Of a DNA stretch of 64,000 nucleotides, positions 1 to 64,000 are shown one piece after another. The stretch lies in IMG/VR virus record IMGVR_UViG_3300017761_005873, positions 65,261 through 129,260 of that record. The stretch is one strand, 5' to 3'. Numbering within the stretch: the stretch's first letter is position 1; each line of letters begins with the position of its first letter. Both the position numbers and the translations under genes were made by a program. The notes beneath the pieces were generated by a model. That model was not told the DNA's origin, did not search any database, and was given only the letters and a program-made list of their open reading frames with translations. The DNA comes from a virus.

Positions 1-1
1 A

Positions 2-145
2 AATAACGAAATGTCAATTAATTTTTTGGATAGAACAACAAAGGAAATTGATTTAAGTGATGGTACATTATACAATTCCTATGATGGTATTTTTGAAATA
101 AAATATAATACTGATATTAGAGTAACAGTTTCAAAACTAGGATAA
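2..145 (+). CDS. 3' end of a gene entering from the left; probable baseplate wedge (gp6-like) C-terminus
   Basis: Open frame from base 2 to TAA 143-145 reading ...LYNSYDGIFEIKYNTDIRVTVSKLG*. The FEIKYxxDI ending resembles T4-like baseplate wedge C-termini (recalled, not searched). Confidence 0.45.
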   Translation, partial: NNEMSINFLDRTTKEIDLSDGTLYNSYDGIFEIKYNTDIRVTVSKLG

Positions 146-146
146 T

Positions 147-1424
147 ATGTCTTTATCAAAGAAAAAATCAAATATAATAAATAAATTAAAGCTATACATA
201 AGTATTGCAAATAATAGTAATATTGATGCTAATTCTTTAAGTGATTTAATACCAAATACTAATGACCCAATTGATTTTTTACTTGATATTATAAAATCAA
301 CAATTGGAGAGAATGCATTGGAGATGGTAGTCCAAAGTGCATTATCTAAAATAATTAAACAAAAAAAACTTAATGAATTAAGTGATAAAGTTTATGATTC
401 AATAAGAAAAACTATACCTGAAAGTATATCATCAAGTACAGTAAATTATAATATACCAATTAAAACAATTGACCCAACAAATCAATTTAAAAAACCAGAA
501 TTATTACAGACAGTATCAGCACAAACAGGTGCAGTAGCAAACCAAACAAATCAATTTTTTAAAGATATTAAAAATAATGTTTTATCAAATGTAAATGTAG
601 AAGTGCCATTTATATTATTTGGTACAACTAAAGAAATTAAATTGAAATATCAAGAGCAAACTGATGAAATCAATTTAAACATACCATCAATTAGTGCATT
701 AGAATTATATGATGGTTTAAAAGGATTAATTGGGTCAATGTTTTCAGCAGGAGTTGTTATAAATGAAATTCTTAATATATTGTTTCATACTAACTTCTCA
801 AAAGAAGATGCACAAGTTTTAACAATTGTTCGTTCATATACAAAATATGAAACAAAAGAAGTTTTTAAATTAGATTTAAAAAAATTATTAGATTTAGAAT
901 TAGATACAGAAGTAAATGGTATTAATATTGATACAAGTTGTTTTAGAGAAAACATTGAAATTACTCAATCACAGATAGATAATCTTATATTAAATCCTAC
1001 TATTAGTAATTTTAATGCTTTAGTACCTGAATTTAATACAAGTTCATCATCTAATGGTAAAAATGATTATCATAAGAATATTTTAAAAACAATAATAGAA
1101 GCTATTATATCAATAATAATCAAACAACCTGTTGTTTTATTTTTTATTACAATTATTAATAAATTAATAGATTTTAATTATGATTTAAATATACTTGATA
1201 TTGCAACATTAATAGAGAGATTAAAAGCATTATTTGAATCAATGTTTGACACAATTTATGAAGACTTATTTTGTGTTATATTTAATTATATAAAAAAATT
1301 TGTAATTAAGTTAGTTATTGTAATTACAATAGAATTGATAAGAGAACAATTAGAAAAAAGAGCAAAAATTTTAGAATCATTATCACCAGTTAAAATAAAA
1401 GAAAATTTAAAATCTATCATATGA
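147..1424 (+). CDS. hypothetical protein, possibly virion-associated
   Basis: 425-aa ORF coupled to both neighbours; helical, hydrophobic C-terminal third. Confidence 0.6.
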   Translation: MSLSKKKSNIINKLKLYISIANNSNIDANSLSDLIPNTNDPIDFLLDIIKSTIGENALEMVVQSALSKIIKQKKLNELSDKVYDSIRKTIPESISSSTVNYNIPIKTIDPTNQFKKPELLQTVSAQTGAVANQTNQFFKDIKNNVLSNVNVEVPFILFGTTKEIKLKYQEQTDEINLNIPSISALELYDGLKGLIGSMFSAGVVINEILNILFHTNFSKEDAQVLTIVRSYTKYETKEVFKLDLKKLLDLELDTEVNGINIDTSCFRENIEITQSQIDNLILNPTISNFNALVPEFNTSSSSNGKNDYHKNILKTIIEAIISIIIKQPVVLFFITIINKLIDFNYDLNILDIATLIERLKALFESMFDTIYEDLFCVIFNYIKKFVIKLVIVITIELIREQLEKRAKILESLSPVKIKENLKSII

Positions 1425-1819
1425 CAAAAGAAATTTTAAATGCAGCAATAACAACTTTAAATGATATTCTAAGTATCAAAACACCTCCAAATTTTGGTAC
1501 TATTCCACCACCAATAGTTGTTTTATCACAAACAAGAAATGGTATGTCAGCACTTAGGGCTACTAATAAAGTTTTAGAAAAGAAAAAAGAATTAGGTATT
1601 CCTACAGGTAACTTAACTGATGGTAGTGCAAATTATGATGATATACTTTGGTATACAGCTATGAAAGCTATAATTGATGAAATTACTAATGAAGCTAGAA
1701 TAACCTCTGTTGATGCACCAGGAACACAAATTGTAGCAGCAGGTGGTAATGCAGGTGGTCCAGTTGTTGTTTACGGTTCTACCACAACTTTTTCAAATGG
1801 TGGTACAATTATTGAATAA
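1421..1819 (+). CDS. hypothetical phage protein with Gly-rich beta C-terminus (possibly baseplate/spike-associated)
   Basis: 132 aa, ATGA overlap with the previous gene, ends AAGGNAGGPVVVYG...GGTIIE. Confidence 0.55.
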   Translation: MTKEILNAAITTLNDILSIKTPPNFGTIPPPIVVLSQTRNGMSALRATNKVLEKKKELGIPTGNLTDGSANYDDILWYTAMKAIIDEITNEARITSVDAPGTQIVAAGGNAGGPVVVYGSTTTFSNGGTIIE

Positions 1820-1840
1820 AATATATTATATTTATGAATT

Positions 1841-2137
1841 ATGATTTTAAACGAAATTTTAGAAAAAAAAATTAATTCTTTTAAAAAAGAAAAGAACGAA
1901 AAAATAATTGAAAGTATAAATTTTTTAGTTGATGAATTTGATAATTATCAAAACCAATTAAATGATTTAGTTACTGAAATTGAAAATCAACCATTTGAGG
2001 ATGATTTTTTCTTTAAAAACATAAAAAAGGATGATTATAAAAAAAGAGCAAGTTTAATTGAGGAAAAAATATTTTCAATTGAAAAGAGATGGTCCGAATT
2101 GGTACTCATTTTAAATGAACGACTTAACAAAAAATAA
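1841..2137 (+). CDS. hypothetical coiled-coil protein
   Basis: 98-aa ORF preceded by TATATTTA at 1827-1834. Confidence 0.55.
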   Translation: MILNEILEKKINSFKKEKNEKIIESINFLVDEFDNYQNQLNDLVTEIENQPFEDDFFFKNIKKDDYKKRASLIEEKIFSIEKRWSELVLILNERLNKK

Positions 2138-2144
2138 AATTTTT

Positions 2145-2175
2145 TTTGTAGTTTTTATTGTAATTATTATATTTG
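2145..2175 (+). promoter_or_regulatory. Bacteroidota-type housekeeping promoter (-33 TTTG, -7 TATATTTG)
   Basis: TTTG 2145-2148, 19-nt spacer, TATATTTG 2168-2175, ATG at 2181. Confidence 0.7.
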
Positions 2176-2180
2176 CTTAT

Positions 2181-3026
2181 ATGAAGAGAATTAACTCAAA
2201 CACGGTCAATATAACAAAAGACACATCCGATATTTTAAAATTATATCATCAAGAAATTAGGAAAATTGATGATATACCCAAGAGTAAGGAAGTAGATTTA
2301 TTTTATGAATATAAGGCAACAAAATGCCCAAACATTAAAAATTTATTGATTAATAATAATCTTAGATTTGTTATTAATGTTGCAAAACACTATCATAATA
2401 GTAGTTTTTATCAATTATCAGATGTAATTTCATCGGGAAATATTGGTTTAATAAGAGCCGTTGAAGAATTCGACCCAAGCAGAGGATTTAAATTTAGTAC
2501 ATATGCTGTTTGGTGGATAAGACAATCAATCTTAGAAGGTATTGCAAAAGAATCAAAAGCTATTAAACAACCTATTAAATTACATGCTGTAAATCAAAAG
2601 TTTTTAGATTTAAAAAATAAATTTTATAATAATTATGGGTTTGACCCAAACATAGAAGATATTAAAGAAGATTTATCCGAAGAAACCTCTTGCGAAATTT
2701 TAGCAAAATCAATATCAGCAATAGATGATAATAATATAATTTCAATATCTTCTCCTGTGTCTTCTTCATCTGAGGATATTATGTTTGAAGATATTCTACC
2801 ATCACCAATATTGGATGATAAATCAATATACTTTAATACAGATTTAAAATCAATATCTTTAAAGAATCTAAATAAAATTGAAAAATTAGTTTTAAGTTAT
2901 ACATATGGTTTAAATGATAAACCTGAAATAAGTTTTAATCAAATATCTAAATTAATTAATAAAAGTGAAAATGAAATTAAATCAATTCATGATAAAGCTT
3001 TAAAAATTATTAAAAATGATTTATAA
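2181..3026 (+). CDS. sigma-70 family (RpoD/SigA-like) RNA polymerase sigma factor
   Basis: Region 2 motifs NLRFVINVAKHY, GNIGLIRAVEEFDPSRGFKFSTYAVWWIRQSI and a region 4 HTH. Start moved from 2115 to ATG 2181 because the promoter lies in between. Confidence 0.92.
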   Translation: MKRINSNTVNITKDTSDILKLYHQEIRKIDDIPKSKEVDLFYEYKATKCPNIKNLLINNNLRFVINVAKHYHNSSFYQLSDVISSGNIGLIRAVEEFDPSRGFKFSTYAVWWIRQSILEGIAKESKAIKQPIKLHAVNQKFLDLKNKFYNNYGFDPNIEDIKEDLSEETSCEILAKSISAIDDNNIISISSPVSSSSEDIMFEDILPSPILDDKSIYFNTDLKSISLKNLNKIEKLVLSYTYGLNDKPEISFNQISKLINKSENEIKSIHDKALKIIKNDL

Positions 3027-3981
3027 TTTACTTGAATCTGTATTTGGGCATCCTAAAAATAATTCATCAATTCAATTACAATTTAACTGTCCTGAATGCG
3101 CTAAATTAAATTATGGTATTCCCGATGATAAATACAATCTTGAGGTCAATATTGCATTAAATAATAAGGGAAAATATAATAAAGTTTGTAAATGTTGGAA
3201 ATGTGGATTATCAGGTCCACTTTTTTTTGTATTTAAAAAATATGCTGATAAAAGACAAATTGCAGAATTTTTAAAATATGAAAATGAACCAATTGTTTTA
3301 TCACAAATAAAAAAATATAAAATATTTTCATTACCAAAAGAATTTATATCTTTTAAAAATATGGATAAAAATAATCCATTACATTTAGAAGCATATGATT
3401 ATGTTAGAAATAATAGAAAAGTTTCTGATGTAATAATTAAAAGAGATAATCTTGGATTTTGTCTTGAAGGTTATTATAAAGATAGGATTATCAAACCTTC
3501 ATATGATTTAAATAATAAATTGAATTTTTATATTACAAGAGCATTTAAAAATAACACAGATAAACATCAAACATATAAACTACCACAAGCAGATAAAAGA
3601 GAGATTATTTTCAATGAAAAAAACATAAATTGGAATGGAACTGTTTATATTGTTGAGGCATATTTTGAATATACTACTTTACCTGTTAATACTATTATCT
3701 TATTAGGTAAATCTCTTTATGATAATATACTTACTAAGTTAATTAAATATAAACCAAATGTTATTATATTATTAAATCCTGATGCTATTGACAAAAGGGA
3801 ATATTTTAATTATAAAATGACTCCCAATTCATCATTGGAGATTCAGGAACGATTATTGAGTTTAGGATTAGAAAATGTAAAGGTACAAATGTATAATGAT
3901 AATAAAGATTTGAATAATAATATGCAAATTTATGGAAAAGATTATATATTTGATTTAATTAAAACGAATTTAAAACAATAA
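3016..3981 (+). CDS. DnaG-type DNA primase-like protein (Zn finger plus TOPRIM with atypical acidic motifs)
   Basis: CPEC...CWKC zinc finger, YYKDRIIxP, YITRAF, IFNE, VYIVEAYFE, LLGK, LNPDA, KDLN. Confidence 0.75.
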   Translation: MIYNLLESVFGHPKNNSSIQLQFNCPECAKLNYGIPDDKYNLEVNIALNNKGKYNKVCKCWKCGLSGPLFFVFKKYADKRQIAEFLKYENEPIVLSQIKKYKIFSLPKEFISFKNMDKNNPLHLEAYDYVRNNRKVSDVIIKRDNLGFCLEGYYKDRIIKPSYDLNNKLNFYITRAFKNNTDKHQTYKLPQADKREIIFNEKNINWNGTVYIVEAYFEYTTLPVNTIILLGKSLYDNILTKLIKYKPNVIILLNPDAIDKREYFNYKMTPNSSLEIQERLLSLGLENVKVQMYNDNKDLNNNMQIYGKDYIFDLIKTNLKQ

Positions 3982-4006
3982 ATTTTATTTTATAAAATGG
4001 AAAATA

Positions 4007-4528
4007 ATGTTAGATATACAAAAAGAAAAGTTAGATAAAGAGATTTACAAAAAATATGAAAAATTAGTTATAAATTACTTTTATTCTAAAACTTTGGATG
4101 CACAATTATCTAAAGATTTAAGTGCTGAAACAATGAGCAAAATAATTATCAATTATCATAAAAAACTTAATAAAAAAACACTAGATAATTGGGTATTTAC
4201 TGTTACACAAAATCATTTTTATGATTATGTAAGAAAAATCAACAGAAAAAAATATAAAAAATATGTTTCAATAGATGAAAAATCACAATTCATTGATAAT
4301 GTTTTTATTAATAGTGATTATGAAAATCAATTTAATTCTATAAACGAAATTATGAAAATTTGTCATGATGAAACTTTAAAAAATTTTTATGAATATAAAT
4401 ATTTAAAACATTATGATAATAAGACGATTATAAAAGAAATGAATATTACATATAAAAAAATTAAATTTTTTGATGAAAATTTAGTATCTTTTTTAAAGAA
4501 TCAAGTATTGGATAACCTATTTACATGA
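4007..4528 (+). CDS. ECF-type sigma factor-like protein
   Basis: 173 aa; region-2-like KDLSAETMSKI...LDNWVFTVTQNHFYDYVRK and a C-terminal HTH-like segment. Confidence 0.7.
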   Translation: MLDIQKEKLDKEIYKKYEKLVINYFYSKTLDAQLSKDLSAETMSKIIINYHKKLNKKTLDNWVFTVTQNHFYDYVRKINRKKYKKYVSIDEKSQFIDNVFINSDYENQFNSINEIMKICHDETLKNFYEYKYLKHYDNKTIIKEMNITYKKIKFFDENLVSFLKNQVLDNLFT

Positions 4529-4534
4529 AACTAA

Positions 4535-5287
4535 ATGCGTGTGAATAGGAAAATTAAAAAATACAATGTTGAAGAAACAGCAGAAGACAAGCTAAAGGAG
4601 AAAAAGAACGAGATTAGAAAAAAAGTTGGAAAACCATATTTAAAAATTTCTCCTAAAACCGAAAACCAAGAAAAATTTGTTGAAGATATCTTGGACAATG
4701 AATCAATGTATGTAATTGCTACAGGAATTGCAGGTGCAGGTAAAACCTTCATAGCATTGGTTCAAGCAATAAACTTATTATTATCAGATAATAATAACTA
4801 TACAAAGATTAGAATATTTAAACCTTTAAAACAACTACAAGGTGAAGATATTGGTATATTACCAGGCGGTGTTGAAGAAAAATTAGAATATGTTTTAATG
4901 TCTTATTCAATGCAATTAAATAAACTATTAAGTCCAATTGCATTGGAAATATTATTCAAAGAAAAAATCATTGAAGTAATACCAATGGGTAATTTAAGAG
5001 GTTTATCTCTTGATAATATTAATATCTTTGATGAATTCCAAAATGTATCAGTTGATAATACTGAAACCGTTTTAACTCGTCTTGAAGAAGGTGCTAAAAT
5101 GATTATTATTGGTGATATTCGTCAAAGAGATTTTAAAGATAAAACCGATAATGGATTAATGTTTTTAACTCAACATTTTAGAGATTTTGATGAACATATT
5201 AAAGTCATTGAATTTGTTGATTCAGATTGCGTAAGAAGTCCATTAATTCAAAAAATAACAAAATTATTTGATGAGAAAAAACCGTAA
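4535..5287 (+). CDS. phoH: PhoH-family ATPase
   Basis: TGIAGAGKT Walker A, IGILPGGVEEK, LRGLSL, FDEFQN, LTRLEEGAKMIIIGD.Q.D, VRSPL. Confidence 0.93.
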   Translation: MRVNRKIKKYNVEETAEDKLKEKKNEIRKKVGKPYLKISPKTENQEKFVEDILDNESMYVIATGIAGAGKTFIALVQAINLLLSDNNNYTKIRIFKPLKQLQGEDIGILPGGVEEKLEYVLMSYSMQLNKLLSPIALEILFKEKIIEVIPMGNLRGLSLDNINIFDEFQNVSVDNTETVLTRLEEGAKMIIIGDIRQRDFKDKTDNGLMFLTQHFRDFDEHIKVIEFVDSDCVRSPLIQKITKLFDEKKP

Positions 5288-5541
5288 TGAAAAATTTCTT
5301 AGATAACATAAAACACAGTAAATTAGGGAAAATTTTAGACATACTTTTCTTGGGAACTTTTTTTAGAATCCATAAATTTGTCCTATATTTGTTTGTACCA
5401 ACTCTAATATTTTCTTTCATGCAATACTTCCGTATTTTAGGTATAGATGACCATTTTATGGTTATTCTAACCCTAATATTGCTTCCAATATTTATCATTG
5501 GTGCATTTTGGTTCATCTACAAAACAACAAAATTAGACTAA
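5287..5541 (+). CDS. small membrane protein (2 TM)
   Basis: 84 aa with two hydrophobic stretches, TAATG-coupled to phoH. Confidence 0.6.
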   Translation: MKNFLDNIKHSKLGKILDILFLGTFFRIHKFVLYLFVPTLIFSFMQYFRILGIDDHFMVILTLILLPIFIIGAFWFIYKTTKLD

Positions 5542-5554
5542 CAATTAATAACAT

Positions 5555-5590
5555 ATCCTGTTTGTAGTAAAATATAAACAGGATTTTTTT
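5555..5590 (+). terminator. intrinsic terminator
   Basis: ATCCTGTTT ... AAACAGGAT stem followed by a T-run. Confidence 0.65.
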
Positions 5591-5608
5591 ATACTTAAAT
5601 TTACAAAA

Positions 5609-6574
5609 ATGATTACACAAGAAAGATTAGAATTTAAACCATTTCAATATCAATGGGCATATGAGGCATGGTTTAAACAACAGAATGCACATTGGTTGCA
5701 TACTGAAATTAATATGCAAAAAGATGTTAAAGATTGGAATAATGGTTTAACATTTAAAGAAAAAAATGTTATTGGTAACATCCTAAAAGGATTTACACAA
5801 ACAGAAACTGTTGTTAATGACTATTGGTCAACTTATGTAACAAAATGGTTTCCTGTTCCTGAAATTAAAATGATGGCAAGTACATTTGGAGCATTTGAAA
5901 CAATCCATGCTGTTGCTTATTCATATCTTAATGATACATTGGGTTTAACAGACTTTAAATCATTTATGGAGGATGATGCTACTATGGCTAAACTTGAAGC
6001 ATTGATGGAAATTGACCCTAATGATACAAATCTTACTAATATTGCAAGAAGTCTTGCATTATTCTCTGCTTGTGCAGAAGGCATCCAATTATATTCTTCA
6101 TTTGCAGTTCTTCTTTCTTTTAGAAAAAAGAATATGATGACAGGTATTGGTCAACAAATGATTTTTTCAGTTCGTGATGAATCTCTACACTCTGAATCAG
6201 GTTGTAAGTTGTTCAGAACATTAATTGAAGAAAATCCATCAATTTGGACAGATGAATTAAAAAATACAATTTATCAAGGTGTTGATTTAGCAATTACCAA
6301 TGAATTTAATTACATTGATAAAATATTTGAACTTGGTAATTTGGAAACCATTACAAAAGATATTCTTAAAAACTTTATGTTTGACAGAGCAAACAGAAAA
6401 CTTAAAGAGTTAATGTTACAACCTGTCTATACTGTTGATAATGATTTACTTAAAGAAATGGAATGGTTTTATATTGCTACATCAGGCGAACAACAAACCG
6501 ATTTCTTTGCAAATCGTGAAACTTCATACTCAAAACCAAATGAAGATTGGAATAATACAGATGACTTATTTTAA
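5609..6574 (+). CDS. nrdB: ribonucleotide reductase class Ia beta subunit
   Basis: HWLHTE, ETIHAVAYS, EGIQLYSSF, RDESLH di-iron motifs, TDFF near the C-terminus. Confidence 0.96.
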   Translation: MITQERLEFKPFQYQWAYEAWFKQQNAHWLHTEINMQKDVKDWNNGLTFKEKNVIGNILKGFTQTETVVNDYWSTYVTKWFPVPEIKMMASTFGAFETIHAVAYSYLNDTLGLTDFKSFMEDDATMAKLEALMEIDPNDTNLTNIARSLALFSACAEGIQLYSSFAVLLSFRKKNMMTGIGQQMIFSVRDESLHSESGCKLFRTLIEENPSIWTDELKNTIYQGVDLAITNEFNYIDKIFELGNLETITKDILKNFMFDRANRKLKELMLQPVYTVDNDLLKEMEWFYIATSGEQQTDFFANRETSYSKPNEDWNNTDDLF

Positions 6575-6583
6575 AATAAAAAA

Positions 6584-8320
6584 ATGAAATTAGAAACACA
6601 CGACATAGCTAGAAACATGGGTTGGAAAGTTGGTATTGACTTTCCTGAATGGGGTAATAATGCACTTTACCTTACAACGATTAAAGGTGGATACCTTCTT
6701 GATGGTGAAACACCAAAAGATGGATATACAAGAGTATCATCAAGAGCAGCAGAGTTATTAAATAAACCTGAATTTCAAGAAAGATTCTTTGATATTCTTT
6801 GGAAAGGATGGTTAATTCCATCTACACCTGTAATGGCTAATCTTGGAACAGATGTAGCATTACCTATTAGTTGTTTCTCTTCTCATGTTGGTGATTCTAT
6901 GTATGAAATCTATCGTAAGAATCTTGAGATGGCAATGCTTTCAAAATATGGTGGAGGTACTGCATACGATTTTTCTTCAATCAGAGCAATGGGTACTAAA
7001 ATCAAAGATGGTAGAGGTGGAAGTTCAGATGGTATAATTCCATTTATTAAATCTTATGACTCAACTATCTTAGCATCTAAGCAAGGAAAGACAAGAAGAG
7101 GTGCTGTAGCGATTTATTTGAATGCAGAACATGGTGAATTCAAAGAATTTCTTGAAGTAAGAGAACCAAAAGGTGATGTAAATAGACAATCACACAATAT
7201 TCATCAAGGCGCAATTTTTACAGATGAGTTTATGAATAAAGTTGTTGATAAAAATGGTAAGGAAAGAGAAATTTGGCTTGAAACTTTAAAGAAAAGAGTA
7301 AAGACAGGTGAACCTTATACTATGTTCATTGACAATGCTAATAATTCTGTACCTGATTGGTGGCATAAAAATAATTTGAAGATTAGACATTCAAATCTTT
7401 GTTCTGAAATCTTTTTACCAACAGATGAAAATCATACTTTAGTGTGTTGTCTTTCTTCCTTAAATCTTGTTAAGTTTGAAGAATGGAAAGGTACTGATAC
7501 TGTTTATCTTTCTGTAATGTTTTTAGATGCTGTAATGGAAGACTTTCTTCAAAAGGGTAACTCAGAGTCATATAAAGGAATTGAGGATGCTGTGCGCTTT
7601 GCTACGAAGTCAAGAGCATTAGGATTGGGTGCATTAGGTTGGCATAGTTTCTTACAAAGCAAATTAATTCCATTTGTTTCTATTGAAGCTAATGCTTGGA
7701 CTAATATTATCTTTAAATATATTAAAGATGAATCCGAAAGAGCAACAATGGATTTGGCAAAAGAATATGGCGAACCTGAATGGTGTCAAGGAACAGGTAG
7801 AAGAAACTTAACTCTTCTTGCTATTGCACCAAATAGGTCTTCATCAAAACTAGCAGGTGGTTATTCACAAGGTGTTGAACCAATTGCAGCAAACATTTAT
7901 ATGGATGATGATGCAAAAGGATTACACATTAGAAGAAATCCATTTTTAGAACAATTATTAGAATCTAAAGGTAAAAACTTACCACAGGTTTGGGATGCAA
8001 TTTCTGAAGATAAGGGTTCGGTTATTAATGTTAGATGTATGAGTACAGAAGAAAAGGCTGTTTTCAAAACATTCAAGGAAATTAATCAACTTGAACTTGT
8101 TAGACAGGCAGGTATTCGTCAAAAATATATTGACCAAGGACAATCATTGAATCTTGCATTCTTTAATGATGCACCTGCTAAGTTTATTAATCAAGTTCAC
8201 ATTGAAGCATGGAAACTTGGATTAAAATCTTTATATTATTTGAGGTCTGAGTCTGTATTGAGAGCAGATACAAAAGAACAAAGAGATTTATATTCAGAAT
8301 GTATAATGTGTGAAGGATAA
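6584..8320 (+). CDS. nrdA: ribonucleotide reductase class Ia alpha subunit (short, no ATP cone evident)
   Basis: STPVMAN, ISCF, SNLCSEI, VCCLSS, IAPNRSSS, KSLYYLR and C-terminal CIMCEG. Confidence 0.96.
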   Translation: MKLETHDIARNMGWKVGIDFPEWGNNALYLTTIKGGYLLDGETPKDGYTRVSSRAAELLNKPEFQERFFDILWKGWLIPSTPVMANLGTDVALPISCFSSHVGDSMYEIYRKNLEMAMLSKYGGGTAYDFSSIRAMGTKIKDGRGGSSDGIIPFIKSYDSTILASKQGKTRRGAVAIYLNAEHGEFKEFLEVREPKGDVNRQSHNIHQGAIFTDEFMNKVVDKNGKEREIWLETLKKRVKTGEPYTMFIDNANNSVPDWWHKNNLKIRHSNLCSEIFLPTDENHTLVCCLSSLNLVKFEEWKGTDTVYLSVMFLDAVMEDFLQKGNSESYKGIEDAVRFATKSRALGLGALGWHSFLQSKLIPFVSIEANAWTNIIFKYIKDESERATMDLAKEYGEPEWCQGTGRRNLTLLAIAPNRSSSKLAGGYSQGVEPIAANIYMDDDAKGLHIRRNPFLEQLLESKGKNLPQVWDAISEDKGSVINVRCMSTEEKAVFKTFKEINQLELVRQAGIRQKYIDQGQSLNLAFFNDAPAKFINQVHIEAWKLGLKSLYYLRSESVLRADTKEQRDLYSECIMCEG

Positions 8321-8728
8321 ATGGAATCTTTAATTAGAAATAAAAATTATTTAAAAAAAGTTATTGATTTTACAGGAATCAGTAATAAAAAAATACATCC
8401 ATCTGATATAGATTGTGTTTTAGAATTTAATGATAGATATTTAATTCTTATGGAATTTAAATTTCAAAAAGAAGGTGTTACCATTCCAACAGGACAACAA
8501 TTATTGTTAGAAAGAATTTCTAAAGCATGGGATAAATCGGATTCAATAAAAAAATCAGTTATCTTAAAAGTTATTCACAATTCAAATGATGATGTTATTT
8601 TAGCAAGAAATTGTAAAGTTACTGAAATCTATGCTGACAAAAAATGGTTTAAAACTAAAATGGAATTAAAAAAATGTTTGCTCAAACTAGGTGAAAAATG
8701 GGATTGCGAAAAATTAAAACTAATGTGA
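8321..8728 (+). CDS. PD-(D/E)xK nuclease-fold protein
   Basis: PSDID...LMEFK...PTGQ motif pattern. Confidence 0.55.
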   Translation: MESLIRNKNYLKKVIDFTGISNKKIHPSDIDCVLEFNDRYLILMEFKFQKEGVTIPTGQQLLLERISKAWDKSDSIKKSVILKVIHNSNDDVILARNCKVTEIYADKKWFKTKMELKKCLLKLGEKWDCEKLKLM

Positions 8729-9165
8729 TAAAACTAATCCCCATAATTTGGGGATTTTTTACTTTATCTGTTTATGGTCAAAAGATAGGTAAACCTAAAC
8801 TTTCTTTGAAAGATTATTCAAGAAAAGAATTTTTTAATATCCTATTAAAAGAAAATGGATATATTGAAATTGAGGTTGAAGTTAGAATGACAGATATTTT
8901 TGAAAAAGTTCAAATAATTGATTTATATAGAAGAAAAAATTTTTTTGTACCATGCCATGATGATGATTATATTCTTGATAAGAATAATAAAATTTTCTTA
9001 AAAAAGAAAATAATTTTATTGAATCAACTAAAAGAAAAAGGAGAGTTCTATAGTATAAATCTAAAGTTAATTAGTAAAACAAATAAAAAACTTTATAATG
9101 AAAATATAAAACTCTCCAAAAGAAGATTAATAAACAAAGAAAAGATTAAAATTAAGTTTATTTAA
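8698..9165 (+). CDS. hypothetical Lys-rich protein; true start uncertain and probably downstream of 8760
   Basis: ORF-track frame whose 5' part overlaps a terminator hairpin. Confidence 0.45.
   Translation: MGLRKIKTNVIKLIPIIWGFFTLSVYGQKIGKPKLSLKDYSRKEFFNILLKENGYIEIEVEVRMTDIFEKVQIIDLYRRKNFFVPCHDDDYILDKNNKIFLKKKIILLNQLKEKGEFYSINLKLISKTNKKLYNENIKLSKRRLINKEKIKIKFI
8736..8760 (+). terminator. intrinsic terminator after the RNR operon
   Basis: AATCCCCA-TAATT-TGGGGATT followed by TTTT, just past stop 8728. Confidence 0.7.
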
Positions 9166-9513
9166 TTATAATTTTCATTACTTTTGAATCTTTCTCTTCT
9201 TTCAATTTACATTCAATACTAGAATACATTTCTCAAATTTTACATTTATACTATTAACATCATAATATTTTAATGGTAGATAATATTTTTTGTAATACTG
9301 ACTATCTAACATACTTGAATTACCTTCAACTGTCAAATAGTCATTTTCATATGATACAGAAACTTCTTCTTTATCAAATCCTGCAAATTGTAATTGTTTA
9401 ACAAAGTCTTTCTTATCATTATTTAAAGAAAAATATTGCCATCTTGATGTACTAACATCAGTCCTTAAACCAGCATCTTTTAAAAAGATATCTTCAAGAT
9501 TATAATTTATCAT
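9158..9513 (-). CDS. Hsp20/alpha-crystallin small heat-shock protein with a frameshift near 9220
   Basis: AGFDKEEVSVSYENDYLTVEG...INVKFEKCIL. Frame 0 stops at 9202; the shifted frame supplies SIECKLKEEKDSKVMKIIIK* ending at 9158. Confidence 0.8.
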
Positions 9514-9555
9514 AATATTTTTATTTTATACATATAAATATACAATATTTATACC

Positions 9556-9588
9556 AAAAAAAATCCCATCGGATACCAATGGGATTTT
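9556..9588 (-). terminator. intrinsic terminator of the tail tube gene
   Basis: AAAATCCCAT-CGGATACCA-ATGGGATTTT with an A8 run that gives a U-tract on the minus strand. Confidence 0.75.
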
Positions 9589-9611
9589 CAATTTTTAAAT
9601 TATTACTATTA

Positions 9612-10106
9612 TTAGTAATTATTTTCAGCTAAGTCGTAACTTAAAGTAAGCGTAATTTTTTGTACTTCATCACTAGTATATTCATTCTTTCCAAAATCAA
9701 TATTACTGATGAATGCTCCAAAAATTGTGAACTGTTGAACACCTACAAGAGTTGGGTCAAGAGCAACAAGTCTTAAATCTTTCTTATAACCTGAAGCATA
9801 ACCCATTCTACCTGTTAAGTTTTCAGCACATAGTCTATACCATTCCATAATCAATTGTACTGAGGATGGACCTTGTAAGTCAATTAATTCAACAGTTAGG
9901 TCATCAAAAGTTACATGACCTGCAACTTTTTGTTCATAGTTCAAATATTTAATTGGAACTGAGTTAACTTTCATTTTAGGTCTATCAACAGCATTAACAA
10001 TCCAAGCATATTGACTCATGTCAATATCACCTGGGAAAAACAACTCAAACCTATTAGGTCTGAGAGGTTCATATTGGGTAGGTACATTTCTAAATCCTTG
10101 TGGCAT
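9612..10106 (-). CDS. tail tube protein (T4 gp19-like)
   Basis: YEPLRPNRF, VDRPK, EWYR, GRMGYASGYKKD, LTLSYD; lies directly downstream of the sheath. Confidence 0.88.
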   Translation of the reverse strand: MPQGFRNVPTQYEPLRPNRFELFFPGDIDMSQYAWIVNAVDRPKMKVNSVPIKYLNYEQKVAGHVTFDDLTVELIDLQGPSSVQLIMEWYRLCAENLTGRMGYASGYKKDLRLVALDPTLVGVQQFTIFGAFISNIDFGKNEYTSDEVQKITLTLSYDLAENNY

Positions 10107-10142
10107 TTTATTTCTTTATTTTAAATAGTATTTTTTTATTGT

Positions 10143-13136
10143 TTATCCATTAAAACTTAGTGAACTTGTAGATTTATTTACAACAAATGTTAGACCAATA
10201 AACTCAACTGCACCTATTGGTAACAAGTCAATCACAAAGTAGATTTCATTTCTATCTCTACTTTCAGGTGTATTTAATGTATTATCTAATCTAACTCTAA
10301 ATGTTTGTAAACCTCTGTTATCTTGAATAACTTTAAGTTTCTTATTAGATTCTGCAATAAAGTTAGTTGCTAACACATCATCATTTGGTTCAAATAAGTA
10401 AAGTCTAGCTTGAGAAGAAATAATTTGTTTTGCATAAAGAAGAAGTCTTCTTACATCAATTCTATCAAGTTTTGAATCTGCAATTTGTAATGTTTTCTGA
10501 CCATAAATGAATACACCAGGAGTATTATTAGAGAATTTAACAATTGGATTTAATCTTGCAAGGTATAATGTATCCCTATCGGATTCTTTAAATGTTTTTC
10601 TTACATCTCTAGCATTTGGAAGACCACCTCTATTTAAACCTGCTGTTGCAAACCAAATAAATGATGTTCTATCAGCTAAAGCCATCGCTCTTAAAACTTC
10701 ACCTGTTGGTGGAATGTAAATGTTTGTATTTGAATCAGGGTCTTTTCTTCTAATGTATGGTACATAAGTAGCAGCATAAGAAGAATCAATATCTGTTGAC
10801 TCTAAATCAACTGCATAAGAATTTGCTGCAACTGTTGAAGTATCATTAGCACCAGCATCAGGAGCATCAATAATATAAAGTGCATCTTGACGAATTTCTT
10901 CAATAATACTAATTGTATCTTCAACAAGACCTAAATTATCAGACCAATTTATACCTGGTGTTGCAAATAAATTAATTGGTGTTCTTTCAGTATCTTCATA
11001 AACTCTATATGCTTCAAGATATGCATCATAATCACAACCTTCAAAATATGAATTACCTCCACCTGGATTAAAGATAGATGTAATTGACCTTCCACCTACA
11101 ACTTCATAATTTACATCCCAACCATCAAATCCACCATATGGAACAACTACAAACTTTCTTGTAGTAATATCTGAATAAACTCCTGTATTATTAAATTGAC
11201 CTGCACCAACAGAAAATTCACCAATTAAATATGATGATGCTGTATATTTTCCTGTTGCATTAACATCAAAATGGAAACCTTTTGTTTTATAAGAAGATTG
11301 ACCACCAAATGTTGTATTTGGTCCATAAAACTTAAACATATCATCATTAATTGACAAACCTTTAGTTCCAGGTGCATCAAAAGCTTTTTCCGAAATACCT
11401 AAATATGTTTTTAAAACTTTATCTGTTGCTGTATAACCTGTTTTATATAACATTACAGGTGTTGCAGCACTAACTGAATCAGTAGTACTAACACTAAACA
11501 ATGGTAAATGATAACCTTCAAAACCAGCAGGTATTGAATCAACAGGTGCATCAACGTGTACATTTACATAAACATATGCCGATTTAGCATCTTCTAAGAA
11601 TGAATCTTCAGCATTACTATAAACACCACCAATTCTTCTCATAATGAAATTATTACTTTCTGGGTCCATAACACATCTTCCAAATCTTTCAAGAATTGAT
11701 GGATTTGTATCTGTATCATTGTAATCTCTAATAATAATATCAAATTCTAATGTATTAAAATTAATATTTTCAACTGCAACCTTTATTTCTTTATTTGCAG
11801 AATCACCATCAGAATATGAAATAAATTTAAATAATCTACTGATTTTACTTCCATATAACTCAGAAACAATCCAAGGTGTTTCAGGTGTAGTATAACCAAC
11901 ACCTAAATTGTAATCTGAAAACGATGCCGAAGAAGTACCACCTAATTGTATTATATCTTTAATTTCATTTATTTTACCATCTGTAGTAAGTTTTTTTATT
12001 AAATCAGGATAAATAGCTTCACACCATACATTTGCTTTAGTATCGCTATTTTTCCTTCCCATTGCTTTTGTAATGAAATTTGATGAAGTAGAATCTAAAT
12101 TAAATGTTAGTGTTTCACTAACAGTTGCACCATATGCTGTAATAGTAATATTAGATAAAGGGATTGCATTATTAAATGTAGCTGTAACAGAAGAAATGTT
12201 AAATGTAGCATTTTCTTGTGAACCCTGACCTCTACTTCTTAAAATTGCTACCACCATGTTTTCATAAACAGGGTCAGTTTTTGCTGTAAATGTAAAAGCA
12301 CTATATGATGCAACTCCTGATGCAGGTGTTACTTTTTCACTTGCAGAAAATGTAGTTGCTGTATATCTAATTGAACTTGTTAGAGAACTAGAAACATATC
12401 CACTAACAACTAAAAAAGCTGTTAAACCTGTGTAAGTACTAGTTGTAGAATCATAAGCCCATATAAGTGGTAAATTATTCAAACTAGTTCCTGTTGTTGC
12501 TGTTGCACTTACAAGAGATATACCATAAAGTGTTTGACCTGTATAACTTGTAATTCCAGTAACTGAACCTGTTGCTGCACTAGTTGCTGCACTAACTGTA
12601 GATGATGAAGCCGAAAAACCTGAAATTTTTAGATAAACAGTTTGTGCAGTTGCAACTGAATTTGTTTTATTATATATTAAAGGTAAATTGTTATAATCAC
12701 CATTACCAGTAATATTAATACCTAAGAATGTTGATGTTGAAACAGAGACAGAACCACTTATTTCAGTAGTAGTTAATGCTGTTGAAGAAACAGGTGCGCC
12801 AACTCTAATAGCCCAACCCAAACCTGCATTATAACCTGATTTTCCAAGAATTCTTGTAAAATAAAGTTGACTACCTTCTTCTAAAAAAGTATTAGCATAT
12901 GTTGGTGCGAGAAATTTCATTTTTCCTGAACCATCTATAAATTTTTCAGCAGATGTACCACCAAAATATCTTCTAAATTCTGCTTTTGATGTAACCAAAA
13001 TTGACGCAAATGCTGGTCCTTTTAATGATTCACCTGCCATACCAACTGAGGTAATGCCTAGTGATGCAGTTGAAGCGAAACTTCTGTCTATTTCTTGAAA
13101 TTTAACGCTAGGGGATTTAAAATTAAAATTTGCCAT
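10143..13136 (-). CDS. contractile tail sheath protein (gp18-like) with Ser/Thr-rich insertion
   Basis: SPSVKFQEIDRS N-terminus, KGPAF, WFATAGLNRG, LNPI, YGQKTLQ, LDRIDVRRLL, FEPND. Confidence 0.93.
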   Translation of the reverse strand: MANFNFKSPSVKFQEIDRSFASTASLGITSVGMAGESLKGPAFASILVTSKAEFRRYFGGTSAEKFIDGSGKMKFLAPTYANTFLEEGSQLYFTRILGKSGYNAGLGWAIRVGAPVSSTALTTTEISGSVSVSTSTFLGINITGNGDYNNLPLIYNKTNSVATAQTVYLKISGFSASSSTVSAATSAATGSVTGITSYTGQTLYGISLVSATATTGTSLNNLPLIWAYDSTTSTYTGLTAFLVVSGYVSSSLTSSIRYTATTFSASEKVTPASGVASYSAFTFTAKTDPVYENMVVAILRSRGQGSQENATFNISSVTATFNNAIPLSNITITAYGATVSETLTFNLDSTSSNFITKAMGRKNSDTKANVWCEAIYPDLIKKLTTDGKINEIKDIIQLGGTSSASFSDYNLGVGYTTPETPWIVSELYGSKISRLFKFISYSDGDSANKEIKVAVENINFNTLEFDIIIRDYNDTDTNPSILERFGRCVMDPESNNFIMRRIGGVYSNAEDSFLEDAKSAYVYVNVHVDAPVDSIPAGFEGYHLPLFSVSTTDSVSAATPVMLYKTGYTATDKVLKTYLGISEKAFDAPGTKGLSINDDMFKFYGPNTTFGGQSSYKTKGFHFDVNATGKYTASSYLIGEFSVGAGQFNNTGVYSDITTRKFVVVPYGGFDGWDVNYEVVGGRSITSIFNPGGGNSYFEGCDYDAYLEAYRVYEDTERTPINLFATPGINWSDNLGLVEDTISIIEEIRQDALYIIDAPDAGANDTSTVAANSYAVDLESTDIDSSYAATYVPYIRRKDPDSNTNIYIPPTGEVLRAMALADRTSFIWFATAGLNRGGLPNARDVRKTFKESDRDTLYLARLNPIVKFSNNTPGVFIYGQKTLQIADSKLDRIDVRRLLLYAKQIISSQARLYLFEPNDDVLATNFIAESNKKLKVIQDNRGLQTFRVRLDNTLNTPESRDRNEIYFVIDLLPIGAVEFIGLTFVVNKSTSSLSFNG

Positions 13137-13178
13137 TTTATAATATAGTTTATTATAACTAGTTTTTTATTTTAAACT

Positions 13179-14138
13179 TTAATTAATTTTTATATTTTTA
13201 GCCAATAAATTTTCAATGTTTTGTAATTCCTTTCTTAAATCTTCTATTTTATAAAGAGAATTTTGTGAATATGTTGGAGGTATACTAGGATGTTGATGTA
13301 TATGATTTAAAAACACCTCTGTCAATGTTCTTAAATATTGAATAGTCAATTCTCCATAAAGCATTGATTGAGCATTTTTTTTTAATTCATTAACATCATC
13401 TTTTGTTATAGTTTTTTTAAATCTAAATCTACCTTTATGTGATATTAAATAAATTTCATCACCTGCTGTTAAACTGTATGAACTATTTTCATCTATAAAT
13501 TCTAAAATTGAATATACAGGATTTTGAAAATTTGGTTCGGATGGTTTATCTTTTTTATGTTTACCTGCTCTTAATTTAATTTTATTATCAGATTGTGATA
13601 TTTCAGTATTATTTCTACCAACAATATTAACTTCATTTACACCATTTTCATTATCAATGGGAAAAATAGTTCTTTCTGTATTTTTTTTATTTTTTGATTT
13701 AACTTGTAATGGGTCATAATTAATGCTTTTTGTTATAATAGAATTTGAACTTATATCATTAATTATATCTTGGGTATCATTTTTTATATATTCATAATTT
13801 GTTATTATTGGACCTATCCAAAATCTATTTGATAAAATTTGTGATTCTTTTTCTTTTTTTGCATCAGCAAAAAATACCAAAACTGCCTCACCAATTTTTG
13901 GCATTACATGAACAATTCTTGACATTAATGGATATACATATGGTAAAGAATCAATTGGTGTTTTTGATTGGTCTATACCACTAATAAATACTTTTATTCT
14001 TCCTGTATTATTATCATCATCAATACTTACAACTTTAGCAATATAAATATTTTTATTCAATGACAATGGTACATTTGTTCCAAATGAACTTTTTTGAAAA
14101 TTCTTACCATACGTTAATTCACCACCAATTTCAGACAT
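13179..14138 (-). CDS. baseplate spike/hub (gp5/VgrG-type OB fold)
   Basis: AKVVSIDD...GRIKV, PKIGEAVLV, RFWIG, C-terminal HIHQH. Confidence 0.75.
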   Translation of the reverse strand: MSEIGGELTYGKNFQKSSFGTNVPLSLNKNIYIAKVVSIDDDNNTGRIKVFISGIDQSKTPIDSLPYVYPLMSRIVHVMPKIGEAVLVFFADAKKEKESQILSNRFWIGPIITNYEYIKNDTQDIINDISSNSIITKSINYDPLQVKSKNKKNTERTIFPIDNENGVNEVNIVGRNNTEISQSDNKIKLRAGKHKKDKPSEPNFQNPVYSILEFIDENSSYSLTAGDEIYLISHKGRFRFKKTITKDDVNELKKNAQSMLYGELTIQYLRTLTEVFLNHIHQHPSIPPTYSQNSLYKIEDLRKELQNIENLLAKNIKIN

Positions 14139-14140
14139 AA

Positions 14141-17100
14141 TTATAAAGGTAATTGTATTGTATAAGTCTGACTATATGTTACAGAACTTAAATTTATATT
14201 ATTTATTGTTTTAAAATATTTTTTAGAAGCAATTCTATAAAAATAAGATAATCCAAGAACTAAACTATTTGGTGGTGTTGATAAATCTACCCAATTAAAA
14301 ATTTGTGAATAAGATACATTTATATAATCATATGGAGTGTCAACGCTATAAATACTTGTACCTGTTAAACCTGTGTTTGTTATATTATAAAATTCATGAG
14401 TAAAATTACCAATAACATTATTTGGTATTTGGTTTTGTATTGACCAATTAATTTGATAAGTTGGACCTGTTGCATCAATTGAAGCACCACCACCATAAGG
14501 TGCAAAGTAAGCAACACTTAATACTGTTGGGTCTGTAATTGCAAAAGTTAAAATAATTTTACTTGTATCAAAAGCAGATATAGAATAGTCAATATTTTCA
14601 CTTAACAAAACACCATTCCAATAAACAATAATATCACTATTAGCAATTCTATTATATGTTAAATTAATTTCATATTTTGAAGTTGTTATATTATATGTAA
14701 TACTTGTAGAACCTGTATATTGGAAATCTTCTTTTATTAATCTATTAACACTATTTGGATTCTTATAATATGATACTGTAAGTACATCACCATGTTCAGA
14801 TGTTAATCTTTGAAATAAAGTAAAACTACGATTTCTTATAGAAGGTACAAGTATTGTATTATCAATGTCATACTCTAACCCCTCTTGTAATGTTACACCA
14901 TTAACTGCTACAATTATATCACCAATTGGTTCATTTTGTAATATAAATTTAGAAAATTCAGGTACACTAATAACAGTTGATTCAACAACCAATCCTTCTG
15001 TTTCTTGCACATTAGGGAAAGTTAAAATTGGTTCATCAGGATTACAATTTGAAACAAAATAATAGTCAACATCCTTATTATAATTTCTAAATAATGGTGT
15101 ATAATTGGTCTTAGGTATCAATGAAGAAATTTTTGAACCTGAAGATAAACTAAATTTAGTATAATCAAAAAATCTTATACTATTCCTATAATTTTTATTA
15201 TAAGCAGAATAAATAAATTCTTCATACATATTATATGGTTTCTGTGGTGCAAATATCTGTTCTTCTTGTGAGCAACCACTATACATAAAATATGGTTTTA
15301 TAATATATTCAGAATCACATCTTAATAATGAATCATCAATTAATGTTGATATAGTTGTTGATGTTGTAAATGCCGTAGAAGTTGCACTAAATGTATATAC
15401 AGGGATATCATCAAAACCTAAAATAATAGGTGAGTTATTATATTTATGGACACCATAATAAAATTCAGTTGTTGCTGCTGTTAATGTTTCAGTTCCTGAT
15501 GTAAAATTAAAAGAAACAGTATGACCTGTTCCTGTTGATTTTTCATATAATGAATTATTTGTTAAACTAGATAATTCTATTTTTGTTGCACCTGTTATAT
15601 CAAATGTTGGTGTTTCACTATCACAAATTACACCATCCCAAGTTGGTTGAATATTTCTAGCTTGATAAACTGAAGTTAAAAAATCCGTATCAATATTACC
15701 ATTATTACCAATTTTAACTTCTGTTGATATTGATGCAACACTTAAACTATCTTCATTATTATCAAAAAATTCAGTTTCAATCAAAATAATATTTATGTCA
15801 TCATTATTTGGTATTTCTGCATCTGGTGTAACCGTTAATTCAGTTGAAAACTCAGAACCATCATCAATACCTTGTTTATAAACAAATTTTTGTTGTGTAA
15901 ATACTGTGTTTCTAATTTTTGTACCACTATCTCTTGTTATTGTTGTTGCAGGAATAAATTGCTTTACAAAATCATCAAATATATCATCTAAATTATCGAC
16001 ATATTTCATTAATTCTATAAATCTTCTTTTATTTGAAACAACACCAATATCATTAAAAGATTCGTTTAAATAATCATAATATAATTTTGTTAATGATGGA
16101 TAATATGAACCAATAGCAGAATCACTTACTTTCCTATTTTGAACATTAATAAATTTTGAATAAACATCATTAACATATTGTGAAAATGTTAGTTCATTTG
16201 CATCAAATTTATTTGATTCTCTTTGTGGATATGGTATAGTTCTACCTGTATCTGTTACAGGATAATTATATTCTTTATTAAAATTATAAACATCACATTC
16301 AATAGCTGTTGCAATATCAATTCCTATCGAAACTTCTTTTGTATTTATTAACAATCTTGAATCATTAATATTATAATTTGTATTTCTTCCTGTTGATGAA
16401 TGTGTACTTGCACTTTCATAGTAAACCCAAGATTTTTTATTATCAACTGTTTTTACAACATCAAATCCTAAATTTCTATAAATATTTATAAAATCTTGTC
16501 CTCCATCTTCATTACCATTTGTTTGAAAATATTGAGTTGATGTAAATGTTTGATTAATAGGAAATCCATCACTATCATATGGTAATCTAATAGCATCAGG
16601 ATTATCTATTGTAATAATAGCAGCATTACTACTAATTGGTTTATCAACAACATAAACATATTCATCAAAATTTATTAAACAATCAGGCGCACCAATAAAA
16701 CTGAATATAGTTTCTAGTGCATTTCTTGTTCCTTTTGATTTCATGAACCATGCAGTATTAATAACCAATCTCCTCCATAATTCAATATCAACTTCTGCAA
16801 GTGAAGCTGTTATATCAGTATCACCTCCTTTATCATTTGCAAATACTGAAGAAATTAAATCTTTATCATTAATTATATTTCTTGCTTTCCAACCTAATGT
16901 TCTTGCAAGATTTTTAATTAATGTATCAGGAATATTATTTACTTTATCATATGAGTTTGCATTAATACTCATTAATGAATCGATGAACATTTTAACTTCA
17001 TCGATTTCTTTTCCATAAATTTTAAATATTGATTCAGATTTATATGATGTTGTTGTATCTAAATCAAGTAATGTTTTTGGAATAAATTTTCTTAATATTA

Positions 17101-18073
17101 AATTAGATTTATATTCATCATATAAATCACCAACTTCAAATAATTTTTCTAAAAACACAACATAATTTACAGATTCCGTATCTAAATTATATCCATCATA
17201 TCTTATTGGGATTGAAAATTTATACTCTTTAAATGATAAATTACCATCTTCATCAATTTCAGGTATTTTAAATACAAATGTATATTTTGGATTTGAATTT
17301 TTATTTAAAAAATATCTTTCAAGTTCATTTAATGAATTGTAAAATTTATTAAACTCAATTTCATTTGGCTTAATAATAAATTTATCACTTATTGTAGTAC
17401 TTGAAAAAGATTCAAATATATTACCATTTATATCAAAATACAAATAAGAAGAATTACCACTAGTAAATCCTGTAAATCCATTAATACTATAATCTATATT
17501 TTCATAACTTATTACATAATCTTCATATCTTTCAATAAGATTATCAATGTTTTTTGAACCAATTGCATTAAATGTACTTAAATTTAAAAAAAATGGGTTT
17601 TCAATTACAGTAATTGGAATTCTAAATGTTGACTTATCAGTAATATCATCATATAAATAATCTAAGACTGTATTATATGGTGTTCCACTAATATATGTAT
17701 TTATATATAATCCACCAGGAAATTTATTAATAATATTGTTTATCGCAACCCTATATTTTTCTTTTAATGAACCATAAACTGCATAATTTGATAAATTTAC
17801 CCTGTCAAGATTTAATTTTAATCTATCTGTTATTTTTATAAAATTATTAAGACCATCTAAATCAATAATTTTTAAATCACTAAGAGAAACATTCTTTTGT
17901 GTTACAATAATTCTCTTCTCACCTTTTATTGATTGATTTGTAGCAAATTTAGTTGTTAAATTAATATCACCATTAAATATGGTTGTATTAAAACTATCAT
18001 TAAAAACCGAAAATGACGATAATGAATATTTGTTAACCGCCTTACTACCAATGTATTTAACTTTTTTTGCCAC
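14141..18073 (-). CDS. large baseplate/tail structural protein with C-terminal Ig-like repeats
   Basis: 1310 aa, GTG start; LARTLGW and MKSKGTRNALE (tail protein I/gp7-like signature); two I.V..NGV.L....DY/EY repeats. Confidence 0.7.
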   Translation of the reverse strand: MAKKVKYIGSKAVNKYSLSSFSVFNDSFNTTIFNGDINLTTKFATNQSIKGEKRIIVTQKNVSLSDLKIIDLDGLNNFIKITDRLKLNLDRVNLSNYAVYGSLKEKYRVAINNIINKFPGGLYINTYISGTPYNTVLDYLYDDITDKSTFRIPITVIENPFFLNLSTFNAIGSKNIDNLIERYEDYVISYENIDYSINGFTGFTSGNSSYLYFDINGNIFESFSSTTISDKFIIKPNEIEFNKFYNSLNELERYFLNKNSNPKYTFVFKIPEIDEDGNLSFKEYKFSIPIRYDGYNLDTESVNYVVFLEKLFEVGDLYDEYKSNLILRKFIPKTLLDLDTTTSYKSESIFKIYGKEIDEVKMFIDSLMSINANSYDKVNNIPDTLIKNLARTLGWKARNIINDKDLISSVFANDKGGDTDITASLAEVDIELWRRLVINTAWFMKSKGTRNALETIFSFIGAPDCLINFDEYVYVVDKPISSNAAIITIDNPDAIRLPYDSDGFPINQTFTSTQYFQTNGNEDGGQDFINIYRNLGFDVVKTVDNKKSWVYYESASTHSSTGRNTNYNINDSRLLINTKEVSIGIDIATAIECDVYNFNKEYNYPVTDTGRTIPYPQRESNKFDANELTFSQYVNDVYSKFINVQNRKVSDSAIGSYYPSLTKLYYDYLNESFNDIGVVSNKRRFIELMKYVDNLDDIFDDFVKQFIPATTITRDSGTKIRNTVFTQQKFVYKQGIDDGSEFSTELTVTPDAEIPNNDDINIILIETEFFDNNEDSLSVASISTEVKIGNNGNIDTDFLTSVYQARNIQPTWDGVICDSETPTFDITGATKIELSSLTNNSLYEKSTGTGHTVSFNFTSGTETLTAATTEFYYGVHKYNNSPIILGFDDIPVYTFSATSTAFTTSTTISTLIDDSLLRCDSEYIIKPYFMYSGCSQEEQIFAPQKPYNMYEEFIYSAYNKNYRNSIRFFDYTKFSLSSGSKISSLIPKTNYTPLFRNYNKDVDYYFVSNCNPDEPILTFPNVQETEGLVVESTVISVPEFSKFILQNEPIGDIIVAVNGVTLQEGLEYDIDNTILVPSIRNRSFTLFQRLTSEHGDVLTVSYYKNPNSVNRLIKEDFQYTGSTSITYNITTSKYEINLTYNRIANSDIIVYWNGVLLSENIDYSISAFDTSKIILTFAITDPTVLSVAYFAPYGGGASIDATGPTYQINWSIQNQIPNNVIGNFTHEFYNITNTGLTGTSIYSVDTPYDYINVSYSQIFNWVDLSTPPNSLVLGLSYFYRIASKKYFKTINNINLSSVTYSQTYTIQLPL

Positions 18074-18089
18074 TTATAATGATTTATTA

Positions 18090-18110
18090 TAAATAGTTAT
18101 TAACTATTTA
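18090..18110. promoter_or_regulatory. back-to-back putative late promoters forming a perfect inverted repeat
   Basis: TAAATAGTTA-T-TAACTATTTA between divergent structural genes; each arm reads ACTATTTA on its own coding strand. Confidence 0.75.
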
Positions 18111-18122
18111 ATAAAAAGTATC

Positions 18123-20501
18123 ATGGGATTTTTAAATTTTTTAAAAAATAATAGTGAACATAGAAAATCCATAAGAGTTAATACAAATATTGGTGATAAA
18201 TTTATCAATGTTAAACTTGGTCAAACTTATGAATCTATGGATATCCTATCTTTAAAAATCTTTCAAAAAGATTTGTATAGGTTATTTGATGCCGATTATG
18301 GGATTATTGTTGGTAGAGTATTAGGTCAAGGTGTTGGAATACCAAATGCTAAAGTTTCTGTCTTTATACCATTAGATGAGGAAGATATAACTAACCCTAC
18401 AACCTTAGAAGATATTAAAAGAATAGAAGCAACTGCTTTATATCCTTTTCAAACTGTGTTTAATAAAGATGGTAATGGAAAAATTTATAATCTATTACCA
18501 AAATATGCAAGAAATAGAAATGTTAATGGCTTTCCCGATAATCCCTATGGTATTGGTGCTACACCCAAAACACCTGTTGGAACATTTCCCGAAAAAGATG
18601 AAATATTAGTAAACGAAACTGTTGCTTATGTTTATGATAAGTATTTAAAATTTACAACAGTTACAAATGAAAGTGGTGATTATATCTTAACAGTACCATC
18701 AAATAAAACATATACAATAAATATGTCTTGTGATATTACTGATATTGGTAGATTTTCAACTTGTGCTGCATTATTAAAGTTAGATGGTTATCCTGATAAC
18801 TTTTTTTCTGAAGATGGAAGAACATTAAATGAAGAAATAGAATTAGAAAGATTACCAAACATTGACATACAAAATAATTCAATTACTGTTAAACCTTTAT
18901 GGAGTCAAAATAATGATAATTCTAATGTTGGTATTAATAGATTAGATTTTAATTTGATTAAAAAAATTAAACCATTTGTTACCATTATTGGTAATCAATT
19001 TACACAAAATTCAAGAGCATGGTGGGGTGATAAAATTCAATTTAGATTTGTAATTGGTATAAGAGCATTATGTTTTGATATATTTGGTGTAAGAATACAA
19101 ATAGATTATGTAGTACCATTTTTTGCTATTAGATTATTTGTAAGAAAAATGTGTACATTAAATGGTGGAAAAGGTGATTATGAACCTTTTGAAATGAAAT
19201 TTGTGGATGCAGGTACATCATGTACTAGAAGTGAAGCAGAACAAGTAATTACAGAAGGTATGACTGATGACATTTTTATTAATTCACATGTAAAAGGTGA
19301 TTTAGATATTAAACTTTTTAATATAAAAAATACAGTTCCTGAATCTGATGCAGAATTATTAAATCAAGGTGATACTTTTACTATTAATAGTTACTCATAC
19401 GATGAAGATATTGAATTATATGATAAAAATAAATATATTTATTATCAAAATCAAGGTAGTTTTTTATTTTTAATAAATTGCAACAGAAATAAAGTTATTA
19501 CAAATGAAAATGGAGATTTAATACCTGTTGATGATAATTCAGAAAAAGGTGTATTCACATCTTTTAGAGGATATTTTTATGTTACTAATTTATCGGATAT
19601 TGATAATCCACCAACTAGATATAGAGTTGGTAAAGTAAGATTAAAAGTACCTCAATTTTTTGATTATGGAGACCTGCCATTCTTTTACCTAACTGATACT
19701 ACTAAAAAATGGATTTGGAAACATTTTAAATTTGACTTTGGTAAAATTTATAGCGTTGCTCAAAAAACTATGGTAAGAAAATCAGAATTTGATTCAAATA
19801 CGGAAGGAGAAGATGATTATACTGTTGGAAAAGATGAAGATAAAGGATTTGCTAGTCAAACAAATTTATTACTTTTTGGTTCTAGAGAAGAAGATGTAAA
19901 TATAAATAATAGACTTCAAAATTATAACACAGGTTATACAAATTATGTAAACTCTTATAATCATATAGTTAATTTGGGTATTGATATTGGTGATAATTTA
20001 CCTACTACATTTAATGACCCATATATTGCACCAGGAAGTAATACAATAACAACAGGTACTACAGGAAGTGGAGTAGTAAATCCACCACAAACAGGAAGTG
20101 GTAATTTTAGATTCTCAATTAATGGAGATTCAATTGATAACCCAATTACACATACATTTAATATGATTGTTATTGGTGGTGCTGGTAGTGTTGATGTATA
20201 TGACCCTGAAATTAATAATATTTTAATAGAAAATACACCAGATGTTAGCGATAGTAGTTTTAGTAGTTTTTCTTATTATTTTATAGATATTAGTACAGGA
20301 AATCCAACTAGTCAACCAATACCATTATCAAATCCAACAGTTGTAAATAATAATGGGATATATATAATTACAAAATCATCAATTCAAAGTTATACTTTTA
20401 TCACTTTAGATGGACCAGGTGGTGTTTTTTCATATAATTTAGTTTTTAGAAATAATGCAACAAATCAAACACAAAGTACGTTAGTAAAATTCAGATTATA
20501 A
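18123..20501 (+). CDS. virion structural protein with N-terminal beta-sandwich (carboxypeptidase-regulatory-like) segment
   Basis: YGIIVGRV...GIPNAKVSVF, TTVTNESGDY; late motif upstream. Confidence 0.65.
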   Translation: MGFLNFLKNNSEHRKSIRVNTNIGDKFINVKLGQTYESMDILSLKIFQKDLYRLFDADYGIIVGRVLGQGVGIPNAKVSVFIPLDEEDITNPTTLEDIKRIEATALYPFQTVFNKDGNGKIYNLLPKYARNRNVNGFPDNPYGIGATPKTPVGTFPEKDEILVNETVAYVYDKYLKFTTVTNESGDYILTVPSNKTYTINMSCDITDIGRFSTCAALLKLDGYPDNFFSEDGRTLNEEIELERLPNIDIQNNSITVKPLWSQNNDNSNVGINRLDFNLIKKIKPFVTIIGNQFTQNSRAWWGDKIQFRFVIGIRALCFDIFGVRIQIDYVVPFFAIRLFVRKMCTLNGGKGDYEPFEMKFVDAGTSCTRSEAEQVITEGMTDDIFINSHVKGDLDIKLFNIKNTVPESDAELLNQGDTFTINSYSYDEDIELYDKNKYIYYQNQGSFLFLINCNRNKVITNENGDLIPVDDNSEKGVFTSFRGYFYVTNLSDIDNPPTRYRVGKVRLKVPQFFDYGDLPFFYLTDTTKKWIWKHFKFDFGKIYSVAQKTMVRKSEFDSNTEGEDDYTVGKDEDKGFASQTNLLLFGSREEDVNINNRLQNYNTGYTNYVNSYNHIVNLGIDIGDNLPTTFNDPYIAPGSNTITTGTTGSGVVNPPQTGSGNFRFSINGDSIDNPITHTFNMIVIGGAGSVDVYDPEINNILIENTPDVSDSSFSSFSYYFIDISTGNPTSQPIPLSNPTVVNNNGIYIITKSSIQSYTFITLDGPGGVFSYNLVFRNNATNQTQSTLVKFRL

Positions 20502-20518
20502 AATAATAATTTAAAAAT

Positions 20519-20995
20519 ATGGCAAAAGTTTTAGGATTCGCAATAAAAAATCAATGGATAAATTTTACTTTATACTTTCCAAATTTTATGTATAAAACCA
20601 AAAGAAATCCTGCTAACAATAAATTTTGTGATTGGATAATACCTTTAAATGGATACAGTAGATTAAATTCAAATTTACAACCAATAGGTGGAAAACAAAA
20701 AGATACACAATTTTTGGGTGATGGAAAACATTATCAAACAGATTTTGTTGAAATTGATAAAGATGATTTTGTAAATGTTTTTTATACTGAATTATTTACA
20801 TTAAATAATATACCATACCTTCAATATGGTATGAGAATAGATAAAAGTAGACTAAAAGGCACTTACAAAAGAGATAATACAACAATCAATACAAACCAAG
20901 AATCAAGTAATAACGACCAAACACAATATTATTTTTTAAAGGGAGTAATGAATAATGATATATTACAATATTTAGTAGATTCAAAAATAATTTAA
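20519..20995 (+). CDS. putative virion structural protein
   Basis: 158 aa in the late operon; NQWINFTLY and YYFLKG motifs. Confidence 0.55.
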   Translation: MAKVLGFAIKNQWINFTLYFPNFMYKTKRNPANNKFCDWIIPLNGYSRLNSNLQPIGGKQKDTQFLGDGKHYQTDFVEIDKDDFVNVFYTELFTLNNIPYLQYGMRIDKSRLKGTYKRDNTTINTNQESSNNDQTQYYFLKGVMNNDILQYLVDSKII

Positions 20996-22398
20996 TGGAA
21001 CAGCTTAAACCCGATAAAAGATATTTACTTGCAACTCAAGAAGATATAAATCTTAATATATCATTAAAAACTAATTTTAATGATTTAAATGAATTTAATA
21101 ATAGTAAACTCATATCTTTAACGGATTTATTTAATGAAGAAAGAAATAAATCAACAAAATATAGAATTTATGGAAATATTAATTATCTTTCATTTTTACG
21201 AAATAAAAAAACAACACAAACAGAAATAACTGATTTTTTCAATGATGATTATAAACAAACAGGATTTAATTTTGAAGATTTTTTTGATTTAAAAATTTTT
21301 AAACAAGTAATAAATCAATATACATTAACCAATGCCGATACCACATATGTGGAATCATTATCACCAATCACAGATGATTCAAGTTATAAATTAAGTTTTT
21401 TTGGTTTTTCTAGAAATATTTATAATGAAAAAAATTATAGTTTTAAATTCGACACTTTGAATTTAAATCCTTATGAATATTATAAAATAAATAATGAGTT
21501 ATTTTATAATAATTATGTTTATTTAGGTTTTATGCCTAAAAATGTTTCCACATATGAAAAAATTTATACAACTAATGATTACATAAATACAGTAAATATA
21601 AATACCGAATTAGGATATTCAGCAATAACATTTACAAATCAACAAATAGATAATATTATTTTTGGAAGTAATTTTAATACAACAAGTTTATTTAATGAAT
21701 TTCTTTCAACAAAAACACATAATTTTTTTAAAACTTATGATATTAAAATTACAGACTCTAATATTAATTTAAATAAACGATTTATTAGAAATTATCTTGA
21801 TATTGGAAATAGTGATTATACTCAAAAAATTGTTTTAGATTTAAGTCAATCGGCATTAACAGGAAATTTAATTTATTTTGATAGGGAAAATTATTTATTT
21901 AATGAAATTCTTAAAAAAGAATATTTAATTAAATTACAATTAATTGATACATATCAAGGTGGAAATTATACACAATACAGAGATTTGAATTATAGTTCAT
22001 ATACATACACGGAACAAAATAATACAATAACAATTGATTTTTATTTTAAATTTAATCCATTTTATAAAATTGAATTAAAGAAATACGAAACCACAAATGA
22101 AGAAATATTTGACAATGTAAGAACAAATACAGTACCACCTGATAATGCAATAAAAATTAGTGGTGGAACTATTTGGAGAGATTTAATGCAATACGGAAAT
22201 CTTGAAAATTACGACTTTCCATTTTTAAATGATACACATTATTATTTTAATGATATTAGATTTTATTTAAAACCTGATTTATCAGATAAAAATACTGCTA
22301 CATTAGTAAAAGAATTTGGTATTGGTTTTCAAGATAATAATTTTATCTTCAACAAGAATAATTTAAAATTAACTCCTGAACAAAAGAAAATATGTTAA
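20995..22398 (+). CDS. putative virion structural protein
   Basis: 467 aa; ERNKSTKYRIYG, WRDL..YG, YDFPFLNDTHY. Confidence 0.6.
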   Translation: MEQLKPDKRYLLATQEDINLNISLKTNFNDLNEFNNSKLISLTDLFNEERNKSTKYRIYGNINYLSFLRNKKTTQTEITDFFNDDYKQTGFNFEDFFDLKIFKQVINQYTLTNADTTYVESLSPITDDSSYKLSFFGFSRNIYNEKNYSFKFDTLNLNPYEYYKINNELFYNNYVYLGFMPKNVSTYEKIYTTNDYINTVNINTELGYSAITFTNQQIDNIIFGSNFNTTSLFNEFLSTKTHNFFKTYDIKITDSNINLNKRFIRNYLDIGNSDYTQKIVLDLSQSALTGNLIYFDRENYLFNEILKKEYLIKLQLIDTYQGGNYTQYRDLNYSSYTYTEQNNTITIDFYFKFNPFYKIELKKYETTNEEIFDNVRTNTVPPDNAIKISGGTIWRDLMQYGNLENYDFPFLNDTHYYFNDIRFYLKPDLSDKNTATLVKEFGIGFQDNNFIFNKNNLKLTPEQKKIC

Positions 22399-23171
22399 CT
22401 TTAGTAACTAATTATGGAATAAGTGGATTAACTTTAGACATTGGAATAAATCAAAATCATGATTTTACACCCAAAAGTGAATCAATTAAAAAATATGTTG
22501 ATTTAGAAGTTAATAGAGTATTGGAAGAATCTAGAAATTCTGAAAAAGATTTAGAATTCATATCTTTCAAACCAAGTACAAGTTTTTATTTGCAAAGCCA
22601 TTTTGAAAATTCACCCTCATATAAACCTGTTGGATTTACAAATTTTTATTTGACAGGCACTAATGTTTATACACAAGAAAGTTATTATATTTTTGATTTA
22701 TACGACTCTTTTAATGATAATAATCAAAATTTAATATCAAGAAATTTTGTTAAAATGTCAAAAATAGTAAAAGATACAACAACATATATATTCTTTGATG
22801 TTTCAAAAAAAATGGTAAAAGAATTTGTAAATATTTATATTCCATCGTATTTTATTAATCAAGGAATTGATATTTTTTATTTAAAGATTAACTTTTTTAA
22901 TGCAATAAATGGTAAATTCAGATTTTTTAAATGTTCAGAAACTGATAGAAATGCATCTCAAAATTATTTAATATTACAAATAGATAAAATAACAAAAACA
23001 TATAACATTATTAATGGTGATATTATAAGTTTTCAACCAAATGTATATAAAATTTCAGAAGTTGCAGAACCACAAAAAGAACAAGAATTACTTGACCAAA
23101 ATAAAATAAAAAAGACAAAACCTATAGTTAAACCAAACAAAATAATAACATCAAAAGGCAAATTTATATGA
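22392..23171 (+). CDS. putative virion structural protein
   Basis: 259 aa overlapping the previous gene; FFNAINGK motif. Confidence 0.55.
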   Translation: MLTLVTNYGISGLTLDIGINQNHDFTPKSESIKKYVDLEVNRVLEESRNSEKDLEFISFKPSTSFYLQSHFENSPSYKPVGFTNFYLTGTNVYTQESYYIFDLYDSFNDNNQNLISRNFVKMSKIVKDTTTYIFFDVSKKMVKEFVNIYIPSYFINQGIDIFYLKINFFNAINGKFRFFKCSETDRNASQNYLILQIDKITKTYNIINGDIISFQPNVYKISEVAEPQKEQELLDQNKIKKTKPIVKPNKIITSKGKFI

Positions 23172-23368
23172 TAGATTTAATAACAAAATTTTTTAATTTT
23201 TTACCACTATATTTATTAATGTGTTCAATTTTTTATCACATTTATATCTTTTACATTTTTGTAAAATGTATTAGAAAACAAGAAAAATTATCAGAAAACT
23301 TAACAAAAAAAGATTCATTTTATTTTTTCTTATCAATAAGCTATATATTTACCTATATTTTCCTATGA
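23168..23368 (+). CDS. small membrane protein
   Basis: 66 aa, two hydrophobic segments, ATGA-coupled on both sides. Confidence 0.55.
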   Translation: MIDLITKFFNFLPLYLLMCSIFYHIYIFYIFVKCIRKQEKLSENLTKKDSFYFFLSISYIFTYIFL

Positions 23369-23853
23369 AACTAAAAAAGATAATTGAAGAATTAAAAAAC
23401 TACATCGTTCAAATTAATTTTGATGATTTTGTTGATGTATATATGTCCTTTCCATCTGATTGGGATTTAACACCATTTTTTGATGAAAATGAAGTTTATA
23501 TTTTAGAAAACCCTAAAAAGTCTTTTGAAGATGAAGGTAGACAATATAATATATATCAATTTTTATTAAAATCAATTGATTATACTGATGATTTATTTAA
23601 CATCTTAGTTGAAATTAAAAATACTTTTTTGGAAAGAGAAAAAATGATTTTTGAATTAAATCAAAAACTTGAACAAGAAAAAAAGCAACTTGAAGATAGT
23701 ATTAATAAAAAAATCAATTCAATTCGTGGTGATAATAAAAAAACAAAAAAACAAAAATCAGAAATTGTAGAAAAAATTGAAGAAGTTGAAGAACTTAAAA
23801 ACATAGATACTACATTATCTATTAGTGAAATTATGACTAATTATAATAAATAA
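23365..23853 (+). CDS. hypothetical protein
   Basis: 162 aa, FPSDW motif, coiled-coil C-terminus. Confidence 0.55.
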   Translation: MKLKKIIEELKNYIVQINFDDFVDVYMSFPSDWDLTPFFDENEVYILENPKKSFEDEGRQYNIYQFLLKSIDYTDDLFNILVEIKNTFLEREKMIFELNQKLEQEKKQLEDSINKKINSIRGDNKKTKKQKSEIVEKIEEVEELKNIDTTLSISEIMTNYNK

Positions 23854-23859
23854 GTCATA

Positions 23860-24984
23860 ATGATTTTTAAAGATTCACAAGAGCAATTAAAATTATACAA
23901 ACAAGTCAGAGTATCAATTGGAGAACCTGTTCGTGATTATAACGATTGGGTTACTGATGATGTTATTGATACTTATGTTGAAATGGCTTTAGAAGATTAT
24001 ATTTCTTATCTAGATAATTGGTTAATTGAACAACAATGGTCAACTTTAGAAGGTTTAAGTATTAGTTCAGCCAACTTTGTTGAAGCATTTACAACTAAAA
24101 CACTTGATTTTGAAAAATCATTTGCTGTGGCATATGGAAAACAAACAGGTATTTCTACATTAGGTGAATGGGAACTTAAAAGTGATTATGTAATCATTTC
24201 TGCTAATACACAAGTTTATACAATCCCTTCAGGAAGAGAAATCAATGAAGTTCTTTGGTATACACCCTCACAAATTGCAACCAACATTCTTGACCCTATC
24301 GGTATGGGTGGTGGTTGGTTTGGTGCGCCAACAGGATGGTATTATGGTAATGTACCTGCACAAGCAATGCTACCATCATTTTCATTGATTCTATCTACTA
24401 TGGATAGATTACAAAAGAAAAAAATTATTCAAAGTGAATTAACATATAGGATAGCACCAGGTCCAAATAAAACAAAAAAACTTTTCTTATACCCAATTCC
24501 AGGAAGTAGAGAAGAAATAGTTGGTAAATATGGTAAAACACTAGAAGGTTCTAAAGTATGGTATTTTTATTATGATACTTTTGATAATGACCAAAGAGAT
24601 AAATGTTTAGAAGAAAATGAGGATATTGTAAAGTTACCTTCTGATGTTCCAATTAGACTTAAAAAATGGGATAACTTAAATGCACCTTCTAAAAATAAAG
24701 TAAGAAGATTAACAGTAGCATATATTAAAAAATTTCTTGCAACTATTTGGGCAAAAACATCAGGTAAGATTAAATTACCTCAAAGAGATGAATTTCTTGA
24801 AATAGATTATAAATTTTTTGCAGATGATTATGATAAAGAAAAAGAAGCGATATTTAAAGAATTACAAGAACAATTAGTAGATTTTACATATCAAAAAATT
24901 ATGGAAAAGAAAGCATCAATTGGTGAGAATTTAAATAAAGTATTACAATACACACCACCTCAAACAGGAATAATTTGGAAATAA
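23860..24984 (+). CDS. neck/head-tail adaptor protein (gp13-like)
   Basis: SIGEP, QVYTIP.GREINEV, LFLYPIP; late motif at 23836-23843. Confidence 0.7.
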   Translation: MIFKDSQEQLKLYKQVRVSIGEPVRDYNDWVTDDVIDTYVEMALEDYISYLDNWLIEQQWSTLEGLSISSANFVEAFTTKTLDFEKSFAVAYGKQTGISTLGEWELKSDYVIISANTQVYTIPSGREINEVLWYTPSQIATNILDPIGMGGGWFGAPTGWYYGNVPAQAMLPSFSLILSTMDRLQKKKIIQSELTYRIAPGPNKTKKLFLYPIPGSREEIVGKYGKTLEGSKVWYFYYDTFDNDQRDKCLEENEDIVKLPSDVPIRLKKWDNLNAPSKNKVRRLTVAYIKKFLATIWAKTSGKIKLPQRDEFLEIDYKFFADDYDKEKEAIFKELQEQLVDFTYQKIMEKKASIGENLNKVLQYTPPQTGIIWK

Positions 24985-25479
24985 ATGGCAAATACACCTT
25001 ATTATAATCAAAAAGATTTTCAAATTGACCTTAGAATGTCAAAAGACTATATTGATGAAGATATGGGTTTATCTATCTATTTATTTTCAATTAATATTAC
25101 TGCATCTAAAAAAGATATTTACGGAGAAAGTCTACCAACAGAAAAGGAATTTATTGAACCTGTTAAATTAAGTGCATTTGTTTCTTTACCTAAATCTGAA
25201 ATCTCTAAATTAGGTGGAACAATGCTTGTTAATGAAACAATGGAAACTGTTAAATTTGGAATATATTTAGACGAATTAGAGAAGGTTAACTCAGACCCTA
25301 AAAGAGGTGATTATATATTATATGATGATAATCAAACAAAAAGATTTTTTGAAATTAATACAATAACTAATATAACAAGTAGTAATCAAATGTTTAACTA
25401 CAGTCCTTTCTTTAAAGAAATTACTGCAACGTATGTTAAAGATTATAGATTACCACAAAACTTAAAAAATTATATTTAA
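24985..25479 (+). CDS. head closure/neck protein (gp14-like)
   Basis: DIYGES...KEF..PV, PKRGDYI, FFEI; follows the adaptor gene. Confidence 0.65.
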   Translation: MANTPYYNQKDFQIDLRMSKDYIDEDMGLSIYLFSINITASKKDIYGESLPTEKEFIEPVKLSAFVSLPKSEISKLGGTMLVNETMETVKFGIYLDELEKVNSDPKRGDYILYDDNQTKRFFEINTITNITSSNQMFNYSPFFKEITATYVKDYRLPQNLKNYI

Positions 25480-25480
25480 T

Positions 25481-25552
25481 ATGGAAAATAAAGGATGTGG
25501 TTGTGGTGGAACTAAAAAACCATCTGTTATAATTAAAAAACCTAGAAAATAA
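25481..25552 (+). CDS. 23-aa GCGC microprotein (not in ORF track)
   Basis: MENKGCGCGGTKKPSVIIKKPRK*, fills the gap exactly and is TAATG-coupled to the next gene. Confidence 0.6.
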   Translation: MENKGCGCGGTKKPSVIIKKPRK

Positions 25553-25845
25553 TGGAACATTTATTTTTATCAATTATAATTGGTTTTTGTTCAGCACAAA
25601 TAACCAAGGTATTAGATTTTTCTTTTAATGAAGGAAATATATTGGATTGGTATTATATATTTTTATTAAAATATGTAGAAACAATATCAAAAAAATTAGC
25701 AAAACCTCTTGGAACTTGCATTAAATGTTTTTCAGTATGGGTTTGTTTTTTTATCTTTTTAATCTTTGCTATTTTTACAACAATCCCTTGGTATTATGTA
25801 TTATTGTCTCAAGGAATTAGTGCTTTTATAATCTATAGAGAATAA
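25552..25845 (+). CDS. membrane protein with CxxC (DUF1360-like)
   Basis: Hydrophobic segments and KPLGTCIKCFSVW. Confidence 0.6.
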   Translation: MEHLFLSIIIGFCSAQITKVLDFSFNEGNILDWYYIFLLKYVETISKKLAKPLGTCIKCFSVWVCFFIFLIFAIFTTIPWYYVLLSQGISAFIIYRE

Positions 25846-26231
25846 ATATCTCTTGCATCATACTTCTTTACATACATCTTAACTAATCTACCTGCAATAG
25901 CATTAGCAGTATCTTCTATAACTCCTCCAATATCAGGTATTTCACCTGTAATTTTTCCTTGTAAATCTTGTTTCTGATGAACTAATTCATGTGCAATAGT
26001 TCTAAGTATATCAGCAATTTGCCTTCCTTCAGCAATAGTATATACACATTTATCTGATGGATTATAACCACCTGTGGTTATTTGTAATTTATTATTTTTT
26101 GATAATAAAAATACCCTTATATCGTTTGTAATATCTAATTCATCTCTACAAAATTTTAAAAATTTTGATATGTGTTTAAATTTTGTAGGATTTAAATTAT
26201 CTATTTTTTTAGAATAAGAAACCTTAATCAT
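25833..26231 (-). CDS. HExxH zinc-metallopeptidase-like protein
   Basis: TTGGY, DILRTIAHELVHQKQ, EDTANAIAG; own late motif at 26240-26247. Confidence 0.75.
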   Translation of the reverse strand: MIKVSYSKKIDNLNPTKFKHISKFLKFCRDELDITNDIRVFLLSKNNKLQITTGGYNPSDKCVYTIAEGRQIADILRTIAHELVHQKQDLQGKITGEIPDIGGVIEDTANAIAGRLVKMYVKKYDARDIYSL

Positions 26232-26251
26232 TTTTATTATAAATAGTAAAT

Positions 26252-26288
26252 AAAAAAAGGGTGGAATAAATCCACCCTTTAATTTTTT
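26252..26288 (-). terminator. intrinsic terminator of the major capsid gene
   Basis: AAAGGGTGGA-ATAAA-TCCACCCTTT with an A7 run on the left side. Confidence 0.85.
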
Positions 26289-26301
26289 ATTCTAAATCAA
26301 A

Positions 26302-28062
26302 TTAGATTACATCTAACATGAACTCAGAAGGTGATGCAGTTGGTAAACCTTGTACCAATACTTTACCATAGAACCTGTTGTTAACGACTTTTTTCGCATA
26401 ACGAGTCATGATACCCATTACAGGTTTGAAGTCAGCAGGATTAATGGTCTTAGGCATCAACATCAACGGAACGTATGGAGCGTAGATGTAACCTGCATGG
26501 AAGATTGAATCTCCTTTGTGTCCTATAAGAACAACACCAGCAGGAGCATAAGCATCAACATATACTGTGTATCTGTTAGCTACAGAACCAACTTTCTCAA
26601 TACCTAAAGAGAACTTAGTTTCTTCAGCAGAAGCATCAGAAGCATGGAAGTACTCAAGGTCATTAAGAACAGCAGCAACTTCAGGAGAACATACAACCCA
26701 GTTTGCACCACCACGAAGAGTAAATTTCATGATACGAGCAGAGATTTGATTAATCTTAGTAATCAACTCTTGGTTGTAATCTTTACGAGTAATTGCAAAT
26801 GATTGACCAACATTGTTAAATCTTCTATCGTATGCTGAGTAATCCCAAACTTCAACATGTGAAGCGGATTTACGAAGGTCACGAAGGATTTCACGGTCAA
26901 TTTCACCTGATACAACTTCAGAAAGAAGTGCAGTTAATTCAGCTTCTACGTCAATTGAGTGGAAAGCGTTAACGTCTTGCTGAAGTTCAGGAGTGAAGGT
27001 AGCACCTAGCATTCTCTTTTCAACAGAAACGTCAATAAAGTCAAATGTAAAAGTTACTTGAGGAATCTCAGCATCTTCTTCCATTGAAGAATATGTATTC
27101 CAAGTAGCCTGAAGAGTAGTTCCTGCAAAACCATTACCAACAGACTTAAGACCCATACCAGTATTTGTAGCATAAGGATTTGTGCTATAAACAGTTCCAG
27201 CACTTACAGGAGAATTAAGAATCAATTCAACATCAATGAAAGTAGTGTCTCTTTTAACGATTTCTTTTGCATAAGCTTGCATTGGAACTCTAAAAGGAAT
27301 TGGAGAACCACCTGCAATAATAGTAGAACCATCAGCTTGAGAAGTCAAAGCAGAAGCTGCTGTAATTTTCAAACTCATTAAGAACGACTCAGTATCAACT
27401 GCTGAACCAACAGGACCTTGTAATTTACCTTCAGTAGTATAAGAAAAACCACTAAGTCTAACTAATGCTCTTGCAGAAGGAGTTGCACTACCTACAGTAC
27501 CTGAAATAATTTGTACCGATACTTGATTTGAAGTAACTCTACCTTTAGTTCTGTCAAAAAGACCTCCAACATCATCAAAATCACTACCATTGTTGTAGAA
27601 TGAATCATACAATGAAGTAGTCTGATATGGAGTTCCACCAGTTTTTACACCACTAGAATTATAATTATCAGCAGCATTAGAAAGTACACCATCAAATGTA
27701 GAGTGTCTACCACTAGTTCTAGTAGAAATTTTAGGGTTAATGAAATACAAACGACCAATCGGCATGTTCATAGCCTGAACAGAAACGATTTCGTTTGCAA
27801 GTAATTTTTGGAAAACACGTCTAATGATTGGGAACGCAACTGTCTCAAATGAACCTGAAGATGTAGCATCAGTAGATTCATTGATTAAGTAAGACGCTTG
27901 GTTCTCATACAATTGAGCAATGTTTTCAGCCATATGACCTTCAAGGCCATCAAGCAAGCCAAACTGATTCCATTTTTCGGTAATCAATTCACGCTGTTCT
28001 CTAAGTTGTCTGTATTCTTGACCAACTTTTCCAGAGTTAAGGATTTCGGTAATTCCGTACAT
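26302..28062 (-). CDS. major capsid protein (T4 gp23-like)
   Basis: PIIRRVF..L.ANEIVSVQAM..P.G, ELQQD..A.H.ID.EAEL, EIDREI, YAPYVPL, GIMTRYA; probable processing site LINE|S at aa 62. Confidence 0.95.
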   Translation of the reverse strand: MYGITEILNSGKVGQEYRQLREQRELITEKWNQFGLLDGLEGHMAENIAQLYENQASYLINESTDATSSGSFETVAFPIIRRVFQKLLANEIVSVQAMNMPIGRLYFINPKISTRTSGRHSTFDGVLSNAADNYNSSGVKTGGTPYQTTSLYDSFYNNGSDFDDVGGLFDRTKGRVTSNQVSVQIISGTVGSATPSARALVRLSGFSYTTEGKLQGPVGSAVDTESFLMSLKITAASALTSQADGSTIIAGGSPIPFRVPMQAYAKEIVKRDTTFIDVELILNSPVSAGTVYSTNPYATNTGMGLKSVGNGFAGTTLQATWNTYSSMEEDAEIPQVTFTFDFIDVSVEKRMLGATFTPELQQDVNAFHSIDVEAELTALLSEVVSGEIDREILRDLRKSASHVEVWDYSAYDRRFNNVGQSFAITRKDYNQELITKINQISARIMKFTLRGGANWVVCSPEVAAVLNDLEYFHASDASAEETKFSLGIEKVGSVANRYTVYVDAYAPAGVVLIGHKGDSIFHAGYIYAPYVPLMLMPKTINPADFKPVMGIMTRYAKKVVNNRFYGKVLVQGLPTASPSEFMLDVI

Positions 28063-28112
28063 AATTTTTTAATGTTTTTAATTTAATTTAAATAGTAAGA
28101 TTTTTTCTGTTT

Positions 28113-30050
28113 TTATTTTCTCTTACCAAAATTATAGTTAAGTAATTGTTTAAACCTATTAGTTTCATCATTTTCATTGATTAAATTCTTTTCTGTGACA
28201 ATAGCATTGTCAGTTCTATGAACTTTACCAACTTTATTTTGTACTGATTCTTTTAGTAATGAACCATCTTTAACTGTTTGCCCTTTTGCAAACTCATTTG
28301 TTAATGAAATATAAGTTTCTTTAATTTGTTCTTTTGTTTGTGCATTTGCAAATCGATAAACAATTTCACTTTTCTCATTCTCTCTAAGAGGATGCTCAAG
28401 TAAGAATTTATTTACAAATCCTGCTTTTAATGCACTAATTGTTACATCATAGACTTTATTCTCTAATGATTTAACTTTATTTGCAAAACCTTCTTGAAGG
28501 TTTTTCTTTTCTGCTTCAAGTTTTTTAACTTTTTCATGTAAAGAAGTCATTTCTTCTTCATCCATATCTTCTTCAGAAACAAGAGTAGGTTTTGAACGTC
28601 TATCAGGTCTTCCTTGTGCAATAGCATCACCACCCATATTTCTTACAGATTTATGGGTACGGTCAAATGCACCACTTGCCTCCTCAAGTTCATCTTCTTC
28701 TTTCATTGTAGAAAGCATTTCTTCAATTTCAGCTTCTTCAGACATGTAATCTTCTTCAGGATTAACTTCAAATTTCATATTATTTCTAGATTTACCCTGA
28801 AAAGACATTCCTTCACCACCATCATCTTCAAGCATTTTGCTCATTTCTTCAAGTTCTTCCATAGACATCTCTTCAAACATTTCTTCAAGTTCATTACTTT
28901 GAGGATTTTTTGCACCTTTTTGTAGTCTATTCATTCCACTTGCTCTTTCAGAACGTCTCATAACACTTTCGTCTTCAACATCCATTTCAGCAAGCATTTG
29001 ATTAATTTGTTCATCAGTTAATTCTGAATCCATATAACCTTCATCAGACATTGGTTCATCATAATTACCTTCAGGCATATCAATTTCATACATTAAACCT
29101 TCATCTTCCATGTCATAACCTTCATCTTCCATGTCATAACCTTCATCATACATACCTTCTAATTGAGGTAGAGAATTAGTCCACTCATAATCATCACTAC
29201 CCATTTCATCTTCCATTTCATCTTCCATTTCATCTTCCATTCCATAGTTATCTTTAACGACAAAAGAATCATCTTCCTCCATATTATAATATGCTTCAAC
29301 TAATTTATTAAAGCTTACGTCTCTAAGGTCTTTTAGAACTTGTTTTTTAGTATTTTTCATTTTAGTATTATTTCTTTTAAAATTTTCATTTATTTTTTCA
29401 AAACTTTTTTCCTCTTCATCAGAATCCATTTCCTCTTCATCTTCAGGTTCTGCTAATACTTTATCATCAACATCAACATCTGAAAATTCATCTGAATCAT
29501 CAAATTCAATATCCTCTTCATCATCAGAATCTAATTCTTCTTCATCAGATTCCATTTCATCAGAATCCATATCCTCTTCATCATCAGAATCAGAAACTAA
29601 TTTAAATCCGTGTTCTTCTGCTGCTTTTCTTAGAGTATCTAAAGACATTTCTTCTTCATCAGATTCCATTTCATCAGAATCCATTTCATCAGAATCCATT
29701 TCTTCTTCATCATTATAATCTTCAAGTTCAGAAAGAATTTCATTCAAAGACATTTCTTTTTTCTTTGATTTTTTAGGTTTTTCTTCTTCCTCTTCTTCCT
29801 CTTCATCTTCTTCCTCTTCTTCTTCAGATTCCTTTTCTTCCTCCTCTTTTTCAGAGTCCTCATCTTCATCCTCTTCTTCTTCGGAATCATCTTCACCTGC
29901 AATTAATTTTTCAAACAATGCAGCAGATTTTTTTTCAAGCAAATCAGCACTTTCATTAATCAATTGCTCTTTGGCAAGTTCCAAAGATTCATTTTTAATA
30001 TTTTCAAGTTCTTGCAAACTATCTTGTAATAGAGATTTTTTATTTGTCAT
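28113..30050 (-). CDS. acidic prohead scaffold/core protein (gp22-like)
   Basis: Extremely D/E/M-rich, lies between protease and capsid genes, many [LIM]xE sites, C-terminal RFKQLLNY. Confidence 0.8.
   Translation of the reverse strand: MTNKKSLLQDSLQELENIKNESLELAKEQLINESADLLEKKSAALFEKLIAGEDDSEEEEDEDEDSEKEEEEKESEEEEEEDEEEEEEEEKPKKSKKKEMSLNEILSELEDYNDEEEMDSDEMDSDEMESDEEEMSLDTLRKAAEEHGFKLVSDSDDEEDMDSDEMESDEEELDSDDEEDIEFDDSDEFSDVDVDDKVLAEPEDEEEMDSDEEEKSFEKINENFKRNNTKMKNTKKQVLKDLRDVSFNKLVEAYYNMEEDDSFVVKDNYGMEDEMEDEMEDEMGSDDYEWTNSLPQLEGMYDEGYDMEDEGYDMEDEGLMYEIDMPEGNYDEPMSDEGYMDSELTDEQINQMLAEMDVEDESVMRRSERASGMNRLQKGAKNPQSNELEEMFEEMSMEELEEMSKMLEDDGGEGMSFQGKSRNNMKFEVNPEEDYMSEEAEIEEMLSTMKEEDELEEASGAFDRTHKSVRNMGGDAIAQGRPDRRSKPTLVSEEDMDEEEMTSLHEKVKKLEAEKKNLQEGFANKVKSLENKVYDVTISALKAGFVNKFLLEHPLRENEKSEIVYRFANAQTKEQIKETYISLTNEFAKGQTVKDGSLLKESVQNKVGKVHRTDNAIVTEKNLINENDETNRFKQLLNYNFGKRK
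29095..29710 (-). repeat. coding micro-repeats in the scaffold (DEGYDME, EDEM, DSDEM units)
   Basis: Tandem 21-, 12- and 15-nt units such as TCATCAGAATCCATT and TCATCTTCCATT. Confidence 0.8.
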
Positions 30051-30084
30051 TTTATTATATATCTATAATTAATTAGTAAAAAAA

Positions 30085-30786
30085 TTAAGATTTAATTATA
30101 TTTCTTATGGATTCATCATATTTTTTTACATTATTGTTTTGAATATTTACCGATTCTTGTAAATTATCATTTTTTGTTTCTAAAAATAAATATGCGTTAG
30201 GTGTAGAAGGTGTTGCAACAAGGTCAAAACAAATAAGTTCAAAATCATCTTGAACAATATTTTTTCCACCTACTTTTTTAACACTACCTAATCCTCTTGA
30301 AGAGATACCAAGTTTTAGATTTCTTTGTAAGTAAAGAGCAATCTTATCACCAATTGTCCAACCAATACCATCTCTTAGAAATGAATCGCTGACGATAATA
30401 TCAAGAGTTCCAAATACTGCATTACCTGACCACCAAGTTTTAGCAATTCTATGAGAAATGTTTTGTAAAGAAATTGTAACAGATTCTGGATGGTCAGCTT
30501 CATTAAGTGCTGCATTATCATTAATAAGTTTTTGATATTCATCTATTTGTTTTGCTAATATTTCTCTTGGATAAACTCTACCATTACGGTTTAGTACATC
30601 AGCTTCTTGAAGTTTGCAATCAATATAGAAATGACTATCAAAATCATTTTTTCTAACTTTTGAATTTAAATCTTCAAATATTCTTTTATTATTTAATGTT
30701 AAATCATTGCTAATAATACCTGCATCGGTTTCAACTAATAACCCATAACCTTCTTGTCCTTCTTTTAGTAGTTGCACTTCTTTCAT
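30085..30786 (-). CDS. prohead core protease (T4 gp21-like)
   Basis: NRNGRVYP, EADHPES, SHRI, GISSRGLGS, FDLVATPSTPNAY. Confidence 0.93.
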   Translation of the reverse strand: MKEVQLLKEGQEGYGLLVETDAGIISNDLTLNNKRIFEDLNSKVRKNDFDSHFYIDCKLQEADVLNRNGRVYPREILAKQIDEYQKLINDNAALNEADHPESVTISLQNISHRIAKTWWSGNAVFGTLDIIVSDSFLRDGIGWTIGDKIALYLQRNLKLGISSRGLGSVKKVGGKNIVQDDFELICFDLVATPSTPNAYLFLETKNDNLQESVNIQNNNVKKYDESIRNIIKS

Positions 30787-31550
30787 TATTTATTTGAATT
30801 TAAATTTTTAATTTCAAAAAGTTTGGACAAATTAGAAACTGCTGTTTCAGATTGATATTCTAATGAATCAATAAAATCAAATGTTTCTGTTAATACTTCT
30901 GAACTAATATTATCTTTTTCATTTAATAAATGTGTTTTTGTTGATTTCTTATATGATTCAAAAACTGTTTTTTTCTTTTTTTCATCACCCTTAATAAAAC
31001 TTGAAATAATTTCCATTTCATCAGGTTGAAGATTTGAGAATTTTTCTTCTAATTTCTTTTTAGCTAAATTAAAAATATGAGTTACTTTAAAAGTATTGTC
31101 TGATTTTTTAATTTGAATCTCTTCTTTTTTAGTTAATGATTCAATTAAAAAATTTACTGATTCATGTAATTTATTAACATTAGTAATTTTTTTTAAAACA
31201 CTTTCATTAATAACATTTTCAATATTTTCATTAAGTTTTAATTTATCTTCTGATAATTCAATTTCTTTTAAATTAAATTTTTCAAGTTTTTTGTTTTCTT
31301 TTAGTAATTCATTTTTTTCAATTTTAGATAAAGCAGAAATATTAGCCTCAATAAATCTTAATGATTCATTATAATCTAAATTATGTTTTTTTAAATTCTC
31401 ATAAATTGTATATTCTAACATTAGAACAGGCGATGATTTAATTGTTTTTAAAAACTCTTCATATAACTTTTTATAGTTATTAGTATTATCAATTAAATCT
31501 TGAGAATAAGCTTTATTTAATTTTGACTTAACATTACCAAAATTTACCAT
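30786..31550 (-). CDS. putative prohead core protein
   Basis: 254 aa between portal and protease; INES and LHES sites; late motif at 31567-31574. Confidence 0.6.
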   Translation of the reverse strand: MVNFGNVKSKLNKAYSQDLIDNTNNYKKLYEEFLKTIKSSPVLMLEYTIYENLKKHNLDYNESLRFIEANISALSKIEKNELLKENKKLEKFNLKEIELSEDKLKLNENIENVINESVLKKITNVNKLHESVNFLIESLTKKEEIQIKKSDNTFKVTHIFNLAKKKLEEKFSNLQPDEMEIISSFIKGDEKKKKTVFESYKKSTKTHLLNEKDNISSEVLTETFDFIDSLEYQSETAVSNLSKLFEIKNLNSNK

Positions 31551-31588
31551 TTTTTTGTATTTATTATAAATAGTATAAAATATTATTG

Positions 31589-33403
31589 TTATTCCTTTAT
31601 TAATTTATTTAGTTCATTAGTCTTTTTAAATATTTCTTCACTTAAAAATCCTGCACCACCTGGCGCACCACCACCTGCTTCAGGACCACCTCCCATTGGA
31701 GGACCACCACCTAATTCAGCACCACCTCCCATTGGAGAACCGCCACCTAATTCAGCACCACCTCCCATTGGAGGACCACCTAAACTACCACCTAGACTAT
31801 TATCTATTTGTTGTTGTTCACCTTGTTGTTGATTACCAACATTAAATCCTGCATTCTTATATTTAATCATTTTATCCATAAGACCTGAAGATTTAAGCAA
31901 CATACCTGCACCTTTAATTTCTTCACCAACTTTAGATTCAAGCATTTGCTCTTGAAGGTCATTAATAATATCTTCTTCAGACATATGGAAGAATCTTTTC
32001 TTAGCCATCATTTCTGACATTGGTTTAATGTTAGTTGCATTGTTTGGTGTAGTAGCAGCTTGATATACTTCTAATTTAGATTTCCAAATTTCAAGTTGAA
32101 GTAAGTCAGATGCTGTTGATGGATTATTAAGAGATAATTTAAAATCATCAATATATGATTCATAATCACCACCAAGTAAACCCAAATGAATAATTGCTAT
32201 TTTATTAAGTTCACCAAGTAATGCTTGTTGAATACGATTTACTTTTCTTGCAAAACGAATATCAAGCATTGATAAATTTTTACCACCTCCTTCACCTGTT
32301 GATTCAGATGAAAAACCAAGCAATGTTTTATGAATACCTAAACCTGTAAACAAATTATCACGAAGATAATTAATATCAGAAATTGCCTCAAGATTTGATG
32401 CACCTGGAAGTGTATCAACAAATTGACCTGATGAATTACCTCTATCAGCAATAAATATATCTTCATCCATTGAAGCGATATTATATTTAAAGTTAATATC
32501 ACCTGTTTTAGGGTCAACTAATTTCTTTTTCTTTACATTATTAGCAAATGCTTCAAGAATTTGTGGAACATCTTCAGGTGGAACATTACCAACAGGAACT
32601 TTATAAATTCTTCTTTCTGCTGCTCTTGTGATACGATAAACCATCATCGCATCTTCCATCATAAAAAGTTGCTTATATGTTCTTCTTACTTTTTCATATA
32701 CACTACAACCATACGGAAGTCTATCACCTGTACCTAATAATCTAAAGTGTGCAATTTGATAATCCATGTATTCTTCTTCACCACCTGAATTTGGGTCTTT
32801 GTATTTAAAGAATGCTCTGAATCTTTGTTTTGTGTCATATTTTTCATTTCTTTCAACAAATTGAGATGCAAGTTGTCTGAAATCTACAACACCATTTTCT
32901 TTTGAAAGTTCTAAATAAACAAAGTTATCCCCATATTGACACATATTTCTACACCAATAAAATATATTTGTATTAACATCCATAACTTTATAAAAGAATC
33001 TTTCAAGTTCTTTTTTAACTTTATCGGATGAACAATAAATATTTAGAATTTGTCCTGTATCACTTTTTGTTGTTGTTGCTTCTTCAGCAAGTAAATCAAG
33101 TGCAGCACCTAAAATTGGATATCCATCCATTGATAGATAATCATAGTAGAGCATCATTCTACTAGATTCATACATCAATTTACGTTGGTCATTACCTCTA
33201 TCAATTTTAGTGCTTTGGTTTCTATAAAACTTTATTGCACCATCTTCTACAGCCTTTTTTGTTGCCTCTTCTTGAGAAGCAGCAGTAATAAATTCTTTTT
33301 GAACAGGTGCTTCAAATCTACCCTGTGTACTATCTAAAGCATCAGTTGCTCTTCTAAAGAAAGTATTAATGTTTGAAAATAAGCCTTTATTATCATCTGC
33401 CAT
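31589..33403 (-). CDS. portal protein (T4 gp20-like)
   Basis: QLFMMEDAMMVYRITRAAERR.YK..VGN, EDIFI, TLPGASNL..I.DINY; Gly/Pro-rich tail. Confidence 0.94.
   Translation of the reverse strand: MADDNKGLFSNINTFFRRATDALDSTQGRFEAPVQKEFITAASQEEATKKAVEDGAIKFYRNQSTKIDRGNDQRKLMYESSRMMLYYDYLSMDGYPILGAALDLLAEEATTTKSDTGQILNIYCSSDKVKKELERFFYKVMDVNTNIFYWCRNMCQYGDNFVYLELSKENGVVDFRQLASQFVERNEKYDTKQRFRAFFKYKDPNSGGEEEYMDYQIAHFRLLGTGDRLPYGCSVYEKVRRTYKQLFMMEDAMMVYRITRAAERRIYKVPVGNVPPEDVPQILEAFANNVKKKKLVDPKTGDINFKYNIASMDEDIFIADRGNSSGQFVDTLPGASNLEAISDINYLRDNLFTGLGIHKTLLGFSSESTGEGGGKNLSMLDIRFARKVNRIQQALLGELNKIAIIHLGLLGGDYESYIDDFKLSLNNPSTASDLLQLEIWKSKLEVYQAATTPNNATNIKPMSEMMAKKRFFHMSEEDIINDLQEQMLESKVGEEIKGAGMLLKSSGLMDKMIKYKNAGFNVGNQQQGEQQQIDNSLGGSLGGPPMGGGAELGGGSPMGGGAELGGGPPMGGGPEAGGGAPGGAGFLSEEIFKKTNELNKLIKE
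31686..31783 (-). repeat. 33-nt coding repeats (GGPPMGGGAEL) in the portal C-terminus
   Basis: About 3 copies of CCACCTCCCATTGGAG...CCTAATTCAGCA. Confidence 0.8.
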
Positions 33404-33442
33404 AATTAATAAAATACGTTTTTCTTAAATAGACATAAATAT

Positions 33443-35221
33443 TTATCTTACAAATATGTAAGGATTATTATTTATTTTAGGTGTCTGACGTTCAGGCATC
33501 TCAATACTATTGCCATTTTTGTACCAATCTTTTGGTCTTGATGAATCATTTAATCTTTCATAATTTACATCTTGACCATCTTGTGATATCATTTTCTTTT
33601 GGAACTCAGTATTCATATCTGTAAATTCATCACCTTTCCTAATGGTTGCTGATTTTGCTAAACTTAAATAAATATTCAATTCATTTCCATATTTTTTAGA
33701 AAACATATAAACAGCAAATAGCATACCTGTTGCTATCAATAAGTCATCATGTGCTGAACGCATGTGGTCATATCTATTTGTACTATCATTAAATACAAAT
33801 GTTTTAATTTCACTTAATAATCTAATTGAATTAATTATTGCTTCACCTTCTCTTAATCTTCTTTCAAACTCTCTTAATACATAATCACGAATTGCACCAC
33901 TTTTCATTGTAAATCCTGGTTGCAATTCACCTCTTTGAAATGATTTTAATTGTATTTTTACATCATTTTGTCTTGGTTTATCATAATGTAATTTTTTATA
34001 TTTGTTATTAATTAAGAATCTAATAACTGATATACCCCAACCTCCTGTAACATCGACAATTATATAAGCATTATTATATTTTGTACCATATTGTAAACAT
34101 AATTCACCCATAACCTCAAGCGGTACTCTTGCTTGATATTCAGCTACTTGAACAAGTAACATATTCACAGGGTCATTCTTAAATATTTCAATTGTAGAAT
34201 AGTCACCATCACCACTACCTTTTGCAACGTCACAAGAAAGATAATAATCATAACCATCAATAGCATCTTCCCATATCCAAAAGTTATTATCAAACTCTGT
34301 TCTGATAGGCTCTTTACAAGTTTTTTCAATTCTCATAATAGTTTCCTCATCAACAAGGTTACCACCAGAACCTAAAAATTTATTTTCTAATTCTTGTGCA
34401 ATCTTTCTTGGGTCATTGTTAAATGTTTGACACATATCTCTAAACCATGAAGATGATGGTCTATAACCCATTTCTTTTAAATCTTTATATTTTTCAGGTT
34501 CTTTTTCTTCAATAAATTCATCACCTCTAATCCAAACTAAATCATCATTATATCTTGGGTCTTCATACCAATTAATTTCAACAACTTTAAAGTTATTCTT
34601 TCCTGTTCTTGCTCCTTCATAACGAGCATAATAAGTTGGGTCAAGACCTCTTGGTGTTGAGTTTAATATAATTTGACCTCCTGCTGACATTGTACCTGAT
34701 GCAGAAGACATAAATTCTTCACCTTCTTCAAGAAAGGCTGCTTCATCAATAAAAAGTACATCGGGTGTAAAACCCCTTAAACCATCAGCAGACGCTGCGA
34801 AAGCCTGTAGCGTTGCACCATTATTATAAATCTTAATCTCTTTTGTATCTGATTCAGTTGGTATTCTATTAAATATTTCTCTTGGTAAATTATTAATAAT
34901 GGATGCAATCTGATAGAAGATACTTTCTTTTGCAAGTTTCAATTTGTTAGCAGCAACACCTACTTTAATATCTTTTCTAAAAACTAATGAATGTGCTAAA
35001 TATAAACAAGTCACGGTAGTAATACCACCTTGACGATACTTAGCAACTAAAACTCTGTTACTTTCTTTGTATTTATTTAATACTTGAACTTGTTGAGGTA
35101 ATAATTGAAAAGCAACATACTGTTGTCTTTTCTTATCCCAAACTTTACAATATTTTCTTGCAAAGTACTCTACATCAATAGCGCACTTAGCATATTCCAT
35201 CATTAGTTCATGCTTAGTCAT
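33443..35221 (-). CDS. terminase large subunit (gp17-like)
   Basis: KYRQGGITT Walker A variant, FIDEAAF, STPRG, DVAKGSG.GDYS, HDDLLIA. Confidence 0.94.
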   Translation of the reverse strand: MTKHELMMEYAKCAIDVEYFARKYCKVWDKKRQQYVAFQLLPQQVQVLNKYKESNRVLVAKYRQGGITTVTCLYLAHSLVFRKDIKVGVAANKLKLAKESIFYQIASIINNLPREIFNRIPTESDTKEIKIYNNGATLQAFAASADGLRGFTPDVLFIDEAAFLEEGEEFMSSASGTMSAGGQIILNSTPRGLDPTYYARYEGARTGKNNFKVVEINWYEDPRYNDDLVWIRGDEFIEEKEPEKYKDLKEMGYRPSSSWFRDMCQTFNNDPRKIAQELENKFLGSGGNLVDEETIMRIEKTCKEPIRTEFDNNFWIWEDAIDGYDYYLSCDVAKGSGDGDYSTIEIFKNDPVNMLLVQVAEYQARVPLEVMGELCLQYGTKYNNAYIIVDVTGGWGISVIRFLINNKYKKLHYDKPRQNDVKIQLKSFQRGELQPGFTMKSGAIRDYVLREFERRLREGEAIINSIRLLSEIKTFVFNDSTNRYDHMRSAHDDLLIATGMLFAVYMFSKKYGNELNIYLSLAKSATIRKGDEFTDMNTEFQKKMISQDGQDVNYERLNDSSRPKDWYKNGNSIEMPERQTPKINNNPYIFVR

Positions 35222-35240
35222 GGGATTTTAATTTAATTAG

Positions 35241-35678
35241 TTAATCCTCAAATTTTATGTCATTGTTTCTTAATACTTCACGAATTTCATAATATGAATC
35301 GCCATATCTAAAAACAATAAGATTTTTGTTTAATGAAGACATCTTACTATAATCCTCAACATACTCCCAAGCAAGTGCAACAACACCAAATACAGCATCA
35401 AGCATTCTAAACTCTCCTGAATCAACTAAACAATCAAATTCAATTGAATCTGATGTTACTTCCATTACTTTTTTAATAAATCCTTTTCTTGGTGGATATA
35501 CACCTAAATCACATATGTCCTCCCATTGAGGACCAATACAATCATCAGGATTATTTGAAAATATAAATTCTAATTTTTGAGACCCATTATGTGTTTCACC
35601 AACAGGATTTATATAAACTAATTTTAATTCTTCTTCCTGAACCTTAATAGGTTCAATATTAATATATTCTTTTTCCAT
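35241..35678 (-). CDS. hypothetical protein upstream of terminase
   Basis: 145 aa; LVYINPVG, FRMLDAVFGVVALAWE. Confidence 0.6.
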   Translation of the reverse strand: MEKEYINIEPIKVQEEELKLVYINPVGETHNGSQKLEFIFSNNPDDCIGPQWEDICDLGVYPPRKGFIKKVMEVTSDSIEFDCLVDSGEFRMLDAVFGVVALAWEYVEDYSKMSSLNKNLIVFRYGDSYYEIREVLRNNDIKFED

Positions 35679-35696
35679 AAATAAAATAATAAAAAA

Positions 35697-36095
35697 TTAT
35701 TTCTTTTCTAAAAATTTAGTAAAGAAATCATCTAATTTTTTAGTGTGTTCGTTTAAATTTTGAAGTGTTGATTCTAATTTAACGATAGCTTCTGTATTTT
35801 TTTGAATCATTAATTGAAACTTCTCATTATTTTCTTTTTCAGTATCAAATAATTCATCAATTAATGTATTAATTTTAGAATCAGAACTTTCTAATATTGC
35901 AATTCTTGTTTTGATTTCATTAATATCATCTCCTATTTTATCAAAAGTATATTTTTGACTTTTTCTTTCGTCTTCTAAAGAATTAATTTTATTTTGTAAT
36001 ACAGGGATTACAAATACATATGTTAATATAGTACCTACAATAGCAGATAAAGCTGCAAAAATTATTTGTGTGGTTGGTATTATTTGTAGTAACAT
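35697..36095 (-). CDS. N-terminal TM plus coiled-coil protein (possibly holin/lysis-associated)
   Basis: Single hydrophobic N-terminal helix followed by a heptad-rich region. Confidence 0.5.
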   Translation of the reverse strand: MLLQIIPTTQIIFAALSAIVGTILTYVFVIPVLQNKINSLEDERKSQKYTFDKIGDDINEIKTRIAILESSDSKINTLIDELFDTEKENNEKFQLMIQKNTEAIVKLESTLQNLNEHTKKLDDFFTKFLEKK

Positions 36096-36096
36096 A

Positions 36097-37287
36097 TTAA
36101 ACTATTTTTCTTTTAATGTTTTCGATTAAATATTTTCGTTTTCTCTTTAAAATTTCTTGTTCCAATTGTTCTTTAAGTATTAACTTAGCTTTTTGTTTTA
36201 AGTTTCCTAAAAACTTCTCATCTAATTTTTCAGTTGATGGCTCTTCAATAGTTTCTTCTTCAGGAGCAGGTTCTTCAACAGGTGCTTCTTCTTTATTAGT
36301 TTCAACACTTTCTTTTGAACCCTGCATTTTTTTATAAAAAGATTCAACAGTTTTATCACCTACTAATTTAAACCCTTCATCACCAATTGCACTAATAAGA
36401 CTGTTCATTGCATTCTTAATGTCTTTTTCATCAAATTGTTCACTATCTTGAAGTTCATTGATTGTTTGACCTAATTTACCAACAGCTTCTTGAAATTCTT
36501 TTTTAGGGTCAATTTCTTCACCTTCAGGAGCAGGTGCTTCTTCAGGAGCAGGTGCTTCTTCAGGAGCAGGTTCTTCAACAGGTGCTTCTTCAGCAGAAGG
36601 TTCTTCAGCAGGTGCAGCTTCTTTATCACCAATACCACCTAAAATATCGTCTGCCATTTCTTTTGGTGATTCGCCTTTTGGTTGTGTATCCATAGGAGCA
36701 GGAGGCATATCTCCACCCATTTCAGGAGCAGCACCCATATCTCCACCCATTTCAGGAGCAGCACCCATATCTCCACCCATTTCAGGAGCAGATGCTTCTT
36801 TATCTTTATCTAAATTTTTTAAAAGACTATCTTCAGTAGAATCAGTAGTTACAGGTTTTTCATCAGATTTAGTTCCTTCTGAATCTGTAGACTCTTCTGA
36901 ATCATCAATAATATCTTCTTCTTTTTCTGTTAACAATCTTAATTTATGAGCATTATTTTGTGCTTCACAAATAAATGACATTTTATTATTTGCCTTGTCA
37001 AAAGAGTTAAACTTTTCAATACCAAAAGTAACATTTAAACCATCTAAATGTTTAAAATCAGTTGGGTTTGTACTTCCCTTTTTAGTAGTATATTTTAAAT
37101 AATAGGTTTTATTCTCATGAATAATGCCAAATGTTTTACCATCCAAAGTTTTTTGGATTTTCAATAGAGAAGGCTTTAATTGAACTTTTTTATCAGTATC
37201 AATTGCTAATCTTTTAAAATTTTCAGCAATCTGTTCTTTAGTTGCCCTTTCTCTACTAATTTTACTTGCATCTGCTCTTTTTATCAT
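36097..37287 (-). CDS. acidic Pro/Ala-repeat putative head-core protein
   Basis: 396 aa with APEMGGDMG and EEAPAP repeats, LTE/LDE/LKE/LIE sites. Confidence 0.6.
   Translation of the reverse strand: MIKRADASKISRERATKEQIAENFKRLAIDTDKKVQLKPSLLKIQKTLDGKTFGIIHENKTYYLKYTTKKGSTNPTDFKHLDGLNVTFGIEKFNSFDKANNKMSFICEAQNNAHKLRLLTEKEEDIIDDSEESTDSEGTKSDEKPVTTDSTEDSLLKNLDKDKEASAPEMGGDMGAAPEMGGDMGAAPEMGGDMPPAPMDTQPKGESPKEMADDILGGIGDKEAAPAEEPSAEEAPVEEPAPEEAPAPEEAPAPEGEEIDPKKEFQEAVGKLGQTINELQDSEQFDEKDIKNAMNSLISAIGDEGFKLVGDKTVESFYKKMQGSKESVETNKEEAPVEEPAPEEETIEEPSTEKLDEKFLGNLKQKAKLILKEQLEQEILKRKRKYLIENIKRKIV
36525..36791 (-). repeat. 30-nt and 18-nt tandem coding repeats
   Basis: About 3 copies of TTCAGGAGCAGCACCCATATCTCCACCCAT; CTTCAGGAGCAGGTGCTT repeats; a 35-nt block duplicated at about 36256 and 36556. 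Confidence 0.85.
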
Positions 37288-37317
37288 TTTATTAAAATTT
37301 TTATTTTTTTTATTTTA

Positions 37318-37884
37318 TTAATATCTTCTTCTTTTTCTGTTTTCAAAAATACCACCTTCAGGTTGATTACCTGTACCAATTGCTTCAATACCTCTATCTA
37401 AAGAATCATTGGTAAGACCTTTTCTTTTTGCACTATCAACAAATGTCATTGCTTGTGCAATTTTAGCATCTGTATCTAATACTTTATCAGAAATAAATGA
37501 TAATAAATAACGATAATCACTACCATCTTTTCCTAACTCTAAAGCAACATCATTTAGTTTATCCGTAGGGTTACCAAAAAATTTACCTACTTTTCTAAAT
37601 GATTTATCTAGTAGTCTACTACCCCCTTGTTTACCCATTCCAGCAGCACTCATTGAACCTGCTTCTTTCAAACCTTTTCTTTTATAAAGTTGACTTTTAA
37701 GCATTTGATTTTCTCTTTGAAGAGATTTGACTTTTTCTTCAAGCATTTTATGCTTTGTTTCGCTAAATACTTTATTGAAATCAACTTCATCCAAAGAATT
37801 TTTTCTATATCCTTCTTTAATTAATTCCCTCTTAGCTTGAACAAAATTTTCAAAAACTAAATTATATAGTTGTTTGTTTGTCAT
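37318..37884 (-). CDS. putative head-packaged protein
   Basis: Late motif at 37900-37907; LIKE/LDE/LEE/LKE sites; ends IFENRKRRRY. Confidence 0.55.
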   Translation of the reverse strand: MTNKQLYNLVFENFVQAKRELIKEGYRKNSLDEVDFNKVFSETKHKMLEEKVKSLQRENQMLKSQLYKRKGLKEAGSMSAAGMGKQGGSRLLDKSFRKVGKFFGNPTDKLNDVALELGKDGSDYRYLLSFISDKVLDTDAKIAQAMTFVDSAKRKGLTNDSLDRGIEAIGTGNQPEGGIFENRKRRRY

Positions 37885-37902
37885 ATCAATATTTTATTAT
37901 AA

Positions 37903-39174
37903 TTAGTTAGAATTTATGGAAAATAGAATATTTACTATTTCTTTTTTATTGTTACTAATGATATCAAAAACTTTTTTATTTCTTAATACTTTAAAAACTA
38001 AATTATCAACAGAGAATTCACCTTCTTCTTTTGTAGACTTTCTACGGTCATCTCTTATTTTTTCCATCACTTTTGTGTAACTTTGTAATTTCTTTTTAGA
38101 GTCTTTCATTATTGATATCTTATTTAAGATATCTAAATATTTGTTTACTTTTTGAGTAATTAAATGTTTATCAACATTAGGTAGTTTATACTTTGGTTTT
38201 TTAATCCATTTATTATTAAGTAATGAATACATCGCACCCATACCTTTATCATCAAGTTGAGATTCATTTTGAACATATATTTCAACAGGATAATTATTTA
38301 TTTTAATTTCATTTGAATCTGCCCACAATGCTCTTTTATCACCAAAAAATTCTTTAGCAAACTCTTCATCGTCAGTTAAATCTTTATAATTAATCACAAG
38401 ATGTAAATCAATATCAGATAAATTTGTGTAATTATAATTTGCTAAACTACCTGTAAAAACAATATCTTTTAATTCAACACCTAAATCTAATTGATTAAAA
38501 TAAAATTTAGCAAGTGTTAATAATTTTTTTCGTATATTACTTTTTAAATGATTGTTTAACCAAAACTTTGAATTTAATTTTTTATGGTACTCAATTTCAA
38601 TATCTGTTTTTAATTTAGATGGTAATTCATCTTCCATTATTAATGATTCATTCATTGAAATATCAATACCTAATATATCACTAATTTTAATATTTTTTAA
38701 ATTTAATGTACCATGAACTAATGGTTTATAATAACCTTTTGAATAAACATATTCCATAAGATAATATAAATACTTAGGGTCAAGTTTATCTATTGCTGTA
38801 ACTTTAATACCTATATGTTCAGGATTATATTCTTTTACAGGTTTACCAACCTTTTCTTCACTACCTCTTCTAATTATCCAAAAATCGGCATCAGGAAAAT
38901 TTGTTTTGGCATTAATAAAAAGTCCTAATTTAGATTCATTTAATAAATCTTTATTAATCGCTTCTTCTAACTTAGCTTTTTTAAGTTTTGTATAATATTT
39001 TGGGTCTTCAGCTAAATGGTCCATAGCAATTTCCTTTGCTTGTTTTTTATTATCAGTATGTTCCATTTCGGTTTTAACACCTAATTTAAATTGAGATGTT
39101 AAATCCTCAATTGGAAGTTTATGTTTTTTAGCAATCTGAGGCAATGTTAATTTATCTGCTTTACCACCTTTCAT
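37903..39174 (-). CDS. multi-domain protein: DUF5661-like + HsdS/TRD-like + Pol-beta-type nucleotidyltransferase
   Basis: EMEHT...EIAMDHLAEDPKYYTKL; LDPKYLYYLM...HGT.NLKNIKISDI; FTGSLANYNY...SDIDLH, PVEIY. Confidence 0.7.
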   Translation of the reverse strand: MKGGKADKLTLPQIAKKHKLPIEDLTSQFKLGVKTEMEHTDNKKQAKEIAMDHLAEDPKYYTKLKKAKLEEAINKDLLNESKLGLFINAKTNFPDADFWIIRRGSEEKVGKPVKEYNPEHIGIKVTAIDKLDPKYLYYLMEYVYSKGYYKPLVHGTLNLKNIKISDILGIDISMNESLIMEDELPSKLKTDIEIEYHKKLNSKFWLNNHLKSNIRKKLLTLAKFYFNQLDLGVELKDIVFTGSLANYNYTNLSDIDLHLVINYKDLTDDEEFAKEFFGDKRALWADSNEIKINNYPVEIYVQNESQLDDKGMGAMYSLLNNKWIKKPKYKLPNVDKHLITQKVNKYLDILNKISIMKDSKKKLQSYTKVMEKIRDDRRKSTKEEGEFSVDNLVFKVLRNKKVFDIISNNKKEIVNILFSINSN

Positions 39175-39198
39175 TTGAAATATCGTATTTTATACATA

Positions 39199-39219
39199 TA
39201 AATAGAAAAAAACTATTTA
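39199..39219. promoter_or_regulatory. back-to-back putative late promoters
   Basis: TAAATAGA (TCTATTTA on the minus strand) and ACTATTTA, 5 nt apart between divergent genes. Confidence 0.7.
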
Positions 39220-39231
39220 TAATAAAATATT

Positions 39232-39708
39232 ATGTTTAGATACGATAAAAATAGAGTTAACAAGGAAGTTGATGAATTGAAAAGACTTCTTGCAATAACA
39301 AAAGGTGCTAAAACATCAAATAAATCTATTTCTGCTTCCTTTTTAAAGGAAGAACTTGATTTAACAGGTAATCAAATACAACCACCTTCATCTGACATGG
39401 GTGGAGATATGGGTGGTGATATGGATAAACCTATGGGTGATATTGGTACAAATGACTCAAAAGAAATTGAAAAAGCAATTCAAAATTCAACCGTTACAAC
39501 TGTAGGTCCTGAAGGTGATACACAAATTGTTAAAGGTTACGTTGCAACATCTGATGATGAAAAAGGATTGTATTTTAAATTTTCTTCAAAAGAACCAAAT
39601 CCTGTAATTCAAACAAAAAAAGCAATTACATTAGATGATGATTTATTAAAATCAATTGAACAAATCGCAACATATTTTGATACTTGGAAAACTAATGTTG
39701 AAAAATAA
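39232..39708 (+). CDS. putative head-associated protein
   Basis: Late motif; EVDELKRLL and FLKEE; DMGG repeats like those in 36097-37287. Confidence 0.55.
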   Translation: MFRYDKNRVNKEVDELKRLLAITKGAKTSNKSISASFLKEELDLTGNQIQPPSSDMGGDMGGDMDKPMGDIGTNDSKEIEKAIQNSTVTTVGPEGDTQIVKGYVATSDDEKGLYFKFSSKEPNPVIQTKKAITLDDDLLKSIEQIATYFDTWKTNVEK

Positions 39709-40061
39709 TGGATAAAACTAATGGATTACAAATTGTTCTTTTATTTATTGTAACTGTTATATTATCAATTTTTATTTATTTAATAAATGAAAAAACTGAT
39801 AAAACAACTGAAAATATTATTATAACAAATCAAGAAGTAGAAAATATAAAAAAAGAAACAAAAGAGTTTAAAATTAGATATCAAACATTAAAAAAAATTA
39901 ATGACTCAATCTTTTTATTAATTGATAAACAAAATATAAAAATTATAACATACAATAGAAGAATAAGTGAATTAGAAAATGATGAAAAAGATGTTAAAAA
40001 AGTTATTGGTAGTATTAGTGATAGTACCCTTTATAGGTTACTCTCAGAAACTCCATACTAA
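39708..40061 (+). CDS. i-spanin-like protein (N-terminal TM plus periplasmic coiled coil)
   Basis: LQIVLLFIVTVILSIFIYLI followed by heptads; overlaps the next ORF in another frame. Confidence 0.55.
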   Translation: MDKTNGLQIVLLFIVTVILSIFIYLINEKTDKTTENIIITNQEVENIKKETKEFKIRYQTLKKINDSIFLLIDKQNIKIITYNRRISELENDEKDVKKVIGSISDSTLYRLLSETPY

Positions 40062-40425
40062 AACATTAAAGCCTATAAGTTTTATAAAAGAAAAAAATAA
40101 TTCCTTTTACACATTTGATTCAGAACAGACTAGATTTTTTTATGAAACTAAATTATTAAAAGAATTATGTGATAAGAAAACTTTATATAAAGATTCAATA
40201 ATTCAATCACAAAATAAAATTATTGAAGATATTAATAATATAAATAAAAATAATAAATCTGAATTAGATAGTTGCAATAAAATTGTTAATAAACAAGTTT
40301 TATTTATTTCTAAGCAAGATAGTATAATTAATTATCAACATAAAATTATTGATAAGAAAAATATAAAATTATCTTTTCTTAGTGGTACAAGTTTAGCTAT
40401 TATAATTGCTATGTTGTTTCTTTAA
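39979..40425 (+). CDS. exported coiled-coil protein with C-terminal TM (candidate spanin partner)
   Basis: MLKKLLVVLVIVPFIGYS|Q signal peptide, coiled coil, C-terminal LSGTSLAIIIAMLFL. Confidence 0.5.
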   Translation: MMKKMLKKLLVVLVIVPFIGYSQKLHTKTLKPISFIKEKNNSFYTFDSEQTRFFYETKLLKELCDKKTLYKDSIIQSQNKIIEDINNINKNNKSELDSCNKIVNKQVLFISKQDSIINYQHKIIDKKNIKLSFLSGTSLAIIIAMLFL

Positions 40426-40616
40426 ACAGCATCACTCCAAGTACCCTTTCTATTCCAAAGTACTCTAAATAAATTACTTAAAGTTTTTACAGTAACCTTT
40501 TTTACTTGTTCATCTGTAAATTTATCTTTAACGACCTTATGTATTTCCTTTTCAAGAAATGGTTTAAGTTCTTTTATAATTTCTTTTTTTAAAGATTCTT
40601 CTTCCTTTTTAGTCAT
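40422..40616 (-). CDS. small hypothetical late protein
   Basis: 64 aa, late motif at 40637-40644, ends LFRVLWNRKGTW. Confidence 0.55.
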   Translation of the reverse strand: MTKKEEESLKKEIIKELKPFLEKEIHKVVKDKFTDEQVKKVTVKTLSNLFRVLWNRKGTWSDAV

Positions 40617-40636
40617 TTAAGCTTTATAATTTTATA

Positions 40637-40660
40637 TAATTAGTAGTTTATAACTATTTA
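40637..40660. promoter_or_regulatory. back-to-back putative late promoters
   Basis: TAATTAGT (ACTAATTA on the minus strand) and ACTATTTA, 8 nt apart. Confidence 0.7.
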
Positions 40661-40673
40661 TTATAAATCTTAT

Positions 40674-43088
40674 ATGGCAAATCCACAGGTACAACCTGCT
40701 GCTCTTGATACTAGAGTTGCTTCTACAACAAAGAAAACTAAAAAACGAGAATTTAAAAATCGTAAGACATTTTCTTTAAAGGCTATGGAAGCACTAGTTG
40801 ATAGAATTGGTTTTTTGAAAAATAAATATGATGCATTATCAATTAACGCACAAGAAAAATTAGGATATCATTATAATGAAATTTTGAACATCTTATTATT
40901 TCATAAATATGTAAAAGACAATAAAAAATTATTTGATATGTATAAGAAAATAAAAGATGCTGTCAATAAAGGTTATGAATTCAAAAAAGAAAAAAAAGTA
41001 CAAGAAAATACAATGAAAAACATGATAAATGAAAATAAGGCTACACATTTTGCCATCAATAAAAAGAATAACAAGATTTTAGAATCTTGGGATTATGAAG
41101 GTTATGACCATAGCGAATTAAAAAATTATAAACATGAATTCTTTAGTAAAGATATTAAAATGTCTTATCCACAACTAAATGAAAATGATGTATTAGTTGT
41201 AACAAAATCAAATTTGCATAAAAGAAATTTGAATGAAAGTTCAAAATCTAATTGGCAAAAATATACTTATACTCACTTTGCCTTATTAAAAGAAACTAAT
41301 CATATTCTTTATGGCTATAATTATGAAGATTTATCACAAGATGAATTAAATAAAAACAAAAATAAATATTTTTTAAATATTTTAAAAGAAACTTATGGTT
41401 CTGAAATTACACCAAAAGATGTTATTGTTGTTAAATCTTCTAAACTACCTAAACTAGGTGTTAAAAACTTTTTGAAAGAATCCAATTGGGTTGGTTTAAT
41501 CAATGAAGCATATTGCGGAAGTAATATGGATGAAATGATTGATGAAGATGATTCTAAAGTTTATGGTTCATTCAATGGTGAAGATTGGTATGATGAAAAA
41601 GAGAATAGTTATAAAAATAATTTTGATTTTGATTATGATGAGGAAACTTTTGATGATTTTAATTCAATGTATACTAAACATGGAAAAAATACTAGATGGT
41701 TTGCACCAGGACAAGAAGGTGAGAAATATTTTAATATGTATAAAGATAGATTTGGTTCAATGAAAGTTAGGACACCTAAAAATATTGATGAAGAATCTAT
41801 TGATGAAGATTTTGGTGGTTCTATGGCTACTGCTTTTCCTGTTAGTCCTGCTCAACCTACAGGTGGCTATCCTGTTGCTAATCCAAACTTTAAAGTTTAT
41901 GGTGATGGTAAACGAAGAGGTTTTGATATGTCTAAAGGACAAGATATGTTTAAAGCTAAAAACATGTTACCTTCTGTTAAAAATGGTATTAAAAAATATC
42001 AATCTGAATTTTCAAATCCTACTTTTAAACAAACTACAGAACCTGAATTTATTACACCTGTAAAAACAACTCATTTTCAAGGTACTAAAAAGAAAGCAAT
42101 GAAAGAAGGATATGACTTGGTTGATTTAAATGCTTTAATGAATGATGAGATTGAATATAAAAAGATTAATGAAAATAACAATCCATTCAAAAGTACTAAA
42201 GTTGAATTAATTAGAGAAAATAATAGAGATTCTATTATTGAGTTTATTTTAAAACATCAAGGTCATGAATTACCTGAATTTTATAATAAAAGACAATTAA
42301 ATACTTTATCATTAAGAACATTAAATGAATATTATAGCAGATTAGTTCAAAGATTGGATTTACTTAATGAAGAAAAGAAACATGATGCTATGATTAGACT
42401 TGATGCTTTAAAAAATCAATCTAAAAATGATTCTAATAATTATTATAAGAAAGATGCTAGTACTAAAACAACTACTATGCTTGTTCAAAATGGTGAAGGT
42501 GATGGTTTAACATATGATAAAGATTCAAGACAAAGAAAAGATATTCCAAAATATAAATATCAAGAAGAACATCAACAAGATTATCTTGAAAAGATTCATA
42601 GAGGTTTAGAAGATTTTGTTCCTGAAAATCAACCAAATGGAGAAGTTGACCCTCAATGGGAAGCAAGGAAGAAAGCTTTAATGAGTACTCAAGAAGTTGG
42701 AGCAAAAGCATATGACAATGCTACCAAAAGAATTAATAAAATTAAAGACAATAAGATAGGTACAAATAAAGCAGTTTTATTACAAAAAGATTTACCAAAA
42801 GTAGATAAAAAAGATAAAGCATTAAAAGAAAATAAATTTACTCTTGTTAGAGAAAATGATATATTAAATCAGGTACAATCTTATTACATTGATGACGAAA
42901 ATAATAAAAAACCTGTTATATTTGATTCAACAAATGTCATTGAAATGGTCAATGAAAACAAGCTTAATGGTTGTAAAGAATTAATATACAAGGGTTTAGG
43001 TCAAACTTTATCTGAAGATTTTAAACACAAAGTTTTAAACAAAAAACTTCTTTACTCACCAGAAAGTAAAAAAGTTTATGTTGTTTAA
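40674..43088 (+). CDS. large modular putative head-internal protein with a tandem ~75-aa THFA domain
   Basis: 804 aa, late motif, about 19 [ILVM]-x-E sites, duplicated THFA...(W/Y)xYE...SNW module. Confidence 0.6.
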   Translation: MANPQVQPAALDTRVASTTKKTKKREFKNRKTFSLKAMEALVDRIGFLKNKYDALSINAQEKLGYHYNEILNILLFHKYVKDNKKLFDMYKKIKDAVNKGYEFKKEKKVQENTMKNMINENKATHFAINKKNNKILESWDYEGYDHSELKNYKHEFFSKDIKMSYPQLNENDVLVVTKSNLHKRNLNESSKSNWQKYTYTHFALLKETNHILYGYNYEDLSQDELNKNKNKYFLNILKETYGSEITPKDVIVVKSSKLPKLGVKNFLKESNWVGLINEAYCGSNMDEMIDEDDSKVYGSFNGEDWYDEKENSYKNNFDFDYDEETFDDFNSMYTKHGKNTRWFAPGQEGEKYFNMYKDRFGSMKVRTPKNIDEESIDEDFGGSMATAFPVSPAQPTGGYPVANPNFKVYGDGKRRGFDMSKGQDMFKAKNMLPSVKNGIKKYQSEFSNPTFKQTTEPEFITPVKTTHFQGTKKKAMKEGYDLVDLNALMNDEIEYKKINENNNPFKSTKVELIRENNRDSIIEFILKHQGHELPEFYNKRQLNTLSLRTLNEYYSRLVQRLDLLNEEKKHDAMIRLDALKNQSKNDSNNYYKKDASTKTTTMLVQNGEGDGLTYDKDSRQRKDIPKYKYQEEHQQDYLEKIHRGLEDFVPENQPNGEVDPQWEARKKALMSTQEVGAKAYDNATKRINKIKDNKIGTNKAVLLQKDLPKVDKKDKALKENKFTLVRENDILNQVQSYYIDDENNKKPVIFDSTNVIEMVNENKLNGCKELIYKGLGQTLSEDFKHKVLNKKLLYSPESKKVYVV

Positions 43089-43521
43089 AGTGATGGATTT
43101 TAAAAATAAGGATAAGATATCAAAAGATAATTACTATATCTTATTCAGCGAAAATATTAACTACCAAAAGGTAGAAGTCTGTAAAGAGTTTATGATTGAC
43201 TTTACGAAGTTATTCATAGACTCTTTTTTAGGTCTTGATGCTTTTGACAATCAAGATGAAATAGATAATTATATTAAATGGTGTTATAATAAAACATGTG
43301 AAGAATATAAAAATATTTATAATTTTGATTTTACTAATAATAGCAAACTATTTTTATATATGTTGACGTATTCTAATGAAATAATAAAAAAGGATATTGA
43401 TTTAAACCCATTATATTATAAGTTAATAAAAGTAATAAAAGAAAGATTTTTTCTTTACAAAGAAAAAACAGATATAAAAGAATTTTTAAATTTATATTTT
43501 TTATTTTATAAAGAACCATGA
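43078..43521 (+). CDS. hypothetical protein
   Basis: 147 aa; DSFLG, YIKWCYNKTCEE. Confidence 0.55.
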   Translation: MLFKVMDFKNKDKISKDNYYILFSENINYQKVEVCKEFMIDFTKLFIDSFLGLDAFDNQDEIDNYIKWCYNKTCEEYKNIYNFDFTNNSKLFLYMLTYSNEIIKKDIDLNPLYYKLIKVIKERFFLYKEKTDIKEFLNLYFLFYKEP

Positions 43522-43781
43522 AAGCAAGATATTTTACTTACGGAGAAAAACCCAAAGCGGTTTATTATTTAACTGATATTAAATCAGAAATCTATTCAAA
43601 CAATTCAGCAGAAGAATTTTTTGAAGAGGTTAAAAAAAAATGGTTAACAAATCCTGATATTGTTATAGTTGATGATAGAGAAACATCATACTCAAGTGGA
43701 GATATTGATGTTGTTGACATTCAAAAATATTTATCTAAATTAGAAGACCTTAAAAACTATTTTGATAATGAAGATATCTAA
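43518..43781 (+). CDS. hypothetical protein
   Basis: 87 aa, ATGA-coupled. Confidence 0.5.
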   Translation: MKARYFTYGEKPKAVYYLTDIKSEIYSNNSAEEFFEEVKKKWLTNPDIVIVDDRETSYSSGDIDVVDIQKYLSKLEDLKNYFDNEDI

Positions 43782-43977
43782 AGAAGAAGAAAATGAAATT
43801 AAAATTCTTAAAGAAGAAGAATTAAAAGAAGAACATTTTTGGAAAGGTTATTCAAGTAGACTAAAAGAACAGATAAAAAGCGAGAATATTTTTCAAGAAG
43901 TTGAAAAATTTAAAATTCAAAAGAAAAAAGAAAAAAATAATTTTTTTAAAAAAATTATTAAGATTTTAGGTTTTTAA
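43762..43977 (+). CDS. hypothetical protein
   Basis: 71 aa, overlapping start, amphipathic C-terminus. Confidence 0.5.
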   Translation: MIMKISKEEENEIKILKEEELKEEHFWKGYSSRLKEQIKSENIFQEVEKFKIQKKKEKNNFFKKIIKILGF

Positions 43978-44007
43978 TCATATATTTAGGGTATAAATTT
44001 TAAAATT

Positions 44008-44169
44008 ATGCCTGTATCAAAACAAAGAAAAAATCAGAAGAAAAAAAGTGTTGCTAGGACAAGTAGATTAAAAACACAAGCCAAAATTCTATCTAAAAAT
44101 TTTTTAGAAAATTATCGTAAAATTATGGAATCAAAAAATCAATCCGAACTTCCTAAAACCGAAGAATAA
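44008..44169 (+). CDS. 53-aa basic microprotein (not in ORF track)
   Basis: MPVSKQRKNQKKKSVARTSRLK...PKTEE*, TAATG-coupled to the next gene, TATATTTA at 43981-43988. Confidence 0.6.
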   Translation: MPVSKQRKNQKKKSVARTSRLKTQAKILSKNFLENYRKIMESKNQSELPKTEE

Positions 44170-45257
44170 TGAACTTTATTAATAATGTGGAATCACCCAA
44201 GTTTGATTTCCATGATATCGCTTTGATTCCATCCATTCTATCTAATATAGAATCAAGAAAAGAAATTAAGATGCCCAATCTTTTACCATTGATGGCATCA
44301 CCAATGAACTCTGTTCTTTCAATTAGAAAAAAAGATAGGTTTCATGAAGAGTTTTTAAATTCTTTACTTAGAGAAATGATGGTCTGTATTCCAAGAAATT
44401 ATGAATACAGCAGATATACTGAACTCTTTAAGCATAGCAGTCTTAACAAATCAATGTTTAAATCAATTTCATTGCAAGAGTTTAGATTGATTGAAACTAA
44501 TTTTGATAGTTTTGATAGTTTAGTACTTGAGGCAGAATGTATCTTAGTTGATATTGCAAATGGACATATGAAAAAACTTCTTGATTTATCTAAAATCTTT
44601 ATTAAGAAGTTTCCTAATAAACAAATAATGATTGGTAATATAGCTAATCCACATACATATGATGCATTTGCTAAGATTGGTGTTCATTATTGTCGTATAG
44701 GTATTGGTGGTGGTTCTGTATGTACTACATCAGCTAATGCATCTATTCATTATCCTATGGCATCATTGATTTATGAATGTAATAGTATAAAACAAGCAAA
44801 TTCATATAAATCTAAAATTGTTGCTGATGGTGGATTTAAAAATTTTGCCGATATTATTAAAGGTCTTGCCCTTGGCGCAGATTACATTATGTTAGGTTCA
44901 ATTTTAAATAAATGTTTGGATTCCGATTCTTATCCTTATCTTTGGAAAAAAATCAAAATTACTAATATGAATTTGGCAAAGTGGCTTTATAAAAATAAAT
45001 TCTCTTTGTATAAAAGACATGTTGGTATGTCCACAAAAGAAGTACAAAAGATTTGGGGTAATTATAGACTTAAAACATCCGAAGGTATAGCCAAATGGAA
45101 TAAAGTAGAATATACATTTGATGGTTGGATTGAGAATTTTAATGATTATCTTAAAAGCACAATGAGTTATTTGAATTGTGCAAATTTTAATGATTTAAAA
45201 GAAAAAGCTAATTTCATATTCATTACAGAAAATTCATTTAGAAGATTTCATAAATAA
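44169..45257 (+). CDS. GMP reductase / IMPDH family oxidoreductase
   Basis: FDFHDIALIP, ASPM, VDIANGH, RIGIGGGSVCTT, IVADGG, ALGADYIMLGS, TSEG, LKSTMSY. Confidence 0.85.
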   Translation: MNFINNVESPKFDFHDIALIPSILSNIESRKEIKMPNLLPLMASPMNSVLSIRKKDRFHEEFLNSLLREMMVCIPRNYEYSRYTELFKHSSLNKSMFKSISLQEFRLIETNFDSFDSLVLEAECILVDIANGHMKKLLDLSKIFIKKFPNKQIMIGNIANPHTYDAFAKIGVHYCRIGIGGGSVCTTSANASIHYPMASLIYECNSIKQANSYKSKIVADGGFKNFADIIKGLALGADYIMLGSILNKCLDSDSYPYLWKKIKITNMNLAKWLYKNKFSLYKRHVGMSTKEVQKIWGNYRLKTSEGIAKWNKVEYTFDGWIENFNDYLKSTMSYLNCANFNDLKEKANFIFITENSFRRFHK

Positions 45258-45262
45258 CAATA

Positions 45263-48200
45263 ATGGCAGTTAGAAAAAAAATTACTTACAAGACATTTAA
45301 AGATGAACAAGTAGAAAGGTTTTTAAATGGTAGGAATAAAAATAGAAAACATATTGTATGTATTCAAGGTAGTAATTATTCTAATGAAATTAATTTAGTT
45401 ATTGATGATATTGAAAATAATAAAAAAGAAAGTGTAACTGAAGTATATAAGCCTTTTATTTATGTTAAAGACTTAGATAAACTTGGGATTCCTTTTTATG
45501 AAAATAATTCTGAAGAAAAAGTAGAGAATAAAAGGAAATATAAAATTAGTTATAAAAAACTAAAAACTACTGATAATAATGGTGCTGTAGTCGATAGACT
45601 TGAACAAGGTTATAAATATATATTCTATACTGATTCTGCATATGGAATGAGAGATTTACTTTTATTCTTTAGACACGGTGGTATAGATGTTCATTGGAAA
45701 AAAGATGAATCATTTACAAAAGAATTATTCAATCCTGATACCAATCAAGATGAACCATTTATTTATGATACAGAAAACCAATCAATAGTTTACAACACAA
45801 TTTCAGAAAATTATGAAATAATCATTAAAAATATTCATAAAGTTGTTTATAATTCTATTCAAGTAAAATATACTGGAGAATTTACTGAAGAAGATAATAT
45901 AGATGATGAAAATGAATTAGATGATTTTATTGAAGAAAAACCAAAACCAAAGGAAAAAAATAATTCATTAAAAAAGTTAGGGTTATTTCATAATTATGAA
46001 ATTTTCAAAGATAAAGATGTTTATAGAATTATCTTTAAAGATAAATTAAAAGCAGGTGAAAGTATTAATATAACCTATCAATTATCAAATAGAAATCTTT
46101 TTTATAGTTTAAAACCTGAAGAACAATTCTTAATACAAAATGGTATTAGAATGTTTAATGGTTATAAAACTTATGATGAAGTTCATAAATTTGTATTTGA
46201 TATTGAAACCACAGGTCTTAATCCAAATAGAGATAGAATATTTGCAATAGGTTGTAAAGATAATCGTGATTTTGTTTCAATTAACTTTGTTAATGAAATG
46301 GATAATAACGATGAAGAAAAAAGACTAATTTTAGATTTCTTTAGAATTATTAATAGATTAAAACCTGCAATTATTTTTGGATATAATAGTGAAGATTTTG
46401 ATTTTAACTTTATACTTACTAGAGCAGCATTGTTAGGTATTGATATTAATGAAATAAAAACAACCTACAAATTAGATAAACATATTAAAAGAATAGAGAA
46501 TTCATCTCTTAAAGTTGGTAATGAAACAAAATATTATACCAAAACATCAATGTATGGTTATAATGTTTTAGATATTATTCATGCTGTATGGAAAACACAA
46601 GCGATTAACTCAAATATGAAAGAGGCAGGTTTGAAATATGTCTGTAAATTTGCAGGTATTGCTAAACCTAATCGTATGTATGTTAAGAATGGTGCTAAGA
46701 TTTATGAAATGTGGAGAGATAATAAAAACTACATTAACAAATCAACAACTAATGAATATGAATTAATACCTGATGAATATCAAGATAACCCTATTAATTA
46801 CCTTTTAGAAAATTCTGAATATGATGAAATCATAAAAGGTAAACAAATCATTGAACAATATCTTAGTGATGACTTATGGGAAACATTGGAAGTTGATAAA
46901 CGATACAACGAATCAACATTCATGCTTTCAAAACTTCTTCCAACATCATTAGAAAGAACTGCAACTATTGGTGGTGCAGGTTCATGGAATCTTATTATGA
47001 CTGCTTGGAGTTATGAGAATGACCTTGCAATACCATATACACCAAACAAGAAAGAATTTACAGGTGGTCTTTCAAGAACATTCAAAGTTGGATATTTTGA
47101 AAATATATATAAAGAAGATTATGCAGGTCTATATCCTGCTATTCAACTTGAGCATTATGTATTCCCAAAACATGATATAACCAATATTCTATTTAGACTT
47201 TTAAGTTACTTTAAATTTACAAGGGATAAATATAAGAAATGGGGTAAAGATGAAACACTTCCTGAATCAGAAAGAAAGTTTTATGATACACTACAACTTC
47301 CAATTAAGATTCTTAATAACTCAAACTTTGGTGCGTTTGGTTCTGAATACTTCAATTGGGCTGACTTTGATTGTGCTGAACGTATTACTTGTACAGGTAG
47401 ACAATATCTTAGAAGAATGATTCATTACTTCATGCAGTTTGGAGCGATTCCTATTACTGAAGATACTGATGGTTGTAACTTCTCTGTACCTGAATATACA
47501 AATATTAATTTAAATTTTAATAAGTTAGATACACCAATAAAAATTAGTGATTTAACATATGAATATGAAGGTGTAACATATAAGGGTGTTGATGCAATGG
47601 TTGAGAAATTTAACAATGATATCATTGCAGGTCAATATATGAAACTTGATAATGATGGTATGTGGATTTCTGCTGCTAACTTCTCAAGAAAGAACTATGC
47701 TAATCTTGAATATTCAACTCTTGAAGATAAGAATAAGAAAAAGATATTTAATATACCAAAAGAATATTTAGGAAAAGAAGATGAATACTTTAAAGAATAC
47801 GCAGAGAAGAACTCTTATTTGGGAGAACAAACTAAAAATCTTAAAATTAAGAAATCAAAGCCAAAGGTCACAGGTAATACAATCAAATCTAAAACGATGT
47901 CGGAATACATTGAGGATTTTGTCAATGAAGGAATTAAGCTTATTCTCACAAATAAGCCTAAACAATTTATAGAATTTTATTATGAATATCTAACAAAGAT
48001 TTATTGTAAACAAATACCAATTAAAAAGATTGCATCTAAATCAAGACTAAAACAAACCGTTGAGGAATATCAAAATAGAGGTACGGATGTAAATGGTAGA
48101 GCAAAAGCTAAACAAGCACATATGGAATTGCTTATTGCACATAATATTAACACAAGCGGTATGGACTTTGTTTATTATGTAAATAATGGCACAGCCAAAT

Positions 48201-48895
48201 CTCATGGTGATGTTTCAATCAATAAGAAAACAGGAATGTATAATTCTTATATTATTACTGAAAAAGAATTGAAAGATAATCCTGATATGCTTGGTGAATA
48301 TAATGTTGCTCGTTATGTTAATAACTTTAACAAACGTGTTACAGCCTTATTAACTGTATTTCCTGAGAAAGTAAGGAATACACTTATCAAAGATAAACCA
48401 ATGGATAGAGAGCATTATACTGACAATGAAATACAACTTGTAAACTTTGATAGAGATTCAATTGAAGATTTCTTTTACTTAGAAGAAAAAGAAGTTAAAT
48501 TTTGGAATAGAACAGGTTTAAGACCTGATGACATATTCACAGAATTTAAATCTGATTACGAAATTAAATCCTATGAGTATTATGATAAATTCAATGAGAT
48601 GAAAGAAAAGATTAAAAATCTTGGTATAACATCAAATTTTAAAATGCAACATGAAAAATATCAAAATGATGATATAGTATTGTTGCTTAAAAAATCTTAT
48701 AAAATTGCAGATGAGATTGTTAATATTAAATACAATAAATATTTAGAAACATCAAATGTTTATTTACCATTAAAAAACTATGATGAGTTATATTTAATTT
48801 ACAAAAATAATAAATCAAAAAAAATAACAGAATCTAATAAATTCTTCATATCTAAAGTTGTTAATGGAAAATTAGATATTATTAAAGAAGTTTAA
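45263..48895 (+). CDS. family B DNA polymerase with 3'-5' exonuclease
   Basis: FDIETTG, GYNSEDFDF, YLSDD (exo I-III); DYAGLYP, KILNNSNFG, DTDG (pol motifs A-C). Confidence 0.93.
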   Translation: MAVRKKITYKTFKDEQVERFLNGRNKNRKHIVCIQGSNYSNEINLVIDDIENNKKESVTEVYKPFIYVKDLDKLGIPFYENNSEEKVENKRKYKISYKKLKTTDNNGAVVDRLEQGYKYIFYTDSAYGMRDLLLFFRHGGIDVHWKKDESFTKELFNPDTNQDEPFIYDTENQSIVYNTISENYEIIIKNIHKVVYNSIQVKYTGEFTEEDNIDDENELDDFIEEKPKPKEKNNSLKKLGLFHNYEIFKDKDVYRIIFKDKLKAGESINITYQLSNRNLFYSLKPEEQFLIQNGIRMFNGYKTYDEVHKFVFDIETTGLNPNRDRIFAIGCKDNRDFVSINFVNEMDNNDEEKRLILDFFRIINRLKPAIIFGYNSEDFDFNFILTRAALLGIDINEIKTTYKLDKHIKRIENSSLKVGNETKYYTKTSMYGYNVLDIIHAVWKTQAINSNMKEAGLKYVCKFAGIAKPNRMYVKNGAKIYEMWRDNKNYINKSTTNEYELIPDEYQDNPINYLLENSEYDEIIKGKQIIEQYLSDDLWETLEVDKRYNESTFMLSKLLPTSLERTATIGGAGSWNLIMTAWSYENDLAIPYTPNKKEFTGGLSRTFKVGYFENIYKEDYAGLYPAIQLEHYVFPKHDITNILFRLLSYFKFTRDKYKKWGKDETLPESERKFYDTLQLPIKILNNSNFGAFGSEYFNWADFDCAERITCTGRQYLRRMIHYFMQFGAIPITEDTDGCNFSVPEYTNINLNFNKLDTPIKISDLTYEYEGVTYKGVDAMVEKFNNDIIAGQYMKLDNDGMWISAANFSRKNYANLEYSTLEDKNKKKIFNIPKEYLGKEDEYFKEYAEKNSYLGEQTKNLKIKKSKPKVTGNTIKSKTMSEYIEDFVNEGIKLILTNKPKQFIEFYYEYLTKIYCKQIPIKKIASKSRLKQTVEEYQNRGTDVNGRAKAKQAHMELLIAHNINTSGMDFVYYVNNGTAKSHGDVSINKKTGMYNSYIITEKELKDNPDMLGEYNVARYVNNFNKRVTALLTVFPEKVRNTLIKDKPMDREHYTDNEIQLVNFDRDSIEDFFYLEEKEVKFWNRTGLRPDDIFTEFKSDYEIKSYEYYDKFNEMKEKIKNLGITSNFKMQHEKYQNDDIVLLLKKSYKIADEIVNIKYNKYLETSNVYLPLKNYDELYLIYKNNKSKKITESNKFFISKVVNGKLDIIKEV

Positions 48896-51800
48896 TTATA
48901 AACCTTTTTCAAATGCTGCATTTTGTTCTTGTATAAATCTTAATGCTGCATCTGCATCAATTGTTTCAGGTATATCAGCTAATTTTTGTCTTTGGAATTG
49001 AAATGATTTAGAAAGGTCAGGTGTAGGTATTTTAGTTGGTGTTATAGTAGGTCTTTGTTCTACCCTTGGTATACCTTGTAAATTACCATCTTGAGGTCTA
49101 TTACCATTAGAAGGTCTCTTTCTAGGGTTTGGAATACTTTTACTACCAAGGTTAGGCCATTGTTTTACTTCTTGTTCTCTTGCTTTCTCAAATGTTTTAT
49201 TACCTGCATAATTACCAGTATTAAATGTAGAGTTAGCAATGAAGTTAGAATCATTAGCAGTTTGAATTCTATCAATTGGACCTGCAAGTGATTGTCCACC
49301 AAGAAGAGTTAAATCCATTGTTACATTACACATTAATGGAATAGCACCCATACCTTCAGGATTTAAATCCCAGTTTGATTCACTAATATCAAAGTTAATT
49401 GACCTTGCAATTGCTTTTGAATAAATAAAGTCACCATAACGAATTACAAATACAGGCATTCTACCAAATACAGTATTATCAGTTTTTGTTAAGTTTTTAT
49501 CTTTTAATTTAGATGGCCTTGTTAATTGATGTAAGAATATATAACGTTTTGTAAAATCAAACGGTGTTTGACTATTAAATGATGGTGTAAATACATTTAA
49601 TTTTTCAAATCCTGTTGGGAATTTATTTGCACCATCAATATACTCAAATTGTAAATTTTTATTAGTATCGCAAGGTTCAGGTCTTTGAGTTACTTCATCA
49701 GCAGGTATTTTTTGTTCAACTATTTTTGTTGTTGTATCTACTTTCCTATTTTCTGTAATAACATCAACAGTTGCAACAATCGCATCTAATTTTGCAAATC
49801 TTTGTATTATTCTACTAGTATCGTTTATATTTAATTGATTTGGGTCATTATCAACAGGTTTAGGGTCACTATCAGCACCTGTTGTTGTTATTTTAACACT
49901 TATATTTTTACCATTAATTACTTGAGTATATGTTTTATTAGCATTAATACCAACTTGTCCTGTATCAATAAATACGCTATTAACAACTTGACCACCTACC
50001 GTAGTTGTATCTGTCATTAAATCTGAAAATTCACTTGTTTTAATTTCAGGAGCATCACCTCTAACTTGATTATATTTATTTATAACATTTCTCATTAAGT
50101 TATCTGCTCTTCTCATACCTAATGCACGATTGTATATTCTTGCATCATTTTGACTTAATGTTTGTGTAATCAATCTAGTTGCAAACCCTTCAAAACTCAT
50201 CTCAATTTTTGTACATTGAGGTTCTAACATATATTGTTTTAAAAAATCTACAATTTCATCAAGTTCAGATATAAAACTATTATTTTCTGTTGATGCATTT
50301 GCTAATTCACCACCTGTTGAATAAACAGGGGTTGTAGCATTAATAACAAATCCATCATTTTTAAAATGATATCTAGCTTTATCATCTCTTCTAAATGTTG
50401 TTTTTGTTGTTGAACTTGTTGGAATTTCACCTGTTACTAGAACATTTTTATTTTCATTTACAGTTTTAAAAACTAATTGACCACATTCATAAAGATAGTT
50501 ATAATAATTTTGAATAGTGGGTTCTAAATCTTGCATATCTTTAACCGTATCAATAAGTAATCTAAATGATAAACTTAAAGTTCTTACAGTATTTTGATAT
50601 GAAAATAATGGTTCAGGTCTTCCAAGAAAATTCATATCCGACCAATTGACTGAATTATTATCAGATATCTTTACATCATATGGTGCAAACCACATCCATC
50701 TTCCACCGTTTGGTCCTTTCTCACATTCTTCAACATCATCTTTTAATGCAAGATTTTCCATTGTGAAAAAATAATTATATTTATCTTCATTGACACCAAC
50801 AATTGGTGCAATTCTTGGTAAAACACTATCTCTCAATACTGAATTTTTTTCATTATTACCTCTAAATCTTATAAGTCTATCATAATTATCATATTGGTCA
50901 TAAAGTGTAAATGTTCTACATTCTCCATTACCTTTATAATATTTTATAGGTGGATTTACACTTGAATCAGTACTAATAATTTTTTGATTATGTGTTATGA
51001 TTGGATTTTCTTTTGCAAGTTTAGATGTAAAATAAACCAATCCTCTTCTTACACCAAATTTTTTATTAACATCATTTTGTTTTGTTTCATCACTATCATA
51101 AACATATGTATCAATATTTTCAACAGATAAAATTTTTGGTGGACCTAATGTAGTTCTATCAGTCCTAAAACCATCCATTTTATTTAAACTACCAAAACCT
51201 TGCTCTTTTTCTATATTTTTCTTTTCTAAATTATAATTTTTAATTAATTTACTTTCTTCTTTTTCATATGGTTGAAAATAACTTTTTGTAAATGTTTCAG
51301 TTAAATTATTTGTTGTTTCTAAGCTAGATGTAAAATCTTCACTATATGTATTTCTAAAAACTAAAGATTGTGTTTCAAATTCAACTTTTGAAGATTTTGA
51401 ATTATAAGTAGAAAATACAGATTTTTTATTTAATTGTTGTATTTTCTCTTTAATCATATCACCTGAATAATTATAATTTATGTCAGATGTTTTTGTATTA
51501 TCATATTTACTATATTCCTTATTTAAAAAATTTTCATTTTCCCTATAACCTATTGTATTTTGTAATACTCTATCAAAAATTGTCCTACTAGGGTCTTTAG
51601 TTATATCAGTTATACTTGCATCAGTTTTTTTCTTAAAAATATTTCTTAAATCATCTATAAAATTTGTTGGACTTGGTATGAATTTACCCAATATATTATT
51701 TCCTGCTCTTCTACCAAATTCTACAAGTAATCGTTCTCCACCTATTTTAACTAAATCACTATTCTTTGCATCAATTAATCTTTCAACAATATCAATAACA

Positions 51801-51964
51801 GGATTATTTCTATAATCATATCCTGTTATATTTTGTAATAAATTTAAACTTTTAGTTACGGCATCATCCCTTAAATCATACGGTGAATCTATCTTATAGA
51901 TATTTTTTTGTAATGATTCAGGTCTTTTACCATTACCAAATATTTGAAGTTCTGATTTAGCCAT
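48896..51964 (-). CDS. baseplate/tube-initiator-like structural protein with inserted OmpA-C-like domain
   Basis: WFAPYD...NW...FLGRPEPLFSYQNT.R.LSLSF and MPVFVIRYGDF...WDLNPEG flank HFKND...EGFAT...NRALGMRRA; late motif at 51978-51985. Confidence 0.6.
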   Translation of the reverse strand: MAKSELQIFGNGKRPESLQKNIYKIDSPYDLRDDAVTKSLNLLQNITGYDYRNNPVIDIVERLIDAKNSDLVKIGGERLLVEFGRRAGNNILGKFIPSPTNFIDDLRNIFKKKTDASITDITKDPSRTIFDRVLQNTIGYRENENFLNKEYSKYDNTKTSDINYNYSGDMIKEKIQQLNKKSVFSTYNSKSSKVEFETQSLVFRNTYSEDFTSSLETTNNLTETFTKSYFQPYEKEESKLIKNYNLEKKNIEKEQGFGSLNKMDGFRTDRTTLGPPKILSVENIDTYVYDSDETKQNDVNKKFGVRRGLVYFTSKLAKENPIITHNQKIISTDSSVNPPIKYYKGNGECRTFTLYDQYDNYDRLIRFRGNNEKNSVLRDSVLPRIAPIVGVNEDKYNYFFTMENLALKDDVEECEKGPNGGRWMWFAPYDVKISDNNSVNWSDMNFLGRPEPLFSYQNTVRTLSLSFRLLIDTVKDMQDLEPTIQNYYNYLYECGQLVFKTVNENKNVLVTGEIPTSSTTKTTFRRDDKARYHFKNDGFVINATTPVYSTGGELANASTENNSFISELDEIVDFLKQYMLEPQCTKIEMSFEGFATRLITQTLSQNDARIYNRALGMRRADNLMRNVINKYNQVRGDAPEIKTSEFSDLMTDTTTVGGQVVNSVFIDTGQVGINANKTYTQVINGKNISVKITTTGADSDPKPVDNDPNQLNINDTSRIIQRFAKLDAIVATVDVITENRKVDTTTKIVEQKIPADEVTQRPEPCDTNKNLQFEYIDGANKFPTGFEKLNVFTPSFNSQTPFDFTKRYIFLHQLTRPSKLKDKNLTKTDNTVFGRMPVFVIRYGDFIYSKAIARSINFDISESNWDLNPEGMGAIPLMCNVTMDLTLLGGQSLAGPIDRIQTANDSNFIANSTFNTGNYAGNKTFEKAREQEVKQWPNLGSKSIPNPRKRPSNGNRPQDGNLQGIPRVEQRPTITPTKIPTPDLSKSFQFQRQKLADIPETIDADAALRFIQEQNAAFEKGL

Positions 51965-52012
51965 TTATTCTTTTTCATAAATAGCGTATTTTATATGTTA
52001 TACTATACTATA

Positions 52013-52090
52013 ATGAAAGTTTTTGAATTATACCCACATACACTACCATTTAGTGTAAATTTTGAAGAATTTGTATCTTTGGTTAATTAA
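52013..52090 (+). CDS. possible 25-aa microprotein
   Basis: MKVFELYPHTLPFSVNFEEFVSLVN* fills the intergenic gap but overlaps a TATCTTTG box. Confidence 0.3.
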   Translation: MKVFELYPHTLPFSVNFEEFVSLVN

Positions 52091-52113
52091 ACTATTTATA
52101 ATAAAATTATAAT

Positions 52114-52584
52114 ATGAAAACTAAAAGATTAACTTTGGAATCATTTAAATCTGTTGTAAAAAAAATTATTAAAGAAGAAATGAATCCAAATGATAAAAAA
52201 TTTCACCGTGAAAATGTTATTAATTTAGATGGTGAACCTATTAAATTAATAGTTACAAATTTAAGAACAAATGAAAATCAAAATATTCAAGGTACAATTA
52301 ACCACATTAATGATTTTGAAGGTAGTTTTTCTCCAAGTGGTTTTTGGTTAAATCCTGAAAAAAAAGGTATGTATGTTATGTACGATAGAGATAGAAAAAG
52401 ATGGGTTAATGGTAATAGTAATGCATATATTGAAATAAACGGTGCATCACCAAATGATACATTTTTACTTGATAAAATAAAAGAAACTATACCTGAATAT
52501 AATGCACGATGGAGTTCTAGTGATTTAATTCAGAAATATTCTAATATGCCACAATTAGAAGAATCTAAAAAAAGAAGAAGATAA
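52114..52584 (+). CDS. putative head-packaged protein with conserved leader
   Basis: Late motif at 52091-52098; MKTKRLTLESFKSVVKKIIKEE leader; ends LEESKKRRR. Confidence 0.6.
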   Translation: MKTKRLTLESFKSVVKKIIKEEMNPNDKKFHRENVINLDGEPIKLIVTNLRTNENQNIQGTINHINDFEGSFSPSGFWLNPEKKGMYVMYDRDRKRWVNGNSNAYIEINGASPNDTFLLDKIKETIPEYNARWSSSDLIQKYSNMPQLEESKKRRR

Positions 52585-52591
52585 ATTTTAA

Positions 52592-52629
52592 AAAACCCTT
52601 GAGAAATCAGGGGTTTTCTTTTATATTTG
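52592..52629 (+). promoter_or_regulatory. terminator hairpin overlapping a Bacteroidota-type promoter for thyX
   Basis: AAAACCCTTGA-GAAA-TCAGGGGTTTT; CTTG 52598-52601, 20-nt spacer, TATATTTG 52622-52629. Confidence 0.7.
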
Positions 52630-52633
52630 CATT

Positions 52634-53272
52634 ATGAAAGCAGAACTATTATCTCACTACGGAAATGACCTCACAATCTGCAATGTCGCAAGAGTGTCAT
52701 ACGGAAAACAATCTGATGAATTCACAGATAAAGATATTAAATTAATTAACTATCTTGCAAAGCATGGTCACACCTCACCATTCAGACATACTAATATGCA
52801 ATTTAGAATTAATTGCCCAATCTATGTTGAAAGACAATTGTTCAAACATCAAGTTGGTTGGGTAGCTAATTCTATATCAGGTCGTTATGTAGACTTCTCT
52901 GATACATATACAATGGTTACTGAATGGAGAAGACAATCCGCTTCTTCTAAACAAGGTAGTGATGGTCCAATTGAAAATCAAGAAATGGCTTCTATTATTG
53001 AAGCAGATATCATTGAGCGTTGTAAAGGTGCTTATGAAAAACTTATTGAACTTGGTGTATCAAAGGAACAAGCCAGGACTATCTTACCACTAAATCTTAA
53101 TACAACATTTATTTGGACAGGTTCTTTTCAAGCATTTGTTCACCTTTGCAATCTTCGTTTAAAACCTGATGCTCAACAAGAGACTAGGGAAGTAGTAGCT
53201 GAGATGCTTCAATGTGTTAAAAACATTGAAGGTAACCCATTTCAACATAGTCTTGCTGCATTTGGGTTTTAA
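52634..53272 (+). CDS. thyX: flavin-dependent thymidylate synthase
   Basis: ARVSY, HTSPFRH, RQLFKHQ...NSISGRY, EQARTILP, LRL..DAQQETR. Confidence 0.93.
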   Translation: MKAELLSHYGNDLTICNVARVSYGKQSDEFTDKDIKLINYLAKHGHTSPFRHTNMQFRINCPIYVERQLFKHQVGWVANSISGRYVDFSDTYTMVTEWRRQSASSKQGSDGPIENQEMASIIEADIIERCKGAYEKLIELGVSKEQARTILPLNLNTTFIWTGSFQAFVHLCNLRLKPDAQQETREVVAEMLQCVKNIEGNPFQHSLAAFGF

Positions 53273-53520
53273 TGGAAAAACTTAAAAATTCAGCAGATAT
53301 AAAAATTGGGGAATACTATTGGGTTTCCCCAACTTCCCTTTATAAAGTATTAAATCCTGACTTTTTGGATGAAAATAAAATTTATTGTCGTATATTTAAC
53401 GATGTAATCAATCATCAACTTTGCATAACTTATATAAAGGATAATAAAGGATTTAAGAAAGTTATTGTGGATGATTTCCTAACAATAGAATATATTTTAA
53501 ATAAACTAAAAAATGAATAA
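53272..53520 (+). CDS. hypothetical protein
   Basis: 82 aa, translationally coupled. Confidence 0.5.
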   Translation: MEKLKNSADIKIGEYYWVSPTSLYKVLNPDFLDENKIYCRIFNDVINHQLCITYIKDNKGFKKVIVDDFLTIEYILNKLKNE

Positions 53521-54064
53521 ACTAGAAAACAAAATTTCCTCAATAAAGGAATATCAAGAACTTGCTAAAAGAACTTGTGCTGATTTAGGAAATAAGAAAC
53601 TTAATAATCTCCATATGAAAATGGGATTGATTACAGAACTTGCTGAAGCAATTGATGTATATAAAAAGAAGATTGCATATAAGAAAGATATTGACTATGT
53701 AAATCTTCAAGAAGAATTAATAGGGGATGTATTTTGGTATGCAGTAAACTATTGTAGAATTAATAAGATTACTTTACCTGTAATGCCTGAAGCATTATGG
53801 GAAAGTCAAAAACCAACATATACTGATGCTGAATATGTAAATCATTTGATTGAATTTGTAAGACTATCAATAAAACCAAAAAAGAATATTTCATCATTAA
53901 TGATTAAAATTTATATTTTATCAACATATCTTAATTTTGATTTTTATCAATCATTGACAAATAACATTAATAAACTTATGGTTCGTTATCCTGAAAAGTT
54001 TGATACTGATAAAGCTATCAATAGGGATTTAGAAACTGAAAGAAAAAGACTTGAAGATAAATAA
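53513..54064 (+). CDS. MazG-like nucleotide pyrophosphohydrolase
   Basis: EYQELAKRT, GLITELAEAID, EELIGDVFWY, NINKLMVRYPEKF. Confidence 0.8.
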   Translation: MNKLENKISSIKEYQELAKRTCADLGNKKLNNLHMKMGLITELAEAIDVYKKKIAYKKDIDYVNLQEELIGDVFWYAVNYCRINKITLPVMPEALWESQKPTYTDAEYVNHLIEFVRLSIKPKKNISSLMIKIYILSTYLNFDFYQSLTNNINKLMVRYPEKFDTDKAINRDLETERKRLEDK

Positions 54065-54271
54065 GTGAAATTAATAACTATTAGTAGGATATTAGGTAGG
54101 CAAGGTCTTATCAGAAATTTTAATTTATCAAAAATTAAAAATGATTTAAGAGAAGATGATGAGGTAACAGGTGGTTGTATCTGCACAAATATTGAAAGAT
54201 ATTATAATATTGATGAAAGAGCATCACATATAATTTATAATAAAAAAAGATATAGAGCCTTAAAAGTTTAA
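54065..54271 (+). CDS. hypothetical protein
   Basis: 68 aa, GTG start directly after the previous stop. Confidence 0.4.
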   Translation: MKLITISRILGRQGLIRNFNLSKIKNDLREDDEVTGGCICTNIERYYNIDERASHIIYNKKRYRALKV

Positions 54272-54282
54272 AATTTTTTCAC

Positions 54283-54320
54283 AAAGCCTTTGGAATTCTC
54301 AAAGGCTTTTTTTATTTTTG
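54283..54320 (+). promoter_or_regulatory. terminator hairpin overlapping a Bacteroidota-type promoter
   Basis: AAAGCCTTTG-GAATTCT-CAAAGGCTTT plus T-run; TTTG 54289-54292, 20-nt spacer, TATTTTTG 54313-54320. Confidence 0.72.
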
Positions 54321-54338
54321 TCTAAACTTAAAAATCTT

Positions 54339-55721
54339 ATGAACAATAATCTTCGTTTCCCCATTCTAGACCTTGCTCAAGAACTTTATAATCTTTCAGT
54401 TATATTTGCTAAATCAGCCAATTCTAATGTATTAGAGAATGATGATACCACTATCGTTGATGAATCTAATAAATATGATTTGAGATTTAATAATTATCAG
54501 AAATATTTAAAAAAGGGGGGTGATAATATTCATAATACTTTCTATAGTGCATTTCATCATGTAACAGATAAAGGTCATTCAATTATTTTAACTCTTACTG
54601 AATTTAAAAGTAGAAGACTTTCTTTTTCAGGTGAACATCTTAAAATGAGAAAAGAAGGGTATGAATATTTTTGTTACCCATCTAAAAGGAATGTATCATT
54701 TGTTTTTATTTCACCAAGTGGTTCAATAAAATTTAATCTACCATCAAAAAAAACTACAGTTTGGCTTTCATTGAGTAATATTAAAAATTTCCCTTTTAAT
54801 TATTTTGGTTTAATTCTTAATCCTGACCAAAATCAATTAAGTAAAAAACTTCTTTTTAATAATAAAAAGAATGAATGGTGTGAAAATCATTTGGAAATAA
54901 AAAGAGAAAGAGTAACACCAGTCTTATCTCAAAAAAATAACTTTACCAAATCATCATACGGTTCTTGTTCCAATCTTCAACAGTTTATTAATAAAATTAA
55001 AACCATTGATGAACCTTTATCACATAAACAATTTGCAGGTTTATCATTTGATGATATATATGAAATAATGTCAGTTGTACCAATATTCAAAAACCCAATC
55101 AATTATATTGATAATTTTAAAGAACTTAAAAAAATTAATGGTATTGATGTTGTACCTAGTGATTATAAAACTTATCTTGATGATTTAATAAAGATAGCAA
55201 ACGATGTTAATCAAAAGATTAATTTTTCTTTGAATAAAGATAATATCAAAGAACAACATGATAAAATGTTATTGGATAATCTTGATAAGATGAAAGCAAA
55301 ACCAATTCATGTTGATGATAAATATCTTATATTAGAAAAGTATTTACCAAAAGAATTTAAAATTATTAAAACAGGTAAAGAACTTTTATTTGAAAGTCTT
55401 ACTCAAAAACATTGCGTGAATAGTTATTCAAGTAATATTAATAGAGGTGAATGTTGTATTCTAACAACTGAATATAATGATAGAAGATATACGGCAGAAA
55501 TTAGATTTGGTAAAAGTTGGCTTTCTAATGATAAAAATCCTAAATATACAATAAACCAATTCAAAGGTTATGGTAATATACAAGCACCAAAAGCATTAGA
55601 ATCTAAACTAGTTAGTATTATTGATACTGTTAATAAAAAAGAATTAAAAATAACAAGTATAACAATTCCATTTGATGAACACAATTATGAAATTGTTGAA
55701 TATGTTGATAATCCTTTTTAA
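54339..55721 (+). CDS. PcfJ-like domain protein
   Basis: KEQHD...ELLFESLTQKHCVNSY...RYTAEI...NQFKGYGN. Start moved to ATG 54339, downstream of the promoter. Confidence 0.7.
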   Translation: MNNNLRFPILDLAQELYNLSVIFAKSANSNVLENDDTTIVDESNKYDLRFNNYQKYLKKGGDNIHNTFYSAFHHVTDKGHSIILTLTEFKSRRLSFSGEHLKMRKEGYEYFCYPSKRNVSFVFISPSGSIKFNLPSKKTTVWLSLSNIKNFPFNYFGLILNPDQNQLSKKLLFNNKKNEWCENHLEIKRERVTPVLSQKNNFTKSSYGSCSNLQQFINKIKTIDEPLSHKQFAGLSFDDIYEIMSVVPIFKNPINYIDNFKELKKINGIDVVPSDYKTYLDDLIKIANDVNQKINFSLNKDNIKEQHDKMLLDNLDKMKAKPIHVDDKYLILEKYLPKEFKIIKTGKELLFESLTQKHCVNSYSSNINRGECCILTTEYNDRRYTAEIRFGKSWLSNDKNPKYTINQFKGYGNIQAPKALESKLVSIIDTVNKKELKITSITIPFDEHNYEIVEYVDNPF

Positions 55722-55761
55722 ATGAATTACTTTCTATTTAAATAAAAATATCTTTATTTAA

Positions 55762-56475
55762 ATGAAATTTAAAACAATTATATTATCTGATGTTCATTTA
55801 GGTTCAAAAGCATCAAGAACAAAAGATGTTTTAAAATTCTTGGATGAAAACACTTGTCAAAGATTAATATTGAATGGTGATATAATTGATATGTGGTCAT
55901 TAAAAAGAGGTGGCAAATGGAAAGAATCTCATTCAAAATTTATAAATAAAATATTAAAAATAGCTAAGAAAAAAGAAGTTATTTATCTAATAGGTAATCA
56001 CGATGATTTCTTACATAAATTTCAACCCCTACATCTACCTAATATAAAATTATTAAAAGAATATATATTAACAGATTCTAATAATAAAAAACTTTATATC
56101 TTTCATGGTGATGTTCTTGATATTTTTATAACAAAAATAAAATGGTTAGCCGTAATTGGTTCAATTGGCTATGATATTGCATTATGGCTTAATAGAAAGT
56201 ATAATTGGTATAGAGAAAAAAGAAATCTACCATATTACTCAATCTCAAAAGAAATAAAAAATAAAATAAAAAGCGCAGTTAATTTTATTAATGACTTTGA
56301 AGACAATGCTATTAATTTAGCTAAATTAAAAAATTGTGATATAGCAGTATGTGGTCATATACATCAACCTGATTTAAAAGAAAATTATATGAACTCAGGA
56401 GATTGGTGCGAAAACTGTACAGCTTTAGTTGAAACACTAGATGGAAAATGGGAAATATTTCATTTTCATAAATAA
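55762..56475 (+). CDS. LpxH-like (UDP-2,3-diacylglucosamine hydrolase family) metallophosphoesterase
   Basis: SDVHLG, LNGDIID.W, GNHD, FHGD, CGHIHQP, YMNSGDWCENCTAL. Confidence 0.8.
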   Translation: MKFKTIILSDVHLGSKASRTKDVLKFLDENTCQRLILNGDIIDMWSLKRGGKWKESHSKFINKILKIAKKKEVIYLIGNHDDFLHKFQPLHLPNIKLLKEYILTDSNNKKLYIFHGDVLDIFITKIKWLAVIGSIGYDIALWLNRKYNWYREKRNLPYYSISKEIKNKIKSAVNFINDFEDNAINLAKLKNCDIAVCGHIHQPDLKENYMNSGDWCENCTALVETLDGKWEIFHFHK

Positions 56476-56481
56476 ATATTT

Positions 56482-56489
56482 TATCTTTG
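56482..56489 (+). promoter_or_regulatory. Bacteroidota -7 box
   Basis: TATCTTTG, with ATG 56494 starting 5 nt after the final G. Confidence 0.55.
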
Positions 56490-56493
56490 CCTT

Positions 56494-57171
56494 ATGAAAA
56501 TCTTTGCAATTTCAGATACTCATGGAAAGCATGAGCAAGTTCAAATACCTGAAGGTACTGATATGCTTATTCATGCAGGTGATTTTTCAAATATAAAACT
56601 TCCTGCAATGAACCATAATGAAGTTAATTTATTTTTAATTTGGCTTGAACAACAACCTGTTAAATATAAAGTGATTATTGCTGGTAATCATGATACTTCT
56701 ATTGAAAGTAGATTCATTACTAAAAAAGATTTTAAAAATAGAGGTATTATCTACCTTGAACATGAATCTATTGAGATTGAAGGAATTAAAATATTTGGTT
56801 CTCCATATACTCCCGAATATCATAATTGGGCTTTTAATCGCACAAGGGCTAAACTTGGAAAAATTTGGGATTCAATTCCTGATGATACAGATATCTTAAT
56901 TACTCATGGTCCTCCTAAAGGTATTTTAGATTCTGCATCAAGAGATAAAAATAATCATGAACATGTAGGATGTTCTGCTTTACTTAAAAAAGTTTTAAAA
57001 GTAAAACCTAAATATATGATATTTGGTCATATTCATGACAATGGTGATAATTTAAACAATGGCATGTTTAAATTAAATGAATATATAACAATCTTTGCAA
57101 ATGTATCTTGCGTTAAAGATGGTGATAACTTACCATTTGTACACAATGGATATAGTTTTGATTACTTATAA
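56494..57171 (+). CDS. calcineurin-like metallophosphoesterase (MPPED/239FB-like)
   Basis: ISDTHG, HAGDF, IAGNHD, GSPYTP, ITHGPP, FGHIH. Confidence 0.85.
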   Translation: MKIFAISDTHGKHEQVQIPEGTDMLIHAGDFSNIKLPAMNHNEVNLFLIWLEQQPVKYKVIIAGNHDTSIESRFITKKDFKNRGIIYLEHESIEIEGIKIFGSPYTPEYHNWAFNRTRAKLGKIWDSIPDDTDILITHGPPKGILDSASRDKNNHEHVGCSALLKKVLKVKPKYMIFGHIHDNGDNLNNGMFKLNEYITIFANVSCVKDGDNLPFVHNGYSFDYL

Positions 57172-58112
57172 CCAATTTGACCTAATAAAGTACTTAAACT
57201 AGTTAATAATCTTTGTTTAGGCATTATTTGAGGACCATATTTTTTTTGGTCAACACCTTGCATTAAAGTTATAAATTGTCCATTAAATTCAGAAGGTGTA
57301 TCAACTTGTGTTAAAGTTTTTTTCTGTTGTGTATTTCTTTGTGTTTGACTAGTAGTACTTTGTTTTAAAGCTGCTGTTGAAAGAGATGATTGTGGTGCAA
57401 ATCCTGTACTACCAATAGGTGTACCTCCCATTGCTGTTTGCTCCATTAACATTTTGCGAACCATTGCTTTTAATTGAGATTCTGTAATTAAAACTTTTTT
57501 CATATTACTTTTATTGTAATTAGTGAATTTAGATTCAGTCATTGTATTTTGTTTATTTAAATTAATATTACCAATTATATTTTTTATTATCTGATTTTTA
57601 TATGGTTCTATTAAAACTTTATATACAAAAGCAATAGTTCCAACTATTTTAATTAACATTTCAAAAAATTGATATATAGAATCAAGAGTAATATTATTCA
57701 TTAATTGAGAATGTAATATCCCATCAAACCATTTTACTAAATCAGGTATTTTTGTAAAGTTATTAATATAAAAAGATGTTGTACATGCTAATACTGATAA
57801 ATATACTAAATTTTTTAAACTAGCTGTATTATTTAATGTTGTTAAAAATTTATTTAAATAATCATTATTAATCTTATTAATATTTCTTACAATTGAATCT
57901 TTTATTTGACTTAAATAATATTGTAACGCTTTATTATTTGTTAATAATTTTTTATAAAAATCACCTATTTCCTTTACAGTTTTTATATTGTCAAATAATT
58001 GATTAGAAAAATCACTAAAAATGTTTTCATTTAAATCTTTATTCTCCAATTCTAACATTAATGAATTGCAAGACTCTATAAACCTTTCCCTTTTTTGAAA
58101 ATCTTTTGACAT
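57162..58112 (-). CDS. putative head-packaged protein; in-frame fusion containing a second gene starting at 57503
   Basis: Late motif at 58123-58130, DLNE site, two hydrophobic segments; internal late motif at 57517-57524 before MKKVLITESQLKAMVRKMLMEQ. Confidence 0.6.
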   Translation of the reverse strand: MSKDFQKRERFIESCNSLMLELENKDLNENIFSDFSNQLFDNIKTVKEIGDFYKKLLTNNKALQYYLSQIKDSIVRNINKINNDYLNKFLTTLNNTASLKNLVYLSVLACTTSFYINNFTKIPDLVKWFDGILHSQLMNNITLDSIYQFFEMLIKIVGTIAFVYKVLIEPYKNQIIKNIIGNINLNKQNTMTESKFTNYNKSNMKKVLITESQLKAMVRKMLMEQTAMGGTPIGSTGFAPQSSLSTAALKQSTTSQTQRNTQQKKTLTQVDTPSEFNGQFITLMQGVDQKKYGPQIMPKQRLLTSLSTLLGQIGYK

Positions 58113-58149
58113 TTTTTTATTGTAAATAGTAAAATTATAAAAAAAAGTA

Positions 58150-58157
58150 TATATTTG
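58150..58157 (+). promoter_or_regulatory. Bacteroidota -7 box upstream of the tRNA/ncRNA cluster
   Basis: TATATTTG, 17 nt before tRNA-Leu. Confidence 0.6.
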
Positions 58158-58174
58158 AACTGTGAAAACACTAT

Positions 58175-58258
58175 GTCAGAGTGATGGAACTGGTAGACAT
58201 GCAGGACTTAAAATCCTGTGGCAGCAATGCCGTAAGGGTTCGATTCCCTTCTCTGATA
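58175..58258 (+). tRNA. tRNA-Leu(UAA), CCA not encoded
   Basis: Acceptor GTCAGAG/CTCTGAT, anticodon arm CAGGA-CTTAAAA-TCCTG, long variable arm, AAGGG-TTCGATT-CCCTT. Confidence 0.93.
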
Positions 58259-58263
58259 CATAA

Positions 58264-58337
<74 letters not shown>

Positions 58338-58340
58338 CAA

Positions 58341-58545
58341 TGACTAAGAGATAGTCAGAGTCTTTAATCCAAGACTTAAACAATGGAATCGGTACTAAAG
58401 AGGACATCGTTAATGCCTCTTTCATAGGAATAAAGGGAAAGCACAAACCCTCCTAGTAGTGTGGATGTTTTCATGAGGGATGCCTCACAGGTTTTTAAGA
58501 AATAGAAAACCGAAATAACTACTCACAAGTAATCTCATTGTGGGG
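58341..58545 (+). ncRNA. candidate structured ncRNA of unknown class
   Basis: Six contiguous helical elements including a three-way junction; GC-richer than the flanks; sits between tRNA-Arg and a tRNA-like element. Confidence 0.55.
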
Positions 58546-58549
58546 AAAT

Positions 58550-58632
58550 AGTCAGGAGGCACATAATGGGATGAATGGTTGTCCTAACCTGAGAAGGGTG
58601 GTGCAAAGCAAGTTCAAATCTTGCCCTGGCTA
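58550..58632 (+). ncRNA. tRNA-like element: acceptor stem and T arm without canonical D/anticodon arms
   Basis: AGTCAGG/CCTGGCT acceptor, GCAAG-TTCAAAT-CTTGC T arm, discriminator A; the middle folds as GCAC/GTGC enclosing two small hairpins. Confidence 0.65.
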
Positions 58633-58654
58633 CTATTTAAGATAAATATAGCAT

Positions 58655-59128
58655 ATGAATTTATCAAAAAATCTTGCACTTTTTGAGATGACAAGAAACT
58701 CAACTGCTAAAAGAAAAGGTGTTAGTAATGAACCAACTCCTCAACATATTCAAAATATGAAAGTGTTGGCTGAAAAAATATTTGAACCTATTAGAAGACA
58801 CTTTAATACACCAATTCATATTACTTCAGGTTATAGGAGTGAAGCTTTAAATAAAGTAACTCCAGGCGCATCTAAAACTTCTCAACACTCTAAAGGAGAA
58901 GCAATTGATATTGATATGGATGGTAGTGGTTCTAAAATTACCAATGCTGATATATTTAATTGGATTAAAGATAATTTAGACTTTGACCAGCTTATTTGGG
59001 AATTTGGCGATGAAACAAATCCTAGTTGGCTACATGTATCATATAATACAGATGGACCACAAAGAGGTCAAATATTAAAAGCATCAAAAGGTGTGTTTGG
59101 TACTAAATATACACCCTATACATCTTAA
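58655..59128 (+). CDS. peptidase M15A-family endolysin (D-Ala-D-Ala peptidase fold)
   Basis: ITSGYRS, SQHSKGEAID, FDQLIWE, WLHVSY; late motif at 58632-58639. Confidence 0.85.
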   Translation: MNLSKNLALFEMTRNSTAKRKGVSNEPTPQHIQNMKVLAEKIFEPIRRHFNTPIHITSGYRSEALNKVTPGASKTSQHSKGEAIDIDMDGSGSKITNADIFNWIKDNLDFDQLIWEFGDETNPSWLHVSYNTDGPQRGQILKASKGVFGTKYTPYTS

Positions 59129-59130
59129 TT

Positions 59131-59670
59131 ATGGGTAAACACTCAAATCTACCTTTTCATTTTTATGTTAATGTTAAGAATGAATTCTTAGGTCCAAATA
59201 TGCCCAAAGGTATTACCAAAGGTGTATGGCATGGTATATACTGTAAAGAATATCAAACATTAATGTGTCATGTTCTTTTAGAATCAGGTGCTAATTGGAG
59301 TGGTTTACCTATCCATGCATTATCTACAACTGAAGACTTTTCTATTGATAGAAAAGATTTAATGCCTTGGACAGCTATGGGTGATAATATGGAAACATTT
59401 TATTCAACTATGCTTGAAGGTCTTCAAGCAGATACTTTAAGACCTTTTAAAGCAAAAGGTAGACATACAGGTATTATCATTGATTGGACAGATGGTTATT
59501 CAAGATATCCACAAGAACATAAACCATTAAACCTAATACAATTAGATTCAGGTCAATTTGCTTTATTACCAAATAATTATGTTGTTTATAATGATAAACA
59601 CTTCGTTGATGAAAAAGCAAGAGAAAATTTAAAATTTTATAAGAGAGGAGAAAATATTTATTGGGAATAA
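59131..59670 (+). CDS. hypothetical phage protein
   Basis: 179 aa; LLESGA...LPIHAL, EHK...LDSGQFALLPNN. Confidence 0.65.
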   Translation: MGKHSNLPFHFYVNVKNEFLGPNMPKGITKGVWHGIYCKEYQTLMCHVLLESGANWSGLPIHALSTTEDFSIDRKDLMPWTAMGDNMETFYSTMLEGLQADTLRPFKAKGRHTGIIIDWTDGYSRYPQEHKPLNLIQLDSGQFALLPNNYVVYNDKHFVDEKARENLKFYKRGENIYWE

Positions 59671-59696
59671 AAAAAGGTCTGAATTTCAGACCTTTT
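59669..59696. terminator. bidirectional terminator between convergent genes
   Basis: AAAAGGTCTGAA-T-TTCAGACCTTTT inverted repeat with A/T runs on both sides. Confidence 0.75.
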
Positions 59697-59737
59697 CTAT
59701 TTTAAATTTATAGTTGATTATATATTTTTAAATCTTA

Positions 59738-60550
59738 TTAATAACCACTTTTTATAAGGGTTGTATTTCTTGGTCCTTTACTTACATCAAGACTAGAATT
59801 ATTTCTTCCTATTAATATTTTAAAAAGGAATTTTTTTAATATATCATCACTCATTGTTACATTTTTAATAGGTAAAACTACATCTGAACCAAATGCAGAC
59901 TTTAATCTTTGTAAAAACAATTTAAATCCTTTTTCTTCACCTTGATATCCACTTGGTACTTGGAAAATACCCCTAACATTTTTACCACCAAATCTAGAAG
60001 AATCAATAATCATTTGTGAAAATTGGTTTCTTAAATCATTGATTACTTCAGGTGTAATTATATCACCAATACCTTGATTTATTAAATCAGGTCTTTGACC
60101 AATATTTCTATTATCAATAAGATTTCTAAGTCTTTCTACATTATTATAATCAATATTTAATTGAATTGCTGAATCTATAAACTTAGATTGATTAAAAATA
60201 GTTTCCATTATATCATCTACTTGTTCAGCATTTTTAAAATTAATCGAATTACTATCAACCATTAATTTTTCTTTACTATACGAAGATGGAAAATTCCATT
60301 TACCTTTTGGTTCTACATCTTGCGCCATACTTGATGTTGATAACCCTCCTGCTAATGCAGCACCAAGTCCTAATTTTTTAAAATCGATTTCATTTAAATT
60401 TGATTCTTCCCTTAACATCTTTCTGATTTCAGACCTAAGTTGGCTTTCCGTAATCCTAACAGTTTTTTTCTTTTCGAAATTATTCTGCTCTTCCTTAATA
60501 ATATTTTTTACTAAAGATTTAAACTGATTTAAATTAATTTTTTTTCTCAT
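59738..60550 (-). CDS. putative head-packaged protein with double leader and internal signal-peptide-like segment
   Basis: Late motif at 60564-60571; FKSLVKNIIKEE...ITESQLRSEIRKMLREESNLNE then IDFKKLGLGAALAGGLSTSSMA-Q. Confidence 0.6.
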   Translation of the reverse strand: MRKKINLNQFKSLVKNIIKEEQNNFEKKKTVRITESQLRSEIRKMLREESNLNEIDFKKLGLGAALAGGLSTSSMAQDVEPKGKWNFPSSYSKEKLMVDSNSINFKNAEQVDDIMETIFNQSKFIDSAIQLNIDYNNVERLRNLIDNRNIGQRPDLINQGIGDIITPEVINDLRNQFSQMIIDSSRFGGKNVRGIFQVPSGYQGEEKGFKLFLQRLKSAFGSDVVLPIKNVTMSDDILKKFLFKILIGRNNSSLDVSKGPRNTTLIKSGY

Positions 60551-60604
60551 AATTATTTTTTTATAAGTAGTTATTTTTATAAAAAAACGTATTATATTTA
60601 GAAT

Positions 60605-60904
60605 ATGAAAATCATTAATTCAGAAGAATTTAAAAACGCAATCAATGAAGATTGTGTTATCGCATTTTCAACCACTTGGTGTGGTCCTTGTAAAATGTTA
60701 GCACCTACTCTTGAAACTATTACTGAAGTTCCTGTATATAAAGTTGATGCTGATACCGAAGCACAACTTTGTATTGAATATGGTATTAGGTCAGTTCCAA
60801 CAATTATTTCCTTTAAGGAAGGAAAAGAATATAAAAGGTTATTGGGAAATCAAACCAAACCTAGACTTTTAGAAATGCTAGATTATGAATTGCCAAATAA
60901 TTAA
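60605..60904 (+). CDS. trxA: thioredoxin
   Basis: WCGPC, KVDAD, IRSVPT; TATATTTA at 60593-60600. Confidence 0.92.
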   Translation: MKIINSEEFKNAINEDCVIAFSTTWCGPCKMLAPTLETITEVPVYKVDADTEAQLCIEYGIRSVPTIISFKEGKEYKRLLGNQTKPRLLEMLDYELPNN

Positions 60905-61013
60905 CTTAGTTAAAGAAAAAGGACAAATTATTGGTGTCCTTATCCAAGTTGAGAATGGAGATACACAATACTTAACAATAGAAGAACATAATAAATATCA
61001 AAATGGCAAATAA
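60885..61013 (+). CDS. 42-aa microprotein (not in ORF track)
   Basis: MNCQIINLVKEKGQIIGVLIQVENGDTQYLTIEEHNKYQNGK*, overlapping both neighbours. Confidence 0.45.
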   Translation: MNCQIINLVKEKGQIIGVLIQVENGDTQYLTIEEHNKYQNGK

Positions 61014-61584
61014 TTGTTATAATATTATCACCGTTGAAGGTGATATCGAAATCCTTAATAAAATTAGAGATATACTCACACCTTTAACTCAAACTGGTTT
61101 GAATTATGAAAACTATAAAGAAATCTTTAATGGTGAACAAGTCTTTATTGATTCTTATGAAGACTACGATTTTAGAGAAGAACATCCTAAATGGTTTACT
61201 CCCGAAGAACCTTTTATTAGTGAAGGTCAATTAATTATTCAAGGTGATTCAGCTTGGAGTCCTGTTACTGAACTTACTGGTATAATTAGTCATGTCTATA
61301 AAGTTTTTGCAAGAATCACTTATGAAGAACAAGGTATGAACTTTGCAGGTGAACAAATATATAATGAAGATGGTGTTTGTATACTTGATGATGAATGCAC
61401 TTATTGGGAATGGCAATTTAAAGAAGGTAACTTCTATGATGAATTTGACTTTAGTGCAGAATATATCGAAAACCTTGATGAATTCCTAGATGATAATAAC
61501 CTTACCGATAAAGTTGATATGGATAAGGTAATGGAAATTTGGAAACAATATCATAGCCAAGAAGAAGATGATACGAATGTTTAA
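61003..61584 (+). CDS. YubB/DUF1281-like ferredoxin-fold protein
   Basis: MANNCYN, DSAWSP, YEEQGMNFAG. Confidence 0.65.
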   Translation: MANNCYNIITVEGDIEILNKIRDILTPLTQTGLNYENYKEIFNGEQVFIDSYEDYDFREEHPKWFTPEEPFISEGQLIIQGDSAWSPVTELTGIISHVYKVFARITYEEQGMNFAGEQIYNEDGVCILDDECTYWEWQFKEGNFYDEFDFSAEYIENLDEFLDDNNLTDKVDMDKVMEIWKQYHSQEEDDTNV

Positions 61585-61720
61585 ATTTTTTTATGAACAT
61601 GAATGGAATCCTTATAGAGGAGAATATAAAAGACTTAACAAAACAAAAATACTATTGATAATTTCAATAATAAATTTTATTGTATCTTTAATCAATCTCT
61701 ATCTTCATCTAACTAATTAA
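61568..61720 (+). CDS. 50-aa protein with C-terminal TM (not in ORF track)
   Basis: MIRMFKFFYEHEWNPYRGEYKRLNKTKILLIISIINFIVSLINLYLHLTN*. Confidence 0.4.
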   Translation: MIRMFKFFYEHEWNPYRGEYKRLNKTKILLIISIINFIVSLINLYLHLTN

Positions 61721-61728
61721 ATAGAATT

Positions 61729-62547
61729 ATGTATAATACCCTAGACTATCACCAATCGGTGAACAAACTAAGAACATTCTTCCAAAAGAAAAACTTCATT
61801 GAAGTACCAACACAATCAAGATTATCAATCTTAGCTGCTTGTGAAAACCCTCACTCAATAACACAATTTGAATATACAAATCAAATTTGGCCTCTACCGC
61901 AAACAGGTCAAATGTGGTTGGAATATGAACTTTTGAAAAACCCAACTTGGGATGGTGTATTTTGTGTATCCACATCTTACAGACAAGAAAAAAATCCAAT
62001 CCAAGGTAGACATGAACTTATCTTCCCAATGTTTGAATTTGAATCAAAAGGAACAATGAAAGATATGGTTCAATTAGAAGCTGAACTTCTAGAACATCTT
62101 GGATTTGATAAACCAATCGAAGTAAACTATGATGATGTCTGTCAAGAATATGGTGGAGTTGATATCCTTGAAAATGAACATGAAACAAAAATGTGGGAAG
62201 AAAAAGGTCCAGTAGTATCTTTGCAAAACTTTCCTCTAAGAACTAATCCATTTTGGAATATGCAACATAATGATAACGGAATTTTTAATAAAGTTGATGT
62301 TATCCTTTATGGTCAAGAAACAATCGGTTCTGCTGAAAGAAGTTGCAATGTGGAAAAAATGAGAGAAATGTTCTATACAATTGAGAATGGTAAATATAGT
62401 GAAAAACTATTTGAACTGTTTGGTAAAGATAGAGTAGAAAAAGAATTAGAAGATTTCTTTAAACATGACTTCTTTGAAAGATTCGGTGCAGGTATCGGTA
62501 TGACAAGAATGGCAAGGGCATTGAAACTTAATGGTTCTATTGATTAA
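61729..62547 (+). CDS. catalytic-domain-only class IIb aaRS paralog (AsnRS-like / asparagine-synthetase-like)
   Basis: LRTFF...FIEV (motif 1), SYRQE...GRH..IFPMFEFE (motif 2), ETIGSAER, RFGAGIGMTR (motif 3); no anticodon-binding OB fold. Confidence 0.8.
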   Translation: MYNTLDYHQSVNKLRTFFQKKNFIEVPTQSRLSILAACENPHSITQFEYTNQIWPLPQTGQMWLEYELLKNPTWDGVFCVSTSYRQEKNPIQGRHELIFPMFEFESKGTMKDMVQLEAELLEHLGFDKPIEVNYDDVCQEYGGVDILENEHETKMWEEKGPVVSLQNFPLRTNPFWNMQHNDNGIFNKVDVILYGQETIGSAERSCNVEKMREMFYTIENGKYSEKLFELFGKDRVEKELEDFFKHDFFERFGAGIGMTRMARALKLNGSID

Positions 62548-62643
62548 AAGCATTATAATTTATTATACTTTTTTTATTGGAATATTGATTTTATCAATGT
62601 CATCTTATATATTATTTTACGAATTACTTAAAAAGAAAAAAGA

Positions 62644-62961
62644 ATGCAACTAAAAGAATTAGAAAATCTACTAGAAAAGTATAAAGCATTTTCAGATAAA
62701 TTATCCGAACTACATGACCTAGGTTTTGATTTCTATGAAGGTAAATTTGAACTAATGTCAGATGTGGAAAAATTATTTGATATATCAATAGCATCACACT
62801 ATAATGAATATGGTAAAGATTGGATTAATTGGTTTATCTATGAAAATGATTATGGAAAAAGAAAACTAGAAGCATGGGATGAAAATAAAAATCTTATATG
62901 TCAAGATTTAAATTCATTGCATGAGTACATAGAAAAATATCATAAAAATGAAACTCTGTAA
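62644..62961 (+). CDS. hypothetical protein
   Basis: 105 aa; DWINWFIYENDYG motif. Confidence 0.6.
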   Translation: MQLKELENLLEKYKAFSDKLSELHDLGFDFYEGKFELMSDVEKLFDISIASHYNEYGKDWINWFIYENDYGKRKLEAWDENKNLICQDLNSLHEYIEKYHKNETL

Positions 62962-63172
62962 AAAATGTCTAGTATCAAAAGACTTATCCAATTTCACAAT
63001 TGATAAATCTAAAAAAGATAACCTAACAATCTATTGCAAAGATTGTCAAAAACTAATAAGAGAAGAAAATAAATCTAAATATAATTTCAATAAAGACTAC
63101 TATAAAAAAATAAATGATAACCGTAAAGATTATCATAAATTGTATTATCAAAAAAAGAAAAATATATTATAA
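62948..63172 (+). CDS. stand-alone CxxC...CxxC zinc-finger protein of the type that precedes phage HNH endonucleases
   Basis: CKKC...F..DKSKKDNL...CKDC followed by a basic helix; no nuclease domain. Confidence 0.6.
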   Translation: MKLCKKCLVSKDLSNFTIDKSKKDNLTIYCKDCQKLIREENKSKYNFNKDYYKKINDNRKDYHKLYYQKKKNIL

Positions 63173-63176
63173 TCTC

Positions 63177-64000
63177 TTACATCATCCTATTCTTTATATT
63201 TTTTAATTGATTATTTAACTTTGTTAAATTATCACGAACCATTTCATTAAATATATCTGATATCCTTTTCCATTCCTTTCCCGATGTACTACTAGTAGTA
63301 TTATATCTAGAAAGAAGATTTTCTGAATTAAGTTTACTCTTAAATTCATTTTCATTTAATAACCCATATGTTACTGCCATATTTATATCACCAGGTTGTA
63401 CTAAACCATAACTAATGTTTTTTAAAATCTCATCACTTATCATAATCTTTTTTTCTAACTGTTTTACATATTTTTCAAATTCCCCCTCATATGGAGCATA
63501 ATCCCTTGGCTTAAATGCTAAATCATTATCCTCATCACCCATGTTAACCTTATCATATACATCTGTATCACTCATCTCTCCACTCTGCATGTAATTTATA
63601 AACTGCTCACATATCCTCTTAAACTCTTTTGCATTTCTATTAAATCTATTTAACCTATAATAAAAACTCTCAACCTCATCCCTTGTTAAAAAATTCTTTA
63701 TAAACTCCTTTAACTCATTTCCCCTTTCCCTTATATCCTTTGAATTCCTCTTTAATTTAAACTTATTTGCCATATAACCCAATATCATACCATATAACCT
63801 TTCCATCTTTTTATTAAATGGTATGTTCTTTGACAAATCACCCACGTCACTTACCTTTAATCCCTGACTACTCCTAGCCTTTGATAATGATGATGGACTA
63901 TCTAAATTTATATCCCTGTATTTTGCCAAATCATTCATACTTCCATATGACCTGTTTATTGCCTCCTTTATTAATCCTCTTATAATATTTTTTATATTCA
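63177..64000 (-). CDS. putative head-packaged protein; frame is open to the window edge
   Basis: The frame upstream of ATG 63938 reads (xTG)NIKNIIRGLIKEAINRSYGS, so the start is probably at 64001 or beyond. Confidence 0.6.
   Translation of the reverse strand, partial: NIKNIIRGLIKEAINRSYGSMNDLAKYRDINLDSPSSLSKARSSQGLKVSDVGDLSKNIPFNKKMERLYGMILGYMANKFKLKRNSKDIRERGNELKEFIKNFLTRDEVESFYYRLNRFNRNAKEFKRICEQFINYMQSGEMSDTDVYDKVNMGDEDNDLAFKPRDYAPYEGEFEKYVKQLEKKIMISDEILKNISYGLVQPGDINMAVTYGLLNENEFKSKLNSENLLSRYNTTSSTSGKEWKRISDIFNEMVRDNLTKLNNQLKNIKNRMM

Follow-up and report, generated by a model that had tools for sequence, protein, structure and literature searches.

A three-module phage protein with a swappable middle domain, probably a virion-delivered polyvalent effector

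Comparison of orthologues and more distant relatives shows that P0001, a 423-aa protein of an uncultured phage known from freshwater metagenomes, is built from three autonomous modules, namely an N-terminal DUF5661 domain, a miniature domain with the fold of target-recognition domains (TRDs; mini-TRD) and a C-terminal nucleotidyltransferase (NTase), and that the middle module occupies a swappable slot. We regard P0001 as a phage polyvalent effector protein, probably delivered by the virion, which may thus carry a set of tools directed against the host. The complete reading, in which this three-module polyvalent protein is made late, loaded into the prohead, injected and, tentatively, cut by the S77 prohead protease, appears to us about evenly poised between right and wrong.

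Gene and modules of P0001

The window, i.e. the whole 64,000-nucleotide stretch of DNA that was analysed, contains a single open frame at 37903..39174 (423 aa plus stop, no internal stop); the initial annotation had delimited it correctly, leaving unstated the strand, which is the minus strand, like that of the modules, linkers, upstream motif and protease gene described below. One protein identical to P0001 and another 88% identical to it are present in public metagenomes, and the closest cultured TerL is only 30% identical to that of the phage. A PDB sequence search with the whole 423-aa query returned nothing at E ≤ 10, and NCBIfam gave no match for the whole protein or for its middle module.

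The N-terminal module, previously called DUF5661-like, is matched by Pfam DUF5661 (PF18905) over aa 13–66 (38977..39138) with an E-value of 1.9e-14 and a score of 54 bits, the cut-off being 27 bits; EMEHT and AMDHLAEDPKYYTKL, by which it had been recognized, lie at the positions given for them. In the AF2 model, this helical domain extends to about aa 70 and contains four helices with a pLDDT of about 80–88. DUF5661 recurs before or after NTases and with other partners (ParB_N, DUF6934, HD, CTP_transf_like and a CCA-adding enzyme), and its position varies: it stands behind the NTase in nine proteins and is internal in many others. A domain with such freedom of position cannot simply be a propeptide. 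An Atlas feature search from which its own family was left out gave no usable match, and DUF5661 is mentioned in no paper in the literature searched. Note that in Flavobacterium phage immuto a DUF5661 protein sits amid metabolic genes.

The C-terminal module (aa 186–423, 37906..38619) is a virus-specific NTase of the Pol-beta superfamily with intact catalytic residues, ending in a helical bundle. PHROG 36119 matches aa 191–414 (E = 3e-39), and G242, D254, D256 and the third carboxylate, E298 (38281–38283), are invariant across a 42-sequence alignment, S243 also being present in P0001; the earlier assignment of the GS (242–243) and DxD (254–256) motifs, G242-S243 and D254-x-D256 (38407..38451), was thus sound. 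The Pfam NTase models remain sub-threshold (E-values of 0.007 and 0.058), with NTP_transf_2 and the MTPAP-like model scoring 14.2 and 16.9 bits for cut-offs of 21 and 27, and some relatives of the NTase pass the cut-off, e.g. P0075 with 33 bits. The domain is modeled with a pLDDT of about 90 and resembles minimal NTases (2rff, Z 7.6, rmsd 3.3 over 98 residues; 1ylq, Z 6.8); VIA-align with the 423-aa model, being dominated by helical-bundle matches to aa 333–423, supports a generic NTase core only. The best Foldseek row is the CD-NTase CdnE (6wt9; E 2.9e-3, TM 0.15–0.19, rmsd 16 Å), aminoglycoside NTases (ANT) are matched as well, and CCA-adding enzymes and the terminal NTases FAM46 and CutA are fold neighbours with weak scores. 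The core fold and the GS, DxD...E motifs match those of Pol-beta minimal NTases, CD-NTases and aminoglycoside NTases; in contrast to these, the P0001 NTase family is nearly exclusive to viruses (its Atlas clusters are 92–100% viral), and its likeness scores to the Pol-beta subfamilies are too weak to place it in one of them. PADLOC returned only a marginal row for this part (PDC-S09, E 0.004). Our guess is that the enzyme adds an NMP to its target, which could be a protein of the host, the 3' end of an RNA or a small molecule. Stand-alone NTase homologues of cultured phages lie amid small non-structural genes, and in Maribacter phage Colly_1 such a homologue adjoins a NUDIX gene.

Could the NTase instead belong to a phage set that heals tRNA or RNA 3' ends as a counter to tRNA-directed defence of the host, with the other modules as riders? 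We consider this improbable. Some relatives carry a CCA-adding enzyme and an HD-like segment ahead of DUF5661: a complete CCA-adding enzyme, with its PolyA_pol head and its RNA-binding domain, precedes DUF5661–NTase in orthologues such as P0055, and the 1183-aa form at locus L008 adds a segment with an HD-like motif, as judged by eye. A distant NTase relative, P0099, is fused to a 2H/LigT-type phosphoesterase. Polyvalent fusion, however, does not imply a common pathway, and GNAT is another fusion partner of this NTase family. tRNA genes are present in the phage; a search of the 129-kb record (only 40% complete) for a CCA-adding enzyme came up empty. CCA-adding enzymes, FAM46 and CutA do figure among the weak-score neighbours cited above, but the fold matches, none of which has a Foldseek E below 3e-3 or so, do not tell RNA NTases from aminoglycoside NTases or CD-NTases, and one Atlas structural-neighbour cluster of the NTase carries Zeta_toxin.

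The middle module (aa ~83–172, 38659..38928) had been described as HsdS-like, resembling the end of a TRD. The HsdS likeness holds at the level of the fold, whereas the restriction to the end of a TRD does not, since the model (AF2 mean pLDDT 89.3, 60-sequence alignment) is that of a whole compact domain. When this model was compared with 48,161 chains using VIA-align, ranks 1–15 were all occupied by TRDs, with Z going from 8.9 down to 2.9, which come from R-M S subunits, adenine methyltransferases or the half-S protein Esub1; the first non-TRD chain has a Z of 2.8. Neighbours with Z between 8.9 and 5.8 are 7eew, 1yf2, 8w0p, 7vs4, 1ydx, CamA, 3okg, Esub1, EcoR124I, BseCI and EcoKI, the fold being common to TRDs of HsdS and gamma-class adenine methyltransferases and to Esub1 (8VSQ). 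The best Foldseek matches are HsdS 1ydx (E 3.7e-3, prob 1.00) and S.BsaXI, and the same two proteins are the best two of the three rows obtained with a sequence profile against the PDB (E 0.07 and 0.098, respectively); HsdS MG438 aligns with the 'LDPxYLYY...GT..L.NI' region of the module. Pfam Methylase_S gave no match at E ≤ 1 in the protein or in a six-frame search of the record, the module is without any Pfam family, and PADLOC gave only a marginal row for it (mad5, E 0.0085).

The module nevertheless departs from R-M TRDs in several respects. HsdS contains two TRDs and two conserved coiled-coil regions, through which it joins HsdM, whereas the module is one domain of ~90 aa, without a coiled-coil spacer, followed in the AF2 model by a short helix and then by a low-confidence linker; the matched R-M TRDs span 125–180 residues. 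R-M TRDs are hypervariable, whereas this module is strongly conserved: it is 40–60% identical between very different proteins and has invariant motifs, PDADFW, GIKV, YLYY and GTL being conserved in it. At E ≤ 1e-3, 385 TRD-like relatives were found among 50%-identity cluster representatives, including stand-alone proteins of 95–97 aa that start exactly at the module start (MKLG). A Pfam partner is present in 31 of the 129 TRD-bearing proteins scanned, and none overlaps the module; the partners include ART-PolyVal (8), DUF6321 (6), GNAT (5), Glyco_hydro_19 (3), ArdA+PcfJ, ParB_N, a deaminase, NTase, sigma70_r4 and others, with lysozymes among them.

These features bear on the suggestion that the module is an anti-restriction decoy, mimicking an HsdS- or BREX-type TRD and titrating methyltransferase or restriction subunits of the host. 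In its favour, the fold is indeed that of a TRD, the module once lies in one chain with ArdA (P0225), and passages of PMC12373910 present injected internal proteins of T-even phages as anti-restriction factors; but the module is a single ~90-aa domain, shorter than the matched TRDs and lacking the conserved coiled-coil regions, and its conservation is at odds with the rapid evolution ascribed to R-M TRDs in an excerpt of PMC10853773. No N6_Mtase match, i.e. no partner methyltransferase, was found in the 129-kb record (40% complete). We hold the decoy to be very unlikely; such a role, like the substrates of the NTase, is speculative. One may guess that the module binds DNA or one conserved partner.

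Exchange of the middle module between orthologues

Nine IMG/VR contigs display an identical gene order, with TerL proteins that are 87–91% identical, and the orthologues at this locus in the nine relatives all retain both the DUF5661 and the NTase ends. What lies between these ends differs: nothing, the TRD module, a ParB-like cassette, a cassette of ~280 aa, or combinations of these. Accordingly, in BLAST maps of the orthologues the ends are 65–89% identical and the middle is missing or different. One edge of this variable middle is linker 1 (aa 69–82, 38929..38970), whose pLDDT is below 50 in the whole-protein model. Likewise, in one DNA contig of a public run, aa 72–183 are replaced in frame by a 10-residue linker that resembles the one in P0055.

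The same picture emerges from an architecture tally covering 343 fetched proteins. DUF5661 is directly followed by the NTase in 36 of them and the order is reversed in nine; the middle is cassette C in 11, the TRD module in seven and a ParB-like cassette in two, and it is double in four (C–TRD in two, C–ParB in two). The TRD module is alone or with other partners in 148 proteins, and the NTase is found without DUF5661 in 48. The initial annotation had proposed looking for stand-alone or shuffled homologues: the NTase and TRD-like modules do occur solo, and all three modules occur in shuffled fusions. One inseparable fold in all homologues, which would have contradicted separate domains, is clearly not what is seen, as orthologues lose or exchange the middle. 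Two alleles look derived by microhomology deletions: in P0011 cassette C breaks off near its start and passes, at an IP-I common to both, into the last part of the TRD module, and P0018 has an internal deletion within cassette C. An intein or homing element was considered as the variable middle and ruled out, the insert being a folded TRD domain with stand-alone homologues.

Alternatively, P0001 might act inside the infected cell as an uncleaved, unpackaged multidomain enzyme in which DUF5661 and the TRD-like module regulate the NTase or steer it to its substrate, e.g. to nucleic acid, the variable middle retargeting it, a scheme that we find possible yet doubtful. It draws on the fusion of DUF5661 and NTase in both orders (at least 36 and nine proteins, respectively, the latter being only 30–39% identical in the NTase), a Rosetta-stone hint of a functional pair, and on the nature of the other DUF5661 partners, which are nucleotide enzymes (CTP_transf_like, HD, ParB_N, CCA-adding enzyme). 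Moreover, the TRD of gamma-class methyltransferases, represented among the structural matches by TaqI, CamA and BseCI, acts in cis with the catalytic domain. However, orthologues without a middle, or with an unrelated one, keep the NTase intact, so that the NTase does not need the TRD, and the TRD module is joined to many unrelated enzymes besides occurring solo.

Head operon and candidate protease sites

The P0001 gene is the first of a minus-strand block that comprises TerL, a T4-type portal (Gp20), an S77 protease, scaffold-like proteins and a Gp23-type capsid protein, and this place at the head of the TerL–portal–protease–capsid block is conserved in nine loci. Such constancy speaks against an uncleaved, unpackaged enzyme, for which the stand-alone homologues located outside structural modules would argue. 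The gene is separated from the next one by 18 nt, with no terminator-like site. The prohead protease pinpointed in the initial annotation (30085..30786) is indeed a Peptidase_S77 of the T4 gp21 family (Pfam E 9.6e-24; PHROG 207 E 8e-43), encoded 7 kb downstream in the same transcription direction.

The late motif noted upstream of the gene is also borne out: TATAAATA, which is T4-late-promoter-like, lies at 39214..39221, ends 39 nt before the ATG and is kept in six of eight orthologous loci, within a nearly invariant intergenic stretch. Window-wide there are 27 copies for 23.7 expected; non-coding DNA, which makes up 7.9% of the window, contains eight of them, and four lie 27–39 nt upstream of a correctly oriented ORF. 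A scan of 37700–39400 for sigma-70-type promoters gave 14 matches for 14.2 expected, none of them in the upstream spacer. One metatranscriptome run contains a 228-nt exact contig in the neighbouring gene (37624–37851) and, in the P0001 gene, only a 35-nt imperfect piece, which says nothing on its transcription.

Clustering of gp21-type sites at both domain boundaries had been claimed. The four motifs LEE-A, LNE-S, MNE-S and IME-D are all present in the linkers: linker 1, KLEE-AINKDLLNE-SK, contains [LIM]xE at residues 69 and 78, and linker 2, ISMNE-SLIME-DELP (aa 173–185, 38620..38658), at residues 174 and 179, so that four of the six [LIM]xE motifs of P0001 lie in two linkers of ~14 aa and none in the 238-aa NTase. 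The significance of this clustering did not hold up, though: within linkers of the P0001 family, the reversed motif Ex[LIM] is no rarer (5.1 per 100 aa, against 3.79 for [LIM]xE), and the clustering in P0001 alone is hence not beyond linker composition. This failed control counts in favour of an uncleaved enzyme.

A different result was obtained for the 16-aa windows beside the TRD module in diverse TRD-bearing proteins, after removal of near-identical joints. [LIM]xE is present upstream of the module in 38 of 82 proteins and downstream in 24 of 55, compared to 15.5% of random windows in the same proteins (p = 4e-11 and 6e-7, respectively). The corresponding counts are 9/82 and 16/55 for the reversed motif and 8/82 and 4/55 for the Asp analogue, and the share of Glu is highest, at 30%, in the sixth position ahead of the module, for a background of 6.9%. 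This directional Glu motif speaks against the uncleaved enzyme. On the other hand, the joint motifs could travel with a mobile module rather than be selected as protease sites. The joint 'GMNESL' also follows the TRD-like module in the unrelated proteins P0129 and P0130. Joint statistics at the DUF5661 and NTase edges were set aside because conserved edge residues fall within the windows and NTase joints are few (13 upstream, 17 downstream).

Motif avoidance in the NTase was dropped as evidence. P0001 has no [LIM]xE in its NTase for 2.9 expected by shuffling (p = 0.036), but depletion in the NTase lineage is not direction-specific, [LIM]xE and its reverse being equally depleted (46 and 40 observed, about 144 expected); among diverse NTases, the forward motif is depleted (110 vs 161) and the reverse enriched (228 vs 160).

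The capsid protein of the phage itself has six [LIM]xE motifs in its first 62 aa, the next one being at residue 327. P0001, in contrast, has no short T4-like capsid-targeting leader: its chain opens with the DUF5661 domain itself, and residue 54 is where the first such motif occurs. S77 proteases were found in 7 of 18 TRD-bearing virus records, including all three that are at least 90% complete; the 11 records without an S77 match are all incomplete. Head-protease cleavage of the candidate linker sites is plausible, these records and the directional motif at the joints lending it indirect support.

Proposed role and relation to known phage effectors

T4 Alt, the T4 internal proteins and the P1 Dar proteins are packaged and enter the host with the DNA. 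We propose that P0001 would likewise be a late product, synthesized at the same time as the head proteins, packed into the prohead and then carried into the host with the DNA, where its modules would serve as early counter-defence or host-takeover effectors. More tentatively, the S77 prohead protease could cut after Glu in the linkers, at LNE78|S and at MNE176|S or IME181|D; the fragments released would then correspond to the modules as they occur on their own.

P0001 has much in common with the polyvalent proteins described in the main text of Iyer et al. 2017 (PMC5512222), which likewise combine unrelated effector domains in shuffled combinations, have solo counterparts and lie beside late or virion genes. 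It carries three effector-type modules with separate distributions, the TRD-like module is shuffled with hallmark domains (ART-PolyVal, GNAT, ArdA/PcfJ, ParB_N and lysozymes) and DUF5661 with ParB_N among others, and the gene belongs to the head block in nine loci. The difference lies in the zincin-like MPTase, which that text proposes as a self-processing hub, common rather than universal: a Pfam scan at E ≤ 1 detected no peptidase family in P0001. The terms TRD and HsdS are absent from the main text of PMC5512222, whose supplementary domain lists may name the modules otherwise.

With the T4 internal proteins Ip1-3 and Alt, P0001 shares a phage background of T4-type head machinery and S77 protease. 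Passages of PMC12373910 and PMC3012670 describe the T-even ip loci as a hypervariable hotspot whose proteins have nothing but the N-terminal leader in common, so that in both cases the locus is fixed and the cargo varies behind a conserved N-terminal part. The T4 leader is given as 10–20 aa in part of PMC5694885, whereas the N-terminal unit of P0001 is a folded domain of ~70 aa that is internal or C-terminal elsewhere; also unlike the T4 proteins, P0001 chains several cargoes in one ORF and keeps its C-terminal NTase constant. According to the same part of PMC5694885, inner-body proteins of phiKZ and SPN3US have propeptides of more than 100 aa and are processed by a gp21-like protease, which cuts after Glu at small-residue-x-Glu, often at several sites per protein. 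Compared by description only, these ejection proteins lose a propeptide and are not described there as exchangeable effector chains.

A broader generalization, which we find possible yet doubtful, is that T4-type and jumbo phages with S77 proteases deliver early effectors as 'beads-on-a-string' polyproteins that would be cut inside the capsid by the prohead protease and not by a built-in metallopeptidase. Their cargo would be swapped by in-frame cassettes at a fixed head-operon slot, and the highly conserved mini-TRD would represent a new and widespread kind of injected effector, with a single conserved target, either a nucleic acid or part of a defence system. The beads would include DUF5661, mini-TRD and ParB-like modules, NTases, ARTs and GNATs, with short linkers containing a hydrophobic-x-Glu site.

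Should cleavage and packaging not be borne out, P0001 would still be a well-documented, if ordinary, modular phage protein with an NTase. If the proposed reading holds, P0001 would join two ideas treated apart so far, polyvalent effectors and capsid-targeted internal proteins trimmed by gp21, and the head protease would become a general processing enzyme for effector chains. The locus would then offer a natural case in which phages that are nearly identical exchange cassettes inside a single gene, as one would expect where an arms race is under way. The mini-TRD modules form a large family of 385 clusters at 50% identity that Pfam does not list, and would, on the same reading, mark candidate injected effectors in the genomes of uncultured phages.

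Genomic context and putative late motif of the P0001 gene

The region 37903–39174 (−) of the window is a single unbroken ORF encoding a 423-residue protein, P0001, confirming that the three-module ORF noticed in the initial annotation is real. The DNA, whose G+C content is about 25%, belongs to an IMG/VR virus record of 129,260 nt rated 40% complete, and near-identical DNA is present in runs labelled freshwater metagenome. The gene lies in a T4-type head module, every gene of which is on the minus strand: a Gp23-family capsid protein (26302–28062, 586 residues), a hyper-acidic scaffold-like protein placed where T4 has its gp22 scaffold (28113–30050, 645 residues), a Peptidase_S77 (gp21-family) protease (30085–30786), a Lys/Glu/Leu-rich protein in the gp67/68 position (30786–31550, 254 residues), a Gp20-family portal (31589–33403) and TerL (33443–35221), the closest cultured counterpart of which, in Flavobacterium phage immuto, is just 30% identical. 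No family match was found for the 28113–30050 and 30786–31550 proteins; the former contains 22% Glu and 11% Asp, with repeated MDSDEMESDEE units. The P0001 gene opens this minus-strand block, with a 57-nt spacer to a divergent gene at 39232. Its two neighbors, 36097–37287 (−) and 39232–39708 (+), match no Pfam or PHROG family and share Met-Gly-Gly-Asp-Met-Gly repeats (three copies of APEMGGDMGA within the 396-residue acidic protein encoded by the former, DMGGDMGGDM in the 158-residue product of the divergent gene). Further along, ORFs 39708–40061 and 39979–40425 (+), which share 83 nt read in two different frames, are both kept in related contigs, and the genes for tRNA-Leu(TAA) and tRNA-Arg(TCT) lie side by side at 58175–58338 (+).

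The putative late motif ascribed to the P0001 gene is present: TATAAATA is found at 39214–39221 (−), with 39 nt from its end to the P0001 ATG. The window contains 27 copies of this motif versus 23.7 expected, which is chance level; eight of the 27 lie in non-coding DNA, which makes up 7.9% of the window, and four are correctly oriented 27–39 nt upstream of an ORF (9202–9513, 18123–20501, the P0001 gene and 39232–39708). The motif and almost the entire spacer are identical in six of eight orthologous loci, the spacer comparison being impossible in the other two because the genes are N-terminally extended. No sigma-70-like site was found in the P0001 upstream spacer, nor any terminator-like site between the P0001 gene and the next gene. 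A sigma-70-like promoter match (11/12; TTGATA, 17 nt, TATAAT) covers the end of the P0001 gene together with the beginning of the following one (37861–37889, −); across this region, such matches are no more frequent than expected by chance.

The three modules

The N-terminal module (residues 13–66) is a DUF5661 domain (Pfam, E = 1.9e-14, above threshold), which AF2 models as four helices (pLDDT ~80–88). Its 803 relatives, of 232–741 residues, carry the domain at an N-terminal, internal or C-terminal position, together with ParB_N, DUF6934 or an ABC ATPase and, within Atlas clusters, CTP_transf_like, HD, DUF6321 and DUF5824. In Vibrio phage VPs20, it is embedded in a DUF2213 protein, with the terminase gene on one side and a run of structural genes ending in tail genes on the other. 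No mention of DUF5661 was found in the literature searched. Other DUF5661 proteins (P0276, P0279, P0281, P0283, P0292, P0295, P0315 and P0340) are chains of short repeat units. One unit, x-K-E-[AS]-T-G-x-x-S-[SA]-G-x-[YF]-x-x-P-x-F, is similar to the predicted maturation site and N-arm of the capsid protein; a second, Cys/His unit, EKWSQKYKxSIDCxNPKGFSQKAHC, also occurs in jumbo-phage ORFs of contigs L030 and L034. These units may serve as extended motifs for the protease or for capsid binding.

The middle module had a pLDDT below 50 in the AF2 model of the whole protein because the alignment is shallow there; residues 76–190 were therefore searched separately against 1.84 billion cluster representatives. 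This yielded 385 relatives at E ≤ 1e-3 (237 at E ≤ 1e-10), from stand-alone proteins of ~95 residues to chains of 2722 residues, with the module located anywhere in the chain. Modeled on the alignment of 60 short relatives, it reached a pLDDT of 89.3. Among the 48,161 chains compared by VIA-align, ranks 1–15 are all target-recognition domains (TRDs): 7eew (Z = 8.9), 1yf2 (8.7), S.BsaXI (7.8), PacII-S (7.4), 1ydx (7.1), CamA (6.6), 3okg (6.5), Esub1 (6.5), EcoR124I (6.3), BseCI (5.8), EcoKI (5.8), TaqI (4.7), PglX (4.4), BpuSI (3.9) and MmeI (2.9), the first non-TRD chain having a Z of 2.8. Esub1 is described as a half-S-subunit TRD protein (PMC11754733). Foldseek against the PDB concurs; against BFVD, it places a genuine family member on top, followed by giant-virus methyltransferase and S-domain proteins. 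The family profile has its two best PDB sequence matches in HsdS MG438 (E = 0.07) and S.BsaXI (E = 0.098); both align over LDPxYLYY...GT..L.NI, the part pointed out as HsdS-like in the initial annotation, and the likeness is borne out at the level of fold. The middle module of P0001 is a minimized TRD (mini-TRD). Its ~90–105 aligned residues correspond to stretches spanning 125–180 residues in the matched TRDs and, compared to HsdS, it lacks the coiled-coil spacer. In contrast to the TRDs of restriction–modification (R-M) systems, the mini-TRD shows strong conservation: 59 relatives are 36–60% identical to P0001, and the A-D-F-W, R, G, Y and G-x-L positions are nearly invariant. No Pfam Methylase_S match to the module was obtained, and no N6 methyltransferase was found in the 129,260-nt record, which is 40% complete.

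In the C-terminal part, Pfam matches to nucleotidyltransferases (NTases; residues 208–299) are all sub-threshold, PHROG 36119, a family of unknown function, covers residues 191–414 (E = 3e-39), and no solved structure matches P0001 by sequence. G242, D254, D256, H258 and E298 are invariant across 42 aligned sequences. The AF2 model of the domain (pLDDT ~90) gives generic fold matches, to the minimal NTases 2rff (Z = 7.6) and 1ylq (Z = 6.8) and also to FAM46; Foldseek returns CdnE, AAD(9) and ANT(6) at E ~3e-3 or weaker, and the Atlas neighbors are 92–100% viral. A role in RNA repair is hinted at by relatives fused to a CCA-enzyme or to a 2H-phosphoesterase and by the tRNA genes of the phage; the substrates initially proposed (host tRNA, protein or signaling nucleotides) are speculation.

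Module joints as candidate protease sites

T4 gp21 cleaves after Glu in L/I-x-E. The enzyme removes N-terminal peptides from Alt and internal proteins, and its giant-phage homologs are described as cleaving at A/S-x-E (PMC9958956, PMC5694885). P0001 has six [LIM]xE motifs, of which four are located in its two linkers (residues 69–82 and 173–185) and none in the NTase. The clustering of candidate gp21 sites claimed earlier is seen in P0001, but the reversed-motif control fails within its family, whose linkers contain 3.79 [LIM]xE versus 5.1 Ex[LIM] per 100 residues. The mean for [LIM]xE over the proteins of the window is 1.74 per 100 residues; the two scaffold-position proteins, very rich in Glu and high in the reversed motif too, reach 4.65 and 5.5. 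In diverse NTase domains of the family that lack DUF5661 (P0069–P0121), [LIM]xE is depleted (110 observed versus 161 expected by shuffling) and Ex[LIM] enriched (228 versus 160).

Joints of diverse TRD-bearing proteins were scored in 16-residue windows after removal of joints with mutual identity above 40%. [LIM]xE is present in 38/82 windows upstream (p = 4e-11) and 24/55 downstream (p = 6e-7) of the mini-TRD, versus 15.5% of random windows of the same proteins; the corresponding values are 9/82, 16/55 (p = 0.007) and 14.8% for Ex[LIM], and 8/82, 4/55 and 13.6% for the Asp analog [LIM]xD. The Glu content of these linkers is just 1.5 times background, with a maximum of 30% six residues ahead of the first Leu of the mini-TRD, followed by Ser (23%), and stand-alone mini-TRD proteins start right after this peak, at MKLG. 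This directional, position-specific evidence for a motif with Glu at P1 fits cleavage by the head protease, short of proof; alternatively, the motif might simply travel with the mobile module. Two other findings agree with such cleavage. In the capsid protein (26302–28062, −), six [LIM]xE motifs fall within residues 1–62 and the next only at residue 327; the sixth is INE62-S, with STDATSSGSFETVAFP directly after INE62, and the arrangement resembles a propeptide of the T4 type, the maturation site of which would be close to residue 62. Peptidase_S77 was found in 7 of 18 mini-TRD-bearing virus records, including all three rated at least 90% complete. Cleavage of P0001 by the S77 protease is a plausible reading of these motifs.

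A swappable middle and the company of the modules

Searching with full-length P0001 returned 1877 relatives; the comparison of orthologs rests on BLAST maps and sequences of the best 120. Both ends, the N-terminal ~72 residues (to KLKKAKLEE) and the C-terminal NTase (from ~[ED]x[LI]P[SK]KL), are 65–89% identical. The middle is absent from proteins of 317–335 residues (e.g. P0010, P0020, P0026 and P0040); it is the same mini-TRD in P0003, P0007 and P0008, an SDGRHR-motif module with a weak ParB match (TIGR00180, E = 2.6e-4) in P0037 and P0048, an unknown module of ~280 residues starting with a hydrophobic stretch in P0012, P0017, P0019, P0022 and P0036, and a pair of modules in P0004 and P0009 and in P0023 and P0024. 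Some forms have extra domains ahead of DUF5661, such as a CCA-adding enzyme (P0055). On contig L008 (4297–7848), the ortholog is a single 1183-residue ORF in which a CCA-adding enzyme, a segment with an HD-like motif, DUF5661, the ~280-residue cassette and the NTase can be recognized by eye in this order, with LNE motifs at the new joints. P0011 and P0018 resemble longer forms shortened by in-frame microhomology deletions.

Since nine IMG/VR contigs carry the ortholog in a conserved gene order, with TerL 87–91% identical, the variation of the middle module is allelic at one locus. A naturally occurring allele that lacks the TRD cassette is represented by one DNA contig of the public run X6 (depth 4.6), which skips 336 bases (window 38627–38962) and has 30 other letters instead, swapping residues 72–183 in frame for ten residues similar to the P0055 linker. 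Local HMMs applied to 343 fetched proteins, a sample biased by how the set was gathered, identified the architectures DUF5661–NTase (36 proteins), DUF5661–C–NTase (11, C being the ~280-residue cassette), NTase–DUF5661 (9), DUF5661–TRD–NTase (7) and DUF5661–C–TRD–NTase, DUF5661–C–ParB–NTase and DUF5661–ParB–NTase (2 each), besides 148 proteins with the TRD and neither DUF5661 nor NTase, 48 with the NTase only and 69 with DUF5661 only. The domains do not form one inseparable fold in all homologs: they can occur apart, and orthologs lack or exchange the middle one.

Pfam was run on 129 of at least 149 TRD-bearing proteins; in 31, a family matches outside the mini-TRD, whereas on the mini-TRD itself none of the 129 has a match. 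The partners are ART-PolyVal (8), DUF6321 (6), GNAT (5), Glyco_hydro_19 (3), DUF6934 (2), sigma70_r4 (2), PcfJ (2, once with ArdA) and, once each, Hydrolase_2, ParB_N, dCMP deaminase, Pol-beta NTase, PRTase-CE and CTP_transf_like. On jumbo-phage contigs of 141–329 kb, the mini-TRD and DUF5661 occur in neighboring, overlapping giant ORFs (L034, 3667–10276; L030, 5149–11460) that draw on GNAT-like repeats, deaminase-like, mini-TRD, DUF5661, ParB-like and ART-like modules, and joints inside the ORFs of one jumbo phage resemble the N-termini of separate ORFs (MKLxDxLxE) in other phages. The company kept by the P0001 modules fits the pattern described for polyvalent proteins, for which processing by a zincin-like peptidase has been proposed (PMC5512222). 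The terms TRD and HsdS are absent from the accessible main text of that article, and no link between polyvalent proteins and a target-recognition domain was found in the accessible parts of the literature searched.

The initial interpretation, a packaged precursor cut at its linkers into separate effectors, is supported in part: the independence of the modules holds, and packaging of P0001 into the virion is what its position and analogy would suggest; a decoy role for the mini-TRD is speculation. Good support exists for independent effector modules joined in one chain, for a new family of mini-TRDs and for a swappable slot resembling the product of an arms race.

What the first reader, a model, noticed from the sequence alone, without database searches (positions are those of the whole stretch)
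58550..58632. Anticodon-less tRNA mimic at the end of the tRNA cluster
Seen: a complete top half (7-bp acceptor AGTCAGG/CCTGGCT, T arm GCAAG-TTCAAAT-CTTGC, discriminator A). The D and anticodon arms are replaced by a GCAC/GTGC stem enclosing GGGAT/GTCCT and a CCT-GAGA-AGG GNRA hairpin. Known: RNase P, RNase Z, CCA-adding enzyme and EF-Tu read mainly the top half, as in tmRNA and bacterial Y RNAs. Inference: a processed stable RNA acting as a decoy for tRNA-targeting defence or toxin enzymes, or as a processing signal that matures the 3' end of the upstream structured RNA. Its last base overlaps the endolysin late motif.
Basis: partly seen in the sequence, partly recalled or inferred. Interest (0 to 1): 0.7.

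Follow-up and report, generated by a model that had tools for sequence, protein, structure and literature searches.

The report
Non-decoding tRNA-shaped phage RNA gene
This 83-base stretch at the end of a phage tRNA cluster keeps the upper half of a tRNA but has no codon-reading arm; it is a diverged member of a very large phage family of tRNA-shaped RNAs whose job, as for similar RNAs of phages T4 and T5, is unknown.

Summary
Window 58550-58632 has a 7-bp acceptor stem, a 5-bp T stem with loop TTCAAAT, discriminator A and no anticodon arm. ARAGORN and Rfam do not call it.

It is not a lone oddity. It is a diverged member, without the standard D arm, of a phage family with constant ends (AGTCAGG...CCTGRCTA) and interchangeable structured middles. 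Only 9 short MAG contigs matched among 185,579 species genomes.

Family members share the leader (U at -1) and trailer (C74, not C75, A76) of the true tRNAs in the same arrays. The window's T stem keeps pairing through compensatory changes. The element abuts a conserved ~208-nt structured RNA that always lies between tRNAs or tRNA-like elements.

Most likely RNase P and the 3' tRNA-processing enzymes cut it out, which also sets the neighbour's 3' end. A decoy role is untested.

Closest known are T5 RNA1/RNA2 and T4 species I RNA, all of unknown function. This scan has met the same family before on other DNA (e.g. e1-5966834, e1-6107109).

The parts
58106..58135 (+). sigma-70-like promoter match (TTGACA, 18 nt, TAAAAT) upstream of the RNA cluster. 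It is only a consensus match, and the type may not suit the host.
   Evidence: 11 of 12 positions; 10 such sites in the scanned region against 7.1 expected, so weak.
58175..58258 (+). tRNA-Leu(UAA), first gene of the cluster
   Evidence: ARAGORN; Rfam tRNA 55 bits.
58264..58337 (+). tRNA-Arg(UCU)
   Evidence: ARAGORN; Rfam tRNA 77.6 bits.
58338..58545 (+). conserved ~208-nt structured RNA ('SR210') of unknown class, set tightly between tRNA-Arg and the tRNA-like element
   Evidence: Its 27-nt motif is in 13 viral contigs. Alignment of 9 distinct copies: 43 predicted pairs, 14 with compensatory changes. No Rfam match at E<=10. Contigs 100% identical to it are present in 4 metatranscriptome runs of 3 studies.
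58546..58549 (+). 4-nt spacer AAAT, the 5' leader of the tRNA-like element (U at -1)
   Evidence: Across the family, -1 is T in 243 of 294 elements and in 474 of 666 true tRNAs, against a background T of 32%.
58550..58632 (+). the tRNA-like element (83 nt). Acceptor 58550-58556 with 58625-58631; A8 G9; stem GCAC 58559-58562 with GTGC 58601-58604; hairpin 1 at 58567-58586 (loop AUGG); hairpin 2 at 58587-58599; T arm 58608-58624; discriminator A58632.
   Evidence: Family covariance model R1: 37.2 bits, E 3e-7. Subfamily alignment A4.
58632..58646 (+). late-promoter-type motif ACTATTTAAGATAAA of the endolysin gene. It overlaps the discriminator and the C-T-A trailer.
   Evidence: 19 matches in the window against 3.57 expected.
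58655..59128 (+). endolysin, Peptidase_M15_3
   Evidence: PF08291, E 3.5e-16.

Best explanation
58550-58632 is a gene for a tRNA-shaped RNA that cannot decode. It is a diverged copy, without the standard D arm, of the 'AG' subfamily of a large phage-specific family derived from a leucine-type tRNA. That family has constant ends (AGTCAGG...T arm...CCTGRCT-A) and interchangeable structured middles. Inferred mechanism: it is transcribed on the + strand together with tRNA-Leu, tRNA-Arg and the 208-nt structured RNA. The acceptor/T-arm helix is then recognised by the host's tRNA-maturation enzymes. RNase P would cut between U58549 and A58550. The 3' end would be trimmed at or just after A58632, and CCA completed by the CCA-adding enzyme. 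These cuts would (a) create the mature 3' end of the upstream 208-nt RNA, (b) separate the RNA cluster from the endolysin message, and (c) release a compact ~83-nt RNA in which the tRNA top half acts as a handle for processing and stability and the two middle hairpins are the cargo. What is shown: the anatomy, family membership, conservation of the top half by compensatory change, tRNA-like leader and trailer, and the constant arrangement beside the 208-nt RNA. What is inferred: the cleavages, CCA addition, stability, and any activity of the released RNA. This copy has lost U8 and the standard D arm and has changed half of its subfamily's invariant middle positions. I therefore think its main selected role here is the processing ('punctuation') signal, with any trans-acting role of the released RNA uncertain.
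For: Anatomy. Only 9 stretches matched in genomes of 185,579 species, all on short MAG contigs of inconsistent taxonomy. Among 371 acceptor+T-arm candidates in those loci that ARAGORN does not call, 294 start with AGTCAGG and most others differ by one base; these loci were, however, chosen by that motif. The family is not decaying pseudogenes. In the 15 insert clusters with at least 3 members there are 154 predicted insert pairs, 21 of them with double-sided changes against 2.0 in shifted controls, and 588 of 601 cells are paired. In the scaffold, 6 of 15 pairs show double changes, and 0 of 500 shuffles reach the observed values. Processing signature: position 74 is C in 289 of 293 elements and 571 of 593 true tRNAs; position 75 is C in 9 of 293 and 4 of 593; position 76 is A in 225 of 293 and 425 of 593. 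Leader U-1 occurs in 243 of 294 elements and 474 of 666 tRNAs. The window has AAAU|AGUCAGG and ...CCUGGCU-A-C-U-A. Membership of this copy: model R1 scores it 37.2 bits, above the window's own tRNAs at 31.1 and 28.4. A canonical member at L330:5503-5574 carries the window's last 25 nt exactly. The AG subfamily comprises 24 viral stretches. Its 77-nt member in L343/L292 sits directly after the same 208-nt RNA. In alignment A4 the T-stem pairs covary (column 66-80: CG 6, UA 4; column 68-78: GC 10 and AU 1, the AU being the window), and all 7 acceptor pairs are kept in 11 of 11 sequences. Punctuation: the 208-nt RNA is followed after 4-7 nt by a tRNA or tRNA-like element in 14 of 14 loci. Precedent: T4 tRNA-Arg is followed by rnaD and rnaC, which are made from the tRNA-cluster precursor transcript (PMC2330249, passage).
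Against: There are no direct RNA data for the element. In the four metatranscriptome runs laid, no contig covers 58562-58700. Two contigs of one study run across the predicted RNase P site to 58556; these are contigs, so they show no ends. The fold statistic is weak (z -2.0). The R1 score is partly circular, because the family was fished with motifs taken from this element. The C-T-A trailer in the window is also the start of the endolysin late motif, so here it may be kept for that reason. The window copy lacks U8 and a canonical D arm and agrees with only 9 of 18 subfamily-invariant middle columns, which fits partial decay of the middle. No close orthologue with the same middle was found, so the GCAC/GTGC stem and its two hairpins are untested by covariation. 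RNAalifold on the subfamily prefers a different closing stem. In three distinct relatives an ordinary tRNA does the punctuation job, so a special element is not required for it.
Confidence: 0.55

Rival explanations
1. The released RNA is the point. The tRNA top half is only a carrier, and the middle hairpins bind a host or phage factor. One case is the reader's idea of a decoy or sponge for a tRNA-binding defence nuclease or toxin; another is a small regulatory RNA.
For: Across the family the inserts are maintained by compensatory changes. There are more than 200 insert types (216 clusters) and up to 11 copies per locus. This is hard to explain by punctuation alone. The AG subfamily keeps 18 invariant middle columns across 10 distinct sequences in different neighbourhoods. 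One subfamily member (L330:5171-5273) lies next to a coding stretch in a 9.8-kb contig where ARAGORN calls no tRNA.
Against: No partner, target or expression data. I did not search the window's insert against other sequences for a possible target. The window copy has changed 9 of those 18 invariant positions. Most tRNA-cleaving defence nucleases named in the search listings act on the anticodon arm (e.g. PMC12445682, title and abstract only), which this RNA lacks.
Confidence: 0.2
2. It is a decaying pseudogene of a family member, kept only by recent origin, with no function.
For: The standard D arm and U8 are lost. It has no ARAGORN or Rfam call. Half of the subfamily-invariant middle positions are changed. 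Its insert has no close relative.
Against: All 12 pairs of the top half are intact, and the T loop is the family consensus TTCRAAT. Two T-stem pairs differ from the subfamily consensus in ways that keep pairing, one of them by a change on both sides. The leader and trailer fit the tRNA signature. The position directly after the 208-nt RNA is conserved.
Confidence: 0.1
3. It is an aminoacylated tRNA mimic, charged with leucine by host LeuRS and used outside decoding.
For: Canonical family members keep what bacterial LeuRS needs: A73, U8-A14, and G18G19 with the T loop. They lack only what is dispensable, the anticodon arm and long variable arm (PMC2377443, abstract and passages; PMC9976931, passages on truncated tRNA-Leu). 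The family D arm GGCGGAAUUGGUAGACGC is of leucine type. Leu is the commonest ARAGORN label, 14 of 54 calls.
Against: The window copy has A8, no canonical D arm and a U3.G70 wobble. A G4-U69 wobble was strongly harmful for Aquifex LeuRS (PMC2377443, passage). There is no experimental evidence for any member.
Confidence: 0.05

Closest known systems
Phage T5 RNA1 and RNA2 (NC_005859 30501-30644 and 32959-33083, annotated 'tRNA-like stable RNA with unknown functions')
   Same: They lie inside a phage tRNA region among other unexplained stable RNAs. RNA1 has a leucine-type D arm GCCGGAAUUGGUAGACGG, a long insert where the anticodon arm should be, and a T arm. RNA2 has T arm GCAGG-UUCGAAU-CCUGU, which is also a common family variant. 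The overall design, a tRNA shell with a foreign middle, is the same.
   Different: The acceptor sequences differ. Model R1 gives them 25.2 and 22.2 bits, no better than ordinary tRNAs, so homology is not shown. The window copy lacks the standard D arm that RNA1 keeps.
Phage T4 species I RNA (rnaC), with species II (rnaD)
   Same: The gene order matches: tRNA-Arg, then a ~120-nt stable RNA, then a tRNA-like stable RNA as the last gene of the cluster, in the region leading to the e.1-e.8 genes. rnaC has a T arm CCGGG-UUCGAAU-CCCGG and a terminal acceptor-like pairing. Both are made from the tRNA-cluster precursor transcript (PMC2330249, passage). Their functions are unknown (PMC9697503, passage).
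   Different: The rnaC acceptor-like stem is imperfect (two U.U by my reading) and the RNA is 139 nt. R1 gives 22.4 bits over only part of it. No sequence similarity to the window's 208-nt RNA or to its element was shown.
Plant mitochondrial t-elements
   Same: These are tRNA-like structures without a decoding function that act as cis signals for RNase P and/or RNase Z and so set the 5' or 3' ends of neighbouring transcripts (PMC1920247, abstract). This is the same logic as proposed here for the 3' end of the 208-nt RNA.
   Different: They are organellar, unrelated in sequence, and flank mRNAs. This is analogy only.
tmRNA tRNA-like domain, bacterial Y RNA (YrlA), MALAT1 mascRNA
   Same: All are top-half tRNA mimics handled by tRNA enzymes (tmRNA: PMC3985003 abstract; YrlA: PMC4201824 abstract; mascRNA: bioRxiv 10.64898/2026.01.19.700226 abstract; all seen in the listing).
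   Different: ARAGORN finds no tmRNA and there is no tag frame. The Rfam YrlA match is sub-threshold and lies on the true tRNAs. YrlA has the permuted topology, with the T arm before the D arm in the model (alignment). mascRNA is eukaryotic.
Engineered 'tRNA scaffold' for recombinant RNA expression
   Same: The same design idea: an RNA carried in place of the anticodon arm of a tRNA so that the cell processes and stabilises it. The scaffold's construction is recalled by me. The abstracts of PMC3401473 and PMC3753655 in the listing describe only recombinant RNA expression in E. coli.
   Different: It is artificial. Analogy only.

Membership tests
Canonical tRNA (Rfam RF00005 / ARAGORN) | Anticodon arm (5-bp stem, 7-nt loop) between the D and T arms | tested here: not met
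   Only GCAC/GTGC with two hairpins lies between positions 9 and 56, and 3 nt (AAA) precede the T arm.
Canonical tRNA (Rfam RF00005 / ARAGORN) | Score at or above the family threshold (29 bits), or an ARAGORN call | tested here: not met
   No tRNA match on 58550-58632 even at E<=10. No ARAGORN call.
Canonical tRNA (Rfam RF00005 / ARAGORN) | 7-bp acceptor stem, 5-bp T stem with a 7-nt T loop, discriminator | tested here: met
Phage AGTCAGG-type tRNA-like element family (uncatalogued; defined here) | Acceptor AGTCAGG / CCTGRCT, A73, T loop TTCRAAT | tested here: met
   The family was collected with this very pattern, so this row is true by construction.
Phage AGTCAGG-type tRNA-like element family (uncatalogued; defined here) | Leucine-type D arm with U8, A14 and G18G19 (GGCGGAAUUGGUAGACGC) | tested here: not met
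   The window has A8 G9 then GCAC. A D arm by a simple rule is present in 235 of 289 family members. A UGG remains in the loop of hairpin 1.
Phage AGTCAGG-type tRNA-like element family (uncatalogued; defined here) | Lies in a tRNA array on the tRNA strand, with the leader and trailer of the array's tRNAs | tested here: met
   The leader AAAU and trailer C-U-A fit. The trailer is also part of a promoter motif.
Phage AGTCAGG-type tRNA-like element family (uncatalogued; defined here) | Significant score with a covariance model of the family | tested here: met
   R1: 37.2 bits, E 3.2e-7, the best match in the window. This is partly circular.
AG subfamily (AGTCAGG-AG..., 75-99 nt) | A8 G9 and the conserved middle motifs (GTAA..A, TCC, GGTT.C, ATT) | tested here: inconclusive
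   AG is present. The window agrees at 9 of 18 invariant middle columns of the MAFFT alignment A4. Positional orthology with L343/L292 after the 208-nt RNA.
Phage 'tRNA-like stable RNAs' of T4/T5 type | tRNA-like non-decoding RNA gene inside a phage tRNA cluster | tested here: met
Phage 'tRNA-like stable RNAs' of T4/T5 type | Accumulates as a stable processed RNA | not testable with these tools
   Only contigs of RNA runs were available, and none covers the element.
Phage 'tRNA-like stable RNAs' of T4/T5 type | Sequence homology to T4 rnaC or T5 RNA1/RNA2 | tested here: inconclusive
   R1 scores them 22.4, 25.2 and 22.2 bits, within the range of ordinary tRNAs.
tmRNA | tRNA-like domain plus a tag reading frame and pseudoknots | tested here: not met
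   ARAGORN finds no tmRNA. There is no Rfam match.
Bacterial Y RNA (YrlA, RF02553) | Match to the family model, with a Ro-binding stem holding the ends | tested here: not met
   The only YrlA match is 26.9 bits against 69, at 58204-58316, on the true tRNAs.

The most novel reading that the evidence does not exclude
The family is a natural 'tRNA scaffold' system. Phages mount hundreds of different folded RNA cargos on one constant leucine-tRNA shell, so that host RNase P, 3' processing, CCA addition and tRNA-modifying enzymes mature and stabilise them. Canonical shells keep every LeuRS identity element and may even be leucylated. The cargos would act in trans on host or phage factors, for example as RNA decoys against defence. 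The window copy would then be a stripped-down member whose GNRA-type hairpin cargo still acts in trans, in addition to marking the 3' end of the neighbouring 208-nt RNA.
Probability: 0.15. Interest if true: 0.85.

Novelty: new member of a known kind. Interest (0 to 1): 0.5.

Why it matters
Non-decoding tRNA-like stable RNAs have been annotated in the tRNA clusters of T4 and T5 without any known function (PMC9697503 passage; annotations). This window shows that such RNAs are common. They belong to a phage-specific family with several hundred distinct members, one constant shell and swappable, structurally conserved inserts. They sit in 'RNA islands' together with other conserved structured RNAs. 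If the shell is a handle for processing and stability, these islands are tRNA-punctuated operons of small RNAs. Their cargos would then be a large untapped set of phage RNAs with likely roles in host takeover or defence. For annotation, the practical lesson is that such elements are either missed (this copy) or called low-scoring tRNAs with arbitrary anticodons (54 of 289 by ARAGORN; 32-41 bits in Rfam).

Tried and rejected
Normal or pseudo tRNA call: rejected.

tmRNA or permuted tmRNA spanning 58339-58632: no ARAGORN or Rfam support. In relatives the 208-nt RNA is followed by ordinary tRNAs, so the two are separate modules.

Group I intron or a known ribozyme for the 208-nt RNA: no Rfam match at E<=10; left unidentified.

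Homologues through the endolysin: 80 loci were fetched. blastn of the RNA region found only L007, and only its 208-nt RNA part. ARAGORN on the first 40 of the 80 found tRNAs only in L002; the other 40 were not scanned with ARAGORN.

Close orthologues of the window's own insert were not found: the exact 25-mer had 0 hits in viral contigs, the AG/T-arm pattern gave 1 hit in metagenome contigs, of another subtype, and the window-type first hairpin of the 208-nt RNA had 0 hits. The GCAC/GTGC stem and its hairpins therefore remain untested by covariation.

GenBank phages: blastn of the whole RNA region matched only the tRNAs. One canonical family member gave no match; only that one member was tried.

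RNA evidence: four metatranscriptome runs were laid as contigs. No contig covers 58562-58700, which is no evidence of absence. Contigs identical to the window cover 58356-58556 only. Two contigs from one study end at 58556, which I read as an assembly branch point and not as an RNA end. Habitat labels of runs with small shares were not used.

Intron-containing tRNA-Leu: rejected, because conservation drops immediately after the D arm and no anticodon-stem halves are kept.

Integron attC-like or other DNA-level repeat: considered because of the constant complementary ends and variable centre. Rejected because the ends are a tRNA acceptor, D and T arm, with the universal T loop and tRNA-type leader and trailer.

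Phage-encoded CCA-adding enzyme: the nucleotidyltransferase-like ORF 37903-39174 gave only a sub-threshold MTPAP-like match (E 0.007); dropped.

Independent MFE folds of AG-subfamily members do not agree on one middle structure, and RNAalifold proposes GUAAU/GUUGC as the closing stem. I make no claim for a subfamily consensus of the middle.

Literature: searches (listings and abstracts only) returned no description of this family.

Full report
WHAT IS THERE. The window is bases 65261-129260 of a 129,260-base IMG/VR virus record, estimated 40% complete. It is a tailed phage with tail sheath, major head, portal and large terminase genes. On the + strand, after a divergently transcribed ORF, lie in order:
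- tRNA-Leu(UAA), 58175-58258;
- tRNA-Arg(UCU), 58264-58337;
- a 208-nt non-coding stretch, 58338-58545;
- a 4-nt spacer, AAAT;
- the 83-nt element, 58550-58632;
- 22 nt later, a Peptidase_M15_3 endolysin gene.

The energy statistic is modest (z -2.0). ARAGORN and Rfam do not call it, even at E<=10. A relaxed scan for acceptor + T-arm top halves over the whole 129 kb returned the two tRNAs, this element and five A+T-rich weak candidates.

IT BELONGS TO A LARGE PHAGE FAMILY. I searched IMG/VR with a pattern made of its acceptor strands and T loop. The fetched loci hold 316 occurrences, 289 of them distinct, 67-148 nt long.

Features that the pattern did not force are nevertheless conserved. These are U8 G9, a leucine-type D arm (consensus GGCGGAAUUGGUAGACGC, present by a simple rule in 235 of 289) and a T stem ACAGG/CCUGU. 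Conservation collapses directly after the D arm. The middles fall into 216 similarity clusters, 171 of them singletons.

ARAGORN of the 289, with scattered anticodons and poor anticodon stems. Rfam scores canonical members at 32-41 bits as tRNA. The same pattern found only 9 stretches in one genome for each of 185,579 prokaryote species. All 9 lie on short MAG contigs with inconsistent taxonomy, so the family is phage-borne. One canonical member gave no blastn match in GenBank phages.

The elements lie in tRNA arrays on the tRNA strand, up to 11 per locus. Among top-half candidates in those loci that ARAGORN does not call, 294 of 371 start with AGTCAGG, and most of the rest differ by one base. 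These loci were chosen by that motif, which biases this count.

THE FAMILY IS NOT DECAYING. In the 15 insert clusters with at least three members, RNAalifold predicts 154 insert pairs. Of these, 21 show changes on both sides that keep the pair, against 2.0 in shifted controls, and 588 of 601 cells are paired. Paired and unpaired columns vary at the same rate. The structure was derived from the same alignments, so the contrast is somewhat inflated. In a 110-sequence alignment of the scaffold, 6 of 15 pairs show double changes, and no shuffle of 500 reaches the observed values.

IT LOOKS LIKE A SUBSTRATE OF tRNA MATURATION. The true tRNAs of these arrays have an unusual trailer: C at 74 (571 of 593), almost never C at 75 (4 of 593), and A at 76 (425 of 593). 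The tRNA-like elements have the same trailer (289, 9 and 225 of 293). Both groups favour A at -2 and U at -1: U-1 occurs in 243 of 294 elements and 474 of 666 tRNAs, against a 32% T background. The window copy has AAAU before it and A-C-U-A at its end.

One caveat applies to the window. Its ACTA is also the first four bases of a motif, ACTAWTTANNATAAA, that precedes many structural genes (19 matches against 3.57 expected).

WHERE THE WINDOW COPY FITS. A covariance model of 110 canonical members scores the element at 37.2 bits, above the window's genuine tRNAs at 31.1 and 28.4. This is partly circular. Independent points are:
- A canonical 72-nt member in a metagenome contig (L330:5503-5574) carries the window's last 25 nt exactly.
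- A subfamily with A8 G9 (24 viral stretches) shares its layout and motifs. Its 77-nt member in L343/L292 sits directly after the same 208-nt RNA, so it is the positional orthologue.
- In the alignment of 11 distinct subfamily sequences, all acceptor pairs are kept. The T stem covaries: column 66-80 is CG 6 and UA 4; column 68-78 is GC 10 and AU 1, the AU being the window.

Against full membership, the copy has no U8 and no canonical D arm. It agrees with only 9 of the 18 middle columns that are invariant in the other ten sequences. Its own GCAC/GTGC stem has no counterpart in the subfamily, for which RNAalifold prefers GUAAU/GUUGC. I found no closer relative, so the middle of this particular copy is untested.

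THE NEIGHBOUR. The 208-nt stretch is a conserved structured RNA. Its 27-nt motif occurs in 13 viral contigs. Nine distinct copies give 43 predicted pairs, 14 with compensatory changes. It matches no Rfam family. In all 14 loci it begins 2-4 nt after a tRNA or tRNA-like element and is followed, 4-7 nt after its last hairpin, by another one. By my reading, the follower is an AGTCAGG-type or other anticodon-less element in six distinct cases and an ordinary tRNA in three. Contigs 100% identical to the window over 58356-58556 are present in four metatranscriptome runs of three studies. This shows presence in RNA libraries but not RNA ends.

MECHANISM. The best-supported reading is a tRNA-punctuated small-RNA operon. 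RNase P would cut at 58549/58550, and 3' processing would act at the discriminator. Together these cuts would release the element, finish the 3' end of the 208-nt RNA and detach the downstream endolysin region. The top half would be the handle. Whether the released 83-nt RNA acts in trans is open.

The family-wide conservation of inserts argues that cargos matter in general. The divergence of this copy's middle argues that here the handle may be what is kept. A decoy function is not excluded and was not tested.

Leucylation is an attractive idea for canonical members. Bacterial LeuRS needs A73 and the D/T-loop core but not the anticodon or variable arms (PMC2377443, abstract and passages; PMC9976931, passages). 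It is unlikely for this copy, which has A8, no standard D arm and a U3.G70 wobble.

WHAT IS KNOWN. T4 has the same gene order: tRNA-Arg, then rnaD, then rnaC, the last genes of the cluster. rnaC has a T arm and an acceptor-like closing stem. PMC2330249 (passage) says the cluster transcript is the precursor of the tRNAs and of species I and II RNAs. [quoted passage not shown]

T5 annotates RNA1 and RNA2 as 'tRNA-like stable RNA with unknown functions', beside four other stable RNAs in its tRNA region. RNA1 has a leucine-type D arm and a long insert. I took the T5 lead from earlier notes of this scan and then checked it. R1 does not separate these coliphage RNAs from ordinary tRNAs (22-25 bits), so the likeness is of kind, not shown homology.

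Plant mitochondrial t-elements are the clearest functional analogue for punctuation (PMC1920247, abstract). My literature searches (listings and abstracts only) found no description of the AGTCAGG family. Earlier agents of this scan reached the same view on other genomes; that is not independent evidence.

VERDICT. I file it as a new member of a known kind, the non-decoding tRNA-like stable RNAs of phage tRNA clusters. Interest is moderate for this single diverged copy and higher for the family as a whole.

Noticed in passing
window 58338-58545: A conserved ~208-nt structured RNA of unknown class. It has a 27-nt invariant motif, 43 predicted pairs of which 14 are compensatory, and no Rfam match. 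It always lies between tRNAs or tRNA-like elements, and contigs identical to it occur in freshwater metatranscriptome runs. A 276-nt version with an extra domain is in L090/L094.
   Followed up: partly
loci L082-L319 (phage tRNA arrays): True tRNA genes of these phages almost never encode CCA. Instead they have C74, A or T at 75, and A76 (C75 in 4 of 593). They also have a leader with A at -2 and U at -1. This unusual, uniform end signature suggests one particular 3'-maturation route.
   Followed up: partly
window 58632-58646 and 18 other sites: The motif ACTAWTTANNATAAA occurs 19 times (up to 1 mismatch) against 3.57 expected. It lies mostly just upstream of structural genes (sheath, head, terminase and others), so it is probably this phage's late promoter motif.
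   Followed up: partly
L083:6140-6208 (- strand), about 5 nt downstream of the 208-nt RNA: A ~63-nt tRNA-like element with a different acceptor (GGGAGUA/UACUCCC), a D arm and a T arm, but only ~12 nt where the anticodon arm should be. ARAGORN does not call it. It is a second, unrelated type of anticodon-less element in the same position. The coordinates are estimated by eye.
   Followed up: no
L202:8501-8562 and L082:2479-2547: An Rfam freshwater-1 RNA match at 70 bits (cut-off 72) lies inside a tRNA / tRNA-like array. A sub-threshold twister-P1 ribozyme match (48.5 bits against 67.2) lies in a related phage contig.
   Followed up: no
L339 and L348/L333, about 30 nt upstream of their tRNA-like elements: A shared hairpin-like sequence (GGTGACG.TCAGGA.AGACTGA) precedes AG-type elements in different contigs. 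It may be the 3' end of yet another conserved array RNA.
   Followed up: no
window 55762-57171: Two adjacent calcineurin-like metallophosphoesterase genes (PF00149; E 3e-12 and 1e-11) lie just upstream of the RNA cluster region.
   Followed up: no

Follow-up and report, generated by a model that had tools for sequence, protein, structure and literature searches.

The window analysed here, a 64,000-nt stretch of DNA, makes up the latter half of a 129,260-bp viral contig (26% G+C), and it carries on its minus strand an ORF, hereafter the target, for which no family was matched in Pfam or PHROG. The predicted protein consists of two leader modules, an L-N-E tripeptide, a segment resembling a signal peptide, and a C-terminal domain that we refer to as the mature domain (22 kDa, pI 9.05, no Cys). 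The coordinates of these parts and of related features are given in Table 1. A preliminary description of this DNA had placed L-N-E at residues 52-54, followed by the signal-like segment and then QDVE, and the first 85 residues read exactly as claimed; the interval 60320-60550 that it marked corresponds to residues 1-77 of the target.

Table 1. Positions of the target ORF, its parts, and associated features, numbered from the first nucleotide of the window
Feature	Position	Strand	Description
Target ORF	59738..60550	-	270 aa, ATG start; stop codon 59738-59740
Leader module 1	60488..60550	-	Residues 1-21, terminates I-K-E-E
Leader module 2, ITESQ type	60404..60454	-	Residues 33-49, terminates L-R-E-E; predicted helix 35-49
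L-N-E, candidate T4-type prohead-protease site	60389..60397	-	Residues 52-54
Signal-peptide-like segment IDFKKLGLGAALAGGLSTSSMA	60323..60388	-	Residues 55-76; KK n-region, Gly/Ala/Leu core, S-M-A c-region
Putative mature domain	59741..60322	-	Residues 77-270, 194 aa; Gln77 first, QDVEPKGKW onward
Promoter-like motif CTACTTATAA	60561..60570	-	First base 20 nt upstream of target ATG; variant of aCTATTTAtAATAAA, C at position 4
Second leader-bearing ORF	52114..52584	+	156 aa, module-1 type, terminates I-K-E-E; promoter-like motif 22 nt upstream
Third leader-bearing ORF	57162..58112	-	316 aa; ITESQ module internal, residues 209-225, M-K-K-V-L before, L-M-E at end; promoter-like motif 17 nt upstream
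Fourth ORF, with leader-like stretch	63177..63998	-	Terminates I-K-E-A; runs off contig end, N-terminus unseen
Two tRNA genes	58175..58338		
M15 endolysin gene	58655..59128		
Head module	26302..33403	-	Portal, 254-aa core protein, protease, 645-aa acidic scaffold candidate, gp23-type capsid protein
S77 (T4 gp21-type) prohead protease	30085..30786	-	PF03420, E 9.6e-24; proposed leader-cutting enzyme

The leader had been described as two copies of one element. Two related modules are indeed present, at residues 5-21 and 33-49, but they are identical at just 5 of 17 residues, and each of the two types also occurs on other proteins; we therefore read them as related module types rather than as a repeat. 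Both modules end in [LI]xE-E, and AlphaFold predicts helices at residues 7-27 and 35-49. The leader is net basic (14 K+R vs 8 D+E), and the [LI]xE sites of the target are I-K-E, L-R-E, and L-N-E. A D-S-A triplet in the downstream part, taken earlier for an O-glycosylation sequon of the type D-(S/T)-(A/I/L/V/M/T), was rejected as a chance-level triplet that is not kept in the family: it occurs once (residue 126), 41% of composition-matched shuffles give at least one, and homologs carry DSS, DTS, or DTP at this position. Translation from Met45 was also rejected, because the n-region would then be acidic and 15 residues long and because this Met is absent from the short homologs. In the short forms, the stretch from the leader to the hydrophobic core contains no Met, which rules out an N-terminal signal produced by starting translation further downstream.

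The signal-like segment was evaluated both in the target and in its family. A loose n/h/c heuristic combined with Gln at +1, applied to 127 ORFs (41,590 aa), passes two N-terminal signals, the target site, and one further internal site; in the single sequence, the segment thus appears weakly beyond chance, and across the family we judge it to be beyond chance. The family comprises 17 homologs with 54-97% identity from a word-indexed search and 9 proteins matched in a profile search of 1.84 billion representatives, and the distant members among the profile matches have C-domains only 21-33% identical to that of the target while keeping the N-terminal arrangement. Cultured phages yielded no homolog of the target, just rows with E values of 0.6-1, and no related locus was confirmed in viral_contigs or metagenome_contigs. 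We examined 25 family sequences, 22 of which have a scorable N-terminus; among the others, P0015 and P0027 are fragments, and P0023 failed the Gly/Ala filter, yet shows the same arrangement by eye.

The arrangement that had been proposed as a conservation check, [LI]xE followed by KK, a hydrophobic stretch, and AQ, is found in all 22 scorable members as LxE, a basic stretch, an uncharged core, and small-x-small plus Gln. The LxE site occurs as LNE, LKE, LEE, LDE, LSE, or LGE with variable flanks (22/22), and it is followed by 5-12 residues with a net charge of +1 to +3 before the core (22/22). The core is an uncharged Gly/Ala/Leu-rich stretch of 14-18 residues in every scorable member, and the small-x-small triplet that precedes Gln, likewise present in 22/22, varies among SMA, SMG, AKG, VSG, and GMA, in agreement with the von Heijne rule of small uncharged residues at -3 and -1. 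From the Glu of LxE to the Gln there are 22-26 residues, which is the usual length of a Gram-negative signal peptide. In P0003 and P0016, LxE is displaced by a few positions and still present. P0025 (401 aa) has the unit in the middle of the protein, between two homologous domains, where L-G-E, a basic stretch, and an uncharged core are followed by L-K-A and then Gln; the script took LGG as its c-region, while by eye LKA precedes the conserved motif. These counts are not independent because the 22 sequences constitute one family, but the arrangement is kept through divergence to 21-33% identity, which argues for selection, and in the distant members it is better conserved than the C-domain. 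At the level of sequence, the anatomy is confirmed as real, conserved, and unusual.

The signal-like segment lies within the translated precursor rather than at its start, beginning at residue 55 in the target, at about residues 25-35 in short homologs, and near residues 185-205 in the 400-aa forms. Its core is also only weakly hydrophobic, with a mean Kyte-Doolittle value of 1.73 in the target, whereas the two plain signals of this phage reach 2.10 and 3.49. Sec/signal peptidase I signals have an uncharged hydrophobic h-region of about 7-15 residues, and across the 22 members the mean values of the uncharged stretch range only from 1.0 to 1.8. A Tat signal was rejected since none of the 22 n-regions contains RR (KK, K-x, R-N, or R-K is found instead), and a lipoprotein (SPII) signal was rejected since the target protein has no Cys. 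An HMM of the family's signal-like segment, run against 580 ORFs of this genome (G000) and its relative G002, matched the target alone, and this HMM is too family-specific to gauge signal-likeness.

The leader is distributed far more widely than the signal-like segment. In the target's genome, an HMM of the module matched the target twice, the third leader-bearing ORF and, weakly, the second one, and no others. Module-1 type leaders are also N-terminal on two unrelated proteins in other viral contigs, the double leader of the target also stands on two unrelated acidic proteins (P0018 and P0019), and P0020 terminates in it without cargo. An N-terminal module always begins at residue 5, after M-K-x-x, and internal copies often retain M-K, which we take as a trace of fusion. 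A degenerate DNA pattern for M-K-x-[VI]-I-T-E-x-Q was scanned in IMG/VR, and at least 138 loci in its viral contigs match; the matches listed comprise 138 distinct N-termini and at least 93 clusters of unrelated cargo, often in tandem arrays. The codons for Ser, Ile, and Thr vary at the conserved residues, indicating that selection acts on the peptide. We read the leader as a modular tag that is not part of any one family. No paper containing the motif strings IITESQ, VITESQ, or IITETQ was found in the top-ranked literature.

Among the matches listed, 61 of the 93 clusters have [LI]xE with its Glu at residues 12-20, with a peak of 34 clusters at residue 15, vs 87 of 571 non-leader ORFs of G000 and G002 (odds ratio 10.6, Fisher p 8e-23). 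The other 32 of the 93 clusters in this set have no [LI]xE at residues 12-20, which counts against the packaging model presented below. The S77 protease (PF03420) is present in all four large leader-bearing records searched (269-309 kb, 96-100% complete) and in 0 of 14 control genomes, and the four records contain 1-5 exact matches of the leader pattern each vs 0 for the reversed pattern. G002, one of these four records, encodes a capsid protein 44% identical to that of the window. Its 450 ORFs include 9 strict leader ORFs, grouped at 4-5 kb and at 275-301 kb; looser variants adjoin the capsid gene, and the record contains no homolog of the target.

Pfam matches were obtained for 11 of the 90 cargo representatives among the matches listed: three phage lysozymes (two with LysM), an M23 peptidase with a peptidoglycan-binding domain, a SleB-type hydrolase, a sigma-70 region 2, and four families of unknown function. 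Just five of these 90 listed representatives have a hydrophobic stretch, and in the same set the signal-like unit is found behind the leader in 0 of the 90 other cargo representatives. Together with the nine profile matches, this indicates that the arrangement is confined to one narrow family.

Judged from its genes, the phage is an uncultured T4-like myovirus, with a gp23 capsid protein (E 9e-70), gp20 portal, large terminase, sheath, and tube, and the order of its head genes matches T4 20-67-68-21-22-23. Enrichment of [LI]xE in the head proteins was scored against composition-matched shuffles. The 254-aa core protein has 13 sites (z 2.8) and the second highest density of 122 ORFs, the scaffold candidate has 21 sites in 645 aa (z 2.2), and the protease has a z of 3.0; the same script gave z 5.1 for T4 gp22, 3.2 for gp21, and 2.1 for gp68. 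The specificity of the protease for [LI]xE is plausibly conserved from T4. We consider that the leader is probably a packaging tag removed by the protease, like the capsid targeting sequence (CTS) of the T4 internal proteins.

The contig ends do not join and show no terminal repeat, and joining them leaves the fourth ORF unextended. Since a 97%-identical protein lies on a 235-kb contig, the 129-kb record is probably incomplete. The nearest cultured relatives of the capsid protein include those of Flavobacterium phages (38% identity). Among 19 ORFs of G000 and G002 with N-terminal signal- or anchor-like sequences, four were judged by eye to be cleavable type I signals, and all four of these plain signals have Gln at +1 after small-x-small. 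An excerpt of PMC5837995 describes Gln at +1 of signal peptidase I substrates as the Q-rule of Bacteroidota. Taken together, the Q-rule, the four Gln signals, and the capsid relatives make a Bacteroidota host likely.

The target and several other genes share a promoter-like motif. Sequences close to aCTATTTAtAATAAA occur 29 times in the 129-kb genome, and 19 of the 29 lie 15-29 nt upstream of an ORF start on the same strand vs a background of 2.9%. The motif precedes the tube, sheath (G variant), 254-aa core protein, portal, and endolysin genes, the second and third leader-bearing ORFs, and the target (C variant); as two other C-variant matches precede no ORF, the copy at the target is less certain. 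In G002, a related motif, [CAT]TATTTAT, lies at most 35 nt upstream of 62 of the 450 ORFs and 4 of the 9 leader ORFs. This distribution suggests a shared, probably late, regulon, and such a motif does not tell virion proteins from lysis or other late proteins. The two tRNA genes and the M15 endolysin gene are flanked by the third leader-bearing ORF and the target, which is about 600 nt from the endolysin gene. The T4 genes ipII, ipIII, and ipI are neighbours of the endolysin gene e and of the tRNA cluster, and we regard the neighbourhood of the leader genes as a weak positional echo of this arrangement.

Structure models were made for the whole protein and for its mature domain. The whole-protein model has a pLDDT of 58, and the best matches in fold searches were a VIA Z of 4.7, which involves the leader helices alone, and BFVD E values of 0.12 or higher. 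The signal-like segment is modelled as disordered by AlphaFold. The mature domain is modelled as an alpha/beta fold (pLDDT 82, pTM 0.80); no fold match was obtained for it with Foldseek against the PDB (best E 0.77) or in the wide VIA search (best Z 4.0), and ESM Atlas gave no usable match. Many of the VIA rows with Z around 3 for this domain are winged-helix domains, and these are too weak to use. A predicted complex of the scaffold candidate, the 254-aa core protein, and leader residues 1-56 scored 0.00, which is no evidence either way.

These observations are consistent with a model in which the target is a late cargo protein with three N-terminal parts. The modular leader would act like the T4 CTS and carry the protein into the prohead core, where the S77 protease would remove the leader at the [LI]xE sites, the last of which is L-N-E. 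Cleavage at L-N-E would leave the 22-residue Sec-type signal as the new N-terminus. The protein would then be ejected with the DNA, presumably unfolded, into the next cell, where Sec export and cleavage by signal peptidase I before Gln77 would free the 22-kDa basic domain into the envelope of the Bacteroidota host. We infer packaging, cleavage, ejection, export, and the role of the mature domain, and we put forward the full sequence of packaging, cleavage at L-N-E, ejection, and Sec/signal peptidase I processing in the new cell as a tentative model that may well be wrong. We are not aware of any phage protein that is exported by Sec after its ejection.

The preliminary description had likewise suggested that head maturation exposes a Sec-type signal and routes the ejected protein to the envelope of the newly infected cell. 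The T4-like phage, the S77 protease, the modular leader with [LI]xE, the position of LxE 5-12 residues before the core, and Gln at +1 all speak for that interpretation; against it, the sequon is a chance match, the core is weakly hydrophobic, and export of the precursor in its uncut form would account just as well for the signal-like part. The mechanism overall is thus partly supported. If the leader is a CTS-like tag, the signal-like unit can act only after maturation, and the conservation of small-x-small and Gln favours a Sec-dependent step. Speculatively, a core of such weak hydrophobicity would suit post-translational Sec targeting and could delay membrane entry until packaging. Several points weigh against the packaging model. 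The L-x-E in a conserved amphipathic helix could be kept for non-proteolytic reasons, and lysozyme, M23 peptidase, and sigma-70-like cargo normally function without packaging. In addition, the first of the two homologous domains of P0025 has no usable signal, which suggests that the domain need not be exported to function.

The signal-like part could also serve direct export in the producing cell, an explanation that we regard as about as likely as the packaging model and as the simplest one if the leader is not a packaging tag. The leader and the signal-like segment would then form a long basic extended signal or a cleavable signal-anchor. Sec would insert it with the N-terminus on the cytoplasmic side, signal peptidase I would cleave ahead of Gln77, and the mature domain would have a periplasmic role late in infection (e.g. 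lysis timing or superinfection exclusion), with the leader having some other role common to many late proteins. The conserved n/h/c anatomy and the small-x-small/Gln site need the ordinary Sec pathway alone, and the net basic leader fits the well-established positive-inside rule. The endolysin gene, 600 nt from the target, shares the promoter-like motif with it, and N-terminal extensions ahead of classical signals exist in autotransporters (ESPR). However, two plain signals of the same phage stand without a leader, indicating that the leader is not needed for ordinary export, and the leader is mostly found on proteins without a hydrophobic segment (85 of the 90 cargo representatives among the matches listed). 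Nor does direct export account for the LxE that is invariably kept just ahead of the basic n-region or for the L-G-E unit inside P0025, and it leaves the best-conserved part of the protein without a function.

The evidence for a CTS-like tag would apply equally to a protein that is packaged and cut at L-N-E and whose Gly/Ala-rich N-terminus then inserts itself into the inner membrane as an ejection helix, without Sec or signal peptidase. The core is Gly/Ala-rich and weakly hydrophobic with G-x-x-x-G-like spacing, and the segment becomes N-terminal only after proteolysis, for which class I viral fusion peptides offer an analogy. We consider this unlikely, because the small-x-small and Gln, fixed at 22-26 residues from LxE while the c-region varies, would be unexplained, and because the segment is short (14-18 uncharged residues) and modelled as disordered. 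Least probable, in our view, is that recombination placed a gene for a secreted protein behind a leader cassette and that the signal-like segment is an unused remnant or linker: leaders are clearly shuffled, internal copies still show the M-K of what was once an N-terminus, the leader at the end of P0020 has no cargo, and the family is narrow, but an unused segment should decay, whereas this one is the best-conserved part of proteins whose C-domains are 21-33% identical, and LxE re-appears at shifted positions in P0003, P0016, and P0025.

A capsid-targeting role, if the leader has one, would make it the second system of this kind after the T4 CTS, and a much broader one. The leader would then provide a sequence handle to list the injected protein arsenal of many uncultured jumbo phages, as well as a candidate tag for loading foreign proteins into Bacteroidota phages. 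If head maturation is what switches the signal on, the virus would have a new means of putting a pre-made protein in the envelope of a new host before phage gene expression. In its most general form, which we offer as a possibility rather than an expectation, T4-like jumbo phages of Bacteroidota would rely on a single leader of 15-25 residues (M-K-x-I-I-T-E-S-Q ... [LI]xE) as a universal pass into the capsid for about 100 kinds of cargo, including cell-wall hydrolases and a sigma-like factor, and in one family the protease cut would unmask a cryptic Sec signal so that the protein is re-exported to the periplasm of the next cell. If ordinary export is true instead, the family would still show an unusual extended signal, and ordinary export would still not explain the widespread leader.

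The closest known counterpart of the leader is the CTS of the T4 internal proteins. As described in part of PMC9026906, an N-terminal CTS of 10-19 residues brings unrelated proteins into the prohead core, gp21 removes it by cutting after L/I-X-E, and foreign proteins fused to it are packaged and ejected. The CTS of T4 ipII and ipIII ends with I-A-E at residue 10 (MKTYQEFIAE), and ipI has I-T-E at residue 19. Like the CTS of IPI, IPII, IPIII, and Alt, the present leader is a short N-terminal peptide on unrelated cargo with an [LI]xE ending, in a phage with a head module of the gp20-67/68-21-22-23 type and an S77 protease, and the leader genes adjoin endolysin and tRNA genes as ipII, ipIII, and ipI do in T4. 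The two differ in that, comparing the N-termini of ipI, ipII, and ipIII by eye, no sequence similarity is evident beyond the M-K start and the [LI]xE end, and the present leader is longer, sometimes doubled or internal, and carried by at least 93 cargo types. We know of no T4 internal protein with a signal peptide behind its CTS.

A second comparison is with phiKZ, 201phi2-1, and SPN3US, in which, according to the same portion of PMC9026906, a gp21-related protease cuts many different head-internal proteins after Glu, at propeptide sites that are redundant. The two or three [LI]xE sites in the present leader would be such redundancy, although the present phage, unlike these, is T4-like in its head genes. 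These phages use S/A-X-E sites, and no single leader sequence shared among their proteins is known to us.

The signal-like segment resembles the signals of Bacteroidota Sec/signal peptidase I substrates (Q-rule, PMC5837995) in its basic n-region, uncharged core, small residues at -3/-1, Gln at +1, and length of 22-26 residues. It differs from them in being internal in the target (residue 55) and in having a less hydrophobic core than the plain signals of the same phage. The arrangement as a whole has a parallel in the ESPR of autotransporters. The ESPR is a conserved extension of about 25 residues ahead of a classical signal peptide and is known only from type V secretion proteins. Both are conserved N-terminal extensions before a signal, whereas most proteins with the present leader lack any signal. 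Class I viral fusion peptides and the membrane segments of T7 gp14-16 and the P22 ejection proteins provide an analogy only, in that a Gly/Ala-rich hydrophobic stretch becomes N-terminal only after maturation cleavage; they contain no signal-peptidase motif, whereas in the present family small-x-small and Gln are conserved.

Leaders, modular N-terminal tags that often end in [LI]xE, are not confined to this phage: gene starts encoding M-K-x-I-I-T-E-S-Q are frequent in viral contigs, and we found at least 138 such loci with at least 93 types of cargo (the protein part behind the leader) in IMG/VR, where tandem arrays of small genes are a frequent setting. A literature search found no paper carrying this motif. 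Among related phages, five of the 11 Pfam-annotated leader cargos are cell-wall hydrolases. The leaders also show signs of being places of cassette-like shuffling, because an unrelated leader-bearing protein of 232 aa (P0020) has a complete double leader at its C-terminus and no cargo following it, and five homologs of the target protein of about 400 aa (P0007-P0009, P0011, and P0013) have an additional N-terminal domain bearing its own leader, with M-K retained on the internal leader. Another homolog, P0025 (401 aa), contains two homologous domains within a single protein; L-G-E and a signal-like unit precede the second domain only, the unit before the first domain being degenerate. P0025 looks like a polyprotein. 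The 316-aa leader ORF of the window has a hydrophobic stretch (residues 102-110), an internal ITESQ module (residues 209-225) with L-M-E at its end, and a tail rich in Ser/Thr/Gln; its product may be cut into two parts.

The AlphaFold model of the target's mature domain is confident (pLDDT 82, pTM 0.80), and PDB searches gave no match to it, the top scores being Z 4.0 and, with Foldseek, E 0.77. The domain may have an undescribed fold. For the gp5-like baseplate spike protein, no lysozyme domain was seen, whereas the leader cargos of related phages do include the five cell-wall hydrolases mentioned above. The 737-aa protein contains several hydrophobic Gly-rich segments (residues 533-600), similar to those of tape-measure or ejection proteins.

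A promoter-like motif, aCTATTTAtAATAAA, precedes 19 ORF starts at a distance of 15-29 nt, those of structural, endolysin, and leader genes among them. Late transcription in this phage may use it as the promoter. The phage also encodes its own sigma factor, a sigma-70-like ORF. Read from the first ATG, this ORF has a very hydrophobic start, with a Kyte-Doolittle value of about 3.9 over residues 9-23, and runs into an overlap with the ORF before it. Translation may really begin at Met23; otherwise the product would be a membrane-anchored sigma factor.

Locations of the features discussed (window positions unless stated)
Feature	Location	Strand	Remark
Sigma-70-like ORF	2115-3026	+	
gp5-like baseplate spike protein	13179-14138	-	sole match OB-fold, E 0.0011
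316-aa leader ORF	57162-58112	-	
tRNA-Leu(taa)	58175-58259		
tRNA-Arg(tct)	58264-58338		
M15 endolysin	58655-59128		
Mature domain of target	59741-60322	-	
Copies of aCTATTTAtAATAAA	60561-60570, 58120-58129, 52092-52101, 31564-31573, 13153-13162, 10119-10128		and others
737-aa protein	~45025-47238 of the phage contig (G000:C1)	-	outside window
Example leader loci	L051:1001-2651; L011:328-1585; L042:1001-1955		IMG/VR

The leader-gene arrays of the IMG/VR loci resemble the variable internal-protein loci of T4. In the window, leader genes bracket the two tRNA genes and the M15 endolysin gene (57162-60550), and T4 has a similar grouping, with ipII/ipIII, gene e, its tRNA cluster, and ipI lying next to one another.
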